Shown here piece by piece: positions 1 to 55,065 of a DNA stretch of 55,065 bases. A program made the position numbers and the translations under genes. The notes under the pieces were generated by a model. It searched no databases. It was not told where the DNA came from and saw nothing but the letters and a program-made list of their open reading frames with translations. This DNA is from Vicinamibacterales bacterium (lineage in GTDB: Bacteria > Acidobacteriota > Vicinamibacteria > Vicinamibacterales > CAVVIG01). Every line of letters starts with the position of its first letter. Positions within the stretch are counted from its first letter, which is position 1. The stretch covers positions 1 through 55,065 of the forward strand of contig JBEBGB010000001.1 of assembly GCA_040081675.1 (NCBI GenBank), read 5' to 3'.

Positions 1-44
1 CCCGCTCATTTCGTCAACAACATCTCGGAGATCGTAGAGCTGTT

Positions 45-875
45 ATGAAGTCTTCGCCCCTCGTCAGCATTGTCATGGGCACCTACAATCGTGCCCATTT
101 GCTCGGGCGCGCAATTGAGGCCCTGCAGAAGCAGACGTTGACGGACTGGGAACTCATCATCGCTGACGACGCCTCGGTCGACGACACGCCAGCGGTCGTG
201 CGTGCCTGGGCCGAGCGCGAGCCCCGCATCGTGTCGATTCGGAGCGAGGTCAATCAGGGTATCTCTCGAAACTACAACGACGCACTCCGTCTCGCGCGCG
301 GTGAATACGTTGCCATGCTGGACGACGATGACGTCTGGTGTGTCGACGACAAGCTCGAGCGCCAGGTCGAGTTCCTGAAGACGCATCCGGAGTACGTGGG
401 TTGTGGCGGAGGACTGATTGTGGTCACGCCGGAAGGCCAGGAACTCTATCGGTTCCTGAAGCCGGAGACCGACGCCCAGATCCGCAGAGGCATGCTGTTG
501 TCCAATCCGATGGCCAACAGCACGACGCTGTTCCGGCGCGCGGTGGGCGAGCAGGTCGGGTGGTACGACGGTGAGTTGCGCTACTCAGGCGATCGAGACT
601 TCTGGATGAAGGTGGGGTTGGTTGGAAAGCTCCACAACTTCCTCGAGTACCTCGGCTACTACACCAAAGGTACGCAGAACACGTCAATCCTGCACATCAA
701 GCCGCACTTGAAAACGTCCTTGATGCTGACGACGCGGTATCGCCAGCACTACCCGAACTATCCGATTGCGCTCGTTCTGAACTACGCCCAGTACTGGTAC
801 GCGTTTCTGCCTCAGGGGCTTCGGCGAACCACCCATTCGGGCGCAGTCCGCCTGAAGCGAGCGCTCGCCGAGTGA
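45..875 (+). CDS. Family-2 (GT-A fold) glycosyltransferase
   Basis: 276-aa ORF. N-terminus 'VSIVMGTYNRAHLL...ELIIADDASVDDT' plus the 'MLDDDD' acidic motif is the classic GT2 signature. Confidence 0.85.
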   Translation: MKSSPLVSIVMGTYNRAHLLGRAIEALQKQTLTDWELIIADDASVDDTPAVVRAWAEREPRIVSIRSEVNQGISRNYNDALRLARGEYVAMLDDDDVWCVDDKLERQVEFLKTHPEYVGCGGGLIVVTPEGQELYRFLKPETDAQIRRGMLLSNPMANSTTLFRRAVGEQVGWYDGELRYSGDRDFWMKVGLVGKLHNFLEYLGYYTKGTQNTSILHIKPHLKTSLMLTTRYRQHYPNYPIALVLNYAQYWYAFLPQGLRRTTHSGAVRLKRALAE

Positions 876-908
876 TCGTCTGACGAAGGACCGCGCACTA
901 CATCGGTT

Positions 909-1967
909 CTAGCGCATGAAGTTCTCTTTGTACCAGCTCGCATAGTCCGAGATGGACTGCTCGATGGTGTACTTCGGGCGCCATCCAAGCTTCTTCAGCT
1001 TCGTCGTGTCCGAGACTGCGTGCCTGGTATCGGTGCGCCGGTACCCGCCGACGACGATGGGCGACCGCGAGCCGGTGATCCGCTTGACGGCCCTCGCGAA
1101 CTGCATCACGGTGTAGGCGGTACCGCCGCCGACGTTGAAGACTTCAAACGCCGCGTGTGGATCCCGAAGTACCGCGAGATTCGCCGCGACGACATCGGCG
1201 ACATTCACGAAATCACGTTTCTGCAGGCCGTCTTCGTAGACCGTGATCGGCTTTCCGGCGAGGGCTTGAGTGACGAAGATCCTCAGGGCGCCTGAGTAGA
1301 GGTTCAACGGCGATTGGCGAGGACCCTGGACGATCGAATAGCGGAAGATCGTGGTCGGGATGCCGTAGGTCTTGCCCAGCCTGAGAGACAGCCGTTCGAT
1401 CGCTTCCTTGGACAGACCGTAGGAGTTGGTCGGCGTCAGCGGCTGATCTTCCTTGAAGCGCGTGAATTCGGCGGGTTTTCCGTGCGGACACAACACGTCG
1501 TAGATCCCGTGTTCCAGGGCGACGCGGGTGCGCAGTTCCGGTTGAAAGGTCTTTCGTGAGTGCGCGCATTGATAGTGGCCGTCGCCGTACACGAACTGAG
1601 AACTCGCCGTGACGATCCGTTTGAGTGGCAGCGCCTTTTCCACGGCGATTTCGTACAGCAATGCGGTGCTGACCGTGTTCGTCGTGAAGAACTTGCTGAA
1701 GTCGGATCGCTGGTCCTGATAGGCGGCGAGGTGATACACGTAATCGACCTCGCGAAGGGCGCGGACCAAATCGCTCTTGTCCCGAACGTCGCCGCGGATC
1801 AGCTCGTAGCCCTTGCGCTGAATGTACGTGGGCCACTTGCCGCGATGGACCTCTTCCTGGAGACTGTCGAGGATCCGTACCCGGAAGCCCTTGTTCGCAA
1901 GAGCGTCAGCCGTGTGGGACCCGATGAATCCGGCCCCACCTGTAATCAAGACTCGGTTGTTTTTCAT
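909..1967 (-). CDS. NAD-dependent sugar-nucleotide epimerase/dehydratase (extended SDR, GalE-like)
   Basis: Trimmed to internal ATG ('MKNNRVLITGGAGFIGSH' Rossmann GxxGxxG). Catalytic YxxxK present as 'YGLSK'. The upstream 30 aa of the tracked ORF are Arg/Pro-rich and look non-coding. Confidence 0.85.
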   Translation of the reverse strand: MKNNRVLITGGAGFIGSHTADALANKGFRVRILDSLQEEVHRGKWPTYIQRKGYELIRGDVRDKSDLVRALREVDYVYHLAAYQDQRSDFSKFFTTNTVSTALLYEIAVEKALPLKRIVTASSQFVYGDGHYQCAHSRKTFQPELRTRVALEHGIYDVLCPHGKPAEFTRFKEDQPLTPTNSYGLSKEAIERLSLRLGKTYGIPTTIFRYSIVQGPRQSPLNLYSGALRIFVTQALAGKPITVYEDGLQKRDFVNVADVVAANLAVLRDPHAAFEVFNVGGGTAYTVMQFARAVKRITGSRSPIVVGGYRRTDTRHAVSDTTKLKKLGWRPKYTIEQSISDYASWYKENFMR

Positions 1968-2069
1968 GGTGTGAAGATCTGCCGGCCGCGGTCGTGTCTC
2001 GCAGCTCACACGTTGGTCCGAGGCAGCCCCGAGAGCGTAAGGGCGGGAGTTGCGCACGTGCGCGTGAGT

Positions 2070-3170
2070 CTACGGGGGGCTCACGGTTCCGATTTGAACC
2101 ACCTCGAAGTCTCGCCCTTTGAGTTTCTTGAGTTGGTCGAGGTCGCTGTCACGCCAGCGCGGGTCAGGCGCACCGGAAAAGTAGAAGGGCGAGCCGTTGT
2201 CGGCGAGGATCATTCCGTAGCGCTTCATCGCCACCAGGATTGGCCGCACCTGCACTGGAAACGCATTCACGTCGACTGATGCCTTGAGGCGGACCCGAAC
2301 CCCCATGGGCGGCAGGGCCGGGTTGTCGTCCTTGCTGGCAGCGTGAGACGCCGGCGCGGTGAACGCGTTGCGTGTCTTGGCGACGGTGAACCGAAGGGCG
2401 TGGTCGATCAGGCCTCGCTCGACGGTTTCGTCGTAGCGCACCAAACCGGGAAACACCGGGAGCCCGGCAGCATCGGCCGAGGTCCAGCCTCGCGGTCGCT
2501 TCGTGTCCCCGAAGAGATCAAAGACCGCTCCGGAGCCGGCGTGCCATTTTCCATCGACGAAGCGAACGTTGTACAACTCGAATAGTCGGGCATTGTCGCG
2601 ATCGATCACGAGCAGGTGATGGTCACCGTCGCCTGACGGCATCTTGCCTGGCGCCACCCCTTCGATCGGTGGGTTCGGCGGTATCGGATAGAGCACATGG
2701 TCGCTCTCCGCTTCGTAGTCGAACACAACCGGGTACCGCTTCTCGTCTCCCGAAACGACGACGTACGGAATACCCGCCGGCAGACCTTGATACACGGTGC
2801 CGAAGTCGGGATGCAGGGGCACATCGGCGCCCATCGACGCGATGAGCCTGTCGGACTGCGGATCGACAGGCAGGTGATCAATCGGCGTGTTCCACGCAGA
2901 ATCGGGCGCGAGTGCCCGCCGGCCACCAAGTGAGGCGTTGATGCCCAGCGCCATCGGCGTCGTGCTCGCCATCGGCGTCGTGCTGGTGGACGTTCCCTGC
3001 GTGCCGGCTGCGACACGCGCGGCGGCGGTCGGCGCGATGACAGTGCCGCGCCCCGCCGTCGCCACCGGGGCGTCCTGCGGCTCAGCGAGGCCAATCTGTG
3101 ACCCGACCAGTCCAGCAATCACCAGAGTGGTCGTGGCAAAGGCAGACGTGACGAGCGCGCGTGTGTGCAT
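2070..3170 (-). CDS. Secreted conserved hypothetical protein (function unknown; possibly polysaccharide-active)
   Basis: 366-aa ORF with an N-terminal signal-like hydrophobic segment ('TTTLVIAGLVGSQIGLA') and an Ala/Thr/Pro-rich linker. The globular domain has ordinary composition. I recognise no family motif. Confidence 0.55.
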   Translation of the reverse strand: MHTRALVTSAFATTTLVIAGLVGSQIGLAEPQDAPVATAGRGTVIAPTAAARVAAGTQGTSTSTTPMASTTPMALGINASLGGRRALAPDSAWNTPIDHLPVDPQSDRLIASMGADVPLHPDFGTVYQGLPAGIPYVVVSGDEKRYPVVFDYEAESDHVLYPIPPNPPIEGVAPGKMPSGDGDHHLLVIDRDNARLFELYNVRFVDGKWHAGSGAVFDLFGDTKRPRGWTSADAAGLPVFPGLVRYDETVERGLIDHALRFTVAKTRNAFTAPASHAASKDDNPALPPMGVRVRLKASVDVNAFPVQVRPILVAMKRYGMILADNGSPFYFSGAPDPRWRDSDLDQLKKLKGRDFEVVQIGTVSPP

Positions 3171-3272
3171 AGCGAGCCGATTGTAGCCTACTCAGCAGTG
3201 CCTGGTCGTCTCCACGTCGTGTGGAGGCAATTCGACGAAGAAACGAGGGCCACCCGTCTACGGCGACGCCAT

Positions 3273-4460
3273 TTACGGACGGGACCGCCCATCGACAGCG
3301 GCCTTCAGGTGGCCGGCGAGAAGTCGTGCCGACTCTGCCCAGGAGATGTTGATCCGTTGAACGATATTGCGATCGATCTGTGGAACGTCTTCCAGGATGT
3401 GCGCCAGCGCGTCGGCCAACTCGGCGATCGAACCTGGAGGCACCAGGCGGCTGAATGAGGGGTGGGAGATTTCTGGGATTCCACCGACGGACGTGGACAC
3501 GAACGGCTTGCCGCACGAAATGGCTTCGCGGAGCACGTTGGGAATGCCCTCGGTGTAGCTGGGAAGCGTCACGACATCACTTGCCCTGAACCAGTCGGCA
3601 AGCTCGGCGTGCGGACGCCCGCCAACGCAAGAGACATGGTCGGCGAGGTGGGACGTTCGAATGGCCCGCTCGAGAATGGCTGCGTCCGGACCTTGTCCGA
3701 CAATGCGGCAGCCGAACTGGACGCCGCGATCGCGAAGCAGCGCGCACGCGTGCACGAGGTCAACGACGCCCTTTGATCTGAGGAGGTTGCCGACAAACAG
3801 AATGATCCTGCCGCTCGCTGGTAGTCCCAGGCGCAACCGGGCAACACTTTGATCACCCGGTGAGAAGATCTCCGTGTCCAGACCTTCGGGCACGACATGT
3901 ACGCGGCTGGGAGAGGCGCCCAGGCTGACAGTCTGACGAGCGAGGTCTTCGCTGACCGCGATCACGGAGTCAACACCGCACAGCGCGTCCACGATGGGTT
4001 GACGCCGGCGGCCCTTTGCCAGCACCAGAACATCAGAGCCCAGTACCTTCAAGACGACCGGCAAGCCCGCGCGCCGGCCAAACCGCATTGTCGCCCACCC
4101 ATCCGGGTGCGCCCACGACGTGAGCAGTACATCGGGTCGATAGCTCTCGATCATGCGCTCGACCGACTTTCGGACGCTGCTCTCGAGGCACGGTCCGAAG
4201 AGATCGCTCCGCACGCGCGGCATGTAGTAGTAGGTGGGATATTGTGCGGCGACGCTGCCGGGTGTCACGGGCACCGCCGCAATTGACTGACCTCGAATCC
4301 ACTGCAGTGCCGCGACTGGCCAGGGGATGGGCCTGATGACTCTCAGTTCGTGGAGGCGAGAGAGTTCAGCGAACTGCTGGCGGTTGAACGAAGCCAGCCC
4401 CTGCTGCAGCGGTGTGGGGTAGAGCTGCGTGAGGGCGAGAATACGCACTGAAGAGAGCAT
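3273..4460 (-). CDS. GT-B fold glycosyltransferase (family 4-like)
   Basis: 'ILFVGNLLRSKGVVDL' and 'LPSYTEGIPNVLREAISCGKPFVSTSVGGIPE' match the GT4 C-terminal nucleotide-sugar binding motif. Paralogous to 11146-12399. Confidence 0.8.
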   Translation of the reverse strand: MLSSVRILALTQLYPTPLQQGLASFNRQQFAELSRLHELRVIRPIPWPVAALQWIRGQSIAAVPVTPGSVAAQYPTYYYMPRVRSDLFGPCLESSVRKSVERMIESYRPDVLLTSWAHPDGWATMRFGRRAGLPVVLKVLGSDVLVLAKGRRRQPIVDALCGVDSVIAVSEDLARQTVSLGASPSRVHVVPEGLDTEIFSPGDQSVARLRLGLPASGRIILFVGNLLRSKGVVDLVHACALLRDRGVQFGCRIVGQGPDAAILERAIRTSHLADHVSCVGGRPHAELADWFRASDVVTLPSYTEGIPNVLREAISCGKPFVSTSVGGIPEISHPSFSRLVPPGSIAELADALAHILEDVPQIDRNIVQRINISWAESARLLAGHLKAAVDGRSRP

Positions 4461-4556
4461 TCTACCTGAGCGGCAGAAGCGAGTGTTTCAAAAGTACCAT
4501 CCGCGTCGGTACTTACGCCAGGATGTGCAGTCCGCGCGCAGCATGTCGTGCTGTGT

Positions 4557-5930
4557 CTACCGAACCGCAGACAGAAGTTCCGCCATCCGGAAACAAAGGG
4601 CCACGAGCGTCAGACCGGTATTGGCAATGCCGGCCGCACGAAGCAGCGACGCGTCACAGGCATACGCGCTCGGCATGTCCTTCACGCTGAAGAAACCGAG
4701 ACTGAGCTCTCCGGGGTCCGACAGGAAACGGTGCGCTCCGCCAGAGTGATGCGCCGCGTTGCGGAACTCCCACTCTGTCGCCGGGATCTGCCGCTTCTCG
4801 ACGATGTCGGCGGAGAACTCTTCGAAGAATCGCGCAAGGCTCTCTTCGTAGGCGCGATGCTCCGGAGCGGTGACGTGCCAGTTGAGGCGAGGCTTCCTGC
4901 CCGGTTCCACAGCCAGACCGCGTGTCTCAATCGGCGTCTGCTCGCCCAGGAGGAGCACCGAATAGTAGTCGCCTCGGAATCCGTACTTCGTTTTGAAGAG
5001 AACGGCCTCGCGAATCGCCTCGGGGTTGACGAGCAGCTGGAAGATCTTCGTGAGCGAGGAGGGGTGGTTGCGCAGATCGGACAAGATGAACCGAGCCGGC
5101 CCCCGCAGCGAGCGTAACCCCAGATTCAAGGCAGGCCGGAGATAGACAACCGTCTTGATGTCGTCCACCTCGTAGACCAGGCCCGCCCGCACCTCGGTCG
5201 TCTCGGTGGTGGTGCACGAGACGGTCTTCAGTCGACTATCCGGGCGCAGCCGAATCTTGGCGACATAGGCCATCGGGTGGTCGTGATAGCCCATACAGAA
5301 CATCGGCGCATCGCTGAGCGATCGCGCGAGCAGCGCCGGCGTTCCCAGGCCGCCGGCGCAGACCAGCATATGGTCGGCCTCAATCCGTTTGATGCCGTCC
5401 GACGTCTCCACCACGGCGTACGCGGGCGTGTTTCCGCTGGCGGCCACAAGGGTCTGCGTCTTGCCGTAGACGATGCGTATCTCGGCGCCAGGATGTCTGG
5501 CGTTGGCCAATTGCCACATGTTCGAGCGCGAACGTGGCAACACCATGTGGGCGATGGTGCAACCGCCCTTCTCGGTCTTTCGGTTGATGTCCCGCACCCG
5601 GTTGCACTCGCGCAATTCGTCCGCGGACAGGAAGAACTCCCAGGCCTTCGAGTAGTAGGGTTCCAGCGAGCCGGACCTGATGCCCGCTTTCCGCAGGTCG
5701 GCTTCCGTCAGTTCGATGAGTGCGTTGTGCCAGTAGTTGGTCGTGCCGCCGAGTCCCTCGGCGCGGTTGATCGACGAATTGACGTCGCCCGTGTCGCAAT
5801 CGACGTCGGTGAAGAGCGGTCGCTTCCGGTCGCCTTGCTCGATGAGCGTCACGTCAAATCGATCGCGCAGGAGGGTACTCAGGAGCGAGCCGCACAGACC
5901 GGCTCCGACGATGGCGATTCGCTGCTTCAT
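4557..5930 (-). CDS. GMC-family FAD-dependent oxidoreductase
   Basis: Trimmed to ATG 5930, which overlaps the upstream stop (ATGA). Has the 'MKQRIAIVGAGLCGS' FAD dinucleotide fold. C-terminal 'HHSGGAHRF...CDASLLRAAGIANTGLT' resembles the GMC C-terminal catalytic region. Confidence 0.75.
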   Translation of the reverse strand: MKQRIAIVGAGLCGSLLSTLLRDRFDVTLIEQGDRKRPLFTDVDCDTGDVNSSINRAEGLGGTTNYWHNALIELTEADLRKAGIRSGSLEPYYSKAWEFFLSADELRECNRVRDINRKTEKGGCTIAHMVLPRSRSNMWQLANARHPGAEIRIVYGKTQTLVAASGNTPAYAVVETSDGIKRIEADHMLVCAGGLGTPALLARSLSDAPMFCMGYHDHPMAYVAKIRLRPDSRLKTVSCTTTETTEVRAGLVYEVDDIKTVVYLRPALNLGLRSLRGPARFILSDLRNHPSSLTKIFQLLVNPEAIREAVLFKTKYGFRGDYYSVLLLGEQTPIETRGLAVEPGRKPRLNWHVTAPEHRAYEESLARFFEEFSADIVEKRQIPATEWEFRNAAHHSGGAHRFLSDPGELSLGFFSVKDMPSAYACDASLLRAAGIANTGLTLVALCFRMAELLSAVR

Positions 5931-6946
5931 GAACGTGTGCCCCTCGCGGCTCCTGCAGCCTCCGATGAGTGACTGCCCAGGACGATATCCAATCCGCGCT
6001 GGACACCCACTTGCGGGGTCCACTGCACGCGGCCGCGCGCCGCCTGGCAGTCGAATCGCAACGGCGCAAGCGCCGACGCGATCCGATACGGCGATAGCGG
6101 CGGCGTGCGACCGAGCACGCCCGCGGCGAGTTGCGCGACCAACCCTACGGCGCGCATGGCCACTACTGGGATGTGCACAACGCGCAGATGCTCCGGCACG
6201 GCGGCCCTGTAGCGATCGGTCAGCTCGTTCTGTGTCACGGCAGATTCATCCACGATATGAAACACGGAACCATCGAACACGTCATGGTCGGCCACGGCAA
6301 GGAGGGCGTCGATCAGGTCCTCGACGTAGACCAGAGGCAGCACCAACCGGCCGTCGCCGATGATCACCAGCCACCTGCCGGCCCTCCGTGCAACCGCAGG
6401 CGTCATCAATTGTGTGCCCCGGCCGACGACCTGTCCGGGCCGCACGATGACCGCGCTCATCTGCTGCGTGTGGACGGCATCGCGAACCACCGCTTCGGCT
6501 CGCAGCTTGGTGCCGGTGTAGAGGCCGCGCAACTCAGGCTGGGGCTCGAGAGGCCAGTCTTCCCGAACGATCGAGCCAGGGCGCGCCGCCGCTGCGTGGA
6601 GGACGCTCAACGAACTGACGTACACGAGTCGTGTCGCCGGACTCGCGGACACGCTTGCCACGACGTTCCGCGTTCCCGCGATTGTCCCTCGCTCGAAGTC
6701 TGCCGGCGACCCCTGCATGGTCGCACCGAGGTGATACACGAGACGTGTACCGTCAACCGCGCGAGCGACGAGCGCCGGGTCACTCAGATCTCCTTGAACG
6801 ATCTCCACACGGGAATCGGCGAGCCACGAAACATCGGGAGGACGACGCACGAGCACACGCACCCGGCGACCAAGGGCTAGCATCCGACCCACCAGGTGTC
6901 TGCCGATGAACCCGCCCGCGCCGGTCACGAGAATGTCGGACGTCAA
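5927..6946 (-). CDS. NAD(P)-dependent epimerase/dehydratase-family SDR
   Basis: 'ILVTGAGGFIGRHLV' Rossmann motif and 'YTGTK' (YxxxK). Its stop overlaps the start of the GMC gene. Confidence 0.8.
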   Translation of the reverse strand: MTSDILVTGAGGFIGRHLVGRMLALGRRVRVLVRRPPDVSWLADSRVEIVQGDLSDPALVARAVDGTRLVYHLGATMQGSPADFERGTIAGTRNVVASVSASPATRLVYVSSLSVLHAAAARPGSIVREDWPLEPQPELRGLYTGTKLRAEAVVRDAVHTQQMSAVIVRPGQVVGRGTQLMTPAVARRAGRWLVIIGDGRLVLPLVYVEDLIDALLAVADHDVFDGSVFHIVDESAVTQNELTDRYRAAVPEHLRVVHIPVVAMRAVGLVAQLAAGVLGRTPPLSPYRIASALAPLRFDCQAARGRVQWTPQVGVQRGLDIVLGSHSSEAAGAARGTRS

Positions 6947-6952
6947 TGGGGT

Positions 6953-8155
6953 CTATCGCCGGTGCCGCTCGAGAATCTCGAGGAACCCGCGCGCCACGCC
7001 GCTCCAGTCGAAGTGCTCGGCTACCATCGCCTGCGCCGCGCGCGACAATCGCTCACGCCGCGCGGCATCGTCCAGCAAACTCAGGCACTGCTTCGCGAAC
7101 ATGTCCGCCGTGTCGCCGATGAGAATGGTTTCCCCGTCGGTGTACATCAGGCCTTCGGCGCCGATGGGGGTGGACACCACCGGCACGCCGGCCGCCATCC
7201 CCTCATAGATCTTCAATCGTGTCCCGCTGCCCGCAAACAACGGGACGATCGACATCTTCGATTCCCACAGGTACGGACGCACGTCGGGCACGTTGCCAAA
7301 CACGCGAATCCGCGGTTCGCCCTCGGCCAGCTTCAACACTTCAGCGGTCGGCTTCTTGCCGACGATATCGAGCGTCGTGGAGGGTCGCGCTTTCCAGATG
7401 ATCGGCAGCACCGTCGACGTGAACCACAGCAGGCCCTGGATGTTCGGCATGTAGTCGAGGCTGCCGACAAACAACAACTCCCGCGAGGGTGGCTGCCCGG
7501 CCGCCGCGTTCTTTCCAGCCGGCGAGAAGAACTCGACGTTGACGCCGGTCTGCGCCGTCGAAGGGACTTGGACTCCGTATTCCTTCACCATGAAGTCCGC
7601 GTCGGTCTCCGACACGGCGATCACGTGCTTGACGCGGCGACACACGTGCTCCTCGTACGCCGCCAGCCGCGCCGCTTCCTTGCGCAGATACCAGCCAACG
7701 AGCCCGCCGGGCGCCTGCTCGGCCAGCCGGCCGCGAATGCGCGCCTCCACGTTGTGCTGAAACAGCACCGTGTCTTCCAGTTGCGGCACGTTGGGAGCGG
7801 ACAACAAGAAGTCCACCACGATGGAATCGTACCGGTTGCGGGCGACCAGTTCCTTCACCTTCGCTAACGCTGCCGCCGATTGGTAGCGCGCCACGGTCAG
7901 CGGCATGGTCGCCGCCAGGTTGGTCGCGGCCTCCCAGGCAAATTTCAACGACTTGCGCGGCGGCGGATCGCACGGGAACGAATAGAACTCCGAGCAGTAC
8001 TCCTCGTGACCGTCCCTCGTCTGCCACTCCTGCTGCAAGCCGACGTAGTGAACCTCGGCGAGCTTCGAGAGGTGCGAGAGTATGCCGTTGGTGCGAATCT
8101 GCGAACCGTTCGAGATCGGGCGCAGCAGGACCGGGCAAACCCAGAGTATCTTCAC
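6953..8155 (-). CDS. GT-B fold glycosyltransferase (family 4-like)
   Basis: Trimmed to GTG 8155, which overlaps the upstream stop (GTGA). Motifs: 'KILWVCPVLL', 'LLFVGSLDYMPNIQG', 'GTRLKIYEGMAAGVPVVSTPIGAEG'. Confidence 0.75.
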   Translation of the reverse strand: MKILWVCPVLLRPISNGSQIRTNGILSHLSKLAEVHYVGLQQEWQTRDGHEEYCSEFYSFPCDPPPRKSLKFAWEAATNLAATMPLTVARYQSAAALAKVKELVARNRYDSIVVDFLLSAPNVPQLEDTVLFQHNVEARIRGRLAEQAPGGLVGWYLRKEAARLAAYEEHVCRRVKHVIAVSETDADFMVKEYGVQVPSTAQTGVNVEFFSPAGKNAAAGQPPSRELLFVGSLDYMPNIQGLLWFTSTVLPIIWKARPSTTLDIVGKKPTAEVLKLAEGEPRIRVFGNVPDVRPYLWESKMSIVPLFAGSGTRLKIYEGMAAGVPVVSTPIGAEGLMYTDGETILIGDTADMFAKQCLSLLDDAARRERLSRAAQAMVAEHFDWSGVARGFLEILERHRR

Positions 8156-9462
8156 GACGCTCGCTGCTCGGCCACGCCCAGGCGACGCACGTCGATAGTG
8201 GGCAGGCCCGAAGCCTTGATGACACTGAGCACGCCCGGCGACATCTTCTTGGTAATCGCGATGCACTCTGCCCAGCCAAGCACGCGGTCGAGCGACGGGC
8301 TGATGACGGACTTGCCGCCAGGCACAGCCGCCTCCCAGGTTGCCAGGTTGACGCCGTGCAGCAATTCCACCTTGATGTCGGAGTCGTACGCGAGCAGTTC
8401 GAGACCGCGCGCAAACAGGCGAGAGGCGAGCCCGAGCGCCGGGCTCTCGCGCATGTCGTCGGTGTCGTGCTTGAAGCTGATGCCGATCAGCCCGACCTTC
8501 CGCTTGCCCAACGCGGCCACGGCAACGGCGGCGCGATCCAGGTGCGCCTCATTGCTCGGCAACATCGAGGCGTAGAGCGGCAGTGCGGTCTGCTTCAGCC
8601 CTGCCAGGTGATTGATCGCGCGCAGGTCCTTGGGCAGACACGAACCGCCAAAGGCGAAGCCAGGGCGCATATACACGGTCGAGATGTTCAGTCGCGTGTC
8701 GTCGCAGATGACACCCATCAACTCGTCCGGATCGATGCCACAGGCCGCGGCCAGCGTCCCGGTTTCGTTGGCGAAGGCAATCTTGAGCGCGTGGAAGGCG
8801 TTGCACACACCCTTGACCATCTCGGCCGCCGCCAGTGACAGCACGCGCCGAGGCGAGTCAGGAATGCCGGCATACAGATCGAGCATCCGCTGCGCGACGG
8901 CGTCGTCGGTCGCGCCGACGACGATGAGCCCAGGCGCGAAGAAGTCGGCGATGGCCGTGCCCTCGCGTAGAAACTCAGGGTTGTAGGCCAACGACACATT
9001 GGGCAACGCCGAAAAGAAGCGATCGCGCATGGCGGCTGTCGTGCCGGGCGGGACCGTGCTTCGCACCGCGACCATGATGTCTCGCGTCGATCCGGACGCC
9101 GCCACAGCCGCCGCCACTTCCTGACACGCGCGGTCTACTTGCGCCAGCATGTGCGAACCATCGTCGGCGGTCGGGGTGCCTACGCAGATAAGGACGATGT
9201 CGACCTCGCCAATGATGTCGGACAGGTGCTCGTGAATCGTGACTCGCCCGTTGTCGACCTGGGTCTTCAGCTCGGGCTCCAGGCCCGGCTCGTGAAACGG
9301 TGCGAAGCCCGCCCGGAGACGCTCCACCTTGACCGGGTCGCGCTCGATGCCGTACACCCGATGGCCGAGTCGTGCCAGACAAGCGGCAGACACCGCGCCG
9401 ATGTAGCCCAGGCCAACGATGGCTACCGGGGTTTCCTTCGAAGAGTTGGTGATCGGTTGCAA
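8152..9462 (-). CDS. Nucleotide-sugar dehydrogenase (UDP-glucose/GDP-mannose dehydrogenase family)
   Basis: 'VAIVGLGYIGAVSAACLA' NAD fold and the catalytic-Cys motif 'FGGSCLPKD'. 436 aa. Confidence 0.85.
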   Translation of the reverse strand: MQPITNSSKETPVAIVGLGYIGAVSAACLARLGHRVYGIERDPVKVERLRAGFAPFHEPGLEPELKTQVDNGRVTIHEHLSDIIGEVDIVLICVGTPTADDGSHMLAQVDRACQEVAAAVAASGSTRDIMVAVRSTVPPGTTAAMRDRFFSALPNVSLAYNPEFLREGTAIADFFAPGLIVVGATDDAVAQRMLDLYAGIPDSPRRVLSLAAAEMVKGVCNAFHALKIAFANETGTLAAACGIDPDELMGVICDDTRLNISTVYMRPGFAFGGSCLPKDLRAINHLAGLKQTALPLYASMLPSNEAHLDRAAVAVAALGKRKVGLIGISFKHDTDDMRESPALGLASRLFARGLELLAYDSDIKVELLHGVNLATWEAAVPGGKSVISPSLDRVLGWAECIAITKKMSPGVLSVIKASGLPTIDVRRLGVAEQRAS

Positions 9463-9963
9463 AGGGTTCGTGCTCCTTGTCCTTCCTACGGTCTGGCAGG
9501 CGGCTGAAAGTGAGTGTGAGAGGACGAGTGGTTCGGGATCGCTTCACTCGGCGGCTGGAACGTCACCGGCGACATCTGGGACCTAGACCACTGCGCCAGC
9601 TCGAGGCCCACCTGGTTCGACGCGCACAGCCTCACCGGGCGCATGAACGTCACCTGAGTTCTATCGGATTGCGACGGCCTCGGCTTCAGCGAAGTTGGCT
9701 CGGCTGGCGCCCCAGGAGTTCGAGGCCACACACCCCGTCCCTGCCAGAAACTGCGGAGGACGCCTGGACGACCGCCTGGTAGAACTTCTCACGACGGAGC
9801 GCCGCCCGTCAATGGCTGAGTTTGCCAGGCTGCCCGGATGGTGTCCGGACGGCCGTCTGAGCCGGTTGGCCGACAGGCGAAGCCGCTCTCTGACAGCGGG
9901 AAAGTACGGCGGAACTATGTGGATGAGCTTGCCACTTCTGGTCTACGATAGCCGCCTGAGCAG

Positions 9964-11124
9964 ATGACCAGACCAAGCATTCGCACGAACAACTTCGATC
10001 TTCTTCGGTTGCTCGCCGCGAGCCAGGTCGTTGCCCACCACGCGCTCAACTACCTGCAGCTGTTCAACACGTCCGCACTCGTCGATCGATTCGTCTTCGC
10101 GACGCTGTTGTTGCCGGGCGTGCCGATCTTCTTCTTCGTCAGCGGCTTCTTGATCAGCAAGTCTTACGAGAGCAGCGCAACCCTCTGGCAATATGCGCGC
10201 AATCGAGCGCTGCGCATCTACCCAGCCCTCATCGTCTGCACCATCGTGAGCGTGGCCGGCGTGTTCGCTCTCGGATATTTGCCGCGCCCGACAGTTTCGC
10301 CCGTGACATTCACGGCCTGGATCATCGCGCAGATGACGTTCGTCCAGTTCTTCAACCCGGACTTCATGCGTGGGTTCGGCGTAGGCGTCTTGAACAGCAG
10401 CCTGTGGACGATTGCCGTCGAACTGCAGTTCTACGTGCTCGTGCCGCTTGTCTACTGGCTGTGCGGTGACAGTAAGAATCGGCGCAGCCTGCTGACGCTG
10501 TGCGGGCTCGCCGGGATTTCCTTGATCGCGAACACCCTGCTCTGGCACCTCGACCCCGATAACAATCGCACGATCGTGGTGAAACTTTTCAACGTGTCGT
10601 TCCTCCCGTGGTTCTACATGTTTCTGCTCGGCGTGCTCGCACAGCGATATTTTGCGGAACTGCACGCGCTGTTGGCCGGTCGAGGGCTGATCATGGCTGC
10701 CGCGTACCTGGCGGTGGCGGCGTATGCGCGGGTGTACGCGGGGTGGCCGACGTCGAACGACATCCACCCAATTCTCTTTGTCATTCTGGCGGCCGCGGTG
10801 TTTTCCGTGGCGTTTACATTGCCGACGCTGTCAGAACGACTGCTGCGACGCAATGATCTGTCGTACGGGGTGTACGTCTACCACATGCCGATCGTCAACG
10901 CGTTCATCTACCTTGGATGGAGCGGCAACCTGACGGCTGTCCCGCTCATCTTCGCGCTGTCGTTCGCACTTGCTGCACTCTCGTGGCGACTGGTCGAGCA
11001 GCCATTTCTCGCGCTGAAGAAGGGTGGCCTGGGACACAACGTGCCGACCCATGGGCAGATACGGCCCAGCAGCGCCGAGTCTGATTCGGCTCGCGCCAGC
11101 GCTGCAGCCAGTGCGCGCCTTTGA
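9964..11124 (+). CDS. Acyltransferase family 3 membrane protein (polysaccharide O-acyl/acetyltransferase)
   Basis: 386-aa polytopic protein beginning 'NNFDLLRLLAASQVVAHH' (the typical AT3 N-terminal His motif), with about 10 hydrophobic segments. Confidence 0.8.
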   Translation: MTRPSIRTNNFDLLRLLAASQVVAHHALNYLQLFNTSALVDRFVFATLLLPGVPIFFFVSGFLISKSYESSATLWQYARNRALRIYPALIVCTIVSVAGVFALGYLPRPTVSPVTFTAWIIAQMTFVQFFNPDFMRGFGVGVLNSSLWTIAVELQFYVLVPLVYWLCGDSKNRRSLLTLCGLAGISLIANTLLWHLDPDNNRTIVVKLFNVSFLPWFYMFLLGVLAQRYFAELHALLAGRGLIMAAAYLAVAAYARVYAGWPTSNDIHPILFVILAAAVFSVAFTLPTLSERLLRRNDLSYGVYVYHMPIVNAFIYLGWSGNLTAVPLIFALSFALAALSWRLVEQPFLALKKGGLGHNVPTHGQIRPSSAESDSARASAAASARL

Positions 11125-11145
11125 CGCCAGGCCGGACCTTCTGGA

Positions 11146-12399
11146 CTACCGTTCTGGCGTCGGGTCGACGCGAACATAGCGCGGGTTTCTGGCGAGCGCA
11201 CGCAAGGGCAACGTGCGGACCTCGTGGTGGGATCGGCGAGTCCGCATCGCGGACCTGCGATCAACGACGGTCTGCAAATGCTCGGCGAACAAGGCAGCCG
11301 ACGCTTCTCGCGTGAGATTGACACTCTCGACCAGGTCGCGGGGCACATTCAGCGGACGCTCCAGCATCTCGGCAAGCGAATCAGCCAGGTCGCCGATGGC
11401 TCCGGCGATGACCAGACGGCTATATGACGGGTGCGCGATTTCACGATTGCCGCCAACTCGGGTCGTCACAAACGGCGCGCCGCATTCAATCGCTTCCCGG
11501 AGCACGACTGCGATGCTCTCGGCGTAACTGGGAAGTGCAAGCACGTCACACGCTCGAAACCAGTCGGCGAGGTCAGCGTGCGTGTCCACGCCCGCGAAGA
11601 ACATATGGTCCTCGAGGCCTCGCGAGCGGATCACGCGCCGAAGACGGCTCGTTCCGAGTTTCTGCCCGACAAAGTGACACCGAAAGGCAATGCCGCGGTC
11701 GCGCAGGATGGCGCAGGCTTTGACGAGATCAGTGGCGCCCCTCGACGCGGCCGTGTCACCCGCAAAGAGGACGATGCGCCCGAACTGGGGCAGCCCGAGG
11801 CTTCGCCGCGCGTCATCTTGCGCACCGGCGTGGAACTGCGCGCGTGAGATGCCCTCCGGCACGACGTGCACCCGGTGCTTCGGTGTTCCGAGCGCGACCA
11901 GTCTGCGTCCGTGCGCACCGCTGGTCGCAATCACGGCATCGGCGCCGCACAACTCCTGGATGATGCGCTCTCCGCGACTGCCATCGGGCAGCGGCGAACT
12001 GGACCCGGACACGTGCAGCACAACAGGAAGTCCGGTCTGCTGACCCAGCCGCACAGCCGCCCAGCCGTCGGGGTACGACCAGGAGCTGAGGATCGCATCC
12101 GGCTTCTGTTGGCCTACGAGTCCGCGCACGGTGGCACGGACACTACGCTCGAACGACGTGCCGTCGCGATCTAGCTGGAGGCCGGGTGTTGTGAAGTAGG
12201 TCGGATAGAGCACCTGAACGCCGTCGGACCACTCGGCGGTGTCGGAGCGAAGGCCGCCGACAACCGCGTGCATCATCGCAGTCCAGGGAACCGGACAGAT
12301 GATGCACAGGTCGTGATGCCGCGCGAGGTCGGCAAAGTCCGGCCGCTCGTGAAATGCCTCTTTCGGTTGGGTCCGTCGGGTGATGGCGAGGAGCCGCAC
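11146..12399 (-). CDS. GT-B fold glycosyltransferase (family 4-like), paralogue of 3273-4460
   Basis: 'LPSYAESIAVVLREAIECGAPFVTTRVGGNRE'. Colinear by eye with the 3273-4460 product ('YPTY', 'HVVPEGI', 'ADWFRA.DV..LPSY'). Confidence 0.8.
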   Translation of the reverse strand: MRLLAITRRTQPKEAFHERPDFADLARHHDLCIICPVPWTAMMHAVVGGLRSDTAEWSDGVQVLYPTYFTTPGLQLDRDGTSFERSVRATVRGLVGQQKPDAILSSWSYPDGWAAVRLGQQTGLPVVLHVSGSSSPLPDGSRGERIIQELCGADAVIATSGAHGRRLVALGTPKHRVHVVPEGISRAQFHAGAQDDARRSLGLPQFGRIVLFAGDTAASRGATDLVKACAILRDRGIAFRCHFVGQKLGTSRLRRVIRSRGLEDHMFFAGVDTHADLADWFRACDVLALPSYAESIAVVLREAIECGAPFVTTRVGGNREIAHPSYSRLVIAGAIGDLADSLAEMLERPLNVPRDLVESVNLTREASAALFAEHLQTVVDRRSAMRTRRSHHEVRTLPLRALARNPRYVRVDPTPER

Positions 12400-12513
12400 G
12401 ACAGCCTCCGGGGCGACTATCCGCCTGTTCGCATCAAAGCGCGATTGGGTTCAGGCGGCGTCCGCTGGTCGATGACGATCAGGCATCGTCGAGAAAGAGA
12501 ACGCGCTTGCGAA

Positions 12514-13902
12514 TTATGACGCGCCTCGACGCAGCAGCACCGTCTTGACCGTCTGGAAAACGATCAACAGGTCGAAGGGCAGCGTGAGGTTCTTCGCATA
12601 GTACAGATCGTACTGGAGCTTTTCGAGGGCATCCTCGACGCTCGCGCCGTACGCGTAGCTCACCTGCGCCCATCCCGTGACACCAGGCTTCACGACGTGT
12701 CGTTCGCCGTAGAACGGAATCTGCTTGGTGAGGCTCGCGACGAACTCGGGCCGCTCCGGTCGGGGTCCGACCAGGCTCATTTCGCCAACGAGCACATTCC
12801 AGAGCTGGGGCATCTCGTCGAGGCGGGTCTTTCTCAGGAATCGACCAATCGGCGTGACGCGCGAATCGGTCTTCGACGCCCAGACGGCGCCGGTACCAGC
12901 CTCCGCATCGGTGCGCATCGAGCGAAACTTGTGGACGACGAAGTGGCGTCCATGCTGGCCGACGCGGGTCTGGTGATACAGGATTGGTCCGTCGGATGTG
13001 TACTTGACGGCAGCGGCGACCAGCAGCATGAGCGGCGCGCCGAGCAGCAGACCGCCCGCGGCCGCCAGCACGTCGAACAGCCGCTTGATGGCGAGCAGCC
13101 ATTCCTTCTTGTGGAACCCGCTCGAGAACACGAACCAGCTCGGTCGCAGATTCTCGATGGCGATCTTGCCTGTGTATTCCTCGTACACCGACGCCAGATG
13201 ATCGAACTGGACGCCGGCGAGTTTCATTTGCAGCAGGCGATCCATGGGCAACTTGCCACGCGCGTCCGCCAGACTGACGATCACACGGTTCACCTGTCGC
13301 TCGGCCACGATGGCGGGAATGTCGTCGATCGTGCCGATGATGTTGGGCGTGCCAGGATCACCCTGACCCACCTTCGTGGCGTCAGCGTCGATGAACCCGA
13401 TGATGTCCACCGACAGCTCCACGCGCCGCGCGTAGAGTTCACGCGCCAGTGCGATGGCTTGGGGGCCGGTTCCCACGAGCAGCAACCGTTCACGCGACGT
13501 GCGGCCGCGCAGCCAGCGTTCGGCGAAACGCCAACCCGACACGATGAGAACGATGAGCAGGCTGGCGATGAGAAAGACGCCGCGGCCGATTTCCAGTGCG
13601 GGAATCCAGAAGTAGAGCACCGCAAGGACAAATGAGGCGGCGCCGAGGCCCTGGACCAGGCGGATGAAGAGTTCGCGGGGCTCAGCGTAGGTGCGCGAGT
13701 CGTAGAGGTCGGCGAAGTACAGGCATAGCTGCACAACGGTGGCGATCAACCAGGTCTTCAGATACCCGGCTTCAAGCGTGAACTTGAGCCACCCGTCGTC
13801 GCCGAGGCGCATCCACACGCTGGCGAGGACCGCCAGCATGATGAGCAGGTTTTCGAAGACGCCCAGCACCAAGACGCGCCGAGCGATCCGACGAGTCCAC
13901 AT
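12514..13902 (-). CDS. Large (WbaP-like) polyprenyl-phosphate glycosylphosphotransferase, initiating enzyme
   Basis: 462 aa. Has N-terminal TM segments, a central Rossmann-like region, and a C-terminal bacterial sugar-transferase domain 'PILYHQTRVGQHGRHFVVHKFRSM...LDEMPQLWNVLVGEMSLVGPRPE'. Confidence 0.9.
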   Translation of the reverse strand: MWTRRIARRVLVLGVFENLLIMLAVLASVWMRLGDDGWLKFTLEAGYLKTWLIATVVQLCLYFADLYDSRTYAEPRELFIRLVQGLGAASFVLAVLYFWIPALEIGRGVFLIASLLIVLIVSGWRFAERWLRGRTSRERLLLVGTGPQAIALARELYARRVELSVDIIGFIDADATKVGQGDPGTPNIIGTIDDIPAIVAERQVNRVIVSLADARGKLPMDRLLQMKLAGVQFDHLASVYEEYTGKIAIENLRPSWFVFSSGFHKKEWLLAIKRLFDVLAAAGGLLLGAPLMLLVAAAVKYTSDGPILYHQTRVGQHGRHFVVHKFRSMRTDAEAGTGAVWASKTDSRVTPIGRFLRKTRLDEMPQLWNVLVGEMSLVGPRPERPEFVASLTKQIPFYGERHVVKPGVTGWAQVSYAYGASVEDALEKLQYDLYYAKNLTLPFDLLIVFQTVKTVLLRRGAS

Positions 13903-14772
13903 CTATCCGCGGGGCTCCCGCTGCGGATCCGGCGCAGCTGGGGCGTTGCGGTAGCTGGTGTAGTACGAGGTCTGACCGTACGCCTGCAGGGTCGCATTCG
14001 CGACTCGGTTCAGCACGACGCCGATGATCTTCTCGCGTCCGATCTCTTCGACCGCTCGCTGGGCAGCCGGCGCGGGCGTCCGGCCGGCCACGACCACCAG
14101 AACGACGGTGTCGACCATGGCCGAGAGCAGGTGACCATCTGGCAGGAACGCGACAGGTGGCGTGTCGAGAATGACCCAATCGTATCGCTCGGCTGCCATG
14201 GAGAGCAGGCGACGCATGCGTTCGGACGTGAGTCCACTCATGGGATCGTTGCTTGGTCTGCCACCGGGCAAGAGCGTCAGGTGCTGGGTGATCTCGACCA
14301 GGGGCGGCAGACGCCCGCCCCCGTCGCCTTTCAGCCAATCCGACACGCCAGCAAGGTTCGGAATCTGGAAGGTGTCGTGCAGCGTCGGTCGTCGCAAGTC
14401 GGCATCGATCAACAGCACGCGCCGGCGATACGACTCGCTCAAGGTGAGCGCAATGTTGGCGGTCGACAGCGACTTACCTTCCGCGGCAAACGCACTCGTG
14501 ACCATCGCGGTCTTGATGCGACGATTCGCCTGGGCCTGGTACATGACCGCACCGAGGCGTCGATACTGTTCGATGGCCGTTGGCGCCGCATCAGGACTGA
14601 TCACGAGCCTGCCTGGCTGGGACGCGCCAAGCGCCAGGAGCCGTTCCGCCGTCTGTGCAGCCGATCCGACGCCCGGGGGCACCCGAGCCGCTTCTCCCCA
14701 GGCGCCGTCGTCGTCAACGCCCCTCAGAGCGCGGTCTTGTGTCGTGTCGTAATTGGTCATCGAGATGCTCAC
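13903..14772 (-). CDS. Stand-alone BY-kinase-type ATPase (CpsD/CapB-like tyrosine kinase)
   Basis: Walker A 'SAFAAEGKS', 'LLIDADLRRP', 'ILDTPP', and a Tyr-rich tail 'YGQTSYYTSY'. GTG start overlaps the upstream stop (GTGA). Confidence 0.8.
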   Translation of the reverse strand: MSISMTNYDTTQDRALRGVDDDGAWGEAARVPPGVGSAAQTAERLLALGASQPGRLVISPDAAPTAIEQYRRLGAVMYQAQANRRIKTAMVTSAFAAEGKSLSTANIALTLSESYRRRVLLIDADLRRPTLHDTFQIPNLAGVSDWLKGDGGGRLPPLVEITQHLTLLPGGRPSNDPMSGLTSERMRRLLSMAAERYDWVILDTPPVAFLPDGHLLSAMVDTVVLVVVAGRTPAPAAQRAVEEIGREKIIGVVLNRVANATLQAYGQTSYYTSYRNAPAAPDPQREPRG

Positions 14773-16325
14773 TGACGAAGTAGAACCGAGACGACGACGA
14801 TGACCACTACAGCCAGCGTCCCAAACACCATTTGAACGATGCGCTTGCGCTTCGTTTCGACAGCCAGGGCGCCGGCGGGCGTCGTCAGCTCCGGAATCAT
14901 CGCGAGCACTGGCAGCATGAGTGTGGCGACGACATCGGCGTCGGTCTTGAGCGTCGTGTCGCGATACTCGAGGAAGCCGGCGAGAAGCAGCCCCATTCCC
15001 AATCCCAACGCAGCGCCCGCGCCGTAGAACAACGGGCGGTTTGGACTGTATGGCTTCTCGGGCAGGCGAGCCGGGTCGAGAATCTTGAACTGCTCGCCAA
15101 TCTGGTGCCGTTCGAGGTTCGCGGACACCTGCGCTTCTTCCTTCTTCTGCAGCAGCGAGGTGTACGAACGCTGCAGGGTCTCGTAGTCGCGCATCAATTC
15201 GGTGAGCTCGGACTCGCGGGCCGGTGCCGATTCGACACGGCCCTGATACTCGCCGATTACACTGCGCAGCCTCACCTCTTCCTGTTCCTTCGCTCCGATC
15301 TGGCGGATGAGGCTTTCCAGTTCGGTCTTGGTCTGATCCACACGGGCCAGACGTGCAGCCTCGACCGGGTCGGCGCGAAGTCGTACGCGTTTATCGGCGG
15401 GGGTCAACTCGAGCATCGTGGCTTCGGCCGCAGCCTTCAGTTCGAGGTCCGCCACAACACGCTGTTGTTTGATCACATCGGGATGGGTGTCCCTCAGGCG
15501 TCTGCGAGCATCGTCGAGGTCCTTCCTCCCTTTGGCCAGTTCAGCGGCAGCCGGGGGCAGCGGGGCCTCTCTTTCGGAGGAAAGCACGCCGTCAGTCGAG
15601 GTGTCCATGTCGGCCAGTTGGCTCTGCAGCACGAGACGCCGATCGCGGTCGCGGTTCAACGAGTCGAGCAGCGACTGGATCTGCATCTGGGCGTTCTGCA
15701 TCACCTGCAGATTCGACTGGACCTGTGTCGGAAGCTGACCGCTGAAACGCATCTTGTACGCTTCGAGTTTCTTCTCGTGCTCCACCAGTCGATCCTTGGC
15801 CGCGACCAATTGCGAGTCGAGGAACTGGTTCGTACTATCGGCCAGCACTTCCCGGTCGCGCAGGCTCTCGTCGATGTACATGGACGCCAGCCGTTCGGTG
15901 ACCCGCATCGCGGTGCGCGGGGTGTCCGACAGGTAGCTGATTCGGAAGGCGTCGCTGCGGATGGTCTCGGTCTTGATGTCCTTCCGCATCTGTTCGACGA
16001 CGTCCTCCATGAGGCCGGTTCTCAGCTCGTTCGGATAGAGATTGAACTCCTTGATGACTGGCTCGAGGCGAGTGCGGCTCATGATCTGTTGATTGATCGA
16101 GCGGAGCCGGTCTTCGATACGCGTCGTGACCGTAGAGCGGACGTACTCTTCCGGCACACGTTGCGGCACGACCAGGATCAGCGTCTCTGACCGGTACCGG
16201 TTCGGGAGAAAGGTCACGACAACGGCACTCAGCGCCGTGACCACCGCAAAGGGGATCAGAATCGCTGGCCAGCGACGAAAGACATTCAACAGATCTTGCG
16301 GGTCGATCGGTTTTCCGGGTATCAC
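14769..16325 (-). CDS. Polysaccharide chain-length determinant (GumC/Wzz-like, no kinase domain)
   Basis: 518 aa. N-terminal TM ('ILIPFAVVTALSAVVVTFL'), a long charged coiled-coil periplasmic region, and a C-terminal TM ('GAGAALGLGMGLLLAGFLEY'). Confidence 0.8.
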   Translation of the reverse strand: MIPGKPIDPQDLLNVFRRWPAILIPFAVVTALSAVVVTFLPNRYRSETLILVVPQRVPEEYVRSTVTTRIEDRLRSINQQIMSRTRLEPVIKEFNLYPNELRTGLMEDVVEQMRKDIKTETIRSDAFRISYLSDTPRTAMRVTERLASMYIDESLRDREVLADSTNQFLDSQLVAAKDRLVEHEKKLEAYKMRFSGQLPTQVQSNLQVMQNAQMQIQSLLDSLNRDRDRRLVLQSQLADMDTSTDGVLSSEREAPLPPAAAELAKGRKDLDDARRRLRDTHPDVIKQQRVVADLELKAAAEATMLELTPADKRVRLRADPVEAARLARVDQTKTELESLIRQIGAKEQEEVRLRSVIGEYQGRVESAPARESELTELMRDYETLQRSYTSLLQKKEEAQVSANLERHQIGEQFKILDPARLPEKPYSPNRPLFYGAGAALGLGMGLLLAGFLEYRDTTLKTDADVVATLMLPVLAMIPELTTPAGALAVETKRKRIVQMVFGTLAVVVIVVVSVLLRQ

Positions 16326-16329
16326 TCCG

Positions 16330-17667
16330 TCACCTCACTGGCGGTTGCGGGGCATGGTTGCGGGGCAGTACCAGAGTCAGCCCCACGCGCGCGGTGTTCC
16401 TGTTGAATCGTTGCGGCAGGTCGATCGCCGACAGGCCGTCCAGCGTGAAGCGCTGTCCGTACAACGTGTACTGTGCGTACGCCGTCAGCTTCCGGCCCAG
16501 TGAAACCTGGAGCCAGGCGCTCTCGATCAATGCGCGGTCTTTGGTCACCGAGTCGATGCCGAGCGGCGCGCCCGAGATCAAAGCGGTGGAGAAGCCAAGC
16601 GTCGTGCGCTTGCCCACATTTCCGCCAATGGCCGCAGTCACGCCATCGCTGAAGTAGGGGATGAGCACGGCGTCGAGCATCTGCCAGCCACGGTCGTAGC
16701 TGGCGGCCGCACTCCAGGTCTGACCGATGTAGTGCGTCAAGATCGCATGGCCAAGAACGTTGAACTGCTTCGTCGGTCCGACAGCAACCGCCGTGTTCAC
16801 CGGGTTTGCCTTGATGAAGGTGGTTCCCGTGGTGAAGCTGAACGTTGTCCGCCGCGTCAAGGACATTTCCTTGTGAAGGTCCAACCCCACGTCGATGTTG
16901 TGCAGCACCGTCGGCGAAACGCCGCCGAAATGCGCGTTCCCGAACGAGTAGCCAAGGTGATAGCCAACCGTGCGGTTGATGAGATGCGAATACCGGCCGC
17001 CGACTTCGTGCATGACGGAACGTGACTGGACGCCGGCCACGCCGTTTCCCATCACGTTGTAGGTGGCCTGGATGTTATTTCGCAGGTCGATGACGTGCGT
17101 CGCCTTCGTCTCGACTGTGAACCGGTAGGTGCCCGCGGTCTGGCCGCCGGTGGCGAGTGTCGGGACAAAGGGCCGCGAGAGATCGGTGCCGCCGTAGTTG
17201 CCGATTCCCGGAAACGCGCCGACGTTGTAGTAGGGCGATCGGTTGGCCGTTTGAGCCGCAGAGATGGTGGTGTTGCGGCCAACCCTGAACCATTGAGAGG
17301 AACCGATGTCCGAGTCCGACATCAGCGAGGAATCTCCCGGATAGTAGATCAGCGTGTTCCCGGCATCGAACGTGTACCCCGATTTCCTGCCCGCACGTGT
17401 CAGCTTGAGCCGAATGCTCTCTCCCGAGTTCGCTCCCGAGACGATCGACGTACCGGTCACACCCTCAATCGTCTTCGAGTTGCTGCCGTCGTACGCCTGG
17501 AAGCCAGAGATGCTCAGTGCCCAGGGTCCATCGACGGTGGTGCCCGGCGGATCGGTCGTCAAGCGACGCTCCGGGGGAGCCTGCGCTTGAACCTGCGGCT
17601 GCCCGTGGGCAACGGCGGCTGCGCCGAAGAGGACACCGAGTACGAAAAGAACTGGAGCTGGTCTCAC
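16330..17667 (-). CDS. Putative outer-membrane beta-barrel protein of export module A
   Basis: 445 aa. Signal peptide 'VLFVLGVLFGAAAVAHG', an alternating Gly/Tyr/Thr/Asn-rich beta-strand pattern, and a start overlapping the Wza-like stop (GTGA). The fold call is pattern-level only. Confidence 0.6.
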   Translation of the reverse strand: MRPAPVLFVLGVLFGAAAVAHGQPQVQAQAPPERRLTTDPPGTTVDGPWALSISGFQAYDGSNSKTIEGVTGTSIVSGANSGESIRLKLTRAGRKSGYTFDAGNTLIYYPGDSSLMSDSDIGSSQWFRVGRNTTISAAQTANRSPYYNVGAFPGIGNYGGTDLSRPFVPTLATGGQTAGTYRFTVETKATHVIDLRNNIQATYNVMGNGVAGVQSRSVMHEVGGRYSHLINRTVGYHLGYSFGNAHFGGVSPTVLHNIDVGLDLHKEMSLTRRTTFSFTTGTTFIKANPVNTAVAVGPTKQFNVLGHAILTHYIGQTWSAAASYDRGWQMLDAVLIPYFSDGVTAAIGGNVGKRTTLGFSTALISGAPLGIDSVTKDRALIESAWLQVSLGRKLTAYAQYTLYGQRFTLDGLSAIDLPQRFNRNTARVGLTLVLPRNHAPQPPVR

Positions 17668-18368
17668 GGGACGAGCACCGTGTCGCCGATTTGCAGCAAG
17701 ACGTTCTGATTGAGGTTCTTCTGCTGTGCGACTTCCTTGTAGTTGAAGCGATAAGACGTCTGCTTCCCGTTCTCGGTGCGAAGTACGACGATGCGGTCCT
17801 TTTGGGCGTACTCCATCAGGCCGCCGGCCATCGCGATCAGCTGGAGCACGGTCGTCGGCACTGTCAGCGAATAGCCTCCGGGCTTGGTGACCTGACCAGT
17901 GATGTACACCTTCCGGCTGTTGATCTGCTTCACCACCACTGTGGCGTTGGGCTCACGAAGGAACTTCGCCGCAGCTTCTTCGATGGAATCCCGCAGCTGC
18001 GTCGGCGTCAGGCCCGCGGCCTGCACGTCGTTGATGAGCGGCAGGGTAATCTTGCCGTCCGGACGTACGGCGACCTCGCCCGACATTTCCTTGTCTTGCC
18101 AGAAGATCACAACCAAAACGTCGTCAGCACCAATGATGTAACCGGTCGGTGTGGCGACACCTTCGGGCAGGTTGGCTGGTGGCGTCGCTCGCGGAGCAGG
18201 CTGAGCTGCACCAGCTTGCGTTCCGGTCGGAGTCGTAGGACGCGCTGGAGCCGTGGCCCTCGGAGCAGCGGGGCTTGCCTGTGCGCCACCGGCCTCGACT
18301 TCTCCGGCACCCACTGCGCAGGCGACGACGATGACGATCGGTGTGATGAGGCGGTGAATGAAACGCAT
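17664..18368 (-). CDS. Periplasmic polysaccharide export protein (Wza-like, Poly_export + SLBB)
   Basis: Trimmed to ATG 18368 ('MRFIHRLITPIVIVVACAVG' signal). Motif 'YIIGADDVLVVIFWQDKEMSGEVAVRPDGKITLPLINDVQAAGLT'. Confidence 0.8.
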   Translation of the reverse strand: MRFIHRLITPIVIVVACAVGAGEVEAGGAQASPAAPRATAPARPTTPTGTQAGAAQPAPRATPPANLPEGVATPTGYIIGADDVLVVIFWQDKEMSGEVAVRPDGKITLPLINDVQAAGLTPTQLRDSIEEAAAKFLREPNATVVVKQINSRKVYITGQVTKPGGYSLTVPTTVLQLIAMAGGLMEYAQKDRIVVLRTENGKQTSYRFNYKEVAQQKNLNQNVLLQIGDTVLVP

Positions 18369-18373
18369 ACTGC

Positions 18374-19504
18374 CTATAGTCCTCGGTACTCCCGAAATGG
18401 GAGCTGACACTCGTTCTTGCGGAGGAAGTTGAGGAACCGCTTGTACTCGCGTTGTTCGAGATTGAAGAGCTTAGCCACGATCTTATAGTTTCCGCGCGAT
18501 TCCTGCAGGGCTTTTCGCACAAGATCGCGAATATTCGCCCGTGTGATGTCTCGCTGTACATATAGGGGGTAGACAGCGGTCCAGAACGATTCGCGCTGTT
18601 CGATCATGCGGCTATAGAGCTCGTCAGACACGGTTCGACGCCGCTCCCTGAACGGCTGGTTCGGGACAACACTGGCAGGGCGCGCTCGCCGAAGATCCGA
18701 GGGCAGATGCTCGGGTCCAGCAGCAGCTTCGCGGCCCGTAAGCGCAATGCGCTCAATCACATTCTGGAGTTCACGTACGTTCCCTGGCCACTGGTAGTCG
18801 GCCATCATGGACATGGCGTCGGGGGTGACGCTTCGAACCGGGCCAACGTGACGATCCGCGTACATGGCCAGGAAGTGCTGCACGAGATCCGGAATGTCGT
18901 CCCGACGGTCGCGAAGGGGTGGCACGGACAGATGGATGACGTTCAGACGGTAGTAAAGGTCCTCTCTGAACTTGCCCTCCGCAGCCATCTGACGAAGGTT
19001 TCGGTTGGTGGACGCAATAATCCGCACGTCGACGCGGCTGGCCGCCTGGTCGGAGCCGATTTTCTGTATCTCGCCGGTTTCGAGGAAGCGAAGCAGCATG
19101 CCCTGCATTCGCAGCGACATTTCTCCAACCTCGTCCATGAGCATCGTTCCGTGGTCGGCCACCTCGAACTTGCCGGCCTTGTCGCGATAGGCGCCTGTGA
19201 AGCTGCCCTTGAGGTGGCCAAACAGCTCCGATTCCAGCAGTCCATCCGCGAGACCCGCGCAGTTGACCGCAGCGAAGGGGGCCTGTGCTCGACTGCTCGA
19301 TTCGTGGAGCGCACGGGCGACCAGTTCCTTCCCCGTGCCACTCTCGCCGGTAATCAGGACCTTCGCGTCCGCGCGAGCGATCCGATCGATGGCGCGCTTC
19401 AGGTCGAGGATCACCTCGCTACTCCCGATGATCTGCGAGCTGCGGCTTGTGGTGGTCATAACGGTAGGCAGAGAGCTGACTGCGTTTCGGTCGCGCTGGG
19501 ACAT
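18374..19504 (-). CDS. Sigma-54-dependent transcriptional activator lacking any N-terminal sensory domain
   Basis: The AAA+ core starts about residue 35. Walker A 'GESGTGKE', intact sigma-54 contact loop 'GSFTGA', Walker B 'MLMDEVGE'. C-terminal HTH-like '[30 protein letters not shown]'. Only 5 nt separate its stop from the Wza-like start. The start codon may be ATG 19459 instead. Confidence 0.85.
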
Positions 19505-19514
19505 TCCTTTAACT

Positions 19515-19529
19515 GCAAGGCTCCGGCCG
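19515..19529 (-). promoter_or_regulatory. Candidate sigma-54 (-24/-12) promoter element
   Basis: The minus strand reads CGGCCGGAGCCTTGCA against the consensus TGGCACG-N4-TTGCW. GG and GC are at the correct spacing and 9 of 12 defined positions match. It lies only about 11 nt upstream of ATG 19504, so it implies a leaderless mRNA or use of ATG 19459. Confidence 0.3.
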
Positions 19530-19560
19530 GGCCGTCTGCGACGGTCACAAAATCGGCTGT

Positions 19561-19583
19561 AACCTATTTTGATTGAATAGGTT
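19561..19583. promoter_or_regulatory. Perfect AT-rich palindrome AACCTATT-N7-AATAGGTT (candidate operator)
   Basis: 8-bp perfect inverted repeat with a 7-nt spacer, located in the divergent intergenic region between the sigma-54 activator and the GGDEF gene. It is strikingly AT-rich for this sequence. Confidence 0.35.
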
Positions 19584-19769
19584 GCTGTGTGATCTCCTGG
19601 ACCACTCGTGGTTGAATTCTTGGAGATCCGCGGTACTACTCGGCCGCGGGATCGAAGAAAGTCTTCCAGACGATGTTCTTGCGACAGTGGTCAGGTTTTC
19701 GCCTGACTTTTGGCGACTTACTAACCCTCTAAAGCCCGATGGGGCCAGGTGGAAGCTAACCTCAGGCTC

Positions 19770-21047
19770 ATGACTGACCGATATGAGTCGGTAGGCTTGG
19801 GCTTCCGCCGAACCTGGCTGGCCCCTGGTCGAGCTGGGGGAAGTGCCGTGCGTTCATTCAATCGCCATCACGCCGCGTGGGCGGTCGTCCTCATCGCCAG
19901 TGCCATCGTGGCGGTCCGGGCGCCGGTACGGGCGTTCATCGTCCGCCTGCCTGCTGTTGCTCGACCCGAGCTTGTCGTGGTGGCAGGCCTGTGTCTCCTC
20001 GTATCGGCCTTCGGTCTCCACCAATATCGTCAGCGTCGTCGAGCGCAGATTCTGGCTGCGGCCGCTTCCGCTGAAGCCGAACAGGGTCGAGCAGTCATAT
20101 CCGAGCTCGAGCTGTTGATCGCCTTCGGACGAGCGCTTGGCCACGCGCTCGAGCCGACCGCGACGCGCCAAATCTTCTGGCGCTACATGCCAACGTTCGC
20201 TGGCAACCGTGAGATCTGGATGGTCACACGCCGGCGCGACCGCTGGGACTCACTCGTCCATGAGGCAACTGCTTCGAATGTTCGGGCACGCGAGGACATC
20301 GAAGTCATCGCGACCTCGGCGCTGTCGGCCTTTGGTGACGGTACCGACCAGGCCGCTGGTGTCATTGTCGACAATGACATCTGCTTCCCGATGGTGATTG
20401 GGAATGCGACCGTCGGCGTCGTCGGCGTGAGGAATGCGCCCAACGTATCGGGGTCGGAGCGACACGCGCTGAGCGCCGCGACGTCGCTGCTGGCGATTGC
20501 GATTCGCAACAGTCAGTTGCTCGCTCAAACGCAGGAGAGCAGCATTCGTGACAGTCTGACCGGTTGCTTCAACAGGGCGTATGCGGTGGAAGCGCTGTCA
20601 GCCGAACTTCGGCGAGCTCGCAGAACGTCTCGGCCCGCGGCGGTCCTGATGTTTGATGTGGACCAGCTCAAGAGCATCAATCAACGCTACGGGCACCTGA
20701 CTGGGGATGCGATTCTGTCAACAATCGGAACTCATCTGTCGTCGATGCTCAGAGGCACCGACATCAAGTGCCGCATCGGTGGCGACGAGTTCCTGATCAT
20801 CCTGCCTGACACAGTGCTCGAAGGCGCGGAACACGTCGCGCGCTCGTTGGTGACAGCGATCTCCAATCTCCGCGTCAATGCCGGCGCTACGACTGTGTCT
20901 CCGAAGATTAGCGTGGGAGTCGTCGTGGCAGCGAAGAGCGAGACCGATCCTCAGTGCGTCATGTCTGAGGTCGACGAGGCGCTGGCCCGAGTCAAGCGTA
21001 GCGGACGCGGCAAGCGCGCAGTAAGTGCATTAACAGCAGCTGTTTGA
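19770..21047 (+). CDS. Membrane-anchored diguanylate cyclase (GAF-like + GGDEF)
   Basis: Two N-terminal TM segments. The C-terminal domain has an intact 'RIGGDEF' active site and an RxxD I-site ('RGTD') exactly 5 residues upstream. ATG 19770 is preferred over GTG 19749. Confidence 0.85.
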   Translation: MTDRYESVGLGFRRTWLAPGRAGGSAVRSFNRHHAAWAVVLIASAIVAVRAPVRAFIVRLPAVARPELVVVAGLCLLVSAFGLHQYRQRRRAQILAAAASAEAEQGRAVISELELLIAFGRALGHALEPTATRQIFWRYMPTFAGNREIWMVTRRRDRWDSLVHEATASNVRAREDIEVIATSALSAFGDGTDQAAGVIVDNDICFPMVIGNATVGVVGVRNAPNVSGSERHALSAATSLLAIAIRNSQLLAQTQESSIRDSLTGCFNRAYAVEALSAELRRARRTSRPAAVLMFDVDQLKSINQRYGHLTGDAILSTIGTHLSSMLRGTDIKCRIGGDEFLIILPDTVLEGAEHVARSLVTAISNLRVNAGATTVSPKISVGVVVAAKSETDPQCVMSEVDEALARVKRSGRGKRAVSALTAAV

Positions 21048-21303
21048 GGCGACAAGGCCGCTTCTGTGGCCACCAGCTCATCGGCATCAAGATGTCGTAT
21101 GTTCATACACTCACCGCGCAAATTCTTCACGGTTGGTAGCTGGTCTGTTGTATCATTTTGAACAAGATTCTCACCCTAACTGAGACAGACTGATCGACCG
21201 ATAGACGCTCGCGGGTCTTGCTCATCAGCGGCGATCGACATCAGCTGTGACTCAGAGGGCGAAGCTGTAGTTGCGGCGCGTTGGTGTCGATTTGCGAAAT
21301 ATT

Positions 21304-21918
21304 GTGCAAACAAGAGGCGGCGTCGTTCTCGCCATGAGCGCGCTCGCTGCGATCGCCGGCTGCTCAGGTGCGAGCAGCGCGACGTCGTCGTCACGCGAGA
21401 CCACGCGAGACAGTACACGGCTGTCATCAACGTACGACTCATCTGGAAAACTCGAGAAGCTCGAGTACGACCGCAACAACGACGGCAAGCCTGACACGTG
21501 GGGATTCATGAACGGCACCCGCGTCGTCCGCGTTGAAGTGGATGAGAACGGAGACGGGGTTGTGGATCGCTGGGAGTTTCATCGAGCGGACGAGAGTGCG
21601 AGTGGAACGCCGAGTGCCTCCCAGCCCGGGGATCGCACGCTCGAGCGCGTCGAGCGCGCCACGAAGTTCGATGCCAAGGTGTCTCGCTGGGAGTACTTCA
21701 CCGACGGCGCCTTGACGCGAATTGAAGAAGACACCGACGGTGACGGCAAGATCGACAAGTGGGAGTCGTACCGCGCCGGCACGCTCGAAACCCTGGCGCT
21801 GGACACACAAGGGCGTGGGAAGCCCGACAGACGTCTGGTGTACGCGCGGGATGGATCGTTCGTCCGAATGGAAGCCGACGTTACAGGAACCGGAACGTTC
21901 GAGCCGCTCGAGCCGTGA
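21304..21918 (+). CDS. Lipoprotein with four DxDxDG-type (EF-hand-like) Ca-binding repeats
   Basis: The GTG start gives a lipobox 'LAAIAGC'. Repeats: 'DRNNDGKPDTW', 'DENGDGVVDRW', 'DTDGDGKIDKW', 'DTQGRGKPDRR'. The start codon is uncertain (the ORF opens at 21271). Confidence 0.55.
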   Translation: MQTRGGVVLAMSALAAIAGCSGASSATSSSRETTRDSTRLSSTYDSSGKLEKLEYDRNNDGKPDTWGFMNGTRVVRVEVDENGDGVVDRWEFHRADESASGTPSASQPGDRTLERVERATKFDAKVSRWEYFTDGALTRIEEDTDGDGKIDKWESYRAGTLETLALDTQGRGKPDRRLVYARDGSFVRMEADVTGTGTFEPLEP

Positions 21919-23300
21919 TCACTGCACCCACCACCGCACGCACTGCACTTCTGCTCGCCGCGCCCGATGCGCTTCGAGATCTGGAACCATTGCTGCTCGG
22001 CATGGGCTATCTGCCGTTGGCACTAGACGGAGCAGATGCGGTTGCCGGCGTCCGCGACCCTGTTGTGCTGTGCATCCTCGATTTGCGACAGAACGGCGAG
22101 GCGCTGCGGATGGCTCGTGCGGTACGGGCGCGACACCCTCGAGCGGTGTTGATTGGCGTCGCGGACCCTGAGCGGCCGATGACGTCGGCCGATGCTCTGC
22201 GCGCGGGTGTCTTCGACGTGCTGCCTCGGCCCGCATCGGCGCGCGACCTCGAGGCATTGATCGCGAACGCGCAGGAACAGTCCGCGTTGAATTCCGTGTT
22301 CGCGCAGGCAACGGATGCGCCGCGGTACGGCATCGCGGGATCGTCGCCAGCGATGGCCATGGTTCTGGACATCGTTCAGCGTGCAGCCGCTGGACGCTGC
22401 GGCATCCTCATTTGCGGCGAACGGGGCAGCGGTCGTGAGATGGTCGCGCGCGCCGTTCATGCCCACGACGCCGACCCGCACGCGCCGTTCGTCAAGATCG
22501 ATTGTTCCGGTCCGTCTCCCGAAGATATCGAACTGCAGCTATTCGGTGTGTTGTCCAGACGAACGACCGCACCTGAGGGACGCGCACTCGAACGCATCGC
22601 CGAACGATGTAGCCTGCGGGAGGCACGCGGCGGAATTCTGTTTCTCGAGAATGCGCTCGAGCTGCCCGCGCGCGCGCAGGCGCGACTGGTCCGGGTGCTA
22701 CGCGACCGCGAAGTATCGGTCGGAGGCACAGCCGAGACACAGATGCTTGACTTCCGACCAATCGCAAGCGTCGACGGCTCGGTCGAATCGGCACTCGAGG
22801 AAGGGCGCATTCGGCCCGATCTGTTCGAGCGGCTCTCTCTCGTCCGGATCGACGTTCCGGCACTGCGACAGCGCCGGGAAGACATTCCGGTTCTTGCCAC
22901 GCACTTTCTCAAGGAGCTGTGCAAGGCAAACGAGGTGCCGCTCAAGACACTCACGCGGCCGGCACTTACCTTGCTCTCTGCCCTGCCGTGGCGAGGCAAC
23001 GCACCGGAGCTCAGGAGCCTGCTCGAACGCCTCGTTCTGCTTGTCCCTCAAGGTCTCATTCGACTCGAAGACGTGCTCGCCCACACGCAGCTAGAGGGCA
23101 CGCTGAGCCCTGCGGGGTTCGACGCGACATTGCGTCATGCGCGCGCGCGCTTCGAGCGCGACTACATCGCGGCCGTGCTCCAGCACCAGCACGGCCGGAT
23201 CGCTGAGGCGGCCAAGGTGCTGGGCATTCAGCGCACGAATCTCTACCGAAAAATGCGTCGCCTCAACCTCATGCACGGAAAGGCGCGGCGGGACGCGTGA
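21915..23300 (+). CDS. NtrC-family regulator with degenerate receiver and AAA+ domains (no GAFTGA) and a Fis-type HTH
   Basis: Trimmed to GTG 21915 (GTGA overlap). Walker A 'GERGSGRE' (Lys replaced by Arg), Walker B 'FLENA' (DE replaced by EN), and no GAFTGA loop between 'QLFG' and 'GGILFLE'. C-terminal 'AAKVLGIQRTNLYRKMRRL'. Confidence 0.8.
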   Translation: MITAPTTARTALLLAAPDALRDLEPLLLGMGYLPLALDGADAVAGVRDPVVLCILDLRQNGEALRMARAVRARHPRAVLIGVADPERPMTSADALRAGVFDVLPRPASARDLEALIANAQEQSALNSVFAQATDAPRYGIAGSSPAMAMVLDIVQRAAAGRCGILICGERGSGREMVARAVHAHDADPHAPFVKIDCSGPSPEDIELQLFGVLSRRTTAPEGRALERIAERCSLREARGGILFLENALELPARAQARLVRVLRDREVSVGGTAETQMLDFRPIASVDGSVESALEEGRIRPDLFERLSLVRIDVPALRQRREDIPVLATHFLKELCKANEVPLKTLTRPALTLLSALPWRGNAPELRSLLERLVLLVPQGLIRLEDVLAHTQLEGTLSPAGFDATLRHARARFERDYIAAVLQHQHGRIAEAAKVLGIQRTNLYRKMRRLNLMHGKARRDA

Positions 23301-23465
23301 TGTATCTGAGACGATACAGGCGTTCAGAGTCCGATACACTACTCTCGCGGCGACGCTTGACTGTTGGGCTAAGCCTTGAGACGATTGGGCAGCTGAACGA
23401 GTCTCTTCCCCCAGCTCGAAATCGGCTGAGCCGGCCTGTTTGGCGGCAGAAGGGTTCGACTCTCA

Positions 23466-23951
23466 ATGATGATGCAACGGTTCGTAGCCAAGACGTTGGT
23501 GGTGACTCTCGCTCTCTCCTCGCTGCCTGCGGCTGCGTTCGCCCAGCAGGGAACCGCGCGTCCACCGGCAGGTCAGTACGGTCAAAGCACCACGCTGGCC
23601 GGAACAGCCAAGGACGAAGCCAAGAAGCCGTACTCCGAGTACACGGTGCGGGCCCGCGACGTGAAAGCCGGCACGATCGGTGGCAGCACGCCGCTCGACG
23701 CGCAAGGCGCTTTCTCGCTCATCGGCCTGACGACGCAGAACTACTTGGTGGAACTGTTGAACAAGGACGGCAAGGTGGTCTGCACCGAAGGTCCGTTCGA
23801 CATGTCGAAGCAAGCCATCAAGAGCGACGTCGTGGTCGACTGCGGCGGCATTCCGGCGGCCTGGTGGCTGGTCGGGGCTGCGGCAGCAGCGGGAATCACG
23901 GCCGGTATCGTCGCCGCGGGCGGCTCGACGCCAGCCAGCGCAGCCCAATAA
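23466..23951 (+). CDS. Small secreted protein, carboxypeptidase-regulatory-like beta-sandwich plus C-terminal Ala/Gly-rich hydrophobic tail
   Basis: 161 aa. Signal peptide 'LVVTLALSSLPAAAFAQQ', 'YTVRARDVKAGTIGGSTPLDAQGAFSLIGL' (CarboxypepD_reg-like pattern), and tail 'IPAAWWLVGAAAAAGITAGIVAAGG'. Followed by a strong terminator. Confidence 0.6.
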   Translation: MMMQRFVAKTLVVTLALSSLPAAAFAQQGTARPPAGQYGQSTTLAGTAKDEAKKPYSEYTVRARDVKAGTIGGSTPLDAQGAFSLIGLTTQNYLVELLNKDGKVVCTEGPFDMSKQAIKSDVVVDCGGIPAAWWLVGAAAAAGITAGIVAAGGSTPASAAQ

Positions 23952-23983
23952 GGTTCGTCGCGGCATCCCTGCCGCTTCTCGTG

Positions 23984-24023
23984 CGCGCCTGCGAACACAC
24001 CGTTCGCGGGCGCGTTTCATTTT
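23984..24023 (+). terminator. Rho-independent terminator
   Basis: 13-bp stem CGCGCCTGCGAAC / GTTCGCGGGCGCG (one G-U pair), 5-nt loop ACACC, then TTTCATTTT. Begins 33 nt after the stop of 23466-23951. Confidence 0.7.
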
Positions 24024-24049
24024 CCCCACACTCCAAACAATCGGGTTCC

Positions 24050-25267
24050 ATGCGTGTCGTACTGCGCGTAGCCGCGCTTGCACTCGTCTGCTTCGGCATA
24101 ACGGCGGCCCCGGGCCGTGCGCAGGAGGCGCCGCTCGATCCTGCGGAGGCCGCTCGCTTCAGGGTTGGCGCGCTCCGCTTCACGCCCTCCATCGCGGTAT
24201 CGAATGTCGGCGTGGACTCCAATGTCTTCAACGAAGCCGACGACCCGAAGCAGGACACGACGGCCGCCGTCGGTCCGGCGGTGAATCTCTGGTTGAAGAC
24301 GGGACCCGCGCGGTTGAGCGGCAAGGCGTCGGGACAATATCTGTACTTCAACAAGTACACGAACCAGCGATCGTGGAACACCAACGCCGAGGGTCGTTGG
24401 GACCTGATGCTTTCCAGGTTCGTGCCGTACATCGCCGCCGGCATCATTGACAACAAGGATCGCCCGGGCTTCGAAATCGACTCGCGCGTCAGGCTGAAAC
24501 AGGGACACGTGAACGTCGGCACGCCGATTCGCCTGTCCGGGAAAACGACCCTGCTTGTCGAAGGTGGCCGCACATCCACGCGGTACGATCGGAACGACCT
24601 GGTGCTTGGGGATCAAATCGCGAACTCACTCGATCGACGCACCAACGCCGAGGATGCCCAGCTGCGAGTCGCCCTCACGCCGCTCACCGTCTTCGTCGTC
24701 CGCGGCGGGGCGATGCAGGATCGGTTCGTGTACGACACGAGCCGCAACGCCGACAGCGTCAAGGTCATGCCGGGCTTCGAGCTGAAGCCCGAGGCGCTCG
24801 TCTCCGGACAGGTCTTCGTGGGCGTACGCCATTTCAATGCGCTTCACAACGAGGTGCCGGACTATACGGGTGTCGTGGCCGACGTGAACGCAAGCTACGC
24901 CTTACGTTCGACGCTGGTCCAACTCCGGGTGAACCGAGACCTGAACTTCTCGTTCGAACTGCTGGAACCGTACTACGCCCAACTGGACACGGGTCTCACG
25001 CTGACACAGCGCATCGCGCGACGATGGGACCTCGTCGGACGCGGAGGGCGACAGATTCTGGACTACAAGCACGTCTCATCCGCGACGTTACGCGCGCGCA
25101 CCGATCGCTCGTGGCAAGCCGGCGCCGGTATCGGCTACCGGCCGGCCGAGACGCTTCGCCTGGGGCTCGACGCCATTTACTCGAAACGAGATTCGGGCTC
25201 GCTCGTGGTGCGGAACTACGAGGGTCTTCGCGTTGGTGCTTCGTTCAGCTATGGGTTGGATCGATGA
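24050..25267 (+). CDS. Putative outer-membrane beta-barrel protein of export module B
   Basis: Trimmed to ATG 24050 ('MRVVLRVAALALVCFGITAAPGRAQE' signal). Alternating beta-strand pattern rich in Arg/Asp/Gly/Tyr/Asn. Its stop overlaps the Wza-like start (ATGA). Confidence 0.6.
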   Translation: MRVVLRVAALALVCFGITAAPGRAQEAPLDPAEAARFRVGALRFTPSIAVSNVGVDSNVFNEADDPKQDTTAAVGPAVNLWLKTGPARLSGKASGQYLYFNKYTNQRSWNTNAEGRWDLMLSRFVPYIAAGIIDNKDRPGFEIDSRVRLKQGHVNVGTPIRLSGKTTLLVEGGRTSTRYDRNDLVLGDQIANSLDRRTNAEDAQLRVALTPLTVFVVRGGAMQDRFVYDTSRNADSVKVMPGFELKPEALVSGQVFVGVRHFNALHNEVPDYTGVVADVNASYALRSTLVQLRVNRDLNFSFELLEPYYAQLDTGLTLTQRIARRWDLVGRGGRQILDYKHVSSATLRARTDRSWQAGAGIGYRPAETLRLGLDAIYSKRDSGSLVVRNYEGLRVGASFSYGLDR

Positions 25268-26058
25268 AAACGCACCTGCTCGTCATCGCCTGTCTGCTCG
25301 GGTTTGTCACACCGAGCGCAGCACAAACTGATTACGTCGTCGGGTCACAGGACGTGTTGACGGTCACCGTCTTCGGAGAACCCGAACTCACGGGCAAGTA
25401 CACGGTCGAACAAGACGGCACGTTCACGTTTCCGCAGATTGGCCGTGTGAAAGCCGGCGGCATGACACTGCGCGGGCTCGAACAGGATCTGAAGGCGAAG
25501 CTCGCCGACGGCTTCCTGAGAAACCCGCAGGTCGCCGTTGCTATCGAAAACTACAGGAGTCAGCGCATTCTCGTCATCGGCGAAGTGCGCACGCCGGGCG
25601 AATACCAGTTGAACGGCGAGATGACGCTGCTGTCGGCGCTTGCCAGGGCAGGGTCGACCACTCCCATGGCGGGTCGCGAGGCGACAGTTGTGCGCCCGAA
25701 GCGCAACGTCAAGCCCGGGGAAGAACCGTCGGAGATCATCAAGATCGATTTGACGGCGCTCCAGGCCGGCAACATGACGCTCAACATGTCATTGCAGGAT
25801 GGCGACACCGTCAACGTCCCCAAGGCCCAGTCCGTGTTCGTCACTGGTCAGGTGAAGTCGCCGGGGGCGTACGCGGCAGAACCCGGCGCGACCGTGCTGC
25901 AGGTGCTGTCGCTCGCTGGCGGCTTGACCGATCGGGGATCCGACAACCGCATCCGCATTCGCCGTACTGAGAATGGAAAGAACGTCGAATTCAGCGCCAA
26001 GCTGACTGACGTCGTCAAGCCTGGCGACACGATCATCGTTCGCGAGCGGTTCTTCTAG
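25264..26058 (+). CDS. Periplasmic polysaccharide export protein (Wza-like, Poly_export + SLBB)
   Basis: 'MKTHLLVIACLLGFVTPSAA' signal, then 'YVVGSQDVLTVTVFGEPELTGKYTVEQDGTFTFPQIGRVKAGGMT' and 'VFVTGQVKSPGAY'. Confidence 0.85.
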   Translation: MKTHLLVIACLLGFVTPSAAQTDYVVGSQDVLTVTVFGEPELTGKYTVEQDGTFTFPQIGRVKAGGMTLRGLEQDLKAKLADGFLRNPQVAVAIENYRSQRILVIGEVRTPGEYQLNGEMTLLSALARAGSTTPMAGREATVVRPKRNVKPGEEPSEIIKIDLTALQAGNMTLNMSLQDGDTVNVPKAQSVFVTGQVKSPGAYAAEPGATVLQVLSLAGGLTDRGSDNRIRIRRTENGKNVEFSAKLTDVVKPGDTIIVRERFF

Positions 26059-26066
26059 GAACGGTT

Positions 26067-28328
26067 ATGACAACAGCCTATCGCAACTACACGAAGGCGG
26101 GACCTGCCGGACAGCAGCCCTCGGAGGAACGCCACCTCCTCGACTATGTCCGGGTGATCTACAAGCGCCGATGGGTGGCGCTGCCGGTGTTCCTGCTCAT
26201 CGTCATCATCGGGTCGCTGAACGCGGCGCGTCAGACGCCGATCTATCGAGCGCGAACCCAGCTGATGATCGAGAAGGACTCGCCGTCGGTGCAGACGCTC
26301 GACCAGATGTTCCAGTCGCAGGACGGTTGGTCGAACGACGAGTTCTACCAGACGCAGTACCGCATCCTGCAAAGCCGCACGCTGGCACGACGAACCATCG
26401 ACGAACTGAGGCTCTGGAGCGGACCGCTCGGAAACGTGCCCGAGCCGAAGGCGTCGTTCGACCCGATGTCCCTCGCCAGCAGCGGCATCTCTCGACTTGC
26501 GAGCGCCGTCGGCTTCGGGACCAGCGGACCGGCACCCGGCGTCAGCACCTCCGCAGCGCTCGAACAGAAGGCGGTCGACGAGACCTCGGGCCAGTCCGAC
26601 AGAATCGATGAGTTCAAGAGCGGAGTGGACATCGAACCGATTCGCAACAGCCGGCTCGTGGACATCGTGTACACATCCGGTGACCCCGTCTTCGCTGCAC
26701 AGGCTGCAAATGCGTGGGCCAAGGCTTACATCGGCCAGAGCCTCGAGCTTCGCTTCAGCGAGTCGAAGGAAGCTGCCGACTGGCTGTCCGAGCAGTTGAC
26801 CGAGCAGCGCAAGACACTCGAATCGAGCGAAGCCGCGCTGCAGGCGTACCGTGAACGCAATGGAGCGGTGTCGGTGACCGACAGCGCCTCGAACATCGTT
26901 GTGCAGCGGTTGACCGATCTGAACGGTGCGCTCACGAAAGCCAAGACAGAACGGATCAACAAGGAAGCCCTCTACAACCAGCTGAAGTCCGCCGAATCGA
27001 ACGGCGCACTGGATGCCATTCCCGCGGTGTTGTCCAACGACTACATCCAGAAGCTGCGCAGCGAAGTCGCCGATCTGCAGCGTCAGCAGGCGCAGCTTGC
27101 CGAGCGCTACGGCGAGCGCCATGCCGAGATGATCAAGGTTCGCACGGCGATTGAGCTTGCGGATGCAAAGCTCAAGAACGAGATCTCGAAAACGGTGGAG
27201 TCCGTCCGGAACCAGTTCCAGTCGGCGCTCTCAGAAGAGCGAAGTCTGCAGAGCGCCCTCGACGCGCAGAAGACCGAGGCCCTCAGTCTCAATCGCAAGG
27301 GCATCGAGTTTGGCGTGCTCCAGCGCGAAGCCGACAGCAACAAGCAGATCTACGAGAGCCTGATGCAGCGGACCAAGGATGCCGGCATTTCCAGCGAACG
27401 CCGCGCCACCAACATTCGCGTCGTCGATACGGCGGAGATCCCGCGCTCTCCGATTTCGCCAAACCTGCGCCGGTCGGTTCTCCTGGCCCTCGTGGCTGGC
27501 CTGACGATGTCGCTCGGCCTCGTGTTCTTCGTCGAGTATCTCGACAGCCGGCTGAAGACGCCAAGCGACCTGAAGCAGCATCTCGGAGTGCCGTTCCTCG
27601 GAATGATTCCGGCCGCACCACGGGGTAAAGAGTCACGCAATCCGTTGATGCACCAGGTGGGCCTGTCGAACTTCTCGGAGGCGTTCAAGACCGTGCGCAC
27701 GAACGTGCTGTTCTCGTCCGCCGAGGACGGCGTGCGTTCGCTGGTCGTGACCAGCGCGAGCCCGGGCGAGGGCAAGAGCATCTGCTCGGCGAACATTGCG
27801 GTCGCGATGGCGCAGGCAGGACTGCGCGTGCTGCTGGTGGACGCCGACATGCGGCGGCCTCGCGTGCACGAGATCTTCGAACTGTCACAGGAACCCGGAC
27901 TGTCGAACCTGCTGACGGGCAACGCGAAGGCCAGCGAAACGATTCAGAAGTCGGCTGTCCCTGGCCTCTGGCTCATGCCCGCGGGCCACATCCCGCCCAA
28001 CCCGGCAGAACTTCTCAGCTCACCTCGCTTCGTGGATTTCCTGGGCGCGCTCGAGGATCACTTCGACTGGGTCGTGCTCGACACGCCGCCGGCGCTGGTT
28101 GTCACCGACAGCATGATTGTCGGCAACCGTGCGACGGGCGTCGCGTTCGTCGTGGGCGCCGATCAGACCAGCCGTCATGCCGCACGTAACGCGCTCGAGC
28201 AGTTGGCGGGCGCCAACGTCACGGTCATTGGCGCCATTCTCAACCGCGCCGATGTCACCCGTCACTCTCACTACTACTCGTCCTACTATCGCAAAGAGTA
28301 CGCACGCTACTACGTGAAGTCGTCGTGA
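26067..28328 (+). CDS. Fused chain-length determinant / tyrosine autokinase (Wzc/GumC-type)
   Basis: 753 aa. N-terminal TM, coiled-coil periplasmic domain and second TM. Cytoplasmic kinase with Walker A 'SASPGEGKS', 'LLVDADMRRP', 'LDTPP', and a Tyr cluster 'HYYSSYYRKEYARYY'. Confidence 0.9.
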   Translation: MTTAYRNYTKAGPAGQQPSEERHLLDYVRVIYKRRWVALPVFLLIVIIGSLNAARQTPIYRARTQLMIEKDSPSVQTLDQMFQSQDGWSNDEFYQTQYRILQSRTLARRTIDELRLWSGPLGNVPEPKASFDPMSLASSGISRLASAVGFGTSGPAPGVSTSAALEQKAVDETSGQSDRIDEFKSGVDIEPIRNSRLVDIVYTSGDPVFAAQAANAWAKAYIGQSLELRFSESKEAADWLSEQLTEQRKTLESSEAALQAYRERNGAVSVTDSASNIVVQRLTDLNGALTKAKTERINKEALYNQLKSAESNGALDAIPAVLSNDYIQKLRSEVADLQRQQAQLAERYGERHAEMIKVRTAIELADAKLKNEISKTVESVRNQFQSALSEERSLQSALDAQKTEALSLNRKGIEFGVLQREADSNKQIYESLMQRTKDAGISSERRATNIRVVDTAEIPRSPISPNLRRSVLLALVAGLTMSLGLVFFVEYLDSRLKTPSDLKQHLGVPFLGMIPAAPRGKESRNPLMHQVGLSNFSEAFKTVRTNVLFSSAEDGVRSLVVTSASPGEGKSICSANIAVAMAQAGLRVLLVDADMRRPRVHEIFELSQEPGLSNLLTGNAKASETIQKSAVPGLWLMPAGHIPPNPAELLSSPRFVDFLGALEDHFDWVVLDTPPALVVTDSMIVGNRATGVAFVVGADQTSRHAARNALEQLAGANVTVIGAILNRADVTRHSHYYSSYYRKEYARYYVKSS

Positions 28329-28334
28329 ACGCGC

Positions 28335-29555
28335 GTGCGACTGCTGTATCTCACCCCGACCGCAGCGATGGGCGGCGCCGAGCGGGTGCTGCTCGATCTG
28401 CTGGCGCTGCTGCGGACGGTCCAGCCCACCTGGCCTATTCAGCTCGTCATCGGCAACGACGGTCCTCTCGCCGCTGACGCTGCCCGGCTGGGCGTCGAAA
28501 CCATCGCCCTCCCCTTTCCCCGCGACTTCGCACAACTGGGTGACGCCGGGCTTGCCACGCCGGCAAGGTGGGCGCATTTCACGCGCCACGCAATCAGGGG
28601 CAGCATCGCCACCGTGCGGTATCTGCAGGACCTGCGCGCAGTGGTCTCCGCGTTCAAGCCCGACGTGATGCACTCCAACGGCATCAAAATGCACGTGCTC
28701 GGCGCCCTCGCCAAACCGAAGGATGCGGCCCTGGTCTGGCATTTCCACGACTATCCGGGCGCACGACCGGTGACGGGACGGCTGGTGCGCGCGTTGAAGC
28801 GCCGCTGCGACTCAATCGTCTCGGTGTCCGAGAGTGTGGCGTCGGACATCCGGAGAGCCGTCGGCAACTCGATCGACGTGAGAACGATTTGGAATTCCGT
28901 GGACCTCGATCGATTCACACCAGCAGGCACGTCGCTGGATCTGGACGCGTTGTCGGGCCTCGAAGCACCGCCGCCTGGCACGCCGCGCATCGGCCTCGTC
29001 GCGACGTTCGCGCGTTGGAAGGGTCACCTGCTGTTCCTGGACATGCTCGAGGCACTGGCCATGACGCACGCCTTCCGCGCGTACGTCGTGGGAGGGCCGG
29101 TGTACGAGACGCACGCCAGTCAGCTCTCGATGGCTGAACTGCGCAGTGCGGTGTCGTCGCGCGGGCTCGGTCAAGTGGTCGGGCTGACAGGCTTCGTCAA
29201 GGAGACACCGGCAGCGCTTCGCGCGCTCGATGTCGTCGTGCACGCGAGTACGTTGCCCGAGCCATTCGGTCTGGTCATTGCCGAAGCCATGGCGTCGGCA
29301 CGCGCCGTCGTCATCAGCGACGCTGGCGGTGTCGCAGAGATCGTGTCGAACGAGCGTACCGGCCTGTTGTATCCGTGTGGAAGTGTGCAACACATGACCT
29401 CGCAGGTGCGTCGCCTCCTCGACGACACAGCACTGCGCACGCGTCTTGGGTGCTCGGCCCGCGCGGCTGCAGTCGAGCAGTTCAATCCGAGCCGTGTCGC
29501 CGCACAGATGCTCGACCTCTATTCGCGACTCGCTCACGTGCGAGCCGCCGCATGA
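28335..29555 (+). CDS. GT-B fold glycosyltransferase (family 4-like)
   Basis: 'MRLLYLTPTAAMGGAERV', 'LVATFARWKGHLLFL', 'EPFGLVIAEAMASARAVVISDAGGVAEIV'. Confidence 0.85.
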   Translation: MRLLYLTPTAAMGGAERVLLDLLALLRTVQPTWPIQLVIGNDGPLAADAARLGVETIALPFPRDFAQLGDAGLATPARWAHFTRHAIRGSIATVRYLQDLRAVVSAFKPDVMHSNGIKMHVLGALAKPKDAALVWHFHDYPGARPVTGRLVRALKRRCDSIVSVSESVASDIRRAVGNSIDVRTIWNSVDLDRFTPAGTSLDLDALSGLEAPPPGTPRIGLVATFARWKGHLLFLDMLEALAMTHAFRAYVVGGPVYETHASQLSMAELRSAVSSRGLGQVVGLTGFVKETPAALRALDVVVHASTLPEPFGLVIAEAMASARAVVISDAGGVAEIVSNERTGLLYPCGSVQHMTSQVRRLLDDTALRTRLGCSARAAAVEQFNPSRVAAQMLDLYSRLAHVRAAA

Positions 29556-29591
29556 GAGCGCCGGGTCCTCTGCAATCTGGCCACCCTCTAC

Positions 29592-31091
29592 ATGGCTGAC
29601 GAATTCCTCCAGAACATCGACCAGGTCTTTGCCTCGGTTCGGCGCGGAAGCGCTCGCCGACGAATTCCTGGCCGGCGCGTCCTGCCGACAGAGACCAGGG
29701 ACGAGGCTCGCCGAGTCGAGGAAGAGGCCGAAGAGTGCACTGACGCGGCGCCGGATCTGCTGTGGGGTCGGTTCACGTGGATCGACGGCTTCATCGCGAT
29801 GCAGTTCTTGTGGGGCGCGCTGATCTTCCTTCCCGGCGCGCAGCAGTACCGCGGATACATCCGGGGCCTGCCCTACGTCGTCAGCCTCGGAATGCTGGCG
29901 CGTTATGTCATGAGACCTGGCGTGCGCCTGCCTCTGGCTCGTGGCGGCGGCTTGATCATTTGCGCGCTGATCCTGCTGGTCGTCAACCTGCTCAACCCGC
30001 GGAGCCAGTTGTCTGCAGGCATCGCGCAGTGTGTCTTCCAACTGAGTATCGCGGCGCCACTCTTCTGGGGGCCGAAGGCGGTGCGCTCTCCCGCAGTCCT
30101 CGAGCGCACGCTGATGCTCGTCTTCGTGCTGAACGCGGCCGGCGCCGGACTCGGTGTCCTCCAGGTGTACTTCCCGGATCGCTTCATGCCTCCAGAGTTC
30201 AGTTCGCTCGGACTACAACTGAACCAGTACTACATCTCGGGTCTCACCTACACCGGCAGCGAGGGCAGGGCGATCGTCCGCCCGCCGGGTTTGACGGACC
30301 AGCCCGGTGCCGCAGCCACGGCCGGGGCACTGACCGCGATCATCGGACTCGGGCTGTTGCTCCGTCGGCGGCGTCCTGTGCACCTGGTGGCCATCGTCGC
30401 GGCGGTCACCGTCGGGTTCGCCGCGATCTACTTGTCGCAAGTCCGTTCGACACTGCTCGCAACCATCGGGGCATGTGCGCTGTTGTCGGTCGTGGCGCTC
30501 CGAAGGGGCCGCTTCGCCGGTGCCAGCTGGGTGCTTCTGACGGGAGGAACGATCGTCGTCGCCTCGTTCATTTGGGCCACATCTGTAGGAGGACAGTCGG
30601 TCACCAACCGGTTCGTCAGACTTCGGGGCCTTGGGGCCGTCGAGACGTACCGCACTGACCGCGGGATTTTTGTTTCGCAGACCGTCGGAGACCTTCTCGA
30701 TCGATACCCGCTCGGCGCGGGCGTTGGTCGCTGGGGCATGATCAATACGTACTTCGGGAGCCGGACCGAATACGGCGCGGCACCGCTCTATGTCGAAATC
30801 CAGATCACGGGCTGGCTGCTCGACGGCGGGGTGCCCATGTGGCTGCTCTACGGCGGCGCGACGCTGCTCTCGGTTTGGACGGCCTTCTCGCTGACCAAGG
30901 CGCGGAACCCGGTCTTCGTCGAAGTCGCGATCATCTCGCTCAGTGTCCAGGCCTACATCCTCGTCCTCAGCATGGGATCTCCGATGTTCAACACGCAGAT
31001 GGGGACTCTCTTCTGGACACTGGCCGGCGCACTGTATGGGGCCAGCAAAGCTGCCGACGCTGGACTGCAGCGCGGTCGATCGCTGGTATGA
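29592..31091 (+). CDS. Polytopic Wzy-like polysaccharide polymerase / O-antigen-ligase-family protein
   Basis: About 10-12 hydrophobic segments after a hydrophilic N-terminus. Has a large loop followed by 'LYVEIQITGWLLDGGVPMWLL', reminiscent of the Wzy_C motif. Start uncertain. Confidence 0.6.
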   Translation: MADEFLQNIDQVFASVRRGSARRRIPGRRVLPTETRDEARRVEEEAEECTDAAPDLLWGRFTWIDGFIAMQFLWGALIFLPGAQQYRGYIRGLPYVVSLGMLARYVMRPGVRLPLARGGGLIICALILLVVNLLNPRSQLSAGIAQCVFQLSIAAPLFWGPKAVRSPAVLERTLMLVFVLNAAGAGLGVLQVYFPDRFMPPEFSSLGLQLNQYYISGLTYTGSEGRAIVRPPGLTDQPGAAATAGALTAIIGLGLLLRRRRPVHLVAIVAAVTVGFAAIYLSQVRSTLLATIGACALLSVVALRRGRFAGASWVLLTGGTIVVASFIWATSVGGQSVTNRFVRLRGLGAVETYRTDRGIFVSQTVGDLLDRYPLGAGVGRWGMINTYFGSRTEYGAAPLYVEIQITGWLLDGGVPMWLLYGGATLLSVWTAFSLTKARNPVFVEVAIISLSVQAYILVLSMGSPMFNTQMGTLFWTLAGALYGASKAADAGLQRGRSLV

Positions 31092-32266
31092 CAGGCTCAC
31101 AGGTTCCACAGCCGGCTGAGTGGCACATCATCACGTGTGAGTACCCGCCTTCGATTGGCGGTGTCAGCGACTACACGTTCACCCTCGCGTCGGCATTAGC
31201 CGTCGTCGGTCCCGTGCATGTGTGGTGTCCAGTCAGCGACGGCCCGGCGCCCGTCGCCCGTAACGTGGTGGTTCATGCGGAGCTGAGGTCCTTTTCGAGA
31301 CGTGAGTTGCGTCGACTCGGGCAGCGACTCGATGCCTGTCAGTACCCACGAAAGTTGTTCGTACAGTGGGTGCCTCAGGGTTACGGTTACCGATCGGTCA
31401 ACCTCGGATTCGCGATGTGGCTGGCTGGCCGTGCGCGCCGGCAGCGCGATCAGCTGCACCTGATGGTCCACGAGCCGTTCCTGCCGTGGTCGGTGAAACC
31501 ACTTCACCTCGGCGCCTCACTGCTGCATCGGGCGATGCTGGTGACCGCGAGCGCCAATGCCACGCGCGTCTGGTTGAGCACTCAGACCTGGCGCGACTAC
31601 GTCCGGCCGTACGTGCCTTCGCGGACGCCTGTCGAGTGGCTGCCTGTGCCTGCGCCGCCCGTCGCGGTCGAATTGACGTTTGCTGGGTTGTCAACAGATG
31701 CGCCTGCACCCAACCCGACTCCATCTGTTGGCCATTTTGGTACGCATTCCTCGCTCGTCACGCGGATGCTGGAGCCGGCTTTGGATGTGCTGCTCGAACG
31801 AACCCGCGCCACCGTGTTGCTCATTGGACGCGACAGCGACACATTCCGCGACAGGTTCGTGCGAGCGCGCCCACACGCGGCAACTCGAGTGCAGGCTACG
31901 GGCGTGTTGACGCTGGAGGCGGCCGCGCAGGCGATGCGACGGTGCGACGTCATGGTTCAACCCTATCCGGACGGCGTGACTGCGCGTCGTACATCGACAC
32001 TGGCACCGTTGTCCCTCGGCGTGCCGGTTGTCACCAATGCGGGGCACCTTACTGAGGACTTCTGGAGGGACTGCGGCGCCGTGCTGCTCGCGCCGTCTGC
32101 AGACGGACGCCTGATAGGCGAATCAGCGGCGGCGCTGCTCACTGACTCCGCCGGTCGGGCGTCTCTTGCGGTTCGCGCACAGGACTTCTACGACCGTCGT
32201 TTCGCTCCGCGCCATGCCGCTGCCATGCTGACTGCCGCAGCGTGGCCGCCGCGTCATGCCGCCTGA
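31088..32266 (+). CDS. Probable GT-B fold glycosyltransferase
   Basis: Trimmed to ATG 31088 (ATGA overlap). 'WHIITCEYPPSIGGVSDYT' N-terminus and a C-terminal Rossmann-like half ('VMVQPYPDGVTARRTSTLAPLSLGVPVVTN'). The motif is weaker than in the other GTs. Confidence 0.65.
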   Translation: MTGSQVPQPAEWHIITCEYPPSIGGVSDYTFTLASALAVVGPVHVWCPVSDGPAPVARNVVVHAELRSFSRRELRRLGQRLDACQYPRKLFVQWVPQGYGYRSVNLGFAMWLAGRARRQRDQLHLMVHEPFLPWSVKPLHLGASLLHRAMLVTASANATRVWLSTQTWRDYVRPYVPSRTPVEWLPVPAPPVAVELTFAGLSTDAPAPNPTPSVGHFGTHSSLVTRMLEPALDVLLERTRATVLLIGRDSDTFRDRFVRARPHAATRVQATGVLTLEAAAQAMRRCDVMVQPYPDGVTARRTSTLAPLSLGVPVVTNAGHLTEDFWRDCGAVLLAPSADGRLIGESAAALLTDSAGRASLAVRAQDFYDRRFAPRHAAAMLTAAAWPPRHAA

Positions 32267-33425
32267 GTTGTCGACGACCCTCGAGGGCTCCGCGCCGTGG
32301 CTGCTCGTGTCCGCCGCGTTCGTCAAGACTGGCGGACAGGACCGTGCCAACTTCGCGCTCGCCTCCTACCTGGCGCGTCACGGCCAATACGTTCATCTGG
32401 TCACCCATCGCGCCGGCCGTGATATTGGACCGACGGCGAACGTCGTCTGCCACGCCGCGCCGCGCCCCTTGCAATCGGACTTGCTGGGCGAGCCGTTCCT
32501 GCAATGGCTCGGCTCGCACTGGGCCTGGCGGCTGCGATCGCGCTGTCCTCGAGTGGTCGTCAATGGTGGCAACTGTGATTGGCCGGACGTCAACTGGATT
32601 CACTACGTTCACGCGGCGTACGATCGAACGCTCGAAGGCAGCGCGGTCAGACGTGCGCGCATGCGCTTCGCGCATCGGCGCTGGGTGCGCGACGAGAGGC
32701 GTGCCGTCGGACATGCGCGGGTCATCATCGCCAACTCGAAGCGGACGCGCGACGATCTGATCGATCGTGTCGGAGTGCCGGCGGAGAGAATCCGCGTGAT
32801 CTATTACGGCATTGACGCCGCTCAATTTCGTCCTCCAACCGAAGGAGAGCGCGCCGCCACCAGGGGCGCGCTCGGATGGCCGACTGACCGACCGGTCGCG
32901 CTCTTCATCGGAGCGCTGGGCGATCGTCGCAAAGGACTCGACACGCTGCTGCGAGCATGGCAATTGATCGATCGGTCCAAGAGCGATCCACTGCTCGTCG
33001 TGATCGGCCGTGGCGCGATGCTCGCCGAACTGCAGCGCCAGGCCGTGGACGCCGGCATGGGGGAGTCGGTGGTCTTCCTCGGGTTTCGAGACGATGTGCC
33101 CCAGCTCGTTCGCGCGGCGGACATGCTGATCGCGCCGACGCGTTATGAGGCGTACGGTCTTGGTGTGCACGAGGCCCTGTGCTGTGGACTTCCTGCCATC
33201 GTGAGCGCTCAGGCCGGTGTCGCTGAACGCTATCCCGCCGAATTGACCGCGTTGCTCCTGCCAGACGCCGACAATGCAGCGGACCTGGCGCACCGTGTCG
33301 ACATGTGCCTTGCGAGTCGCGCGAGGTTGGCTGGTCCGATGACGTCGTTTGCCGCAACCCTTCGGCGGCGCTCCTGGGACGACATGGCAGCAGACGTTGT
33401 CGCCGCCGCGAGCGAGGTTTCATGA
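32256..33425 (+). CDS. GT-B fold glycosyltransferase (family 4-like)
   Basis: 'LFIGALGDRRKGLDTLL' and 'PTRYEAYGLGVHEALCCGLPAIVSAQAGVAE'. Confidence 0.85.
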   Translation: MPPELSTTLEGSAPWLLVSAAFVKTGGQDRANFALASYLARHGQYVHLVTHRAGRDIGPTANVVCHAAPRPLQSDLLGEPFLQWLGSHWAWRLRSRCPRVVVNGGNCDWPDVNWIHYVHAAYDRTLEGSAVRRARMRFAHRRWVRDERRAVGHARVIIANSKRTRDDLIDRVGVPAERIRVIYYGIDAAQFRPPTEGERAATRGALGWPTDRPVALFIGALGDRRKGLDTLLRAWQLIDRSKSDPLLVVIGRGAMLAELQRQAVDAGMGESVVFLGFRDDVPQLVRAADMLIAPTRYEAYGLGVHEALCCGLPAIVSAQAGVAERYPAELTALLLPDADNAADLAHRVDMCLASRARLAGPMTSFAATLRRRSWDDMAADVVAAASEVS

Positions 33426-33500
33426 CCGCAGTGCGCCAGCGGAGCTCCGTTTAGTGGCGTCGCGACACCAACCTGCGTCCATGATGCGGGGTCAGCCATC

Positions 33501-35075
33501 ATGAGTCGGACACGACGCATTCTTGGCGGCGCCACCATCGGCTATTTGCACCAGGCTGCGGTGCTGCTGCTCGGAATCTGGCTCACGCCGTTTCTCCTGC
33601 GTCGTGTTGGCCAGCACGAGTACGGCCTCTGGTTGGTTGCCGGACAGTTATTGGGCTATCTCGCACTGCTCGATCTCGGCGTGCTGGCCATTCTTCCACG
33701 CGAAGTCGCAGCGCTGTCAGGACAAGCCGATAAAGCAAAGGCACGCATCGCCATCGCTGGCCTTCTGGCGCGCATTCGAGCCATCGTCCGAAGGTGGCAG
33801 CTGCCAGGACTGTCAGTCGCGTGCGTCGTGATCTGGTGGTTCCTCCCGTCGGACTGGTCCGACTTGAGCCACCCGCTGATTCCCGTCTTCGTCGCATTCA
33901 TCGCGCTCTATCCCCTGCGGATTCTGCTGGCTGCGCTGCAAGGCGTTCAGGAGATGACGTTCCTGGCTGGGGCGCAGCTGGCCGGATGGGTACTGGGAAC
34001 GGCAACCACCATCACGCTGATTGTCGCTGGAGCAGGGCTGTACGCACTGGTCCTCGGCTGGGTTGTCACGACGGCGGTTCCAGCAGGAGCTGCGTGGTGG
34101 CGCAGCCGCAGTCTTTGGCCTGCGGCCGACCGGAGTGTTCCCGCGGGTCCCGCGTCCGAGATCTTTCGCAGCTCGCTCTGGCTGAGCGCTGGCCAGGTCG
34201 CGCAGGTTCTACTCGCTGGGTCGGACGTGCTCCTTGTTGGTCGCATCCTCGGTGCTGCGGCAGTTGTGCCGTATGCGTGCACGGGCAAGCTGGTCACCGT
34301 GTTCGCGAACCATCCGCATCTGTTGATGCACGTCGCACAGCCCGCGCTTGCGGAGATGCGAACCTCCGAGTCGCGCGATCGTCTCCGACACGTGGCGACC
34401 GCTCTCACGCAAACGATGCTGATCATGAGCGGCGCCTTGGTCGTCGTCATCCTTCCGCTGAACCATGTGTTCGTAACGTGGTGGGTCGGACCGTCGCAAT
34501 ACGCGGGATGGCAGCTGACCCTGGGCTTCGCGGTCATGATGCTGCTGCGCCACGTGACCGTGGCCCTGGTCTACACGCTGTTCTGCTTTGGTTACGAGCG
34601 CCAGATCTCCCTGACGAGCCTGGCCGACGGTCTCGTCACAGTCATGGCGACGGCGATTCTGGTCTGGACTTGGGGACCAATCGGTGCACCAGTCGGGTCG
34701 ATCATCGGCGCGCTCCTGGTCAGCCTGCCCGTCAACGGGCGGTCCATGGCGCGCGAGATGGAGCTCTCGGCGGCCGCCTTTGCGCGCCTCCTTGCGCCCC
34801 TTCTGTTTCGCATCGTGGGGGTAAGTGCCGCAATGGCTTCGTTCTCGTGGTGGCTCGCACCGACGTCGATTCAGCACGTTGCGCTGCTACTGATCTCGTC
34901 CATCGGGTTGTACTCGCTGCTGGTTCTTCCTGTTGCCTGGCGCGGTCCTGTGGGTCCCTATCTTCGCCTCGCCTTGCACCTCACTCGACGCACGGCCGAC
35001 ACCTCACCAGCAAGGCTGCCGACCGAGGTCCAGGTGCTCGGTGCCGATCCCAAGGTCGAGGCCGGCACGCCGTGA
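33501..35075 (+). CDS. Wzx-type oligosaccharide flippase (MOP/polysaccharide biosynthesis protein family)
   Basis: 524 aa with about 12-14 TM segments. N-terminus 'ILGGATIGYLHQAAVLLLGIWLTPFLLRRVGQHEYGLW' is typical of Wzx-family proteins. Confidence 0.8.
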   Translation: MSRTRRILGGATIGYLHQAAVLLLGIWLTPFLLRRVGQHEYGLWLVAGQLLGYLALLDLGVLAILPREVAALSGQADKAKARIAIAGLLARIRAIVRRWQLPGLSVACVVIWWFLPSDWSDLSHPLIPVFVAFIALYPLRILLAALQGVQEMTFLAGAQLAGWVLGTATTITLIVAGAGLYALVLGWVVTTAVPAGAAWWRSRSLWPAADRSVPAGPASEIFRSSLWLSAGQVAQVLLAGSDVLLVGRILGAAAVVPYACTGKLVTVFANHPHLLMHVAQPALAEMRTSESRDRLRHVATALTQTMLIMSGALVVVILPLNHVFVTWWVGPSQYAGWQLTLGFAVMMLLRHVTVALVYTLFCFGYERQISLTSLADGLVTVMATAILVWTWGPIGAPVGSIIGALLVSLPVNGRSMAREMELSAAAFARLLAPLLFRIVGVSAAMASFSWWLAPTSIQHVALLLISSIGLYSLLVLPVAWRGPVGPYLRLALHLTRRTADTSPARLPTEVQVLGADPKVEAGTP

Positions 35076-36049
35076 CGCTTCGACAGCAGGCGTCGAGGAC
35101 GCTTCGAGCGTTCGATGGCTTTGTTGCATTCAGGCACTTGCAGCACGAGGGGTTCGGCAACGCCTGGCGGCGCTGGCGTCTGTGGACCAAGGTGCTCGAG
35201 CTGCCGCCGGTGGAAACTGACGACGTGTCGGCCGACGCGAGCGTGGAGGTGCACCTGGTCTGCTGTCTCAAGGACTATCTGTGTGCCCTTTGGGCATTGA
35301 AGACCTTCTACTTCTCTGCCGACGTCTCCTACCCGCTCGTTGTTCATCTCAACGGCACGATGACGACACGCGCCCTCTCGCGTTTGAGAACGCACCTGCC
35401 CAACGCACGCATCCTGGAGCAGCAGGACGTCGAAGGCACCGTCACCAACTGGCTGGTCAACAACAACTGTCCTCGCCTTCAGCAGGTTCGTTCGAAAAAC
35501 GGATTCATGCTGAAGCTGGTCGACGTGAACCTGCTGAGCGAGGCGCCGCGTCTGTTGGTGCTCGACAGCGATGTGTTGTTCTTCCGGCGTCCTGATGAAT
35601 TGCTATCCGCCGTACGAAGCGCGCCCGACGGCATGCTGTTCCAGCGCGACGCAGACAGCACCTACAACCTCACGCTCGAAGACGCCCGAACGACGCTGGG
35701 GATTGATCTGGCACCGCGGGTCAACACGGGCATCATGCTGTTCGCAAAGGGTGCAGTGGATCTGTCCCGGTGCGAAGCGTTGCTCGAACATCCTGCAGTT
35801 GCGCGACAGACCGGATGGATTGAACAGACGCTGTACGCGCTCGCGGCCAGCGAGGGAGACCGCGTGCGCTATCTCTCGGCTGATTACCTGGTCTCGCTCG
35901 AGCCCGAGGACAATCTCGCCTCGCTCGTCGCACGCCACTACGCGGGTCCAAGCAGACGGTATCTCACGGAGGAAGGTCTTCCGTTTGCGCTCCAGACCCT
36001 TCGCCGTCGCGGAGTGCATCACCAGGTGACGGGCGCAAGTGTCCAATGA
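35072..36049 (+). CDS. Hypothetical DxD-containing nucleotide-diphospho-sugar-transferase-like protein
   Basis: Trimmed to GTG 35072 (GTGA overlap with the flippase stop). Soluble 325-aa protein with 'LLVLDSDVLFF' (DxD) and 'NTGIMLF', reminiscent of GT8/GT-A enzymes. The family is not firmly recognised. Confidence 0.45.
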   Translation: MTLRQQASRTLRAFDGFVAFRHLQHEGFGNAWRRWRLWTKVLELPPVETDDVSADASVEVHLVCCLKDYLCALWALKTFYFSADVSYPLVVHLNGTMTTRALSRLRTHLPNARILEQQDVEGTVTNWLVNNNCPRLQQVRSKNGFMLKLVDVNLLSEAPRLLVLDSDVLFFRRPDELLSAVRSAPDGMLFQRDADSTYNLTLEDARTTLGIDLAPRVNTGIMLFAKGAVDLSRCEALLEHPAVARQTGWIEQTLYALAASEGDRVRYLSADYLVSLEPEDNLASLVARHYAGPSRRYLTEEGLPFALQTLRRRGVHHQVTGASVQ

Positions 36050-37164
36050 CACGTGAGGGACACGTGCGCGAGGTCGTGCACACAGTCCCTGCGCTGTTTT
36101 CGGACGACGACGGCATCATTGGCGGAGCGGAGCGCTACGTTCTCGAGCTCGCACGTCACATGGCAGACCGCGTGCCCACCTCGCTGGTCACGTTCGGGGG
36201 GCGCGACCGCGAGGAACGTCTGGGTGCACTGCGTATTCGGGTGATCGGACGGCCCTGGTACGTGCGCGGTCAGCGGAGCAACCCCGTCGCCTGGCGGCTG
36301 GTTGGCGAGCTCCGCCGGGCGGCCATCGTCCATTGCCACCAACAGCACATCGTCGCGAGCAGCATGTCGGGTGTCGTTGGTCAGCTGCTCGGGCGCCGTG
36401 TGTTCTGCACGGAGCTGGGTGGCGGCGGCTGGGACGTGTCCGCGTACGTGTCCACAGACCGGCTGTTCGATGCGCATCTGCATATCAGCGAGTACAGCCG
36501 TCGTATCGCGGGTCACGAAGGTAAACCCTGGGCGCACGTCATCTGGGGCGGCGTGGACACCGTAAAGTTTTCGCCGAGTCGCGTCAACAGCTCCTCGTCC
36601 GGCGTGCTCTTCGTTGGCCGGCTGCTGCCCCATAAAGGCGTCGACGACCTGATCCGCGCTCTGCCGCCGGATCTACCGGCGACCATCGTGGGCCCGGTGT
36701 GTAGCGAGCGCTATCTTGCCGATCTCGAGGCGCTCGCTGGCGGCAAGTCCGTGACGTTCCGGCACGACTGCGATGACGTCGCTCTCGTGGCCCTGTACAG
36801 AGGCGCGTCGTGCATTGTTCTGCCCAGCGTCTACGACGACATGTACGGCGGCCACACCGACGTGCCCGAGCTCCTCGGTCAGACGCTGCTCGAAGGAATG
36901 GCGTGCGGCGTCCCTGCGATTACGACAGCTGTTGCGAGTCTGCCGGAGATCGTCGAGCACGGCGTCAGTGGATTTGTCGTCCCATCAAAAGACTCGGCGG
37001 CTCTCACAGCAGCGATTCGTGCGTGCACCGACAAGGCGAGGTCTCGCGACTTGGGATGCGCCGCCAGGGCGCGCGTGGAAGCACGGTTCACGTGGACAGC
37101 GGTCGTCGACCGCTGTATGGAACACTACGGTCTGCACCCGAGTACGACCGCGACCCACACCTAG
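36046..37164 (+). CDS. GT-B fold glycosyltransferase (family 4-like)
   Basis: 'GGAERYVLELARHM', 'VLFVGRLLPHKGVDDLI', 'LLEGMACGVPAITTAVASLPEIV'. Confidence 0.85.
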   Translation: MTREGHVREVVHTVPALFSDDDGIIGGAERYVLELARHMADRVPTSLVTFGGRDREERLGALRIRVIGRPWYVRGQRSNPVAWRLVGELRRAAIVHCHQQHIVASSMSGVVGQLLGRRVFCTELGGGGWDVSAYVSTDRLFDAHLHISEYSRRIAGHEGKPWAHVIWGGVDTVKFSPSRVNSSSSGVLFVGRLLPHKGVDDLIRALPPDLPATIVGPVCSERYLADLEALAGGKSVTFRHDCDDVALVALYRGASCIVLPSVYDDMYGGHTDVPELLGQTLLEGMACGVPAITTAVASLPEIVEHGVSGFVVPSKDSAALTAAIRACTDKARSRDLGCAARARVEARFTWTAVVDRCMEHYGLHPSTTATHT

Positions 37165-37182
37165 CGGACGTCTTCGCTATCC

Positions 37183-38022
37183 GTGACATTCCTCCATCGA
37201 CTCATCGAGCTCCAACACCGGGCCTGGAGCGTTGCGTTTCGTTCGGCACTACTGCCTGTTGGCAGCCTGTTTCGACAGAACGATCGGCACCTGACGTGGA
37301 GACTGTGGGAGGCCTCTTCAGGAGCGAATCGACCCGGTGTCTATCCCGAAGTGAGCCTCGGTGCCATTCTGAGTGTCGACTCCACTGTCACCCTGCAGGC
37401 TCTTCCCAACCAGACGTACAACGTCACCGAGCTCGAACTGCTCGCTATCAGCGCCATCGTGAGGCAGAGGCAGGCACTCGTGGCGCTTGAATTCGGCACC
37501 GCCGACGGACGCACGACGCTGAACATCGCCGTCAACGCCGCACCCGGAGGCACTGTCTTCACGTTGAACCTGCCGCTGCAGCAAGCAGCGTCGCCGAGTG
37601 CGGACGTGAAGAACGGCACGTCGTGGCACGACAGCGCGGGGCACAAGCAGGATGTTCCGGTCGGGTTTCATTTCCTCAATCGAGAGACGCCTGCCTCGAT
37701 CGTCCAGCTGTGGGGCAATAGCCAGTCGTTCGACTTCGCGCCGTATCTTGGCAAGTGCGAGATGGTGTTCGTCGATGGCGATCACTTCGAACCCGGTGTC
37801 AGCATCGACTGCGAAACCGCGCTGATGCTGGTCGACCGTCGCGACAGCGTGGTGCTGTGGCACGACGCGCTTCGCTACGACGTGCAGACGGCACTGCCGC
37901 GTCTTGCGCGCAGAGACGGACTACCGATTCATCTCATTTCAGGCACGAACCTCGCTGCGCTGTTCTTTCTCGACGGCCAGGCAGTGGAGCCAGCCGTTTG
38001 GCAGAGGAGACGACGGGGATGA
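37183..38022 (+). CDS. Class I SAM-dependent methyltransferase (Methyltransf_24/CmcI-like)
   Basis: 'ALEFGTADGRTTLNIAVNA' (SAM motif I-like) and 'MVFVDGDHFEPGVSIDCETALMLV...VVLWHD'. GTG start uncertain. Confidence 0.6.
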   Translation: MTFLHRLIELQHRAWSVAFRSALLPVGSLFRQNDRHLTWRLWEASSGANRPGVYPEVSLGAILSVDSTVTLQALPNQTYNVTELELLAISAIVRQRQALVALEFGTADGRTTLNIAVNAAPGGTVFTLNLPLQQAASPSADVKNGTSWHDSAGHKQDVPVGFHFLNRETPASIVQLWGNSQSFDFAPYLGKCEMVFVDGDHFEPGVSIDCETALMLVDRRDSVVLWHDALRYDVQTALPRLARRDGLPIHLISGTNLAALFFLDGQAVEPAVWQRRRRG

Positions 38023-38777
38023 CCGCCGGACTCTACCTGCGATATCGGTGTTCACCGCTCTGCGAATGGATGTCGCGTCTCCGCGGCACGTCCCACGCAC
38101 AGTCGATGGACATTGATCGGGAGTTCTTTGGCGCGTTCTTTGTGGCGCATGGAATTCGACGCGTCTTTGATATTGGTGCAAATGTCGGAGACAAGTCGGC
38201 CGTCTTCTCGGAGTACGCCGACAGCGTGCTGTCCGTCGAGGCCGACCCGGTCATTGCCAGAGGATTGAGATCCAGGTTCGTCTTTCGCAGGAAGGTGACG
38301 GTGAGAAACGTGGCCGTTGGTGCTGCGGTCGGCACAGCCACGTTGTTCCGCAAGAATCATTCGGGCTTCAGCACTCTGTCAGAGAAGTGGTCGCAGGCAG
38401 TATTGGCACAGGGCGTGGTCGACAACGGCAGTGTTGATGTGCCTGTCACGACCCTGGATCTGCTGATCGATGAACACGGCATCCCTGACTATCTCAAGAT
38501 CGACATCGAAGGGCATGAGCTGCCGGCTGTGCGCGGACTGAACCGCCCGATTCGAGCCGTGAGCTTCGAGGCGAATCTTCCGACCTTCTACGAAGAGACG
38601 ATGACGATCGTCGACATGCTGTTGGAACGCTGGCCCGATGTGCGCTTCAACCTGCGGGTCCTGGACGCACCGCGATTTCACCTGAGGGACTTTGTTCCTG
38701 CGGACCAACTCGTCGCGGCGCTCGCCGGCCTGAGTCCGGTCACAACCGATGTGTTCGCCGTGGGATCACCGATCTGA
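38019..38777 (+). CDS. FkbM-family methyltransferase
   Basis: Trimmed to ATG 38019 (ATGA overlap). 'VFDIGANVGDKSAVFSEY...VLSVEADP' and 'DYLKIDIEGHELPAVRGL' are the FkbM hallmarks. Confidence 0.8.
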   Translation: MTAGLYLRYRCSPLCEWMSRLRGTSHAQSMDIDREFFGAFFVAHGIRRVFDIGANVGDKSAVFSEYADSVLSVEADPVIARGLRSRFVFRRKVTVRNVAVGAAVGTATLFRKNHSGFSTLSEKWSQAVLAQGVVDNGSVDVPVTTLDLLIDEHGIPDYLKIDIEGHELPAVRGLNRPIRAVSFEANLPTFYEETMTIVDMLLERWPDVRFNLRVLDAPRFHLRDFVPADQLVAALAGLSPVTTDVFAVGSPI

Positions 38778-39961
38778 TGCGAATCCTGATCACCAGCCAG
38801 TCGCGCGGTGTTCAGGGAGGAATAGAAACCTATTTGAGAGCCGTCTCACCCCGGCTGGTGGCTGGCGGACACGAGCTGGCGTGGCTCTTCGGTGATTCGG
38901 TTTCGAGTGGTCCTGGCGTGGATAGCGGACACGATGAACGGTCGTGGCGAACGGCCGACGACGCTGCTGCGCGAGCGGCGATCGAGCAGTGGCGACCAGA
39001 TGTGGTGTACGCGAATGGGCTTCACGATCCGGACTGGGACTCATGGCTCGCTCGCAGATTTCCGACCTGTTACTTCGCGCATGGTTTCTTTGGCGCGTGT
39101 ATCAGCGGCCGGAAATGCAATGGGGTCGGCGCGCTGCGCGTCTGTCAGCGCAAGCTTGGCCCGGCTTGCCTCGTGCACTATCTTCCGCAACGGTGCGGCG
39201 GGCGGAGCCCCATTCGCATGGTTCGCGACTACGGCCGCGAGCGGCATAGACAACGCAACCTCCAGGAATTCGCGGCGATCATCGTGGCCAGTACGTACAT
39301 GGCGCAGGAGTATCAACGGCAGGGGATCTCGAGCGATCGCGTGCATGTGTTGCCTTTATTTCCGGTGGGCATCGCGCCTGATCCAGAGCCACCCGCGCGT
39401 CGATCGAGTTGGACGAACAATGTGCTTCTGGTGAGCCGCTTGACGGACATCAAGGGAGCCGACCTCGTCGTCGACGCCGTCTCGATTGCAGGTGGGATTC
39501 TCGGTCGAACCCTTCGACTGGTGGTTTTGGGCGATGGTCCTCGACGCGCAGCGATCGGGAACGATTCAGCACGCTCCCATGTTCCCGTAGACATGATCGG
39601 ATGGGCGGACATCGAGCAGCGAAACGCTGCAATGCGCGATGCTGATGCGCTGCTGGTCCCAAGTGTGTGGCCGGAACCCTTTGGGTTGGTTGGAATCGAG
39701 GCCGGCTGCGTGGGGGTGCCCTCGGTCGCGTTCGCGGTCGGCGGCACTGGCGACTGGCTGAAGAGCGGGGAATCTGGCGAAGCGGCGGCCGGCGGCTCAC
39801 CGAACGCGAAGGGGCTCGGCGGGGCGCTTGCGCGGTTGCTGGCCAGCCCAGACACACATCACCGCCTGCGGATCGGCGCGTGGAGGGTCTCACAACAGTT
39901 CGGGATCGATCGCCACGTTGAACAACTCACGCGCATTCTCGAGAGTGGCCGTACTCGGTGA
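38777..39961 (+). CDS. GT-B fold glycosyltransferase (family 4-like)
   Basis: 'MRILITSQSRGVQGGIETY' and 'VPSVWPEPFGLVGIEAGCVGVPSVAFAVGG'. Start overlaps the upstream stop by 1 nt (TGATG). Confidence 0.8.
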   Translation: MRILITSQSRGVQGGIETYLRAVSPRLVAGGHELAWLFGDSVSSGPGVDSGHDERSWRTADDAAARAAIEQWRPDVVYANGLHDPDWDSWLARRFPTCYFAHGFFGACISGRKCNGVGALRVCQRKLGPACLVHYLPQRCGGRSPIRMVRDYGRERHRQRNLQEFAAIIVASTYMAQEYQRQGISSDRVHVLPLFPVGIAPDPEPPARRSSWTNNVLLVSRLTDIKGADLVVDAVSIAGGILGRTLRLVVLGDGPRRAAIGNDSARSHVPVDMIGWADIEQRNAAMRDADALLVPSVWPEPFGLVGIEAGCVGVPSVAFAVGGTGDWLKSGESGEAAAGGSPNAKGLGGALARLLASPDTHHRLRIGAWRVSQQFGIDRHVEQLTRILESGRTR

Positions 39962-40058
39962 AGTCCTCAGGCCTGCGCGTCAGTAGAAGCTCTGACACGC
40001 ACGCCATCTCGCCGTCGCGCGCGCTGCCCCTGCCATTGCCTGCGGCTGAGGGCGCCGT

Positions 40059-41204
40059 GTGACCGCGTCGCCGCTGCGGGTCGCGCTGGTCGCTGACTTG
40101 CTCTCCGAACGATGGCCCAGCATGGATCTGGTAGCGGACATGTTGTTCGCGCAAATGCGCGACGCCGGATCGGACCGATCGATGCGCGTTGACCTGCTTC
40201 GCCCGACGCTGTCGAGCCGCGGAGAGCGTGTCGGCAGATACGTCAATCGGTTCTGGGACTATTCACGGTGGCTGCGGAAGCGAGCGCGTGACTTCGACGT
40301 GTTTCACGTCGTCGATCACAGCTACGCGCACCTTGTGCACGTGCTTCCGGCTGGGCGGGCGATCGTAACCTGCCATGATGTGGACGCGTTCATGCCCCTG
40401 GTTGATGCGCGAGTGATCCCCACTCGACTGCCAAAGACGCTGACTCGATTTGTGTTGTCGGGCATGGCGAAGTCGGCCTGCGTGACGTGTGATTCTCGCG
40501 CCACTTACGACGAGGCACGACGCCACCGTTTCGTCGCACCGGACCGACTTCTGGTCGTGCCGATTGGCGTCGATCCCGCGCTGTCATCCAGGCCTGAGCC
40601 AGCGGCAGACGCCGCCATCGACAGTCTCCTGGGCCCGCGTCGAGCCGACGTTGTCGAACTGCTGCATGTGGGGTCCTGCATTCCGCGCAAGCGAATCGAT
40701 GTGCTGTTGAAGGTCCTGCGAGCGGTGCGCGACGTCGATCCTCGGGTTCGATTGCTCAAGGCCGGCGGCTCGTTGACTCGCGAGCAATTGGCGCTTGCGA
40801 GGACCCTCGCAGTGGACGCGCACATCGTTCAATTGCCCTTTCTCGAATCTCGAACGCTCGGTGCACTCTACCGTCGCGCAGCGGTGACGATCGTGACTTC
40901 CGAGCGCGAAGGTTTCGGTCTGCCGGTCGTCGAGGCCGCGGCGTGCGGCACCCCCGTCGTGGCCACTGACATCCCCGTGCTCCGAGAGGTCGGCGGCAGC
41001 GCGGCCGCCTATGCGCCGCTTGACGATATAGGTCGTTGGCAAGAAGCGATCGTCAGCTATCTGGCCGCCGGCCGAGACGTGGCTCAGTCTCGGCGCATGG
41101 GCGAGGAAGCCGCCGCGCGATTCAGTTGGCGCTCCTGCGCCACAGCCATGGCGGCAATTTACGCTGACGTGGGCCGACGAGCCGCCGACGCAAGTACTCC
41201 ATGA
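40059..41204 (+). CDS. GT-B fold glycosyltransferase (family 4-like)
   Basis: 'LLHVGSCIPRKRIDVLL' and 'TSEREGFGLPVVEAAACGTPVVATDIPVLREV'. Confidence 0.85.
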   Translation: MTASPLRVALVADLLSERWPSMDLVADMLFAQMRDAGSDRSMRVDLLRPTLSSRGERVGRYVNRFWDYSRWLRKRARDFDVFHVVDHSYAHLVHVLPAGRAIVTCHDVDAFMPLVDARVIPTRLPKTLTRFVLSGMAKSACVTCDSRATYDEARRHRFVAPDRLLVVPIGVDPALSSRPEPAADAAIDSLLGPRRADVVELLHVGSCIPRKRIDVLLKVLRAVRDVDPRVRLLKAGGSLTREQLALARTLAVDAHIVQLPFLESRTLGALYRRAAVTIVTSEREGFGLPVVEAAACGTPVVATDIPVLREVGGSAAAYAPLDDIGRWQEAIVSYLAAGRDVAQSRRMGEEAAARFSWRSCATAMAAIYADVGRRAADASTP

Positions 41205-42364
41205 GTGGAGCAGGAAAACGCGGCGGGGAGTCACGCATCGTCGGGTTGGACGGCCTTCGGGCCTTGTCGATTCTGCTGGTGGTGCTCGGCCACGGATGGT
41301 CGACGATTCCGATCGCTCGAAACTTCCCGGGTCTTGGCAGATACCTGGGGAACAGTTCGCTTGGGGTGACGACGTTCTTTGTGATCAGTGGTTACTTGAT
41401 CACGTTTCTGCTCTGCAACGAACGCCGACGCTCGGGCACCATCTCGCTTCCAGCGTTCTACATGCGACGCGTGCTGCGGATTTTCCCCGCCCTGTACGTC
41501 TATCTCCTTGTCCTGGTGCTGGTACGGTCGCTCGGCCTGATTCACACCACCAACGGCGATCTCGGCATAGCCGCGACGTACCTCGCCAACTACAATCATC
41601 TGCTCCCGATCACGACAAACGCCGACTACTGGTTCGTCGGACACTTCTGGTCACTGTCGTTGGAAGAGCAGTTCTATCTGCTGTGGCCCGTTACCCTGCT
41701 CGTGGCTGGTCTGACACGGTCGCGCGCGGTCGCGCTGCTCATCGTGGTGGCATCGCCCGTGATAAGAGTGATCACCTACGCCGTCTGGCCCGAAGCCAGA
41801 GGGCAAATCGGGATGATGCTTCAGACGGCGGTCGATTCGATCATGGTGGGTTGCTATCTCGCGCTGGTCCACGAACAACCTGGCGTCACGGCGTTCTGGA
41901 ACAGGGTGTCATCCTGGGTCTGGCCGCTCGCGGCAAGTGTGTTCCTCGTCCTCGTCTCACCCTGGATGACGTTTCGTTTCGAAGGCGCTTACACCATCAC
42001 GATCGGCATGACGCTGAACAGTCTCGCTATTGCCTTGCTGATTGGCTGGGTCGTCAGAAGCCCCGAGTCAGGATTCAGCCGCGCCCTGTCGACGCCCGCC
42101 TTGCGCTACATCGGGACCCGGTCCTACGGCTTGTATCTGTGGCAGCAGCTCTTTCTCGCACCGAAGGTTGCGATGTGGGTCTTTCCGTTTCCCCTGAACG
42201 TGGTCGCGATTCTGATGGCTGCCGAGTGTTCTTACCGGTGCGTCGAGCGGCCGTTTCTAGGGATGCGGGATCGCTTCCGCGGCGCGACACGCGAGCCAGC
42301 TCGTCACGAGTCATCTCTCGTGTCCACTCACCTTCGCGCCACGCAGCCTGCGATAGACCAGTGA
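41201..42364 (+). CDS. Acyltransferase family 3 membrane protein
   Basis: 'GLDGLRALSILLVVLGHG' N-terminal His motif, about 10 TM segments, and 'LGTRSYGLYLWQ' near the C-terminus. ATGA overlap with the upstream gene. Confidence 0.85.
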   Translation: MSGAGKRGGESRIVGLDGLRALSILLVVLGHGWSTIPIARNFPGLGRYLGNSSLGVTTFFVISGYLITFLLCNERRRSGTISLPAFYMRRVLRIFPALYVYLLVLVLVRSLGLIHTTNGDLGIAATYLANYNHLLPITTNADYWFVGHFWSLSLEEQFYLLWPVTLLVAGLTRSRAVALLIVVASPVIRVITYAVWPEARGQIGMMLQTAVDSIMVGCYLALVHEQPGVTAFWNRVSSWVWPLAASVFLVLVSPWMTFRFEGAYTITIGMTLNSLAIALLIGWVVRSPESGFSRALSTPALRYIGTRSYGLYLWQQLFLAPKVAMWVFPFPLNVVAILMAAECSYRCVERPFLGMRDRFRGATREPARHESSLVSTHLRATQPAIDQ

Positions 42365-43533
42365 CACGCACGAACACGTTGCGCGTGCTACACGTAGGCA
42401 AGTTCTATCCGCCTTCGCGCGGCGGCATGGAGAAGGTGCTACAGGTGCTGGCCGAGGCCGAGCGGTCCGTCGTGGACAACCATGTGCTCGTTGCGAACGA
42501 GGGCCTGTCCACCGTGCGCGAGACGGTCAACGGAGTCCCTGTCACACGCGTCGGCTCGGTGACACGCGTCGGCGCTGTCGCGGTCTGCCCGGCGTTTCCG
42601 TTCTGGATGCGTTCCCTGGACGCGGATGTCATGGTCGTCCATGAGCCGAACCCTGTGGCACTGGTTGCTCATGCGCTCGTGCGCCCCACATCCAAACTCG
42701 TGTTCTGGGTGCATGCAGAGGTCGTGAGGCCTGCGTGGCGGTACAAGGTGTTCTATCGGCCGTTTCTTCGTCGCATGCTCGCGCGCGCCGACCGCATCGT
42801 CGTCGCCTCGCCGCAGATGGTCGAGTGTGCCGCGGAACTCCAGCCGTATCGAGACAAGTGCACCGTGATTCCGTACGGACTCGATGCCGACCAGCACACG
42901 CCGACAGCTGCTATCGCTGCTCGCGTCGCCGCGCTGAAGGCGAAGTCCGATGACCCGATCGTGCTCTTCGTCGGACGGCTCGTGCCCTACAAGGGAGTTG
43001 ACGTTCTCCTGCGTGCCGCTCGGAACGTCAGAGCCCGCGTTGTGATTGTGGGCGACGGGCCGATGCGCCCGGCTCTGGAGCAACAGGCCCGAGAGCTGGA
43101 AATCGCAGACCGGGTCCAATTCACCGGCAATGCAGGTGCGGAGGAGCTGTCGGCTCTCTACAACGCGTGCGATCTCCTCGTCTTGCCGTCTGTCACGAGG
43201 GCTGAAGCCTTCGGCATGGTGCAGCTAGAGGCCATGTCCTGTCGCAAGCCGGTCATCTGCACTGATCTGCCTTCGGGAGTTCCGTGGGTGAATCAGCACG
43301 GCATCACAGGACTGGTGGTGCCTCCGCAAGATCCGGCAGCACTCGCGTCGGCAATGTCCGCGCTCCTCTCCGACCCCGCTACGCGCTCCAGAATGGGCGA
43401 ACTGGGACGCGCGCGCGTCAACAGTCAGTTCACCGTCAGCCGTCTGGTCGAGCAGACGACGCTTCTCTACCGTTCGCTCGTCCAACCGGTGCCAGCGACA
43501 GCTGCCTTGGCAACCTGGCGAGTGGAACGATGA
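42361..43533 (+). CDS. GT-B fold glycosyltransferase (family 4-like)
   Basis: Trimmed to GTG 42361 (GTGA overlap). 'LRVLHVGKFYPPSRGGMEKV', 'VLFVGRLVPYKGVDVLL', 'EAFGMVQLEAMSCRKPVICTDL'. Confidence 0.85.
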   Translation: MTRTNTLRVLHVGKFYPPSRGGMEKVLQVLAEAERSVVDNHVLVANEGLSTVRETVNGVPVTRVGSVTRVGAVAVCPAFPFWMRSLDADVMVVHEPNPVALVAHALVRPTSKLVFWVHAEVVRPAWRYKVFYRPFLRRMLARADRIVVASPQMVECAAELQPYRDKCTVIPYGLDADQHTPTAAIAARVAALKAKSDDPIVLFVGRLVPYKGVDVLLRAARNVRARVVIVGDGPMRPALEQQARELEIADRVQFTGNAGAEELSALYNACDLLVLPSVTRAEAFGMVQLEAMSCRKPVICTDLPSGVPWVNQHGITGLVVPPQDPAALASAMSALLSDPATRSRMGELGRARVNSQFTVSRLVEQTTLLYRSLVQPVPATAALATWRVER

Positions 43534-44195
43534 AGGCGACGGCTGTCGGGACGCCCCCGCTGCGCGCCGCACTGCCGCCAGTGCCCGTGCCGCTTGGTAA
43601 ACGCGCGCTTGACGTCTGTCTCTCGGGCATCGGCCTGCTGGGTTCGGCGCCTATCTGGCTGGCCTTGGCCGTGGCAATCAAGCGCGAAGACGGTGGCCCG
43701 ATTTTCTACACGCAGGACCGGGTAGGAGAGGGCGGCCGGGTGTTCACCGTGTTCAAGTTTCGCTCGATGATCCCCAACGCGGAGGCTGTCGTCGGTGCTG
43801 TGCAGGCCACTGAGGAAGACCCTCGCGTGACACGAGTGGGCAGACTCATGCGAGCGACTGCGATGGACGAATTGCCGCAACTATGGAACATCTTCCGCGG
43901 CGACATGAGCTTTGTCGGTCCGCGCGCGCTTCGGCCGGGTGAAATTGAAGCGACCGGCGAGGCGCTCGTGGCCCTGGAGGATGTTCCTGGATACGCCGAC
44001 CGCTGTCGCGTTCGCCCGGGTTTGACGGGCGTCGCGCAAGTCTACGCGCCGCGAGACGTTGGGCGCCGTAACAAGTTTCGCTACGACCGGGTCTATACAC
44101 TGCGTCAGAGTTTCTGGCTCGATGTGCGACTTATCCTGCTCTCGTTCTGGATCACGTTCCGTGGCCGGTGGGAGCACCGCGGCGAAAAGATATAG
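43530..44195 (+). CDS. Small single-domain polyprenyl-phosphate sugar phosphotransferase (bacterial sugar transferase)
   Basis: Trimmed to ATG 43530 (ATGA overlap). 'PIFYTQDRVGEGGRVFTVFKFRSM' and 'MDELPQLWNIFRGDMSFVGPRA'. Confidence 0.9.
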   Translation: MKATAVGTPPLRAALPPVPVPLGKRALDVCLSGIGLLGSAPIWLALAVAIKREDGGPIFYTQDRVGEGGRVFTVFKFRSMIPNAEAVVGAVQATEEDPRVTRVGRLMRATAMDELPQLWNIFRGDMSFVGPRALRPGEIEATGEALVALEDVPGYADRCRVRPGLTGVAQVYAPRDVGRRNKFRYDRVYTLRQSFWLDVRLILLSFWITFRGRWEHRGEKI

Positions 44196-44254
44196 CGCGC
44201 GCGCGCTCTCTCTCCGTCCCTTCCTTCCTTCCTTTCTTCCTTCCTTTCTTTCTC
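44195..44254. repeat. (GC)6 alternating tract fused to a CT/CCTT-type pyrimidine-rich tract whose last 38 nt (44217-44254) are uninterrupted
   Basis: GCGCGCGCGCGC (44195-44206) is followed by CTCTCTCTCCGTCCCTTCCTTCCTTCCTTTCTTCCTTCCTTTCTTTCTC. The top strand is pure pyrimidine over 44217-44254. The tract begins at the last base of the sugar-transferase stop codon. Confidence 0.9.
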
Positions 44255-44396
44255 GCCGCCTACGGGCGCTCACTCCTCCTCCTGATAGCCCGTCTGAGCT
44301 GTTACGCCTCACGATCGCTGTCCCGGCCGGTGGGTCTGCTCCGCACGTGCGGGCCAGCATCATCAGCGGGCATCGTGAGGTACTCTTAGACCGACG

Positions 44397-45590
44397 ATGC
44401 ATGACGTCCTGGTTGTAGGCGGGGGCCCCGGAGGTCTGTACACCGCCACGCTATTAGCGCGTGAAGGGCTTGACGTGGCAGTCCTCGAGGAGCACGCGAC
44501 ACCGGGTGAACCCGTCCACTGCACCGGGGTACTTGCTGTAGAAGCATTCAGCGAGTTCGGGCTCTCGCGCCAGCCAATCCTGAACGCACTCGCCACGGCA
44601 CGATTCATTTCACCATCAGGCTTGTCGATCGCCCACACGACGCCGCGAACCGAGGCGCTCGTGATCGATCGCGCACTGTTCGACCAGGACCTTCATCGAC
44701 AGGCACGCGAGGCCGGTGCGACCGTCGTTCTCGGCACGCGCGTGAACGCGGTCGACGTCGACAGTACTGGCGTGACGCTGCGAACCGCAGACCGTCATTT
44801 CAGGGCCAGGGCCTGCGTGCTGGCCTGCGGCGCCAACTACTCGTTGCATCGGCAACTCGGTCTCGGTCTCCCCGCGGCCTATTTGCGTTCCGCCCAACTC
44901 GAGATGCGAGCCGCTCGAACTGCCGATGTCGAGGTGTACTTCGGCAACGACGTCGCGCCTCAGGGTTTCGCGTGGGTCGTTCCCGTTGAACGAGGCGCCG
45001 AGCGCTACGCGCGCGTCGGCCTGATGTGCGAAGAAGACCCGTCGGGACACTTTCGACGCTTCGTGGCGCGCAATCGAGAGCCGCTCGGATTGACGGTGCC
45101 GTGCGGGCCAGACGGCGATGTCGTCCCTCGCCAGAAGATCCTGCCGCTGGCGCCTATCGCACACACGTACGCCGACCGCGTCATTGCCGTCGGCGACGCC
45201 GCAGGACTCGTAAAGGCCACGACAGGCGGCGGCATCTACTACAGCCTGGTCTCCGCGTCGATCGGCGCCGACGTTCTCACCGCGGCCCTGAGAACGAACA
45301 CGCTCGAGAGCGCCAGCCTCGCCGCCTACCAGCAGCGCTGGCAGCAGCGACTCGGGCCCGAACTCGACGCGCAGTACTCACTACGCGAGCTCGCCGAGCG
45401 GATGGACGATGACGAGATCGATGCGCTATTCGATCTCGCGCAAACCAACGGTGTGATGCCCATCGTGCGTCGCACCGCGCGCTTCAATCAGCATCGCGAC
45501 CTGATCCTGTCGTTGCTGAAGCATCCTCCCGCGCGCCGGCTCCTCTTCAGGGAGCTCGTGACCCGTGCCACCGCCTTCCCGCTCCGCTAA
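44397..45590 (+). CDS. FAD-dependent oxidoreductase of the geranylgeranyl-reductase family
   Basis: 'HDVLVVGGGPGGLYTATLLAREGLDVAVLEE' and 'RVIAVGDAAGLVKATTGGGIYYS'. 397 aa. Confidence 0.8.
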   Translation: MHDVLVVGGGPGGLYTATLLAREGLDVAVLEEHATPGEPVHCTGVLAVEAFSEFGLSRQPILNALATARFISPSGLSIAHTTPRTEALVIDRALFDQDLHRQAREAGATVVLGTRVNAVDVDSTGVTLRTADRHFRARACVLACGANYSLHRQLGLGLPAAYLRSAQLEMRAARTADVEVYFGNDVAPQGFAWVVPVERGAERYARVGLMCEEDPSGHFRRFVARNREPLGLTVPCGPDGDVVPRQKILPLAPIAHTYADRVIAVGDAAGLVKATTGGGIYYSLVSASIGADVLTAALRTNTLESASLAAYQQRWQQRLGPELDAQYSLRELAERMDDDEIDALFDLAQTNGVMPIVRRTARFNQHRDLILSLLKHPPARRLLFRELVTRATAFPLR

Positions 45591-47034
45591 CGAGCGGCCC
45601 GGTCGTCTGTCGGGCCAGGCGAGCCTCGTGCTCGCGGGTACCCTCGTGGCGCTGGCGTGGGGAGCGTTTGCGTTCGGTGCAGTCTATCGGTGGGCTTACG
45701 TGCCGCTCGCGATCTTGTGCGCGTGTGTCGGTCTCTTCGGTCTCGCCACCGGGAGGCGCTCCGTTTGGGACGCTCGGTGGGTACTCTTCCCGATAGTCGG
45801 CATCGGCCTGATCGGTGCCATCCAGCTCCTACCGCTTCCCGGCAGCTGGCTTGCGCTGGTGAGTCCGGGAACGGTGGCCTTTCTTCGTCGCTACGACCTT
45901 GCGTACGCATTCGCTCTGGATCCGAACACGAACACTCCGGGCGCTGTGACGCACGCGATCTCCGTTTCTCCGCTGTTGACACTGCGCGCCCTCGCTCTCC
46001 TCGCTGCACCACTCCTGCTGTTTGTTGGACTGTATCGCACGCTGTCGCGAACCGCGGCGAGGCGTCTTGCCGCCGGTGTGGTGTCTATCGGCTGCGCGCT
46101 CGCCCTGATTGGTGTCGGCCAGAAGGCGCTGCTGGGCGACCACGCGTACGGTGGCATGCGCATCTACGGCTTCTGGCGTCCCGAGTCGTTGCTTACAACG
46201 CCGTTTGGTCCATTCATCAACAGGAATCACTTCGCAGGCTGGATGCTCATGGGAACGCCACTCGCTCTTGGGCTGGCGGCAGGTGGGTTCGTGCGGGCGC
46301 TGCCCACGCTGCGGGGCAGAGGCGCGCGCGCCTGGCTCGTGTGGTGCTCCGATCCCGACGGTGGACTCACGTTGCTCTACTTCATCGCGGCGATTCTGAT
46401 GACGCTGTCGTTGTTCATGACCGGCTCTCGCTCGGGCATCGGCTGCTTCGTTGTCGTCGCCGCCGGGATGCTCTTCGCCGCGCGCCGACTCGCAAGGGCA
46501 CGAACGATGATTGGGCTGAGCATTGTTGCGACGCTGACGCTCGGGCTCGTGCTGCAGTGGGCCGGCCCGGACGCGGCGCTCGAACGCTTCGTTCGGGAGT
46601 CACAGTCGATGTCGCTTCGGCTGGACATCTGGCGAGCCTCGCTGGAGGCGTTCCGGCAATTTCCAGTGCTCGGCAGTGGCCTGGATAGCTTCGGTACCAC
46701 GATGCTGGTGTTCCAACCAGGGGCAAGGGATTTACGCTACGTCGAAGCTCACAACGAGTACTTGCAGCTGCTCGTCGAGGGCGGACTGGTCACATTTGGC
46801 CTGATGATCCTGGCGATCGCCGCGGTGGTACGCGGCGCCAGACGCCGCTTCCGCGCCGGCGACGATGGACTCGACGGACATTGGGTGCGTGTGGGAGCAG
46901 CCATCGGACTGGTCGCCATCGGGCTGCAGTCACTGGTGGAGTTCAGCCTGCAGATGCCAGGCAACGCGGCTTTGTTCACCGTGTTGCTGGCGATGGTGCT
47001 CTACATCCCCACGCCAATCCGAAACAAACCGTAG
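45565..47034 (+). CDS. O-antigen ligase / Wzy_C-family polytopic membrane protein
   Basis: About 11 TM segments, 'TGSRSGIG' and 'AHNEYLQLLVEGGLVTFGL' (Wzy_C signature). The GTG start overlaps the reductase gene by 26 nt, so the start is uncertain. Confidence 0.8.
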   Translation: MPPPSRSANERPGRLSGQASLVLAGTLVALAWGAFAFGAVYRWAYVPLAILCACVGLFGLATGRRSVWDARWVLFPIVGIGLIGAIQLLPLPGSWLALVSPGTVAFLRRYDLAYAFALDPNTNTPGAVTHAISVSPLLTLRALALLAAPLLLFVGLYRTLSRTAARRLAAGVVSIGCALALIGVGQKALLGDHAYGGMRIYGFWRPESLLTTPFGPFINRNHFAGWMLMGTPLALGLAAGGFVRALPTLRGRGARAWLVWCSDPDGGLTLLYFIAAILMTLSLFMTGSRSGIGCFVVVAAGMLFAARRLARARTMIGLSIVATLTLGLVLQWAGPDAALERFVRESQSMSLRLDIWRASLEAFRQFPVLGSGLDSFGTTMLVFQPGARDLRYVEAHNEYLQLLVEGGLVTFGLMILAIAAVVRGARRRFRAGDDGLDGHWVRVGAAIGLVAIGLQSLVEFSLQMPGNAALFTVLLAMVLYIPTPIRNKP

Positions 47035-47100
47035 CGTGACCAACTCGCGCTTTCGTTGCTGCTGTGCGCAGACAGCCATGGCAACGCCTTCGGTGACGTG

Positions 47101-48234
47101 TCAGTGCGTGTCAGCAGCGCTGCGCCAGAGCCACCGACGAGCGCCACGAAGAGCCCGCAGCACGTACATCGCCGCCAATGGCATGCGGCTCGACGGCGCA
47201 TAGACACTGCGCATGTAGTCGCGGCTCGGAAACAGATGCTCGCGCATCAACTGCGACCGCTCGGACCAGGTTGTGAGCACCCGCAGATCGTCGAGAACGA
47301 CCCTGGCCTGTGCGCGAGGGCGAAGATACTCGGCCGTACGCTCAGGTGCGTGGCTGACCAGTCGAGCGTCGCTGAGCACCCACGCGGGAACGTGCGTGTG
47401 GAGCCACCGGGCTGCCTGCGAAAGACCTTCTCGACACACCGCGGCGACACCACGCTCGGCGATGATCGTCAGAAAACCGTCCCACTCCCGAGCCTCGAGC
47501 CGCGAGGCGATGAGGTGGATGTCGTACGTCCACTTCAACTTGTGAGGTTCGTCGTTGTGGTGAGCCACTTGATGCATGCAGGCGATGAGCAGCGCGTGCA
47601 CATTCGATGGTCCACGGGCACGCGGCCCCAGCGATGGGATCGGCTGCGAGGCCGCGAGCAGCTCATCGAAGCGCAGGACGTGCGCGAAGACCTGCGGGCT
47701 CGCAAGCCGCCAGTGCAGGTCCACGAGGTGAACATCAGCGCCGTGCCGCGTCAGGGCATGGAGTTGCTGGGTCGCCGTCAGCTCGCCGGACGGCTTTGCA
47801 TCGGGGACATAGCCGAGGCCGCCCAGCACGCGGGTTGCGCTATCCCGCTGTGTGCGCCCAACGAGCAGGTCCGAATCGATCCGCGCGCGAAGGTCAGGTC
47901 TCGAGTAATGGCTGTATGCCAGATGACTGCCCTTGATGACCAGCACCTGAACGCCGTCGGCGTCCAGTTCGTTCAGCAACCGGCGCAGTTCAATCTCCGC
48001 AGCCAGGTCGGATGCCGCGAGTTTCTGCGACGCTTCTCGAAACACCCTTCGAAGCGTGTCGGCCAACTGGTCGCCTGCGGCGAGACGATCGGCCACGAGC
48101 GCCACGATATCGTGCTCTCGGGCGGCGCTCAGTAAGAGCTCCGCGTCAGACGTGGTCGATGAGCCCGCATCGCACTCCTCGCCTCTCAGCATCGAAGCCA
48201 GGCACTCATCCAGGCCGATAGATCCCTTCTGCAT
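47101..48234 (-). CDS. Nucleotidyltransferase (PF14907-like, lasso-cluster-associated)
   Basis: Trimmed to ATG 48234, 10 nt after the ABC stop. Pol-beta-type NTase motif 'VIKGSHLAYSHYSRPDLRARIDSDLLV', and 'KWTYDIHLI' further on. Confidence 0.7.
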   Translation of the reverse strand: MQKGSIGLDECLASMLRGEECDAGSSTTSDAELLLSAAREHDIVALVADRLAAGDQLADTLRRVFREASQKLAASDLAAEIELRRLLNELDADGVQVLVIKGSHLAYSHYSRPDLRARIDSDLLVGRTQRDSATRVLGGLGYVPDAKPSGELTATQQLHALTRHGADVHLVDLHWRLASPQVFAHVLRFDELLAASQPIPSLGPRARGPSNVHALLIACMHQVAHHNDEPHKLKWTYDIHLIASRLEAREWDGFLTIIAERGVAAVCREGLSQAARWLHTHVPAWVLSDARLVSHAPERTAEYLRPRAQARVVLDDLRVLTTWSERSQLMREHLFPSRDYMRSVYAPSSRMPLAAMYVLRALRGARRWLWRSAADTH

Positions 48235-48244
48235 GGTCAGCGGC

Positions 48245-50062
48245 TCACGCAGCACCGATCTCGACGCCCTGGGCGTCAGAGAGCGCGCGGAAGCGACTGG
48301 TCGGGTTGCCGAGCAGCGACGACCATGTGCCACACTCCCGCACGCGGCCGCCTTCGATCACGTAGATTTGATCGGCGTTTCTGATGGTGGACAACCGATG
48401 CGTGATGACGACGATCGTGATCTGCTCGTGGAGACCGTCGATCGCCGCCTGAATTCGCTGCTCGTTCTCGGAGTCGAGCGCACTGGTCGCTTCATCCAGA
48501 ATCAGAACCTGGGGCTGTCGTAACAGGGCTCTCGCAAGTGAGAGGCGCTGGCGTTCCCCGCCGGAAACCAGCACACCGCGATCGCCGATCACCGTGTCGA
48601 GCCCAGCCGGAAGGGCACGGACAAAGTCGGCAGCTGCGGACCGCTCCAGGGACTGCCAGATGGCTTCGTCGGTGGCCGAGGGACACGCCCACAACAGGTT
48701 TGCGCGAATGGTGTCGTGAAACAGCAACGTCTCCTGCGCGACGTATCCGATCCTCGCGCGCCACGACTGCAGCCGCTCCGGCGTGAGTGGCATCTCGTCG
48801 ACGAGCACGGCGCCGTGTGCAGGTGTGACGAGGCCCATCATCAGGTCGGCGATCGTGCTCTTGCCTGCGCCAGATGGTCCCACGATCGCGGTGGTCGTAT
48901 GTACGGGCACATGCAGCGTGACATCCTCCAGCGCCGGCCGCCCTGGCGTCTCCAGGTAGCTGAATGTCACATGGCGGCAGTCGAGCGACGCTTCGAACGT
49001 GACGCGGTCGTGCCGGGTTGGCTCGGGCTCCGCCGCAGCGAGGCACTGCGCCTCGGCTTCGACGACGCTCTCGAAGGCGGGCAACTCCACCAGCAACACC
49101 TGCGCCCTCTCATAGAGCGAAGTCACACGTGGCACAAGCCGCGCGAACAGGAAGATGAGCAGCAGCAGCGAGGCTGCGGATATCTGCATGACCGCTTGCG
49201 CGACGTACACGATCGCGGCGAGCAGCACCGCCGAGCCAATCGTCAGCCACTGACGGGCGCGGACGGACGCCGACATCGCACTGAGGCTTGCCTGGCCCAC
49301 CTCCGACGATAGCAGGCCGAAACGTTCCGCAAGACGCGACCCCGCGCCGTATCCCTTGGCCATCTTCATGCCCGCCAGATGGTCGAACGTCGCGCTGTGC
49401 AGACGCGTGGACGCGTCGGTGTACCGTTCGCCTGCAGCGTGTGCCCTCGCGAGTTGCCCTCGCATGGCGAGCGCCAGCACGGCTCCGCAGGTCACCACGA
49501 ACGTGGTCATCACCGGCGAAACCCGGAATGCGAGCACCACGTACACGAGCGCAATCACGCCCGTCACGAACAGGTCCATCAGGTAGTACGCAGCCGACGC
49601 GACACGATCGATCCGTTCGGTCAGCAACTGACCGAAGGTCGATGTTCGAGTTCGCGAGAAGTACACCCACGTGGTGCCCGCGATCGCGCGATGCAGTCGC
49701 CTTCGCAACGTGTCGACGATCTGCTCGCGGAGCCGCGTCTGCACGGTCGTTTGCTGCCGTTGAAGCAGGCTCTGGACGGTAACGATCGTGACGTACAGCG
49801 CCAGAACGGCGGGCAGCGTCGGAACCAGGCCGACCAGGGCGAATCCGCTCCTGAACACGCCCATGACGCGACCGAGAGCGCCCTGCCCCGCGTCGACTCC
49901 GACCAGTTGCAGAAGCGGGATGAGCACCAGAAGCCCGATTCCTTCCGCCAGACCAACGGCGAAGGTCAGGAGCATGGTGAGTGCCGCGCGGCGCGGCGCG
50001 ACCGCGATGATCGCCGTCACGAACTGCCTCAACGCGCGGAGAGTTGGAGAGAGGGTGCTCAC
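48245..50062 (-). CDS. ABC exporter, fused permease + ATPase (McjD-type lasso peptide export/immunity)
   Basis: 605 aa with a 6-TM domain, then Walker A 'GPSGAGKST', signature 'VSGGERQRLSLARA' and Walker B 'LILDEATSALD'. Starts 6 nt after the B2 stop. Confidence 0.9.
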   Translation of the reverse strand: MSTLSPTLRALRQFVTAIIAVAPRRAALTMLLTFAVGLAEGIGLLVLIPLLQLVGVDAGQGALGRVMGVFRSGFALVGLVPTLPAVLALYVTIVTVQSLLQRQQTTVQTRLREQIVDTLRRRLHRAIAGTTWVYFSRTRTSTFGQLLTERIDRVASAAYYLMDLFVTGVIALVYVVLAFRVSPVMTTFVVTCGAVLALAMRGQLARAHAAGERYTDASTRLHSATFDHLAGMKMAKGYGAGSRLAERFGLLSSEVGQASLSAMSASVRARQWLTIGSAVLLAAIVYVAQAVMQISAASLLLLIFLFARLVPRVTSLYERAQVLLVELPAFESVVEAEAQCLAAAEPEPTRHDRVTFEASLDCRHVTFSYLETPGRPALEDVTLHVPVHTTTAIVGPSGAGKSTIADLMMGLVTPAHGAVLVDEMPLTPERLQSWRARIGYVAQETLLFHDTIRANLLWACPSATDEAIWQSLERSAAADFVRALPAGLDTVIGDRGVLVSGGERQRLSLARALLRQPQVLILDEATSALDSENEQRIQAAIDGLHEQITIVVITHRLSTIRNADQIYVIEGGRVRECGTWSSLLGNPTSRFRALSDAQGVEIGAA

Positions 50063-50068
50063 ACCCCG

Positions 50069-50581
50069 CTAGCTCGCTGGAATGCTGTGCGGGGCGCTCG
50101 GCGGCGGCTCGGCGTCCAGGTGTCCGTCAGGACCAAAGGCGAACGCAGGGGTGTAGGACGCAATCGCGGATTGCGGTTCGCCAACCAACTGCCCGTCGAC
50201 CAGCACCCAGGCGTGACCGATCACACCGGCGGGGTCACGACCGACGCCGATGACCAACGTCGGATGCGCGCCCGCCGCGCACAGGTAGCGATACGCGATG
50301 AGGCTGCGTTCGAGACAATTGGCGCCCCGGTTCCACCGCGTGAGACGGGCGCCCCACTGCGCGAACGTGATGATGCGGCGCTCGCGATCGGCGTCTCGAG
50401 TCGCGCGCCGCTGCGGCTGATGCATGACCGCGGCGAGTGACTTCACCGAGACAACGCGTTTCAGCGCTGGAAGGACAAGAGCCCACGCCAATGCCTTGGT
50501 CACCAGGATCGCGTCGGAGACGGTGCGCACTTCCTGACCAAGACGACGAAGCACGTAACCACGCGGTGCGGCTGGAGACAT
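50069..50581 (-). CDS. Lasso peptide leader peptidase B2 (transglutaminase-fold Cys protease)
   Basis: Trimmed to ATG 50581, which overlaps the kinase stop by 1 nt (TGATG). 'GANCLERSLIAYRYL' (catalytic Cys) and 'GVIGHAWVLVDG' (catalytic His). Confidence 0.85.
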   Translation of the reverse strand: MSPAAPRGYVLRRLGQEVRTVSDAILVTKALAWALVLPALKRVVSVKSLAAVMHQPQRRATRDADRERRIITFAQWGARLTRWNRGANCLERSLIAYRYLCAAGAHPTLVIGVGRDPAGVIGHAWVLVDGQLVGEPQSAIASYTPAFAFGPDGHLDAEPPPSAPHSIPAS

Positions 50582-51510
50582 CACTGCACCGTGGGGGACG
50601 GCGTGGTCGGGCCGCGTCGGCGCGCCTGTCCGGTGAGACCGCCGTTCACGCCGCAATCGGCCGCGTGTGCTTCGAGTTGATCGAGGTTGGATGCCAGCGC
50701 GGGGAAGGTTCTGGGAAAGGTGAATCGAAAGGAAGGCACCGCGACGGCCAGCGACAGGTAATCGCGCATGAGCCGTTGGTTGTGTTCCGGCTCGTTGATG
50801 CTGAACGCATGTGCTTGCGCCAGCAAGAGCGGAAGGCTCTCGGCAGCTTTGAGTCGTGTGAACGACACCGGCGTCGACGGGTCAGGCGACGGGTCCAGGG
50901 CGTAGATCACCCTCAGGCGGAGACAGGTCGATGGCCAGTCGAACGGGATATCCGTTGCCTCCGACTTGCCAAAGTACTCTGCTGTCGCTTGACGCAGTCG
51001 TGCTTCGCTTCTGAGGGGGTACAGGTTGATGGGCGCGTCAGTGTCGTTGGGGTGACACGAAAAGGCCAGGGCGTCGTCGGAAACCGGCGTCCATCCAGGA
51101 CGCTGGGCCAGAGCGTACGCGGTTGTGGACTTGCTCGCACCGCTCGGACCAGTGAACGCGATCACGTCGCCAGTTGGCGACGCAACCGCGCTGGCATGCA
51201 GAACCTGTCGGTGCCAGATTGGATAAATGGCGGGGAGCCAGCTTCTCCACACGAGCTGTTCGAACTGGGATCGATCAACTCCGGTGCACGGGCACAGTAC
51301 CAGTTCCGGGCGGTCGGCGGTAAAGGTCGCGCCGCCGAATTCCGGCTGCCAAATCCAGTACTGTTGCCCGACCAGAAAGCAGTGCGTGGGTGCCTCACCG
51401 TCCACGGGCCAGGTGGCCAGATGCTGGCCAGCGGTACTGACACGAACGAATACGTCGTCCGTCTGGCTCACCACCTGCCAACGCAGGACCGGGACGACCC
51501 ACGATGACAC
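50581..51510 (-). CDS. HPr-kinase-homologous peptide kinase (lasso tailoring)
   Basis: P-loop 'FTGPSGASKSTTAYALA' (compare HprK GxSGxGKS). Start set to GTG 51510, just downstream of the precursor stop. The tracked 373-aa ORF extends over the precursor gene in another frame. Start uncertain (+/- 60 nt). Confidence 0.7.
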   Translation of the reverse strand: MSSWVVPVLRWQVVSQTDDVFVRVSTAGQHLATWPVDGEAPTHCFLVGQQYWIWQPEFGGATFTADRPELVLCPCTGVDRSQFEQLVWRSWLPAIYPIWHRQVLHASAVASPTGDVIAFTGPSGASKSTTAYALAQRPGWTPVSDDALAFSCHPNDTDAPINLYPLRSEARLRQATAEYFGKSEATDIPFDWPSTCLRLRVIYALDPSPDPSTPVSFTRLKAAESLPLLLAQAHAFSINEPEHNQRLMRDYLSLAVAVPSFRFTFPRTFPALASNLDQLEAHAADCGVNGGLTGQARRRGPTTPSPTVQ

Positions 51511-51521
51511 GGTCGTAACGC

Positions 51522-51683
51522 CTAGTCGCCCATCATCTGTTCGAGGGTGACGCTGCCGTTGTCCATGTTGATCATCGTCTTCGAGCCTGCCCGGACGAAG
51601 TCGCGCAGGTTGCCGAGTTCTTGAACTGACGGCGAATGCCAGACCGGCTTGAGGCGGGCTTCGTTGCTCTTGGGTGCTGCCAT
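51522..51683 (-). CDS. Lasso peptide precursor (53 aa): MAAPKSNEARLKPVWHSPSVQELGNLRDFVRAGSKTMINMDNGSVTLEQMMGD
   Basis: Not in the ORF track (below its size cut-off). ATG 51683 is preceded by GGGAG (51691-51695) with a 7-nt spacer, and TAG ends at 51522. The leader has W-x2-P-x-V-x3-G spacing like the lasso RRE-recognition motif. The C-terminal part has a small residue followed by Asp 8-10 residues later. It sits between the cyclase and kinase genes. Confidence 0.7.
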   Translation of the reverse strand: MAAPKSNEARLKPVWHSPSVQELGNLRDFVRAGSKTMINMDNGSVTLEQMMGD

Positions 51684-51699
51684 GAAGAAACTCCCTGAA

Positions 51700-51731
51700 C
51701 ACCGCTAACGCGGTGGTTTGTCGGTATTCTA
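51700..51731 (-). promoter_or_regulatory. Possible precursor-specific -10 box (TAGAAT) and 5'-UTR hairpin
   Basis: Minus-strand TAGAAT at 51731-51726, with no convincing -35. The CACCGC-GTTA-GCGGTG hairpin at 51715-51700 would sit at the 5' end of such a transcript, just upstream of the SD. Confidence 0.25.
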
Positions 51732-51814
51732 GCGAATCGGTCGCAGTGCAAGCCAGATTGGTTGGGCTAGAAGCACGACTTTGTGTATACGCGAGGAGAC
51801 AAGCGGCGCCGTTT

Positions 51815-53701
51815 TCAGCGCCCCGTGTGCACTGACGTCCAGAGTTCTGCGCTCATGAGCGCGAACATGCGCACCAATGTGCTGCTGTCCGGGTCCGCTG
51901 ACCCGGCGTCTTCCCGTAAGACCCGCGGGTCTACCAGGTTCAACGCCGACAACGTCTCGAACTGGTGCATCCGCCAGGCGCTCGTCACTCCGTCGCGAAG
52001 AACGCGAAACACCAGATCCTGGCCTTGTTTCGGATATTCCTTTCGTTGCCTGCCGAATCCGAGACCGGGGAGGTGTCGCTCCACGACCGGTCGAAGCAGG
52101 CCCTTGTACTTGTTGCCATGGAGGAGCACTTGCGGCGGAATTCGCCGGAGGAGCTGTACCAACGAGGCGTCGTGGTAGGGAACGAGCAACCGCAGCCCGC
52201 ACAGCCGTTCGACGTGAAATGTCGTCTCGAACTCGTGGTGGACGTACTGGTTGTCATCCGAAAGCGATTGCCGCAGATAGCTTCTCGGAATCCTGCCGGC
52301 GCTGCTTAGTGCCGGCGTTCGTCGGTTCGCGAGATGCTCGATGAGCTCATCTCGCAAGGCGAGGTCTGGGCACAGCCACGCAGGGATTGCGCCGTCCGCA
52401 CGGCTCCGGTGATAGCGTGCCTTGGCGCGTGGAAGCGTCAGCATCGCGAACGAATCGACAAAGGGCCGCACCGCGCCGTGCCAGAGCAGGTGCCTCGCCG
52501 CGCTCCGGTAGGACGCTCCGCCTGTCCCGATCTCCGAGTGAATGAAGCCGCGGAGGTCGCTCAGGCGAAGTCGGCGCAGGAGATCGGCGGCATGAGCGTC
52601 TGGGACAGACAGCCAGTTGTCGGCGCCGGAGCCAGTCAGCAGCGTGTGCAGGTTGCTGTGCACCGCTTCGCGGAAAAAGCCCATGGCGGAGCCGACCCAG
52701 TAGATCCGCGACGGTCCCGGCAACTGCGGCGTCACTTCGAGAGAAAGCTCGACTTCGTTCCGCTCGTGCGTCCACTCCGACTTGCGCCTGACCACGTGCG
52801 GCATGCCCAGCGCGCCGGCCGACTGCGCCTGCTGATCCCACTCATGGAGCAGTTCGTCGGTCTGGCCCGAAAGCGCCACAAGCGGCGGCCGCGCGTGATC
52901 GCGACAGTATTTTGTCGCGAGCGCCGCCAGAGTGACCGAATCGACGCCGCCACTGAGCATGAGGCCGTCTGGCGCAAGCCGCATGCAGCGCGAAACCGCC
53001 CGATAGAGGGCAGGCTCGAATGCGTCCAGAGCCTCGCGTTCGCTGAGGCAGTCGGCGTCGGTTTCGGGCACCGCATCCCAGTACTTGCGTTCGCGCGTGG
53101 TACGGTCCGCAGCAACCTCGAGGTAGTGACCCGGTCGCAGGCGCTTGATGTCTGCAAAGAAGGTCTCGCCGGCGCCGGGCCAGAGCGTCATCGCCGCCAG
53201 AGCCAGTGACAGCCTGTTCGGCGTGTTGGGTACGTCGCCGCTCGCTGCCAGGGTCAGCACGTTCGCGCCGAACCAGATCGCTCGCGGGCCGGCTGAATAG
53301 AACAAGGGATGCCGACCCATGGGATCGCGACCGAGGAACAAGCGATGCGTGTCGGCGTCAGCGATCGCGACGAGATACGCTCCCTCGAGCCTGGACAGGC
53401 ACTCCATGCCCCACGCCTGATACGCCGACGCGACGATGTGCGCGCACGACGCTGCCCCGGGCAGACGCAGTTGCTCGCACAACTCGTCCCGATCGAACAG
53501 GTACCCGTCGAACAGCACGGTGCTCGGGCGTCCCGGCGCGCCGTAGGTCCAGAACGTCGCTCCAGTGTCTGCACGCTGCACATCGAACGGGCCGACGCTG
53601 CTCAGTCCATCTCGGGGCGGCCGGGCCGACCGCTGGTCGTATGCAAAGGCGGCGACCCACAGGGGCAGGTCGTACCGGGTGTCGATACTGGCTGTACTCA
53701 T
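51815..53701 (-). CDS. Lasso cyclase C (asparagine-synthetase B homologue)
   Basis: 628 aa. PP-loop 'MLSGGVDS' is present. The N-terminus 'MSTASIDTRYD' lacks the Cys2 nucleophile of glutamine-hydrolysing AsnB. The start overlaps the PqqD stop (ATGA). Confidence 0.9.
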   Translation of the reverse strand: MSTASIDTRYDLPLWVAAFAYDQRSARPPRDGLSSVGPFDVQRADTGATFWTYGAPGRPSTVLFDGYLFDRDELCEQLRLPGAASCAHIVASAYQAWGMECLSRLEGAYLVAIADADTHRLFLGRDPMGRHPLFYSAGPRAIWFGANVLTLAASGDVPNTPNRLSLALAAMTLWPGAGETFFADIKRLRPGHYLEVAADRTTRERKYWDAVPETDADCLSEREALDAFEPALYRAVSRCMRLAPDGLMLSGGVDSVTLAALATKYCRDHARPPLVALSGQTDELLHEWDQQAQSAGALGMPHVVRRKSEWTHERNEVELSLEVTPQLPGPSRIYWVGSAMGFFREAVHSNLHTLLTGSGADNWLSVPDAHAADLLRRLRLSDLRGFIHSEIGTGGASYRSAARHLLWHGAVRPFVDSFAMLTLPRAKARYHRSRADGAIPAWLCPDLALRDELIEHLANRRTPALSSAGRIPRSYLRQSLSDDNQYVHHEFETTFHVERLCGLRLLVPYHDASLVQLLRRIPPQVLLHGNKYKGLLRPVVERHLPGLGFGRQRKEYPKQGQDLVFRVLRDGVTSAWRMHQFETLSALNLVDPRVLREDAGSADPDSSTLVRMFALMSAELWTSVHTGR

Positions 53702-54006
53702 GGCGAGGGGCCTTCGTGGGCCAGTTCAATCAGCCCCTTTGTTCTGAAGTCCTCGATGAGTCTATGCACTTCGCGCGACACGAGGTCGGTCGGTTCGAGA
53801 TACTCGGCTGCCAGGCGCTCGACGATCTCGTTCACGGTAAGTCCGTCAGCGATCAGCAGTGCGACGCGCGCGGCGGTTTCGTTGAGCGAGTAGGCCGCTT
53901 CAGCGGTCAGCTTCAGAGCGAGAGCCTCGTTGCCCACGTGCCGAATGACGACATCTGGCGCGAACCGAACCGCGGACACCGCATCGGGGAATGGCTGATC
54001 CCCCAT
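53698..54006 (-). CDS. PqqD-family RiPP recognition element (lasso B1)
   Basis: Trimmed to ATG 54006 (TGATG overlap with the methyltransferase stop). 102 aa. 'VVIRHVGNEALALKLTAEAAYSLNETAARVALLIADGLTVNEIVERLAAEY...VHRLIEDFRTKGLI' is the PqqD pattern. Confidence 0.85.
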   Translation of the reverse strand: MGDQPFPDAVSAVRFAPDVVIRHVGNEALALKLTAEAAYSLNETAARVALLIADGLTVNEIVERLAAEYLEPTDLVSREVHRLIEDFRTKGLIELAHEGPSP

Positions 54007-55065
54007 CAGGCAAAGCGCTTCACGATCGCGCGCACGAATCGTGAGGCATCCTCGTGGGTCTGGTACCTGGTCGGCCATTGCTCGAGAACGCCGGCCGCGA
54101 TCTCTCTGACCGGCGTCGTGCCGGCACACCGCGCAAGTACGAACTGCGCGGCCTCGCCTTCGACGTTCAAGGCGGGCAGGTAATCCATCGCCGCCTTCTT
54201 CAGAGTCGACGCCGTCATGGGGTCGGCGAGCATTGTCGAGTGGCGCTGCGAGCCCCCGTTCCACGACACGCGCCAGGTCCAATCACCGTAGGGCGCGCGG
54301 TCGAGGCGAAGTGCCACGCGATCGCCAACCGACAGGGCAATGGGCGGGTCGAGCGGGAGAAAGCCAGCCGACCAGTGCATGGGTTCCGCGTCTGGCGCCG
54401 TCGACACCCAGCGTTCGCCCAGCCGCATCGTGAACCAACCAGCGAAACCGTGACAGAGCTCCGCGGTGCGAACGGTGAATTCGGTCTCGGCGTGAATCGG
54501 TCCGTAACTGTCCGACAGAAAGTCGAGGCTGTGCACCTCGCGGGGTTCGGCGAGATAGACCACGTTCGTGCGATCCCACCGAAAGTGCACGGTGTTGGCC
54601 GCGTATGCGCGAGCGGGCTCGAGCGTCACGCCGTGTTGAGGCTCGCTCCAACTGGAGATCTCGCGGGCGTGCAGACGCGGAGCGCTCACCGGGGCGATGA
54701 CGATCGTGGCTCGGTCGGGAATCATCGCTCCGCCCGGTTTCATGAGCGTGTCGCGCGCGCGGAACAGAACGGGCAGCAGATCCTCGCTCATGAGGAGATT
54801 GCCGGTGAGTACGGACACGATGACGTCCACCGGTTCCGGAATCTGAACGTCGTCGAGACCACCGTGCAGGCACTGCACGACGTCCTGCAAATGGTTGGCG
54901 CGTGCGGCTTCGGACGCAACCGACACCACCTCTTCGGGTTCAACGAGGTAGACGCGCTTCGCTCCAAGTCTGGCCGCCATCAGGCCATGGATGCCGAGAC
55001 CTGCGCCGAGGTCGAGCACGACGCTCGACGGAGTGATCACCCGCTCGAGCGCGTCGGCATACGCA
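54006..55065 (-). CDS. PRMT-fold (protein arginine methyltransferase-like) SAM methyltransferase with C-terminal PqqD/RRE-like extension; 5' end outside window
   Basis: The reading frame is open to the window edge ('AYADALERVITPSSVVLDLGAGLGIHGLMAARLGAKRVYLVE' = SAM motif I/post-I). 'SVLTGNLLMSEDLL' resembles the double-E loop, and 'HGFAGWFTMRL...PMHWSAGFLPL' resembles the PRMT beta-barrel/THW loop. The last ~55-75 aa resemble the helical half of PqqD. Confidence 0.7.
   Translation of the reverse strand, partial: AYADALERVITPSSVVLDLGAGLGIHGLMAARLGAKRVYLVEPEEVVSVASEAARANHLQDVVQCLHGGLDDVQIPEPVDVIVSVLTGNLLMSEDLLPVLFRARDTLMKPGGAMIPDRATIVIAPVSAPRLHAREISSWSEPQHGVTLEPARAYAANTVHFRWDRTNVVYLAEPREVHSLDFLSDSYGPIHAETEFTVRTAELCHGFAGWFTMRLGERWVSTAPDAEPMHWSAGFLPLDPPIALSVGDRVALRLDRAPYGDWTWRVSWNGGSQRHSTMLADPMTASTLKKAAMDYLPALNVEGEAAQFVLARCAGTTPVREIAAGVLEQWPTRYQTHEDASRFVRAIVKRFA

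Follow-up and report, generated by a model that had tools for sequence, protein, structure and literature searches.

A putative lasso peptide operon with kinase, nucleotidyltransferase and PRMT-fold methyltransferase genes beside a polysaccharide locus in a Vicinamibacterales MAG

We analyzed a 55,065-nucleotide stretch (positions 1 to 55,065 of contig JBEBGB010000001.1, assembly GCA_040081675.1; here, the window) from a Vicinamibacterales MAG (Acidobacteriota) that represents an uncultured soil bacterium. Eight co-directional open reading frames occupy the minus strand between positions 47101 and 55065, where the original prediction had placed them, and encode N, D, B2, K, A, C, RRE-2 and M in order of increasing coordinate (Table 1). 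Recomputed spacings agree with the tight packing described there (overlaps of 1 to 4 nt, gaps of at most 11 nt and a single 131-nt gap). M and RRE-2 overlap by 1 nt, RRE-2 and C by 4 nt, and K and B2 by 1 nt; A and K are separated by 11 nt, D and N by 10 nt, and C and A by 131 nt. The gap between B2 and D is 6 nt if D starts at the GTG at position 50062 and 48 nt if it starts at position 50020. These junctions point to an operon structure with translational coupling. The 131-nt spacer matched no Rfam family, its folding energy was no better than that of shuffled sequences (z = −0.16), and a search of it for a sigma-70-like site found none.

The reading frame of M stays open through the last base of the window, and its 5′ end therefore lies outside, as had been anticipated. 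The cluster had also been called complete, which has to be corrected. A 99.9% identical contig carries a nine-gene operon in which the first ∼20 codons of M lie upstream of the window end and a second PqqD/RRE gene (PqqD′) follows just past it, so that the window holds eight of the nine genes.

Table 1. Features of the putative lasso peptide operon and the adjoining polysaccharide genes
Feature	Coordinates	Strand	Basis or remark
Geranylgeranyl-reductase-family flavoprotein	44397..45590	+	TIGR02032, 184 bits (cutoff, 158.8)
Wzy_C (O-antigen ligase/O-oligosaccharyltransferase family) membrane protein	45565..47034	+	PF04932, E = 1.7e-20
N, PF14907 (NTP_transf_5) nucleotidyltransferase-fold protein, 377 aa	47101..48234	-	PF14907, E = 1.9e-39
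D, half-size ABC exporter (TMD+NBD), 591-605 aa, GTG start 50062 or 50020	48245..50062	-	PF00005, E = 6e-30; PF00664
B2, lasso leader peptidase, transglutaminase core, 170 aa, Cys89/His123	50069..50581	-	PF13471, E = 7e-18
K, predicted precursor-peptide kinase with P-loop and PEPCK/HprK fold, 309 aa	50581..51510	-	Model fold and lasso-kinase homology
A, 53-aa precursor, leader MAAPKSNEARLKPVWHSPSVQELGNLRDFVRAG and predicted core SKTMINMDNGSVTLEQMMGD	51522..51683	-	Position, homologous peptides, leader motif
Spacer upstream of the A gene	51684..51814	-	131 nt
C, Asn-synthetase-like probable lasso cyclase, 628 aa	51815..53701	-	PF00733, E = 9e-19; PF13537, E = 8e-14
RRE-2 (earlier "B1"), discrete PqqD-family leader-binding protein, 102 aa	53698..54006	-	PF05402, E = 4e-11
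M, PRMT-fold SAM methyltransferase with C-terminal three-helix RRE-like extension	54006..55065	-	Cut by contig end; full length, 361-372 aa

Searches with PF00733, PF05402, PF13471 and PF14907 all returned significant matches, and the motifs quoted in the original prediction were recovered, with SGGVDS at residue 250 of C (its PP-loop) and, in B2, Cys89 within NCLERS and His123 within GHAWV. With 57.8 bits, B2 also exceeds the cutoff (33 bits) of the curated model NF033537 ("lasso peptide biosynthesis B2 protein"), as N does that of PF14907 (136 bits against a cutoff of 31). N is the counterpart of BsfN, PsmN and LppN; a sequence search for a relative of N with a solved structure found none. 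The closest NCBIfam matches of D were HepA-family and MsbA models, all below their cutoffs.

The identity of C requires more care. The protein starts with MSTASI and lacks the catalytic Cys2, as had been noted, and it scores below cutoff with both lasso cyclase models (NF033535, 102 versus 525 bits; NF033561, 82 versus 300 bits). It could in principle be a true amidotransferase of a polysaccharide pathway, of the XrtA/PEP-CTERM-associated kind, with the lasso-like genes nearby by coincidence: an EPS locus adjoins, and C scores 130 bits with asn_synth_AEB (TIGR01536) and 86 bits with the XrtA/PEP-CTERM system amidotransferase model. Both scores are far under the respective cutoffs of 267 and 817 bits, however, and the missing Cys2 is the nucleophile for glutamine hydrolysis. 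Furthermore, the C gene shares 4 nt with an RRE gene and lies ahead of the precursor gene in every relative, and we consider the amidotransferase explanation extremely improbable. A true AsnB was likewise rejected on the absent Cys2 and the TIGR01536 score. Genomic context and the loss of Cys2 suggest instead that C is a lasso cyclase.

The ATG of the precursor gene is preceded, 8 nt upstream, by GGGAG. The leader spans approximately positions 51585 to 51683 and the predicted core positions 51525 to 51584, or one codon more if Gly33 is residue 1. Within the leader, WHSPSV contains a WxxPxV sequence that fits the RRE-binding motif [Y/W]xxPx[L/V/I]. Every related locus has a precursor homologue flanked by C and K, with a family consensus leader of W..P.L.ELGNLR followed by a G-K-S-x4-D-G core, and four loci (L092 to L095) encode a peptide identical or nearly identical to that of the window. 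The candidate rings run from Ser34 to Asp41 (eight residues) or from Gly33 to Asp41 (nine residues), and the family conserves the spacing of 8 or 9 residues between a small N-terminal residue and an Asp. Within the subfamily to which the window precursor belongs, the residue after Gly varies between Ser and Thr, a pattern that fits Gly1-Asp9 at least as well as Ser1-Asp8.

The leader-core boundary is ambiguous between two sites. The canonical −17 WxxP spacing and homology to the IIR/G site of BsfA place cleavage after FVR, which leaves no Asp or Glu at positions 7 to 9 in most family members. The ring-size rule places it before G-K-S, with Ala at −2. Depending on the first residue, the position equivalent to Ser3 of the family's G1-K2-S3 is Thr3 (Ser first) or Thr4 (Gly first) of the window's S-K-T. 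The predicted core SKTMINMDNGSVTLEQMMGD is free of Arg, and the family cores show no conserved Arg. The precursor C terminus is MMGD, and those of the family end in D, P, F, E, N, M, G, K, H and other residues. Because the window precursor ends in Asp, the C-terminal Ser phosphorylation of the paeninodin type cannot apply.

K had been described as an HPr-kinase homologue, which holds at the level of the fold. Its AF2 model (pLDDT, 90.5) matched ATP-PEPCK (E = 7e-8) and Lactobacillus casei HprK/P (1kkl; E = 1e-5; TMt of about 0.5) in a Foldseek search of the PDB. On the other hand, the 309-aa protein did not match PF07475 (HPr kinase) even at an E value of ≤5, gave nothing in NCBIfam at ≤0.01, and, as a family profile against PDB sequences, matched only P-loops. 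It groups with BsfK-type kinases (42 bits for BsfK with the family HMM; 34% BLASTP identity over 111 aa), and fold and lasso-kinase homology together suggest that it belongs with the BsfK-type lasso precursor kinases. His105, Lys127, Asp145 and Asp146 are invariant in 32 homologues, and the His-Lys-Asp-Asp motif is essential in lasso kinases by mutagenesis. The P-loop reads GPSGASKST, with Ser in place of the last Gly of GxxGxGKS. As BsfK phosphorylates Ser3 of a lasso core (PMC10368454) and LppK phosphorylates core residue Ser3 (PMC13381572), the phosphate acceptor in the window is, by analogy, likely the Thr that follows the conserved Lys of the core.

For M, the family profile retrieved PRMT6 from the PDB (E = 2.8e-52), Pfam gave PF22528 (PRMT_C; E = 2e-9), and the AF2 model (pLDDT, 90.3) aligned with PRMT3, PRMT6 and PRMT1 (Foldseek E = 1e-26; TM, 0.70 to 0.84; 24 to 28% identity over ∼300 residues). 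Profile and model thus both indicate a true PRMT relative. In the double-E loop, SEWMGYxLLxES of PRMT6 aligns with SVLTGNLLMSED of M, where SVLTGN replaces SEWMGY and the first Glu is lost. Each of the 34 aligned homologues has Val or Ala here and keeps the second Glu, and M retains His-Trp in its THW loop. With this Glu missing from the double-E loop and a core devoid of Arg, the target of M need not be arginine. Candidates are the family-invariant Lys2, the conserved tail Met and the Glu of an E-x-M motif; in longipeptin, a tail Met can be S-methylated. Full-text literature searches on lasso peptides found no PRMT-like methyltransferase, and we know of no RiPP example of a PRMT-fold methyltransferase.

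Residues 313 to 355 of M show a weak PqqD match (E = 0.11). RRE-2 has TbiB1 as its closest PDB relative (E = 1e-4), and its family HMM matches BsfB1 at 57 bits. The RRE beyond the window matches PqqD at an E value of 2e-15 and is a paralogue of RRE-2 (hhalign probability, 99.6%); the PDB relatives closest to the two are TbiB1 and TfuB1. In rearranged relatives, the upstream RRE adjoins B2, and either RRE may be the B2 partner.

The gene order PqqD′-MT-PqqD-C-A-K-B2-D-N is kept in eight GTDB Acidobacteriota MAGs and in many metagenome contigs (soil, sediment and aquatic), and the gene set is found in many Vicinamibacteria genomes. When loci were retrieved by the methyltransferase alone, 69 of 80 carried another lasso gene. 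Taken together, the genes present, their homologies, folds and conserved motifs, and their conserved synteny argue for a class II-type lasso operon of the Bsf/paeninodin (kinase plus nucleotidyltransferase) kind, with a probability of roughly 0.85. The lasso genes are supported by B2 passing its curated cutoff and by the significant PqqD, Asn_synthase plus GATase_7, ABC and PF14907 matches. The core of the original prediction stands: a split-B lasso cluster (RRE, B2, C, A and D) accompanied by genes for a kinase, a nucleotidyltransferase of the PF14907 family and a methyltransferase with the PRMT fold. Against it, none of the family members has a known product, and the related bsf cluster yielded no mature lasso peptide in five heterologous hosts (PMC10368454). 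C lies below every curated cutoff, a 76%-identical relative has neither B2 nor D, and the leader-core boundary is ambiguous.

Rather than a threaded lasso, the product might be a linear or merely leader-trimmed phosphorylated, methylated peptide, or the cluster may be decaying and make nothing. The same combination of kinase, N and exporter yields linear polyphosphorylated peptides in other clusters (PMC13381572), B2 and D have been lost from two relatives (L095 and L096), and neither the atypical leader spacing nor Ala(−2) has been validated for any lasso protease. We nevertheless find this outcome very unlikely, as C and B2 are intact, translationally coupled and kept across the family, the SpI-type peptidase that defines LPP clusters is absent, and the Asp at ring distance is conserved.

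If the operon does encode a lasso pathway, the WxxPxV leader would first be bound by one or both PqqD-type RREs. By homology, K would then phosphorylate a hydroxyl residue at the start of the still-linear core, most likely Thr3 of SKTMINMD by analogy with the Ser3 targets of BsfK and LppK, and M would place one or more methyl groups on a non-arginine core residue, presumably with an RRE and the C-terminal helical domain of M as guides. From family membership, B2 (Cys89/His123) would remove the leader together with an RRE, and C would activate the Asp side chain with ATP, closing an 8-residue (Ser1-Asp8) or 9-residue (Gly1-Asp9) macrolactam around a 12-residue tail. N may decorate the phosphate, as in pseudomycoidin, where the decoration on the phosphate is a hexose, and D would export the product.

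The operon had been proposed to be a separate unit from the EPS locus. The genes are indeed convergent, with 66 nt between the stop codons of N and Wzy_C, but Wzy_C, reductase, Bac_transf and HAD-phosphatase genes stay attached to the cluster through rearrangements, and the conserved Wzy_C, geranylgeranyl-reductase-family and HAD-phosphatase neighbors weaken the proposal. Wzy_C adjoins the cluster in 13 close relatives and in four divergent methyltransferase-containing lasso loci (L043, L063, L072 and L086), and the reductase-family gene travels with it. Most adequately flanked relatives have Wzy_C, reductase and Bac_transf genes on one side and HAD-phosphatase, HEAT and GT2-like genes on the other. 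Four loci (L005, L006, L023 and L032) are rearranged; their reductase, Wzy_C and phosphatase genes stay adjacent and have become co-directional with N-PqqD′-B2-MT.

Such attachment raises the possibility that the operon is a module of the surrounding exopolysaccharide locus, with a phosphorylated lasso peptide built on by, or serving, the polysaccharide machinery. For example, the neighboring Wzy_C-type ligase could take the peptide as its acceptor, or the sugar donors used by N could come from the locus. The PF04932 domain of the Wzy_C protein defines the O-antigen ligase family and is also present in protein O-oligosaccharyltransferases of the PglL/PilO type. In NCBIfam, the window protein resembles an exosortase-associated O-glycosylation ligase and the O-linking oligosaccharyltransferase TfpM, weakly and below the cutoffs. 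Capsule loci of Bacillota contain paeninodin-like lasso and LPP clusters that are induced together with an EPS gene and whose N enzyme is inactive without presumed outside partners (PMC13381572). On the other hand, synteny among related Vicinamibacteria could reflect plain vertical inheritance, the two units are convergent in the window, one relative (L004) has no Wzy_C within 6 kb, another (L097) lies in a different neighborhood, and no experiment anywhere ties these peptides to polysaccharide. We consider the module explanation possible but fairly unlikely; it is compatible with lasso chemistry and competes only with the separate-unit view.

A more specific version, which we regard as distinctly unlikely, is that the operon is a conserved EPS-locus module rather than a free-standing antibiotic cluster, in which N or the Wzy_C-type ligase performs a transfer and the re-tooled PRMT-fold enzyme decorates a non-arginine residue. 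The product would then be a phosphoglycan attached to the peptide, or else a peptide with a priming, capping or regulatory role toward the polymer. As the RiPP module occurs repeatedly in polysaccharide loci of two distant phyla, the suspected peptide-polysaccharide link is directly testable.

Kinase and nucleotidyltransferase tailoring of lasso peptides is already known, albeit poorly understood. The locus defines a widespread, uncharacterized branch of such clusters that adds a bacterial PRMT-fold methyltransferase, whose substrate pocket is altered, and a second discrete RRE, both absent from any characterized cluster. The target of M (Lys, Met, Glu or other), once found, would add a new tailoring reaction and reveal how peptide natural products came to employ a protein methyltransferase scaffold of the eukaryotic type.

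The bsf cluster of Bradymonas sediminis FA350 (BsfA/K/B1/B2/C/D/N; PMC10368454) shares seven gene functions with the window operon, and the His...GxxGxGKS...DD kinase motif is common to BsfK and K. Both precursors have 53 aa, a Gly-Asp end, a G/S-x-S/T-x4-D-(x)-G core pattern and a non-Thr residue at leader position −2, and C-terminal Ser phosphorylation is impossible in both. However, bsf comes from a Deltaproteobacteria-like rather than an acidobacterial lineage and has a single RRE and no methyltransferase, whereas the window operon has both additions. Thr2 of the bsf core contrasts with the invariant Lys2, and its canonical −17 YxxPxL and Ile(−2) contrast with the 2 to 5 extra leader residues and Ala(−2) of the window family. 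The paeninodin and pseudomycoidin systems (PadeK, ThcoK, PsmK and PsmN) likewise combine an HprK-like kinase acting on the linear precursor, a PF14907-type N, split B1/B2 and an ABC exporter. The residue that their kinases (poly)phosphorylate is a C-terminal Ser under strict conservation, whereas the window precursor ends in Asp, and these systems have a single RRE and no methyltransferase.

The LPP and paeninodin-like clusters in Bacillota capsule loci resemble the window operon in their kinase, N, MsbA-like exporter, two RRE copies and polysaccharide surroundings (PMC13381572). There, the additional RRE works with another precursor and a signal peptidase of the SpI type, whereas the window operon has one precursor and its extra RRE accompanies the methyltransferase. 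A search of the 13-kb locus found no archaeal-type SpI signal peptidase, and C and B2 are present; assignment to the LPP class was rejected for this reason. The known lasso methyltransferases share SAM-dependent tailoring with M, but LasF and StspM (C-terminal O-methyltransferases) are mitomycin O-methyltransferase-like, TceM and LihM are of the PIMT type, and LopH (a candidate Met S-methyltransferase) is MTHFR-regulatory-domain-like; none is PRMT-like or has an RRE-like extension. The closest structural parallels are the eukaryotic type I enzymes PRMT6, PRMT3 and PRMT1, which share with M the SAM motif I, the N-terminal YxxVxxHxxMxxDxxR helix, the beta-barrel, the second double-E Glu and the His-Trp of the THW loop. 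Unlike them, M has Val or Ala at the first double-E Glu, carries an extra ∼75-aa C-terminal three-helix domain and is a bacterial protein encoded in a RiPP operon, with a predicted substrate core that is free of Arg.

All eight minus-strand reading frames of the original prediction were found, with the overlaps (1, 4, and 1 nt) and gaps (6, 10, and 11 nt) it described; the 131-nt gap 5′ of the 53-codon precursor frame and the 66 nt to the convergent Wzy_C gene came out the same when recomputed. The motifs SGGVDS, NCLERS, and GHAWV were all located, and Cys2 is missing from the cyclase (C). HMM searches supported the RRE (PqqD-type adaptor), cyclase, leader peptidase (B2), ABC exporter (D), PF14907 nucleotidyltransferase (N), and PRMT_C domains, with B2 scoring above the curated lasso-B2 cutoff. 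We regard the assignment of the operon to a lasso peptide cluster as secure (probability of about 0.85).

The cluster had also been called complete in the window. However, the frame of the methyltransferase (M) is open through the last base of the window, which is the whole 55,065-bp contig of the Vicinamibacterales (Acidobacteriota) MAG. A Logan contig, L001 (13,157 bp), is 99.906% identical to window positions 46546 to 55065 without gaps (window = 59703 minus L001) and runs beyond the window end, making it usable to complete the operon. It contains the likely start of M and adds an upstream PqqD-family gene (RRE-1), so the unit comprises nine genes: RRE-1, M, RRE-2, C, the precursor A, the kinase K, B2, D, and N. 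RRE-1 and M are 6 nt apart, and this M start (MSYSSVTGHRSMALD...) aligns to the PRMT6 N-terminal helix. On the 5′ side of RRE-1, a 200-nt intergenic region is followed by a divergent HAD/NT5C-like phosphatase gene. Neither the 131-nt spacer nor the convergent gap contained an RNA element or terminator above background.

Coordinates of the lasso operon, its neighborhood, and related loci
Feature	Position	Remarks
Nine-gene operon	L001 4276-12602	extends the window region by about 360 bp upstream
RRE-1, discrete PqqD-family gene, 98 aa	L001 4276-4572	first in operon; PF05402 E 2e-15
HAD-superfamily phosphatase, NT5C (5′-nucleotidase) type, 270 aa	L001 3261-4073 (-) = window 55630-56442	outside contig; DxDGT motif
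Polysaccharide locus	window 30000-47034	
FkbM-type methyltransferase	window 37755-38777	polysaccharide locus
Acyl_transf_3 acyltransferase	window 41201-42364	polysaccharide locus
Geranylgeranyl-reductase-family flavoprotein	window 44397-45590	above its NCBIfam cutoff
Divergent methyltransferase cluster	L082 3825-4347 and 7932-8114	tandem precursor genes
Divergent methyltransferase clusters	L083 307-654; L038 1310-1872; L071 7794-8089; L086 11908-12515	tandem precursors
Relative without methyltransferase 5′ of C	L097 4792-9172	
Loci without B2 and D	L095 8147-10163; L096 2866-4882	
K-B2-D-N locus	L010 5556-9710	CALQBJ020000133.1

A lasso cluster with a kinase and N would by itself not surprise a lasso specialist; the noteworthy part, worth an experiment, is a PRMT-type enzyme with its own RRE, together with a polysaccharide context that recurs across phyla. 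The M family profile matched PRMT6 (E value of 2.8e-52), and the structure model of M (pLDDT of 90.3) matched PRMT3, PRMT6, and PRMT1 at E values of about 1e-26 with a TM score of up to 0.84. M retains SAM motif I, the THW-loop His-Trp, and the second glutamate of the double-E loop; in 34/34 aligned homologues, Val or Ala replaces the first. Since the predicted core contains no Arg, M would not be expected to methylate arginine. The barrel is followed by a three-helix C-terminal domain of about 75 residues with a weak PqqD match (E value of 0.11). PF05402 has a precomputed match on three M homologues, and hhalign of the domain against the two PqqD families (RRE-1 and RRE-2) gave a weak alignment in the expected register (probability, 4%; E value, 0.01; 39 columns). 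We call this domain RRE-like only.

A metagenome scan with the M profile yielded 199 confirmed matches, from which 80 loci were retrieved. At least one further lasso gene was present in 69 of these, and both C and K were present in 33. The divergent loci have methyltransferases of 37 to 46% identity and canonical YxxPxL...T-x/G leaders (a slash marks the leader-core boundary). The presence of lasso genes at 69/80 loci, divergent versions included, argues that the PRMT-fold enzyme is a lasso-associated family and not a chance neighbor. We found no publication describing such a family, and nothing relevant in the literature connected lasso peptides with PRMT, arginine methyltransferase, or Vicinamibacteria.

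The kinase (ABMA15_00215) had been predicted to be an HPr-kinase homologue, with PF07475 as the suggested check. The 309-aa protein was not matched by PF07475, and searches against Pfam, NCBIfam, and PDB sequences gave no kinase-family match, only weak generic P-loops, so the assignment required a structure model and the published sequence of BsfK, from the Bradymonas sediminis lasso cluster (bsf). The structures closest to the model (pLDDT of 90.5, built from an alignment of 32 homologues) were ATP-dependent PEP carboxykinases (E value of 7e-8) and the L. casei HPr kinase/phosphorylase (E value of 1e-5). Residues His105, Lys127, Asp145, and Asp146 are invariant across the 32 homologues and correspond to the His-Lys-Asp-Asp motif that is essential by mutagenesis in BsfK and the paeninodin-type kinases PadeK/ThcoK. 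When compared with BsfK, translated from the sequence printed in PMC10368454, the K family HMM scored 42 bits over about 200 positions, and BLASTP gave 34% identity over 111 residues. The PEPCK/HPr-kinase fold and the BsfK homology thus make the original description right for the fold and for membership in the lasso-kinase family, but Pfam does not detect it. The wider family of K is large, with 209 representative clusters at an E value of ≤1e-30 and 1,953 at ≤1e-10 among 1.84 billion representatives. PF27840, which is newer than the Pfam release searched here, has precomputed matches on many K homologues and could be an existing curated model of the family.

When one genome per species was scanned with the kinase profile, 10 loci emerged. 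Acidobacteriota or Vicinamibacteria MAGs account for nine, and eight of the nine have the full syntenic set. In two related loci (L095 and L096), B2 and D are missing and the order is K, N, Wzy_C, with a kinase of 76% identity and the same precursor core; either these clusters are decaying, or they rely on a peptidase and an exporter whose genes lie elsewhere. A contig labeled as a Bifidobacterium breve MAG (L010) has a K-B2-D-N set that is 46% identical to its Vicinamibacteria counterparts. Its K match begins at residue 77, nothing lasso-like lies 5′, and the contig is probably mis-binned.

The two RREs are paralogues (hhalign probability, 99.6%), and both are similar to the lasso B1 proteins TbiB1, TfuB1, and BsfB1. 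Either may be the true B1: the two family profiles matched BsfB1 equally (55 versus 57 bits). NCBIfam lasso-PqqD models scored 50 bits on RRE-1, the upstream copy, versus 29 bits on RRE-2, and in rearranged loci the upstream-type RRE adjoins B2. No second precursor for the second RRE was found upstream of the operon or between its genes.

The precursor frame has a Shine-Dalgarno sequence (GGGAG), and homologues occupy the same slot at all related loci, with identical or near-identical peptides on contigs whose kinases share 76 to 88% identity. Divergent methyltransferase-bearing clusters have two or three tandem precursor genes, versus one in the window, and L082 also has two cyclase genes. 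The close family has the leader pattern W..P.L.ELGNLR.[FL]V[RKQ].G.A. and the core pattern G-K-S-x4-D-G...G-x-E-x-M. The latter parallels the BsfA core (GTSGNEVDGST...GD), for which a Gly1-Asp8 ring and phospho-Ser3 have been mapped experimentally (PMC10368454). The window peptide (...FVRAG/SKTMINMDNGSVTLEQMMGD) is an outlier within the family, with a shorter spacer. The Ala at position −2, as across the family, favors a Ser1-Asp8 ring with Ser34 as residue 1; that residue is Ser or Thr in the nearest relatives, making a Gly1-Asp9 ring with Gly33 as residue 1 a possible alternative. A cut after FVR, predicted by the canonical −17 rule and by the BsfA site (IIR/G), ranks lowest because most members would then have no acidic residue at positions 7 to 9.

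BsfK (PMC10368454) and LppK both modify Ser3, and by analogy the Ser/Thr following the invariant Lys would be the natural phosphate acceptor. Paeninodin-type phosphorylation of a C-terminal Ser was ruled out, as the window peptide ends in Asp and the family C termini are variable. Several family cores (L003, L004, L008, L009, L029, L031, and L034) have two tail Cys residues, e.g., ...SASCGAEAMTGQVGNCPF, and some members may thus form a disulfide in the tail; the window precursor contains no Cys.

Three methyl acceptors were considered for M. A core Met is present in 47/51 candidate precursors at methyltransferase loci and in 0/7 kinase-type precursors without the methyltransferase, in samples that are not phylogenetically independent, and we take the tail Met as a lead only. 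More distant kinase representatives, sought as further controls without the methyltransferase, yielded only short contigs. Met S-methylation has one lasso precedent, by an enzyme unrelated to M. A further candidate is the Glu in the E-x-M motif. Lys2, also a candidate, is invariant in the close family but missing from the cores of divergent methyltransferase-bearing clusters. The sole close relative apparently without a methyltransferase, L097 (kinase 66% identical; order C-A-K-B2-D), has neither an RRE nor a methyltransferase 5′ of C and sits among different neighbors (PadR, an Rce1-like/CPBP protease, and an ABC ATPase); its precursor retains the G-K-S...D-G...E-S-M pattern. Its truncated contig stops within D, so a methyltransferase may be located downstream.

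From homology, we infer all the chemistry of the operon as follows. The linear precursor would be phosphorylated, and methylated, under RRE guidance, after which B2 would take off the leader, C would close the macrolactam in an ATP-dependent step, N would decorate the phosphate, and D would export the product. Tailoring is placed before cleavage on the basis of the demonstrated behavior of BsfK, PadeK, and StspM.

The 15 kb upstream in the window form a polysaccharide locus with GT4 glycosyltransferases, a flippase, an FkbM methyltransferase, an acyltransferase, Bac_transf, a geranylgeranyl-reductase-family flavoprotein, and Wzy_C. Such a flavoprotein is unusual for an EPS locus; its possible target is the polyprenol carrier. 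The lasso cluster had been considered a unit separate from this locus. The convergent orientation is real, but convergence alone fails to secure the claim, as the neighbors are conserved: in most relatives with enough flank, Wzy_C, the reductase, and Bac_transf lie on one side of the cluster and the HAD phosphatase, a HEAT-repeat protein, and a GT2-like protein lie on the other. A functional link between the two loci would fit the persistence of these neighbors in rearranged loci (L005, L006, L023, and L032), where the order becomes co-directional, and the Wzy_C relatives adjoining four divergent clusters. It would also fit an independent report that paeninodin-like lasso and linear polyphosphorylated peptide clusters of Bacillota lie within capsule loci and are co-induced with an EPS gene (Popov et al. 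2026). However, much of what is seen in Vicinamibacteria could reflect a syntenic block inherited vertically, and we consider a functional link rather unlikely, although the association merits testing. The Bacillota N enzyme was inactive in a heterologous host, possibly lacking an outside partner (Popov et al. 2026). The HAD/NT5C-type phosphatase gene, divergent from the cluster, is adjacent in 16 loci, rearranged ones included, and could be part of the cluster as a phosphatase opposite the kinase.

The closest characterized system is the bsf cluster. Compared with bsf, the family described here has an additional methyltransferase, a second RRE, an invariant Lys2, and a longer leader spacer with Ala at position −2, and it occurs in a different host phylum.

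Follow-up and report, generated by a model that had tools for sequence, protein, structure and literature searches.

The window, by which we mean the whole stretch of 55,065 nucleotides analysed here, carries a lasso peptide cluster on its minus strand, with the genes in the order methyltransferase, B1, cyclase, precursor, kinase, B2, ABC exporter and PF14907 nucleotidyltransferase. The features, listed by ascending coordinate, are as follows.

47101 to 48333, minus strand: N, PF14907 nucleotidyltransferase, PsmN/BsfN-like (Pfam PF14907, E 1.9e-39)
48245 to 50062, minus strand: D, ABC exporter, MsbA/HepA-like permease-ATPase (ABC_tran, E 5.7e-30)
50069 to 50581, minus strand: B2, lasso leader peptidase, transglutaminase-like (PF13471, E 7.3e-18)
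50581 to 51510, minus strand: K, putative precursor kinase of HPr-kinase fold, 309 aa, family PF27840 'ScmC' (AF2 model and fold comparison)
51127 to 51150, minus strand: P-loop of the kinase, GPSGASKS (sequence reading)
51522 to 51683, minus strand: A, lasso precursor, 53 aa, ending ...EQMMGD (open reading frame and sequence reading)
51576 to 51578, minus strand: codon of Thr36, the predicted phospho-acceptor (family conservation and the BsfA Ser3 precedent)
51815 to 53701, minus strand: C, lasso macrolactam cyclase, asparagine-synthetase-like (PF00733, E 8.7e-19)
53698 to 54006, minus strand: B1, PqqD-like RRE (PF05402, E 3.8e-11)
54006 to 55065, minus strand: PRMT-like methyltransferase, 5' end cut by the contig end (PRMT_C, PrmA and Methyltransf_25 matches)

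The match of N to PF14907 (NTP_transf_5) scores 136.2 bits against a cut-off of 31.2 and covers 246 of the 249 profile positions. Its open reading frame extends into D, as far as a GTG at 48333; translation probably starts past the D stop, at the ATG at 48234. A convergent O-antigen-ligase-like gene sits downstream of N. For D, HepA/MsbA-like matches were returned by NCBIfam, and the Pfam match to ABC_membrane is sub-threshold (27.6 bits against a cut-off of 28). B2 exceeds the cut-off of the NCBIfam model NF033537, lasso_biosyn_B2 (57.8 bits, cut-off 33). Its open reading frame spans 50069-50656 and its start was refined to 50581, where the ATG overlaps the kinase stop (TGATG). C matches the NCBIfam lasso cyclase models NF033535 and NF033561, both under their curated cut-offs, and B1, which overlaps the C start and the methyltransferase stop, gives weak, sub-cut-off matches to the lasso PqqD models NF033530 and NF033536. 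The precursor gene has 53 codons, is preceded by a GGGAG ribosome-binding site and closes with ATG ATG GGC GAC TAG. A scan of the cluster for promoters and terminators performed no better than on shuffled sequence.

The same gene order was found again in 13 genome loci and 40 metagenome loci and thus does not reflect a chance pattern of open reading frames. The set formed by the methyltransferase, B1, C, A and K is repeated in related loci, and N is present in 11 of the 13 genome loci, none having been detected in the two truncated ones (L008 and L014). The pairing of a kinase with a nucleotidyltransferase, proposed in the initial annotation, is borne out by the HPr-kinase fold of K and by the PF14907 match of N (E 1.9e-39).

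The initial annotation also pointed out that the precursor lacks a C-terminal serine, and that S34, T36, S44 and T46 are the only hydroxyls of its putative core. Both statements are correct: the last codons read ...MMGD, so that the C-terminal residue is Asp, and no other Ser or Thr follows G33. The ring segment of the window peptide is S-K-T-M-I-N-M-D. For comparison, 42 distinct homologous precursors lying between C and K in related loci were gathered. Lys2, Ser/Thr3 and Asp8 each occur in 42 of 42, defining an x-K-[S/T]-x4-D ring motif, and a C-terminal Ser occurs in just one. The window counterpart of the invariant Ser/Thr is Thr36. In a second lasso family that has a kinase, from the same class, K-x-[S/T] is present in all 21 precursors read (mostly as G-K-x-[S/T], with N or another residue before Lys in a few) and a C-terminal Ser in none of the 21.

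In the small clade to which the window belongs, S, T or N replaces Gly at ring position 1, so that the leader-core boundary, and with it the numbering, is uncertain: Thr36 is core position 3 if the core begins at S34 and position 4 if it begins at G33. The conserved leader motif W-x-x-P-x-L lies 19-23 residues from the ring, compared to 17 canonically. Bsf-type leaders are expected to have Ile or Val at position -2. If the Gly of G-K-S is taken as the first core residue, most family members have Ala at -2; precursors with Ala(-2) have been predicted by others (Kretsch 2023, as reported in PMC10368454). In the canonical W(-17)/P(-14)/L(-12) register, the residues at -2/-1 would instead be a Val-Arg pair. 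Neither the window (V30-R31-A32-G33-S34) nor the family consensus has a Thr two residues ahead of any plausible core start.

A precedent for a kinase acting at this end of the core exists. In Bradymonas, the residue of the BsfA core that BsfK phosphorylates is Ser3 (Duan et al. 2023, PMC10368454); phosphorylation is abolished by S3A, tolerates S3T, and is unaffected by T2A, S10A or T11A (PMC10368454). BsfA, too, ends in Asp, and its cluster has both K and N genes (PMC10368454). The premise of the initial annotation, that kinases of this kind modify the C-terminal Ser only, had thus been overtaken in 2023, and later also by LppK, which acts on S3 (PMC13381572). By analogy with BsfA, the most likely phospho-acceptor of the window kinase is Thr36, which lies early in the ring, and not a C-terminal Ser. 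More generally, it appears that the acceptor position in this Acidobacteriota family can be predicted from conservation alone. The suggestion of a new specificity for an internal Ser or Thr therefore survives as to the internal acceptor, which is the best supported one (Ser/Thr3 in 42/42), and fails as to its novelty, given the 2023 report on BsfK.

Phosphorylation could be directed to one of the other internal hydroxyls, Ser44, Ser34 or Thr46. Ser44 occupies family position 11, where Ser or Thr is found in 33 of the 42 precursors. Nonetheless, the remaining 9 have Ala or Gly there, whereas position 3 is never anything but Ser or Thr, and BsfA is still phosphorylated when S10 or T11 is changed to Ala, unlike the S3A variant (PMC10368454). 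Ser34 and Thr46 are not conserved across the 42 family precursors. We consider this alternative improbable.

Assigning K to a kinase fold required structural comparison, since searches at the sequence level pointed to no kinase family. K had no match at E<=1 to a kinase profile in Pfam (in a copy of the database without PF27840), no match to a kinase model in NCBIfam, and only a weak match to AAA_33 in these searches; phmmer and a profile built from 36 sequences retrieved generic P-loops only from the PDB sequences. Among 36 relatives of K, 27 match PF07475 weakly (best E 5.2e-5), and many relatives carry a precomputed annotation to PF27840, a family named ScmC in the Atlas. The superfamily is large: a search of representatives returned 10,199 clusters at E<=1e-3, of which 202 reach E<=1e-30. 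Of ten of these hits looked up, one bore a name, that of a 'Deltaproteobacteria bacterium' MAG. The AF2 model of K (pLDDT 91.4) aligned over residues 100-287 with the catalytic domain of HprK/P (1ko7; Z 12.2, rmsd 2.4 A, 128 aa, 20% identity), and several other HprK/P entries scored Z 11-12 against it.

The catalytic residues fit this assignment. Among the 36 relatives, H105, K127, D145 and D146 never vary and S128 hardly does, and the spacing of the His, Lys-Ser and Asp-Asp elements is within one residue of that of H148/K169/S170/D186/D187 in BsfK. Mutagenesis of ThcoK and BsfK has established that His, the P-loop Lys-Ser and Asp-Asp are required for catalysis. The agreement of the His-Lys-Asp-Asp set of K with the set required in lasso kinases thus counts in favor of a kinase.

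We also envisaged that the target of K might be no peptide hydroxyl at all but, for example, a small molecule, a carboxylate or a substrate that N requires. In favor of this, the full-length model also fits phosphoenolpyruvate carboxykinases (PEPCK, Z 12.6), and the C-terminal residue of the precursor is Asp. Against this, the characterized RiPP members of the HPr-kinase fold are all Ser kinases acting on the precursor, the kinase gene directly follows the precursor gene and is translationally coupled to B2, and an invariant Ser/Thr is on offer in the precursor. Such a target appears less probable still than Ser44 or the other internal hydroxyls.

The P-loop of K departs from the strict Walker A pattern, GxxxxGK[ST], in having Ser (Ser126) for the last Gly. 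In 110 relatives the residue before the P-loop Lys is Gly in 100, Ser in 5 and Cys in 5. Ser at this position is common to the window and four close relatives, and Ser or Cys is limited to the closest clade. Judging from this comparison, the window P-loop is a clade-specific variant; the motif GPSGASKS had been read correctly in the initial annotation (51127-51150), where the term 'atypical' is best replaced by this narrower description. Although conserved, the P-loop Gly is not required, since BsfK changed at the equivalent position (G168A) retains near wild-type activity (PMC10368454). A correlation between the P-loop Ser and an acceptor Thr was considered and found no support: one relative, P0005, has Gly, and the precursor taken as its neighbor, on the grounds that both have a longest contig of 11,721 bases, has Thr.

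Loss of the Gly might otherwise have inactivated K, leaving a scaffold protein or a decaying gene. The broken Walker A pattern is compatible with such a scenario, as is the absence from the window protein of the weak Hpr_kinase_C match seen in 27 of the 36 relatives. Nevertheless, the Ser/Cys variant is kept in relatives down to about 55-66% identity, in proteins that are full-length and otherwise intact; His, Lys, Ser and Asp-Asp are all there, and the equivalent G168A change leaves BsfK almost as active as the wild type. We thus regard inactivation as very unlikely.

Part of the cluster lies beyond the window, which ends within it, and an additional Ser-terminated precursor just outside had been named as the observation that would overturn the initial proposal. 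The window and contig C335 overlap exactly over 99 bp at their ends. This contig holds the first 20 codons of the methyltransferase, then an upstream PqqD-like gene, the second in the cluster, followed by a divergent unrelated gene, and no second precursor. Searching the whole genome, which is 99% complete, identified a single precursor homologue and no second copy. Precursors were found in 45 of the 53 related loci, and each of the 45 has one family-type precursor between C and K. With the convergent O-antigen-ligase-like gene bounding the cluster downstream of N, the idea that the true substrate is a second, Ser-terminated precursor encoded elsewhere can practically be dismissed.

Turning to N, all 14 homologues compared keep K101, G102, D120 and D122, which form part of the motifs K-G-[SGT] and D120-x-D122. 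The nearest solved folds to the AF2 model of N (pLDDT 85) are MenT1 (E 1e-5, TM 0.71 by target) and the ANT(2'')-Ia nucleotidyltransferases, the same templates as reported for PsmN. PsmN is inactivated by the D134A/D136A double change. From its invariant motifs, N looks active. In pseudomycoidin, PsmN places one or two hexoses on the phosphate, and by analogy N probably decorates the phosphate in a PsmN-like manner. This role is weakly grounded, since LppN showed no activity in heterologous expression (PMC13381572). We also considered the PRMT-like methyltransferase as the reason for the invariant Lys2. This explanation is unsupported, because the second family keeps the Lys with no methyltransferase within about 6 kb (12 loci).

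Altogether, what is established above (the genes present, the fold and catalytic residues of the kinase, and the family-wide conservation of the acceptor position) is consistent with a Bsf-type lasso cluster, here in an Acidobacteriota genome of the class Vicinamibacteria, in which K would phosphorylate Thr36 and N would then modify the phosphate, a reading that we regard as probable. Phosphorylation, its site and its timing are modeled here on the characterized systems, as is the action of N. K would bind the leader-bearing precursor, probably aided by the PqqD-like RRE; B1 accelerates the BsfK reaction (PMC10368454). A phosphate would be transferred from an NTP to the Thr36 hydroxyl, B2 would take off the leader, and C would then close an 8- or 9-residue ring onto Asp41. 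N would most likely add a group to the Thr36 phosphate, as PsmN does in pseudomycoidin, and the product would be exported by the ABC transporter.

A bolder version, which we put forward tentatively and rather doubt, holds that the Thr36 phosphate would serve just as a point of attachment, on which the PF14907 enzyme would assemble a sugar or nucleotide, so that a residue within the macrolactam ring would carry it through a phosphodiester; a further modification would come from the PRMT-like methyltransferase. If true, no lasso peptide yet isolated would resemble this ring-decorated product, and the bulky group on the ring (it is on the tail in pseudomycoidin) could serve as a steric lock or a pharmacophore.

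Returning to the Bsf-type reading, the missing C-terminal Ser is already explained by the Ser3 site published in 2023 for a related cluster, and the apparent contradiction disappears: kinases of lasso clusters are not restricted to a C-terminal serine. Of 401 genomes sampled from the class, 34 encode a related kinase, with 6 of these (one being the window's own genome) at E<=1e-60, and soil and water metagenomes commonly contain the family. No mature product has been isolated from any position-3-phosphorylated lasso cluster, and the mature Bsf lasso peptide has never been observed (PMC10368454). A tractable member combining an acceptor Thr with a natural P-loop variant could help settle the nature of the mature product and the PF14907 chemistry.

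Among known systems, those of the paeninodin/pseudomycoidin type (PadeK, ThcoK, SyanK, and PsmK with PsmN) share with the window an HprK-like kinase whose substrate is the leader-bearing precursor, and a PF14907-type nucleotidyltransferase. They differ in that PadeK, ThcoK, SyanK and PsmK (poly)phosphorylate an almost invariant C-terminal Ser, absent from the window precursor, and in that their leaders have Thr at position -2. The linear polyphosphorylated peptide (LPP) clusters of Bacillota (LppK/LppN; PMC13381572, 2026) have their phosphorylation at core S3, which matches the predicted site in the window. Unlike the window, they lack both cyclase and B2, employ a signal-peptidase-like protease and leave the peptide linear (PMC13381572); LppK rejects S3T (PMC13381572).

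The closest system is the bsf cluster of Bradymonas sediminis FA350 (BsfA/BsfK/BsfN; PMC10368454). It belongs to a different phylum, and its peptide has Thr at core position 2, Ser as the acceptor and Gly at ring position 1, where the window has Lys, Thr and (in its small clade) S, T or N, respectively. The window also has 2-6 more residues between the leader motif and the ring, adds the PRMT-like methyltransferase and the second PqqD-like gene, and has Ser in place of Gly before the P-loop Lys of its kinase. On the other hand, both are split-B lasso clusters with an HprK-like kinase, a nucleotidyltransferase and an ABC exporter. Both precursors end in Gly-Asp rather than Ser, lack Thr at leader position -2, and are laid out for an 8-residue ring onto Asp8 followed by Gly-Ser, with Ser or Thr at position 3; judged by eye from the published gene, the G1-x-S3...D8-G9-S10 layout of BsfA is the same as in the window peptide. 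The two kinases have the catalytic His, Gly, Lys, Ser and Asp-Asp in common and, in a reading made by eye, are colinear over their full length, including an N-terminal [YW]-[IV]-W-Q motif.

The lasso peptide genes form a single compact operon-like cluster on the minus strand, extending from position 47101 to the contig end. The window corresponds to an entire contig, C415, from a metagenome-assembled genome (MAG) of 6.58 Mb and 99% completeness, and homologues of its genes come from MAGs of Vicinamibacteria and other Acidobacteriota. The genes are the following:

54006-55065, minus strand: MT, PRMT-like methyltransferase, 5' end missing at the contig end
53698-54006, minus strand: B1, PqqD-like RRE
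51815-53701, minus strand: C, asparagine-synthetase-like lasso cyclase
51522-51683, minus strand: A, precursor, 53 codons
50581-51510, minus strand: K, kinase
50069-50581, minus strand: B2, transglutaminase-like leader peptidase
48245-50062, minus strand: D, MsbA/HepA-like ABC exporter
47101-48234 (or to 48333 with an upstream GTG start), minus strand: N, PF14907 nucleotidyltransferase

Start and stop codons overlap at K/B2, as read from the sequence, and at MT/B1 and B1/C, as judged from ORF coordinates. A convergent O-antigen-ligase-like gene lies 3' of N. The window end (54967-55065) overlaps the end of another contig of this genome, C335, over exactly 99 bp. C335 (L098 5902-6362) provides the 20 initial codons missing from the methyltransferase and, directly upstream, a second PqqD-like gene (98 aa); an unrelated, divergently transcribed gene marks the 5' boundary. 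With this addition, the cluster comprises nine genes, including two free-standing RRE-like proteins.

The precursor gene is preceded by a GGGAG ribosome-binding site and ends in ATG ATG GGC GAC TAG (...MMGD). As stated in the initial annotation, it lacks a C-terminal Ser, and S34, T36, S44 and T46 are the only hydroxyls beyond G33. A Ser-ending precursor just beyond the window, envisaged at that stage, was not found: searching the genome with the precursor as query gave a single copy, C335 carries only the MT start, the PqqD-like gene and the divergent gene 5' of the cluster, and the gene 3' of N is the convergent O-antigen-ligase-like one.

Kinase-guided retrieval yielded 53 loci, 13 from genomes and 40 from metagenomes, in which the MT, B1, C, A and K set is kept. 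Of the 13 from genomes, 11 gave a match for N; the other two (L008, L014) are truncated. A precursor was located in 45 of the 53 loci, one per locus, between C and K. Together with four called peptides, these made 42 distinct sequences, which were aligned on a common x-K-[S/T]-x4-D segment.

Residues conserved in the 42 aligned precursors
Segment position 1: Gly, 37/42
Segment position 2: Lys, 42/42
Segment position 3: Ser or Thr, 42/42
Segment position 8: Asp, 42/42
Segment position 11: Ser or Thr, 33/42
Last precursor residue: Ser, 1/42 (P, N, G, D, M or another residue in the rest)

The window segment, S34-K35-T36-M-I-N-M-D41, aligns on this pattern, so that Thr36 is the counterpart of the invariant position-3 hydroxyl. 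An internal Ser/Thr is the likely phospho-acceptor, in line with one of the initial proposals; the specificity itself is not new. The C-terminal Ser is the target of PadeK, ThcoK, SyanK and PsmK, but the view that lasso kinases use no other site does not extend to BsfK, which modifies core Ser3 of BsfA, a precursor terminating in Asp (Duan et al. 2023, PMC10368454). Phosphorylation of BsfA is lost in the S3A variant and retained in T2A, S10A and T11A; S3T is accepted, the core without leader is no substrate, and B1 speeds up the reaction (PMC10368454). LppK, from linear polyphosphorylated peptides, likewise targets S3 (PMC13381572, 2026).

A conserved W-x-x-P-x-L leader motif lies 22 residues before the Gly of G-K-S in 33 of the 42 precursors; in the window's clade it stands 19-20 residues before the ring, versus the canonical 17. 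Ring position 1 is S, T or N in this clade, with a Gly directly before it, so that the window ring could start at S34 (S34-D41, 8 residues) or at G33 (G33-D41, 9 residues).

The Lys before the predicted acceptor (position 35, window 51579-51581) occurs in all 42 precursors, the corresponding residue of BsfA being Thr. It could serve in kinase recognition, as a methylation target or in bioactivity. The methyltransferase is not supported as the reason for its invariance, as a second, more distant kinase-bearing lasso family of the same class (L061-L084, L085-L096; kinase 27-34% identical) keeps the Lys with no PRMT-like methyltransferase detected within about 6 kb in 12 loci. All 21 precursors read from this family contain K-x-[S/T], mostly as G-K-x-[S/T], with the Lys preceded by N or a different residue in a few, and none ends in Ser; a D-P-G-E motif is also found. 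The gene set is B1, C, A, K and B2, usually with N or D. Judged from its precursors, the second family behaves like the window's own.

Some related loci depart from the usual layout. No B2- or D-like gene follows the kinase in L003, L006, L007, L018-L020, L025 and L032; N lies upstream of the methyltransferase in L003, L006 and L007, as does D in L003. Gene order beyond K is not fixed. Tblastn detected no B2 in L003, L006 or L007. B2 could be encoded at another site or have diverged too far for detection. In L013 (Vicinamibacteria MAG, CAWBBN010000027.1), C, B2 and D are matched in several broken pieces, the K match is limited to residues 27-158 and a stop codon interrupts N; this copy looks degraded. 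The kinase homologue of L057 (G291:C27) has one in-frame TAG. L011 (CALQBJ020000133.1), a 10.8-kb contig with an Acidobacteriota-type K, B2, D, N block, sits in a MAG labelled Bifidobacterium breve, most likely through a binning error.

Both enzymes of the proposed pair are present, N being recognized by its PF14907 match and K by its fold. K has no kinase match in Pfam or NCBIfam, and a 36-sequence profile found nothing but generic P-loops among PDB sequences. In an AlphaFold2 model built on these 36 relatives (mean pLDDT 91.4), residues 100-287 superpose on the HprK/P catalytic domain from three species (Z 11-12), best on 1ko7 (Z 12.2, rmsd 2.4 Å, 128 residues, 20% identity); the full-length model superposes on ATP-dependent PEP carboxykinases (Z 12.6). 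Weak Hpr_kinase_C matches in 27 of the 36 relatives, and assignment of many to the newer family PF27840 (ScmC in Atlas), are weaker than the structure but consistent with this kinship. The modelled structure, and not sequence searches alone, does show K to be an HPr-kinase relative. H105, K127, D145 and D146, invariant in the 36 relatives, correspond to the His-Lys-Asp-Asp set required in lasso kinases by mutagenesis (PMC10368454 for BsfK).

The P-loop, GPSGASKS, is atypical as initially described, with Ser for Gly before the Lys, but gives no evidence for new chemistry or gene decay. Of 110 relatives with a readable P-loop, 100 have Gly here, 5 have Ser and 5 have Cys; the two substitutions are confined to the clade nearest to the window, and the proteins that carry them are full-length and intact in other respects. 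BsfK variants G166A and G168A have nearly wild-type activity (PMC10368454), and G168 is the position of the window Ser. Because of this distribution and the activity of G168A, the Ser is a tolerated, clade-specific change.

N scores 136 bits against PF14907 (cut-off 31.2), and its K-G-[SGT] and D-x-D motifs are kept in all 14 aligned homologues. Its model (pLDDT 85) is closest to MenT1 and ANT(2'')-Ia, with the FKRP ribitol-phosphate transferase lower in the list; PsmN shares this kind of template matches. PsmN is required for one or two hexoses on pseudomycoidin phosphoserine, and its D134A/D136A mutant is dead. Purely by analogy with PsmN, N might decorate a phosphate on Thr36; deletion of LppN produced no change in a heterologous host.

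Among known systems, the closest is the Bradymonas sediminis bsf cluster, composed of A, B1, B2, C, D, K and N (PMC10368454). Read by eye from the printed gene, the BsfA core runs Gly1-Thr2-Ser3, ring closure at Asp8, Gly-Ser-Thr and a Gly-Asp end (PMC10368454), the layout of the window's precursor family; by the same reading, BsfK seems colinear with the window kinase, including the N-terminal [YW]-[IV]-W-Q motif. The window cluster adds a new representative, from Acidobacteriota, to the Bsf-type lasso clusters and would likewise be phosphorylated at position 3; what sets it apart is its methyltransferase, second RRE, leader spacer and P-loop Ser.

Follow-up and report, generated by a model that had tools for sequence, protein, structure and literature searches.

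The question raised by this locus is what is encoded by a short open reading frame (ORF) lying just ahead of a kinase gene, at positions 51522–51683 of the window (the whole 55,065-nucleotide stretch of DNA that was analysed), and, if it is a peptide precursor, what kind of product is made from it. The ORF runs on the minus strand from an ATG at 51683 to a TAG at 51522 and specifies 53 residues, MAAPKSNEARLKPVWHSPSVQELGNLRDFVRAGSKTMINMDNGSVTLEQMMGD, exactly as the initial annotation had it; the Shine-Dalgarno sequence proposed there, GGGAG, is found at 51691–51695 (minus strand), with a spacer of 7 nt to the ATG, and the W15-x2-P18-x-V20-x3-G24 spacing described for the peptide is correct. The best explanation, which we consider very probable, is that a split-B lasso-peptide cluster of a Vicinamibacterales (Acidobacteriota) genome is present here, with the 53-codon ORF as its precursor gene, A; that assessment applies to the explanation as a whole, i.e. 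to the gene together with the biosynthetic steps proposed below.

The genes of the cluster are all on the minus strand, in the order MT-B1-C-A-K-B2-D-N. MT (54006–55040), the N terminus of which is cut by the contig end, encodes a SAM-dependent methyltransferase of PRMT fold, and is followed by B1 (53698–54006), encoding a 102-residue PqqD-type RRE protein (Pfam PqqD, 3.8e-11; NCBIfam lasso_PqqD, 1.9e-7), and by C (51815–53701), encoding a 628-residue, asparagine-synthetase-like lasso cyclase with matches to Pfam Asn_synthase and GATase_7 and to NCBIfam lasso cyclase models. Beyond A lie K (50581–51510), for a kinase of 309 residues read from a GTG at 51510 (100% identical to GenBank ABMA15_00215); B2 (50069–50581, its start set by comparison with the related locus L013), for a transglutaminase-like lasso leader peptidase of 170 residues (Pfam Transglut_core3, 7e-18; NCBIfam lasso_biosyn_B2, 1.5e-15); D (48245–50062), for a 605-residue ABC exporter (Pfam ABC_tran and ABC_membrane); and N (47101–48234, its start placed by alignment to the related locus L001), for an NTP_transf_5 nucleotidyltransferase of ~377 residues (Pfam PF14907, 1.9e-39). 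The MT/B1 and K/B2 junctions are start-stop overlaps (TGATG), B1 and C overlap by 4 nt (ATGA), and the GTG of K comes 11 nt past the A stop codon. A itself is a short ORF that neighbours the genes for C, B1 and B2 and is read in the same direction. The cluster adjoins a polysaccharide locus (Wzy_C, Bac_transf, GT4s and an acyltransferase); such a neighbourhood resembles that of lasso and LPP loci described elsewhere (PMC13381572).

Assignment of K required a fold search because phmmer against PDB sequences returned nothing significant. An AF2 model (pLDDT 90) matches ATP-dependent PEPCK and HprK/P in Foldseek (probability 1.0, E 3e-8 to 1e-6), and K is, as judged from this model, of the HprK/PEPCK fold. 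Residues H105, K127, D145 and D146 are invariant in the K family (39-homologue alignment), and they correspond to the His-Lys-Asp-Asp catalytic motif that lasso-peptide kinases are reported to have (PMC9266682). An HprK-like kinase bearing this motif and an NTP_transf_5 protein (PF14907) are thus both found in the cluster.

A is conserved at its position. A word-index search with the peptide gave four relatives. Four further loci, all in Acidobacteriota/Vicinamibacteria MAGs, came from scanning 185,579 species genomes for a pattern, and another 46 from metagenome contigs scanned with the kinase alignment. Of the loci in which the kinase homologue is preceded by at least 200 nt, 49 of 49 contain a small ORF that has the motif [WYF]xxPx[LVIM]xxxG and ends just before that homologue; small ORFs thus do recur at the same position in related clusters, a point that the initial annotation had proposed to check. 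The loci yield 40 unique precursors, every one with an ATG and a GGAG-type Shine-Dalgarno sequence. When 1.84 billion representatives (50% identity clusters) were searched exhaustively with a profile, 37 matches were obtained at E <= 0.001, ~31 of which are small proteins of 53–80 residues; three long, multi-stretch profile matches (P0255, P0258 and P0278) were rejected as tandem-repeat artefacts. Pfam and NCBIfam scans of the 53-residue peptide gave no match, and the curated precursor models therefore do not cover the A family. The Acidobacteriaceae precursors with Ile/Val(-2) of Duan et al. (from Granulicella and others) belong to a different, unrelated family.

The gene order is conserved with the ORF. 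By tblastn with the window proteins, the order MT-B1-C-A-K(-B2-D) holds even where the C proteins share as little as 32–46% identity, and C is directly upstream of A in every locus long enough to include that stretch. One locus (L014) has two cassettes, C-A1-K-C-A2, the precursors of which have near-identical leaders and different cores, each with its own C and K genes.

The N-terminal part of the peptide has the character of a lasso leader. Residues 12–33 are nearly invariant, and the C-terminal half diverges, i.e. a conserved leader is followed by a more variable core. The conserved leader module, K12–R31 (KPVWHSPSVQELGNLRDFVR; 51591–51650, minus strand), includes the predicted RRE-binding motif (51612–51641, minus strand), which reads W15-H-S-P18-S-V20-Q-E-L-G24; W, P and L-G-N are invariant in all 40 unique precursors, as is a Val at W+15, and the family consensus reads W-x2-P-x-[L/V]-x-E-L-G-N-L-R-D-F-V-R. 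No gaps are needed to align the window leader with those of aborycin, 9401-LP1 and SyanA (z = 4–5 versus shuffles), and on this alignment it is a homologue of lasso leaders already known. For RRE binding the accepted motif is [Y/W]xxPx[L/V/I/F/A] (PMC13381572), which is present, then followed by xxxG, in 40/40 family members. Because kinase-associated lasso peptides are documented to have a nearly invariant WxxP (PMC13381572), the Trp in place of Tyr is expected here rather than new.

From these assignments we infer RRE binding, a cleavage site, a ring, phosphorylation, methylation and lasso topology, as follows. B1 would bind leader residues ~12–31 (KPVWHSPSVQELGNLRDFVR) via W15, P18 and V20, and the leader-bound precursor would be presented to K, which most likely phosphorylates the invariant Ser/Thr that follows an invariant Lys, i.e. 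candidate phospho-acceptor T36 (51576–51578, minus strand), the equivalent of Ser3 of BsfA and LppA; N and the PRMT-fold MT may also act on the precursor. B2 would then remove the leader, C would join the newly formed N-terminal amine to the side chain of D41 (predicted ring acceptor; 51561–51563, minus strand) to give a macrolactam, and D would export the product. There is precedent in BsfA/BsfK for phosphorylation of a core Ser3 in a precursor that lacks Thr(-2) and ends in Asp (PMC10368454).

It may be that the precursor is a genuine RiPP precursor, but that its product is linear, being phosphorylated, glycosylated or methylated through K, N, MT and an RRE in the manner of the LPPs, with C and B2 dispensable or serving another substrate. 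The combination of an RRE with an HprK-like kinase, an NTP-transferase and an exporter (MsbA-like in the LPP clusters) is the core set of those systems, in which core Ser3 is phosphorylated, several RREs occur per locus, and the gene sets often co-localise with lasso genes and with polysaccharide loci (Popov et al. 2026, PMC13381572). The cluster here adjoins a Wzy/GT locus and has more than one RRE-type domain; the close relative L001 has K and N with neither B2 nor D on its 11.7-kb contig; and the canonical leader–core junction yields no ring of 7–9 residues. However, C is directly upstream of A wherever a locus reaches that far, and each precursor type of the two-cassette locus has its own C. 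LPP clusters have an SpI-type signal peptidase, no cyclase and a YxxP leader motif, and are from Bacillota, whereas C and B2 are present here and none of the eight cluster genes belongs to a signal-peptidase family; nor has a second candidate precursor been seen in the cluster. Further, the spacing between the invariant Lys-Ser/Thr and the invariant Asp of the core is constant, as is to be expected if the Asp is a ring acceptor. A linear product is thus improbable, and a lasso peptide is preferred.

For the preferred lasso product, the evidence on the position of the leader–core junction is conflicting. In known lasso peptides core residue 1 is Gly, Ala, Ser or Cys, the ring acceptor, an Asp or Glu, falls at core position 7–9, and Thr(-2) is otherwise near-universal. 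In the A family, Thr(-2) is absent: Val is at the canonical -2 position in 40/40 precursors, and under the model based on the core pattern, Ala is there in 37/40. The absence of Thr(-2) makes lasso membership less likely without excluding it, because Ile/Val/Ala(-2) exceptions are documented in lasso precursors (PMC10368454).

The family core pattern is A-x|[G/S/T/N]-K-[S/T]-x4-D, in which the bar marks the putative junction. K-[S/T] is found in 40/40 precursors and an Asp four residues on, at +8, in 39/40; the position preceding the invariant Lys is occupied by Gly in 36 of the 40, by Ser in the window, by Thr in two and by Asn in one, and Ala stands two residues ahead of putative core residue 1 in 37/40. 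Taking the residue before the invariant Lys as residue 1 gives an 8-residue ring on Asp8, with Ala(-2) and a Ser/Thr at position 3. The linker between F-V-R and the K-[S/T]-x4-D module ranges from two residues in the window to nine (in P0286); with a junction of the S34 type, the indels fall in this linker, where they are tolerable. In the window, the best-guess core is therefore S34–D53, SKTMINMDNGSVTLEQMMGD (51525–51584, minus strand), with a predicted S34–D41 isopeptide ring of eight residues. The tail of the family core carries a G-x-E-[S/A]-M motif, represented in the window by E48-Q-M50, and is without a classic bulky plug residue; exactly two Cys residues occur in 16/40 precursors.

Of the three residues (A32, G33 and S34) offered in the initial annotation as possible N-terminal amines, with D41 as the acidic acceptor, two would give a ring within that range. 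The Asp is at core position 8 if S34 starts the core, at 9 if G33 does (51585–51587, minus strand; 9-residue ring) and at 10 if A32 does, so that a macrolactam from G33 or S34 to D41 is possible, whereas A32 puts D41 outside the 7–9 range. The family pattern favours S34 with its 8-residue ring over G33, and we would give S34 about an even chance of being residue 1. With S34 as residue 1, the closest relatives (P0001, P0003 and P0002) would have to begin their cores with Thr or Asn, which is unusual, and a G33 start avoids this in three of four close members; G33 is, on the sequence pattern, possible, if rather doubtful.

Core residue 1 is unlikely to be A32, or the macrocycle to be non-canonical, although the leader itself points that way. 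In its gap-free alignment to other lasso leaders, V30 falls opposite Thr(-2) and A32 becomes the first core residue (junction R31|A32), the -2 residue is then Val in 40/40, and kinase-type lasso precursors with Ile/Val(-2) are on record (PMC10368454). With A32 as residue 1, the first acidic residue is at core position 10 in the window and at 10–14 across the family, such that cleavage at V30-R31|A32 would have to be followed by closure of a ring of at least 10 residues, or by a link between the side chains of the invariant Lys and the Asp, the Lys being always six residues ahead of the Asp. Ring sizes would, however, run from 10 to ~17 within one family, which is implausible for homologous cyclases, and position 32 is variable (T/V/S/A/H). 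Moreover, rings above nine residues, or use of a Lys side chain, are not known for any lasso cyclase (PMC10368454). Cleavage at A32 with such a macrocycle is accordingly very improbable; a junction at some other position is somewhat less likely than an A32 start or non-canonical ring taken in general, and S34 remains the preferred first residue.

The closest known system is found in Bradymonas sediminis, as the bsf cluster (Duan et al. 2023, PMC10368454). The two clusters have in common split B1/B2 proteins, an HPr-kinase-like K, a nucleotidyltransferase N and a leader without Thr(-2); in both BsfA and the window peptide, an 8-residue ring on Asp8 is predicted and the C-terminal residue is Asp, not Ser. 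BsfA has the layout G1...S3...D8, and its kinase acts on core Ser3 (Thr being tolerated) with the leader attached and B1 helping (PMC10368454). The corresponding Gly1-x-Ser/Thr3...Asp8 arrangement is seen, in putative core numbering, in the 36 of 40 relatives with G-K-S-x4-D, and as S-K-T-x4-D in the window. There are differences: in BsfA the motif is YxxPxL, at -17 to -12, and residue -2 is Ile, whereas the window precursor has WxxPxV and the family a linker of 2–9 residues before the putative core, which places W at -19 in the window and at -22 in most relatives. The invariant Lys2 and the PRMT-fold MT in the cluster are features of the window family and not of BsfA, and the host phylum is different.

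Paeninodin-like systems (paeninodin, ThcoA, pseudomycoidin and SyanA; PMC9266682, PMC6993621) share with the window cluster discrete B1/B2, C, D, an HprK-like kinase with the His-Lys-Asp-Asp motif, and NTP_transf_5, and their leaders are also of WxxP type, that of SyanA being among those to which the window leader aligns. Their precursors, by contrast, have Thr(-2) and place W at -15, and their kinases phosphorylate a C-terminal Ser that is strictly conserved. In the window the last residues of the peptide are ...MMGD, and a C-terminal Ser occurs in only 1/40 of the family precursors. Thus, the system resembles the kinase-bearing, split-B lasso clusters but is without two classical markers, namely Thr(-2) and the paeninodin-type C-terminal Ser; together with these absences, the variable 2–9-residue linker and the PRMT-fold MT are its unusual features.

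The MT is one of a family of over 1,000 proteins, 361–373 residues in length. Its fold is that of a type-I PRMT (Foldseek E ~1e-25 to PRMT3/1/6/8; profile versus PRMT6, E 6e-53), but the first Glu of the double-E loop is replaced by Val (SVLTGN versus SEWMGY); the second Glu is retained, as is the HW of the THW loop. An additional C-terminal domain matches PqqD weakly (E 0.078) and is modelled as a three-helix bundle without a beta-wing. SAM-dependent methyltransferases are encoded in other lasso operons, i.e. those of lassomycin-type C-terminal O-methyltransferases and PIMT-type aspartimide formers (PMC9266682), and the MT here probably acts on the precursor; it differs from these tailoring enzymes in its type-I PRMT fold, in the loss of the first double-E Glu and in the extra C-terminal helical domain. 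Arginine is an unlikely target, because 34/40 predicted cores have no Arg. Searches of open-access papers gave no description of PRMTs or arginine methyltransferases in lasso or RiPP clusters, an absence that is itself weak evidence, and nothing relevant on lasso peptides of Vicinamibacteria.

In practical terms the gain is modest: a 'hypothetical protein' can be given a name as a lasso precursor, with confirmation of where the adjacent kinase starts, and the A family does not overturn current understanding of lasso biosynthesis. The wider value lies in the family, with at least 40 distinct precursors from soil Acidobacteriota, having a WxxP leader and always accompanied by an HprK-like kinase and a PRMT-fold MT. 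If the MT modifies the peptide, it would represent a new class of tailoring enzyme for lasso/RiPP chemistry, and the variable linker would offer a test of cleavage-site choice by B1 and B2. More tentatively, and in our view doubtfully, the window may be the type example of a widespread lasso subfamily of soil Acidobacteriota, in which the junction is uncoupled from the RRE motif by the variable linker, the core has an invariant Lys-Ser/Thr...Asp, and tailoring is threefold, by Ser/Thr3 phosphorylation, NTP-transferase-dependent decoration and PRMT-fold methylation of a non-arginine residue, e.g. the invariant Lys; the MT of such a subfamily may carry its own RRE-like leader-binding domain.

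That the small ORF, rather than the frame overlapping it, is the coding one does not follow from its length. In this DNA (63.5% GC), a mechanical list gives 74 ORFs of at least 30 residues within the last 7 kb, so that an ORF of such a size is alone no evidence of a gene. A 373-residue ORF does exist in another frame at 50581–51702, as had been claimed, and arises from taking the longest ORF mechanically. The GC content by codon position is 0.57/0.41/0.81 in the A frame and 0.77/0.55/0.45 in the kinase-extension frame over the same DNA; the third-position value of the A frame is in line with those of neighbouring genes (0.72–0.80), whereas that of the extension is not. Compared with L001, the closest independent relative, 17/25 nucleotide differences in A are at third positions, which are first positions of the extension frame, and the codon changes comprise 16 that are synonymous and six that are non-synonymous, five of the latter being in residues 3–10 and none beyond residue 34. 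The extension frame is, moreover, interrupted by stops within the A gene in both L001 and L008. All 39 kinase homologues (41–87% identical to the window protein) start at M-x-x-W-x-x-P, the position of the GTG at 51510, with W4, P7 and W11 conserved.

Codon-position GC, the synonymous pattern and the 49/49 conservation show the small-ORF frame to be the coding one, and the 53-codon ORF is a conserved coding gene rather than a product of chance; the 64 codons at 51511–51702 (minus strand) are a spurious, shadow-frame 5' extension of the kinase ORF, as is evident from its codon-position GC and the stops in L001 and L008. The contrary proposal, that the small ORF is a chance shadow of a true 373-residue kinase with an N-terminal extension, could appeal to the long ORF being open and starting with GTG and to the many spurious ORFs that high-GC genomes yield, but is effectively refuted by these comparisons, by the NCBI annotation of 309 residues and by the absence of the 373-residue sequence from every sequence collection searched.

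The public record of A also qualifies the way in which it was first presented. The lasso precursor reading of the initial annotation is strongly supported by the gene order, the leader and the kinase start; its description of the gene as unannotated and masked by an over-extended kinase ORF is not. The window is the full length of a GenBank contig from a Vicinamibacterales MAG, and an identical 53-residue sequence is already in GenBank on that same contig as a 'hypothetical protein' (MEQ1907213.1, locus ABMA15_00220), a record that is without a functional name, and the GenBank kinase has 309 residues from the GTG at 51510. Nor do automated gene callers miss the gene, as had been anticipated: the metagenome callers give the small ORF and the short kinase in every relative examined. 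The first 64 residues of the 373-residue ORF, described as rich in Arg, Pro and Gly, do contain 11 R, 6 G and 5 P, and are also rich in Gln (7 Q).

The spacer between C and A, of 131 nt, contains a -10-like box, GCTAGAAT, at 51726–51733 (minus strand). A scan of 51300–52000 for the full sigma-70 consensus and for terminators found no sites, and there is hence no good -35 to accompany the box; a strict extended -10 pattern is seen in only 10/38 loci. Enrichment is confined to relaxed patterns: TAnnnT occurs at -66 to -34 in 37/38 loci, against 1.8 expected, and TAnnAT in 28/38, against 0.3 expected. A probably has its own -10-type promoter within the spacer, and its Shine-Dalgarno sequence is a strong one. 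Between the box and the Shine-Dalgarno sequence lies a GC-rich hairpin, CACCGC-GTTA-GCGGTG (51700–51715, minus strand), which may form a 5' stem-loop of the mRNA. Hairpins similar to it are found in many relatives; their MFE z-scores versus shuffles, from -2.5 to +1.4, are not significant and so lend a conserved RNA structure no statistical support, and the hairpin region has no match in Rfam. No terminator lies between A and K, and, because K starts only 11 nt after the A stop codon, the two genes are probably co-transcribed and may be translationally coupled.

The methyltransferase encoded at the end of the lasso-peptide cluster (54006-55040, minus strand; the 5' end of the gene is lost at the contig end) has a type-I PRMT fold, the arginine-binding double-E loop of which is altered in that its first Glu is replaced by Val (SVLTGN vs SEWMGY in PRMT6); that loop's second Glu is retained, as is the HW of the THW loop. 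Arg is absent from 34/40 of the family cores, making arginine an unlikely target. Its C terminus bears an additional three-helix domain of ~55 aa, with a weak PqqD match.

In 16 of the 40 unique precursors the C-terminal tail contains exactly two Cys (e.g. ...MCGGEAMQIDAGTCPATPR), suggesting that one sub-branch of the family has a disulfide within the tail; examples occur in the related loci L011 (9974-10168), L021, L034, and L036. The window peptide contains no Cys. The stretch upstream of its gene (51700-51733, minus strand) has a -10-like box, GCTAGAAT, and then a GC-rich hairpin, with the Shine-Dalgarno sequence coming next; this arrangement suggests that the precursor gene has its own promoter and its mRNA a 5' stem-loop. 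TAnnnT is found in the equivalent region of 37 of 38 loci (1.8 expected); the hairpin is without statistical support.

Among the relatives, one contig (L014) carries two paralogous cassettes, in the order C-A1-K-C-A2 (C, cyclase; A, precursor; K, kinase), each with a separate cyclase and at least the first with its own kinase; the precursors (1039-1203 and 4218-4382) have near-identical leaders and different cores (GKSIVTADGASMAGNESML vs GGNKSMVNMDNGSVTLEQMMGD). In the close relative L001 (kinase 76% identical) the gene order is PqqD-methyltransferase-PqqD-C-A-K-nucleotidyltransferase, with neither the B2 peptidase nor the ABC exporter being found on the whole 11.7-kb contig; the extra, discrete PqqD gene lies upstream of the methyltransferase, in a region corresponding to sequence beyond the window's end. 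On a Microflora Danica MAG contig (L012), tblastn matches to the cyclase, peptidase, and exporter are broken across several frames and the precursor ORF (9965-10261) extends to 98 aa, features that look like assembly frameshift errors rather than biology.

Convergent with the lasso cluster is a plus-strand polysaccharide biosynthesis locus (36046-47034), including Bac_transf (43284-44195) and Wzy_C (45565-47034) genes, together with those for an FAD oxidoreductase, Acyl_transf_3, three GT4 glycosyltransferases, and an FkbM methyltransferase. This neighborhood is similar to the capsule loci in which kinase/NTP-transferase lasso and linear polyphosphorylated peptide (LPP) clusters are reported to be embedded (PMC13381572). 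The L001 cluster has the same Wzy_C neighbor.

Follow-up and report, generated by a model that had tools for sequence, protein, structure and literature searches.

The window, that is the whole stretch of 55,065 nucleotides that was analysed, carries a cluster of eight co-directional, tightly packed genes on its minus strand, in the order methyltransferase, B1, C, A, K, B2, D, N; all features described below lie on this strand. The first gene encodes a PRMT-fold methyltransferase (54,006–55,065; Pfam PRMT_C, PrmA and Methyltransf_25), the 5' end of which lies beyond the window. The maximal open reading frame of B1 (53,698–54,282), the true start of which is probably further downstream, encodes a PqqD-type RiPP recognition element (RRE) in residues 128–185 (Pfam PqqD, 3.8e-11, above the cut-off). 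The cyclase C (51,815–53,701) is related to asparagine synthases (Pfam Asn_synthase, 8.7e-19, and GATase_7) and scores below the cut-offs of the NCBIfam lasso cyclase models that it matches. Downstream of the precursor gene A, gene K (50,581–51,510, with a probable start near 51,510) encodes a peptide kinase of the HPr-kinase-like Bsf type. Its match to Pfam AAA_33 is weak, and its motif H-x-SAV...SGASKSTTAY...SDD resembles, by eye, the HGSAV...SGAGKSTTAY...ADD of BsfK (PMC10368454, supplement). The leader peptidase B2 (50,069–50,656), a transglutaminase-like cysteine protease, scores 57.8 bits against NCBIfam NF033537 (lasso_biosyn_B2), the cut-off of which is 33. It also matches Pfam Transglut_core3, and its translation carries the catalytic motifs NCLERS and GHAWV. 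The cluster ends with the ABC exporter D (48,245–50,062; Pfam ABC_tran and ABC_membrane), which has 54–61% identity to its counterparts in related loci, and with the nucleotidyltransferase N of the NTP_transf_5 family (47,101–48,333; Pfam PF14907, 1.9e-39). The precursor thus stands in the context of a split-B lasso precursor, with an asparagine-synthase-like cyclase, a PqqD-type RRE and a transglutaminase-like peptidase, and judged from its gene content the cluster is complete and of the lasso type.

The precursor gene (51,522–51,683), taken from the list of open reading frames and the sequence, encodes 53 amino acids followed by a stop codon. It starts with ATG at 51,683–51,681 and stops with TAG at 51,524–51,522; a Shine-Dalgarno element GGGAG (51,691–51,695) can be read 7 nucleotides before the ATG. 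The gene is present in a single copy in the source genome, and the N-terminus of the peptide is the same in homologues of 89–94% identity. Four segments follow one another. The leader recognition motif W15-x2-P18-x-V20-x2-L23-G24 (51,612–51,641) is the family form of YxxPxLxxxG. It is followed by a conserved leader segment N25-L-R-D-F-V30-R31 (51,591–51,611), in which V30 and R31 occupy the canonical -2 and -1 slots, and by a spacer A32-G33 (51,585–51,590), the second residue of which may instead be the first residue of the ring. The ring module S34-K35-T36-M-I-N-M-D41 (51,561–51,584; family consensus G-K-S-x4-D) then leads into a loop and tail of 12 residues, N42 to D53 (51,525–51,560), as translated, ending in G52-D53. 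Positions 51,525–51,590, for which a conflict between leader and ring had originally been predicted, encode exactly A32 to D53.

The canonical leader motif Y-x2-P-x-L-x3-G is matched by W15-x2-P18-x-V20-x3-G24, with Trp in place of Tyr; the Leu slot is held by Val or Leu. The match is not a chance one, since the spacing of the Trp, Pro and Gly is kept throughout the homologues: these residues are invariant at canonical spacing in 48 homologues aligned with MAFFT and present in 163 of 163 family peptides, the distance from Trp to Gly being nine in every one of the 163. Setting G24 at -8 makes R31|A32 the cleavage site, V30 the -2 residue and D41 core residue 10 in the translation. Only with this cut does the motif lie at -17, -14 and -12, and core positions 7–9 are then left without an acceptor. 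With an Asp at core positions 7–9, the motif is displaced: a core starting at G33 has D41 as residue 9, a nine-residue ring and the motif at -18, and one starting at S34 has D41 as residue 8, an eight-residue ring and the motif at -19 (-22 in most of the family). The Thr at -2 is absent at every plausible cleavage site, where the residue is V30, R31 or A32. The next acidic residues, E48 and D53, are positions 17 and 22 counted from A32 and are too distant for the role of acceptor; D41 is the predicted partner in the isopeptide bond. The original prediction, that the leader register disagrees with the ring chemistry, described a real mismatch, with D41 as core residue 10 after a cut at R31|A32.

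Homologues were collected in several steps. A word-indexed search gave three near-identical peptides (89–94% identity), with substitutions confined to a few positions, and one distant peptide. A HMMER profile made from six sequences found 48 matches among 1.84 billion representative proteins, 44 of them small peptides, and a profile made from the 48 sequences found 185 matches in a set of 5.8 billion sequences, with 120 of the 185 listed. Family counts rest on 163 distinct peptides, all of which, where context is available, stand in the same type of cluster. P0033, which has the leader and G-K-S with no Asp at module position 8 and an abnormal end, was omitted from the counts, as were P0007, P0037, P0043 and P0050, which are long proteins with repeated partial matches. 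The family, with at least 163 distinct peptides, comes from soil-type metagenomes and from Acidobacteriota MAGs. It is rare in that phylum: a profile search found it in 4 of 401 Acidobacteriota genomes, and a search of the same number of genomes with the single peptide gave one real match (G208), the rest being noise at E > 1e-4. As far as the literature search shows, no member of the family has been characterised so far, and a full-text search with the leader string LGNLRDF returned no paper.

The DNA context was available for 16 loci from metagenomes and three from genomes; one of the latter was found by both the genome scan and the phylum search. On all related contigs of sufficient length, the cyclase is encoded upstream of the peptide and the kinase downstream of it. 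In six loci (L032, L043–L045, L049 and L053), the order methyltransferase, B1, C, A, K is the same as in the window, and the methyltransferase is 51–56% identical. In L032 and L049, K is followed by B2 and then by D. In L043–L045 and L053, D is on the other side, and a match to B2 was looked for in these loci and none was found. A match in a Desulfuromonas MAG (L033) was discarded as spurious, as it sits within a long unrelated frame.

The 163 peptides were anchored on the invariant leader glycine (G24 in the window), and the Asp was then located. The acceptor Asp always ends an eight-residue module, x-K-[S/T]-x4-D. Lys at module position 2 and Asp at position 8 are present in 163 of 163, two counts that are circular as the pattern search required K-x5-D, which every family peptide except P0033 matched. 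In the MAFFT alignment, which is independent of the pattern, the only invariant columns are W15, P18, G24, K35 and D41. Module position 3 is Ser or Thr in 160 of 163 peptides. Position 1 is Gly in 154 (94%), and otherwise Asn (four), Thr (two), Ser (two) or Ile (one); this conserved Gly at the head of the module would be the obvious N-terminal nucleophile. A second Gly directly follows the module Asp in 155 peptides. The tails after the Asp are 8–23 residues long, with a median of 13, and end in Ser in 12 of 163.

The module lies at a variable distance from the anchor Gly. The offset is 10 in five peptides, including that of the window, 11 in six, 12 in six, 13 in 140, 14 in two, 15 in three and 17 in one. 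As the canonical offset would be 8, the family has a spacer of two to nine extra residues, with a mode of five; few members are shifted as little as the window peptide, with two. The leader-to-Asp distance differs even between nearest relatives: P0002, which is 93% identical to the window peptide and reads ...FVRAGGNKSMVNMD..., has one more residue between FVR and the Asp. Judged from the alignments, the ring-forming Asp is part of a module whose position floats with respect to the leader. In the canonical register, none of the 163 peptides has Asp or Glu at core positions 7–9, and the register shift is therefore a trait of the family.

These counts bear directly on a ten-membered macrolactam, which the original prediction had entertained and which would arise from a cut at R31|A32 and a bond between the α-amine of A32 and D41. 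The canonical register fits this ring exactly, with Trp at -17, Pro at -14, Val at -12 and Gly at -8, Ala is accepted as a first residue, and Val at -2 is known in kinase-type clusters (PMC10368454). Applied to the family, the same rule would give rings of 10–17 residues, 11 in P0002 and 13 in 140 of 163, while the rings characterised as of a 2026 review have 7, 8 or 9 residues only (PMC13352647). The first residue would be highly variable (Thr in 43, Ser in 35, Val in 28, Ala in 26, Glu in 18, and others including Asn, His and Met), and the Asp keeps its register to the Lys/Gly module and not to the leader. The ten-membered ring is accordingly regarded as highly improbable. The other outcome that had been proposed, a core starting at G33 or S34 with a displaced leader motif, agrees with the family, except that the displacement, put at one or two residues, is mostly five among the homologues. 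It had also been foreseen that homologues might share the shifted register as ordinary variation, and with offsets of 10–17 in 163 peptides this is what was found. The departure from the rules of genome-mining tools was fairly noted, and it applies to the whole family rather than to the window peptide alone. The Val at -2, which had been singled out as unusual, is indeed present and is already documented in kinase-containing lasso clusters (PMC10368454). What is new is the spacer, and what is unusual is the family as a whole, not the window peptide.

Two positions between the leader motif and the module are conserved in different registers. The slot equivalent to V30 keeps its distance to the leader; 161 of the 163 peptides have Val there and the other two Ile, and Arg (96), Gln (57) or Lys (7) comes next. 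In 141 of 163 peptides (87%), the second residue ahead of the module is Ala, and these include peptides with offsets of 13, 14, 15 and 17. As it precedes the module at several offsets, this Ala is registered to the ring and not to the leader. Its pattern suggests that it behaves as a cleavage determinant would, and lasso precursors with Ala at -2 are on record, as cited by Duan et al. (PMC10368454).

The weak point of a cut next to the ring is that the Val in the canonical -2 slot equals the ring residues in conservation. In BsfA, the precursor of the bsf cluster of Bradymonas sediminis FA350, Ile(-2) affects both phosphorylation and cleavage (PMC10368454); together with the near-constant Val of the family, this keeps a canonical cut after Val-Arg in consideration. 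Maturation might then take two steps, B2 cutting after V30-R31 and either B2 or a housekeeping peptidase trimming the product to G33 or S34 before an eight- or nine-residue ring is closed. The occupancy of the canonical slots (Val or Ile at -2 in 163 of 163, Arg, Gln or Lys at -1 in 160 of 163) is in keeping with such a route, as is the homology of the slot to the experimentally cut I-R|G of BsfA. The cyclase of the kinase-type lasso peptide pseudomycoidin is reported, in the title of Zyubko 2019, to work without leader or peptidase, and successive proteolytic steps occur in several other RiPP classes (PMC10885120). Against trimming, Pfam searches found no peptidase other than B2 encoded in the eight-gene cluster, and the spacers of P0035, P0036 and P0041 contain Pro-Pro or x-Pro, which resist most aminopeptidases. 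Cleavage and cyclisation also seem to be coupled in lasso biosynthesis (PMC10885120), and a role as a determinant of direct cleavage is the simpler explanation for the conserved Ala(-2). A two-step route is considered unlikely.

The invariance of the module Lys raises a further reading, in which B2 would cut after R31 and the ε-amine of K35 would be joined to D41, giving a seven-residue lactam with a variable free N-terminal stub. Lys, found in 163 of 163 modules, surpasses even the Gly of position 1 (154 of 163) in conservation, and both the variable spacer and the variable position 1 would be harmless in such a molecule. Isopeptides of Lys occur in class V lasso peptides, with the C-terminus as the partner (PMC13178200, abstract). 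Such a ring would account neither for the Gly that 94% of the modules have at position 1 nor for the Ala(-2) in 87%, and in the homologous core of BsfA position 2 is Thr and cleavage occurs directly ahead of Gly1. The Lys may instead be a residue for tailoring or for target binding. We know of no lasso cyclase that uses a Lys side chain as ring nucleophile, and of all the readings considered this one is held to be the least probable. The general case, in which Val-Arg is the true B2 site and the ring is non-classical, whether closed by the ε-amine of K35 on D41 or as a head-to-side-chain ring of 10–17 residues, is likewise judged improbable; were it true, a lasso cyclase would produce a new macrolactam topology, by way of a Val-Arg cut.

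The core most likely starts at G33 (G1–D9) or at S34 (S1–D8), to judge by the family alignment. The evidence on which of the two it is points both ways, and sequence alone cannot separate them. A start at S34 keeps the eight-residue register of the family, aligns A32 with Ala(-2) and aligns T36 with the phosphorylated Ser3. The leaders of the window peptide and P0002 also end alike, in ...FVRAG. On the assumption of one cleavage position for the two leaders, the cut must follow G33 for both rings to fall within 7–9 residues, with eight in the window peptide and nine in P0002. For such a pair of ring sizes from one enzyme set, the caulosegnins provide a precedent (PMC13352647).

For a start at G33, the residue before the Lys is Ser, Thr, Thr or Asn in the four closest relatives, an unusual variability for ring residue 1, and in all four it is directly preceded by Gly. 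No report of Thr as ring residue 1 was found in the literature. Across the family, Gly precedes the module in 6 of 9 peptides with a residue other than Gly at position 1, compared with 2 of 154 peptides with Gly at that position (Fisher's exact test, 1e-7, the sequences being related); with the close relatives of the window peptide collapsed, the figures are 3 of 6 and 2 of 154 (3e-4). At offset 10 this enrichment is confounded, as the same Gly there coincides with the conserved spacer Gly that 153 of 163 peptides share. The Gly(-1) enrichment would favour G33 and the Ala(-2) pattern S34. On balance, a nine-residue ring G33–D41 is tentatively placed first, at somewhat less than even odds, and an eight-residue ring S34–D41 is a serious, rather less probable candidate.

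The preferred reading, to which a probability of about 0.72 is assigned, is that the window gene encodes the precursor of a Bsf-like, kinase-type lasso peptide with a ring of ordinary size, a local B2 cut and the spacer of its family. The clash of registers would then be only apparent, because the variable spacer separates the conserved Val-Arg from the ring. B1 would bind the leader motif through W15, P18 and V20, and the conserved segment E-L-G-N-L-R-D-F-V would serve the leader-dependent enzymes. The kinase would probably phosphorylate the Ser or Thr at module position 3, T36 in the window. B2 is presumed to recognise a local Ala-x|Gly/Ser site and to cut just before the ring module, whatever the distance to the bound motif. 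The cyclase C would adenylate D41 and join it to the new N-terminus, giving a product with a presumably threaded topology, which the exporter D would carry out of the cell.

It may also be that the peptide is not matured in the source organism, the cluster being silent or decaying. The related bsf cluster is silent in its native strain and in five heterologous hosts, with no mature product (PMC10368454), and the rarity of the family within Acidobacteriota points the same way. The state of the locus speaks for function: none of the eight genes is disrupted, they run in one direction with little space between them, a good Shine-Dalgarno element precedes the precursor gene, B2 has its catalytic motifs, and the peptide is kept at 89–94% identity in other samples with few positions substituted. 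Silence or decay is regarded as quite unlikely.

For the window peptide, the preferred reading means an ordinary eight- or nine-residue ring, and a ten-membered macrolactam is not needed. The family breaks two rules used in genome mining and in models of the mechanism, namely a fixed distance from the RRE-binding motif to the scissile bond and a Thr at -2, while it still keeps an invariant Val-Arg/Gln exactly at the usual -2 and -1 positions. It therefore constitutes a natural test of whether B1/B2 locates the scissile bond by its distance from the bound leader or by the sequence around it. The features of the family as a whole, that is the floating module, Ala rather than Thr before the predicted cut, the retained Val-Arg and the invariant Lys at ring position 2, are computationally solid, and they are undescribed as far as the literature search shows.

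Several known systems share parts of this arrangement. Lasso clusters of the paeninodin and pseudomycoidin type, from Bacillota, likewise have an HPr-kinase homologue, split B1 and B2 and often a nucleotidyltransferase. Their precursors have Thr at -2, the canonical register and a C-terminal Ser as the phosphorylation site, whereas the window peptide has no Thr(-2), ends in Gly-Asp and lacks the C-terminal Ser. The caulosegnins I–III of Caulobacter segnis show that one enzyme set can make both eight- and nine-residue rings (PMC13352647); their cluster is proteobacterial, with a fused B protein and Thr(-2), and without kinase or spacer. Metanodin, from a soil metagenome, has an Asn1 verified by MS/MS, and demonstrates that residues other than Gly, Ala, Ser and Cys can begin the ring and that mining tools miss such precursors (PMC12670498). 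Its Asn1 resembles the Asn at module position 1 in four members of the window family, but the metanodin precursor retains Thr(-2) and is encoded in an ABC-type cluster of proteobacterial origin.

Precursors with Ile or Val at -2 recur in kinase-containing clusters of Acidobacteriaceae and Sphingomonadales (PMC10368454). Those of Acidobacteriaceae (Granulicella and others), which end in ...Y-x-A-D-E, were considered as relatives and rejected, as they form a different sequence family.

The closest characterised relative is BsfA. The bsf cluster comprises A, B1, B2, C, D, K and N (Duan et al. 2023, PMC10368454), and it shares with the window cluster the split B1/B2, C, D, the HPr-kinase-like K and the nucleotidyltransferase N. 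The P-loops of the two kinases, SGAGKSTTAY in BsfK and SGASKSTTAY in the window, are nearly identical by eye. According to the translation of the published gene (PMC10368454), the BsfA leader reads ...Y-K-K-P-Q-L-...-I-I-R and the core G-T-S-G-N-E-V-D-G-S-...-G-D, with a G1–D8 ring. BsfB1/B2 cut BsfA in vitro exactly before G1, directly after I-I-R, and BsfK phosphorylates Ser3, where Thr is accepted too (PMC10368454). Both precursors have the aromatic-x2-P-x-L leader motif and the core pattern G-x-S-G-x3-D-G-x-S, with I-R in BsfA and V-R in the window peptide at the canonical -2 and -1 positions, and a C-terminal Ser is absent from both. Gly1, Ser3, Asp8 and Gly9 of BsfA agree with the family consensus G-K-S-x4-D-G; the module of the window peptide reads S-K-T-x4-D-N, in which T36 is residue 3 only with a start at S34.

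A comparison of the family profile with BsfA by hhalign gave a weak match (P = 0.009 over 37 columns). It pairs Y, P, L and I-I-R of BsfA with W, P, L and F-V-R of the family, leaves a gap of five columns in BsfA opposite the family spacer x-G-x-A-x, and resumes with G-T-S-G...D-G of BsfA opposite G-K-S-G...D-G of the family. The Bsf trait of Ile/Val-Arg immediately before core Gly1 is absent here, as V30-R31 is followed by A32(-G33): BsfA is cut right after I-R, in the canonical register, whereas two residues in the window peptide, and mostly five in the family, lie between V-R and the module. Ring position 2 is Thr in BsfA and an invariant Lys in the window family. As a separate observation, the invariant Lys co-occurs with the PRMT-fold methyltransferase, and the bsf cluster, the core of which lacks this Lys, has no such enzyme. 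On these alignments, the most fitting description of the window family is a Bsf-like one in which a spacer has been inserted after the canonical -2/-1 dipeptide, ahead of the core.

The longest open reading frame for the kinase encodes 373 residues (50581-51702) and spans the entire precursor gene, on the same strand in a different frame. ORF callers that take the longest frame would mask the precursor gene. The true start of the kinase is probably a GTG codon near position 51510.

Two further, more distant Acidobacteriota clusters, with cyclases that are about 30% identical, contain precursors at positions 9868-10020 (locus L037, G002:C1) and 3107-3283 (L038, G131:C11). The leaders read V-G-K-V-T-D-I-V-Q or F-G-K-L-T-D-I-V-R at their ends, and are followed by a G-A or G-G-G spacer, then by a G-K-S-G-P-N-V-D or G-K-L-S-T-S-V-D module. 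The presence of these spacers indicates that the spacer predates the modal x-G-x-A-x form. One family member, protein match P0033, for which there is no locus, has the usual leader and G-K-S, followed by I-A-D-D-R-R-R-I-D-G-R-K, so that module position 8 is not Asp. Possible readings are a copy that is frameshifted or decaying and a 6/7-residue variant. The peptide profile also matched many short stretches of the long proteins P0007 (1156 residues, 18 stretches matching profile positions 26-39), P0037, P0043, and P0050. The matched stretches probably represent repeats rich in Gly, Asn and Ser that have nothing to do with lasso peptides.

At the related loci L043-L045 and L053, the ABC exporter gene either sits upstream of that for the methyltransferase or lies on the opposite side. 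At the threshold used, tblastn detected no match to the leader peptidase B2 after the kinase. Gene order, as read from these loci, is variable around the conserved MT-B1-C-A-K core. The tail contains at least two Cys in 53 of the 163 family peptides (e.g., a tail with S-M-C-G-G-E-A-M followed further on by G-T-C; examples at L032, L047, L049, L050, and L051), which suggests that part of this family forms a subgroup with disulfides (class I/III/IV-like). Cys is absent from the window peptide.

Position 2 of the ring module (K35, codon 51579-51581, minus strand) is Lys in all 163 family peptides, and Arg is present in just 22 of the 163 cores. In BsfA from Bradymonas sediminis, by contrast, position 2 is Thr, and the bsf cluster lacks a PRMT-fold methyltransferase. 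These observations make either the invariant Lys or the newly formed N-terminus a more plausible candidate than Arg for the methyl acceptor of the PRMT-fold methyltransferase (gene at 54006-55065, minus strand).
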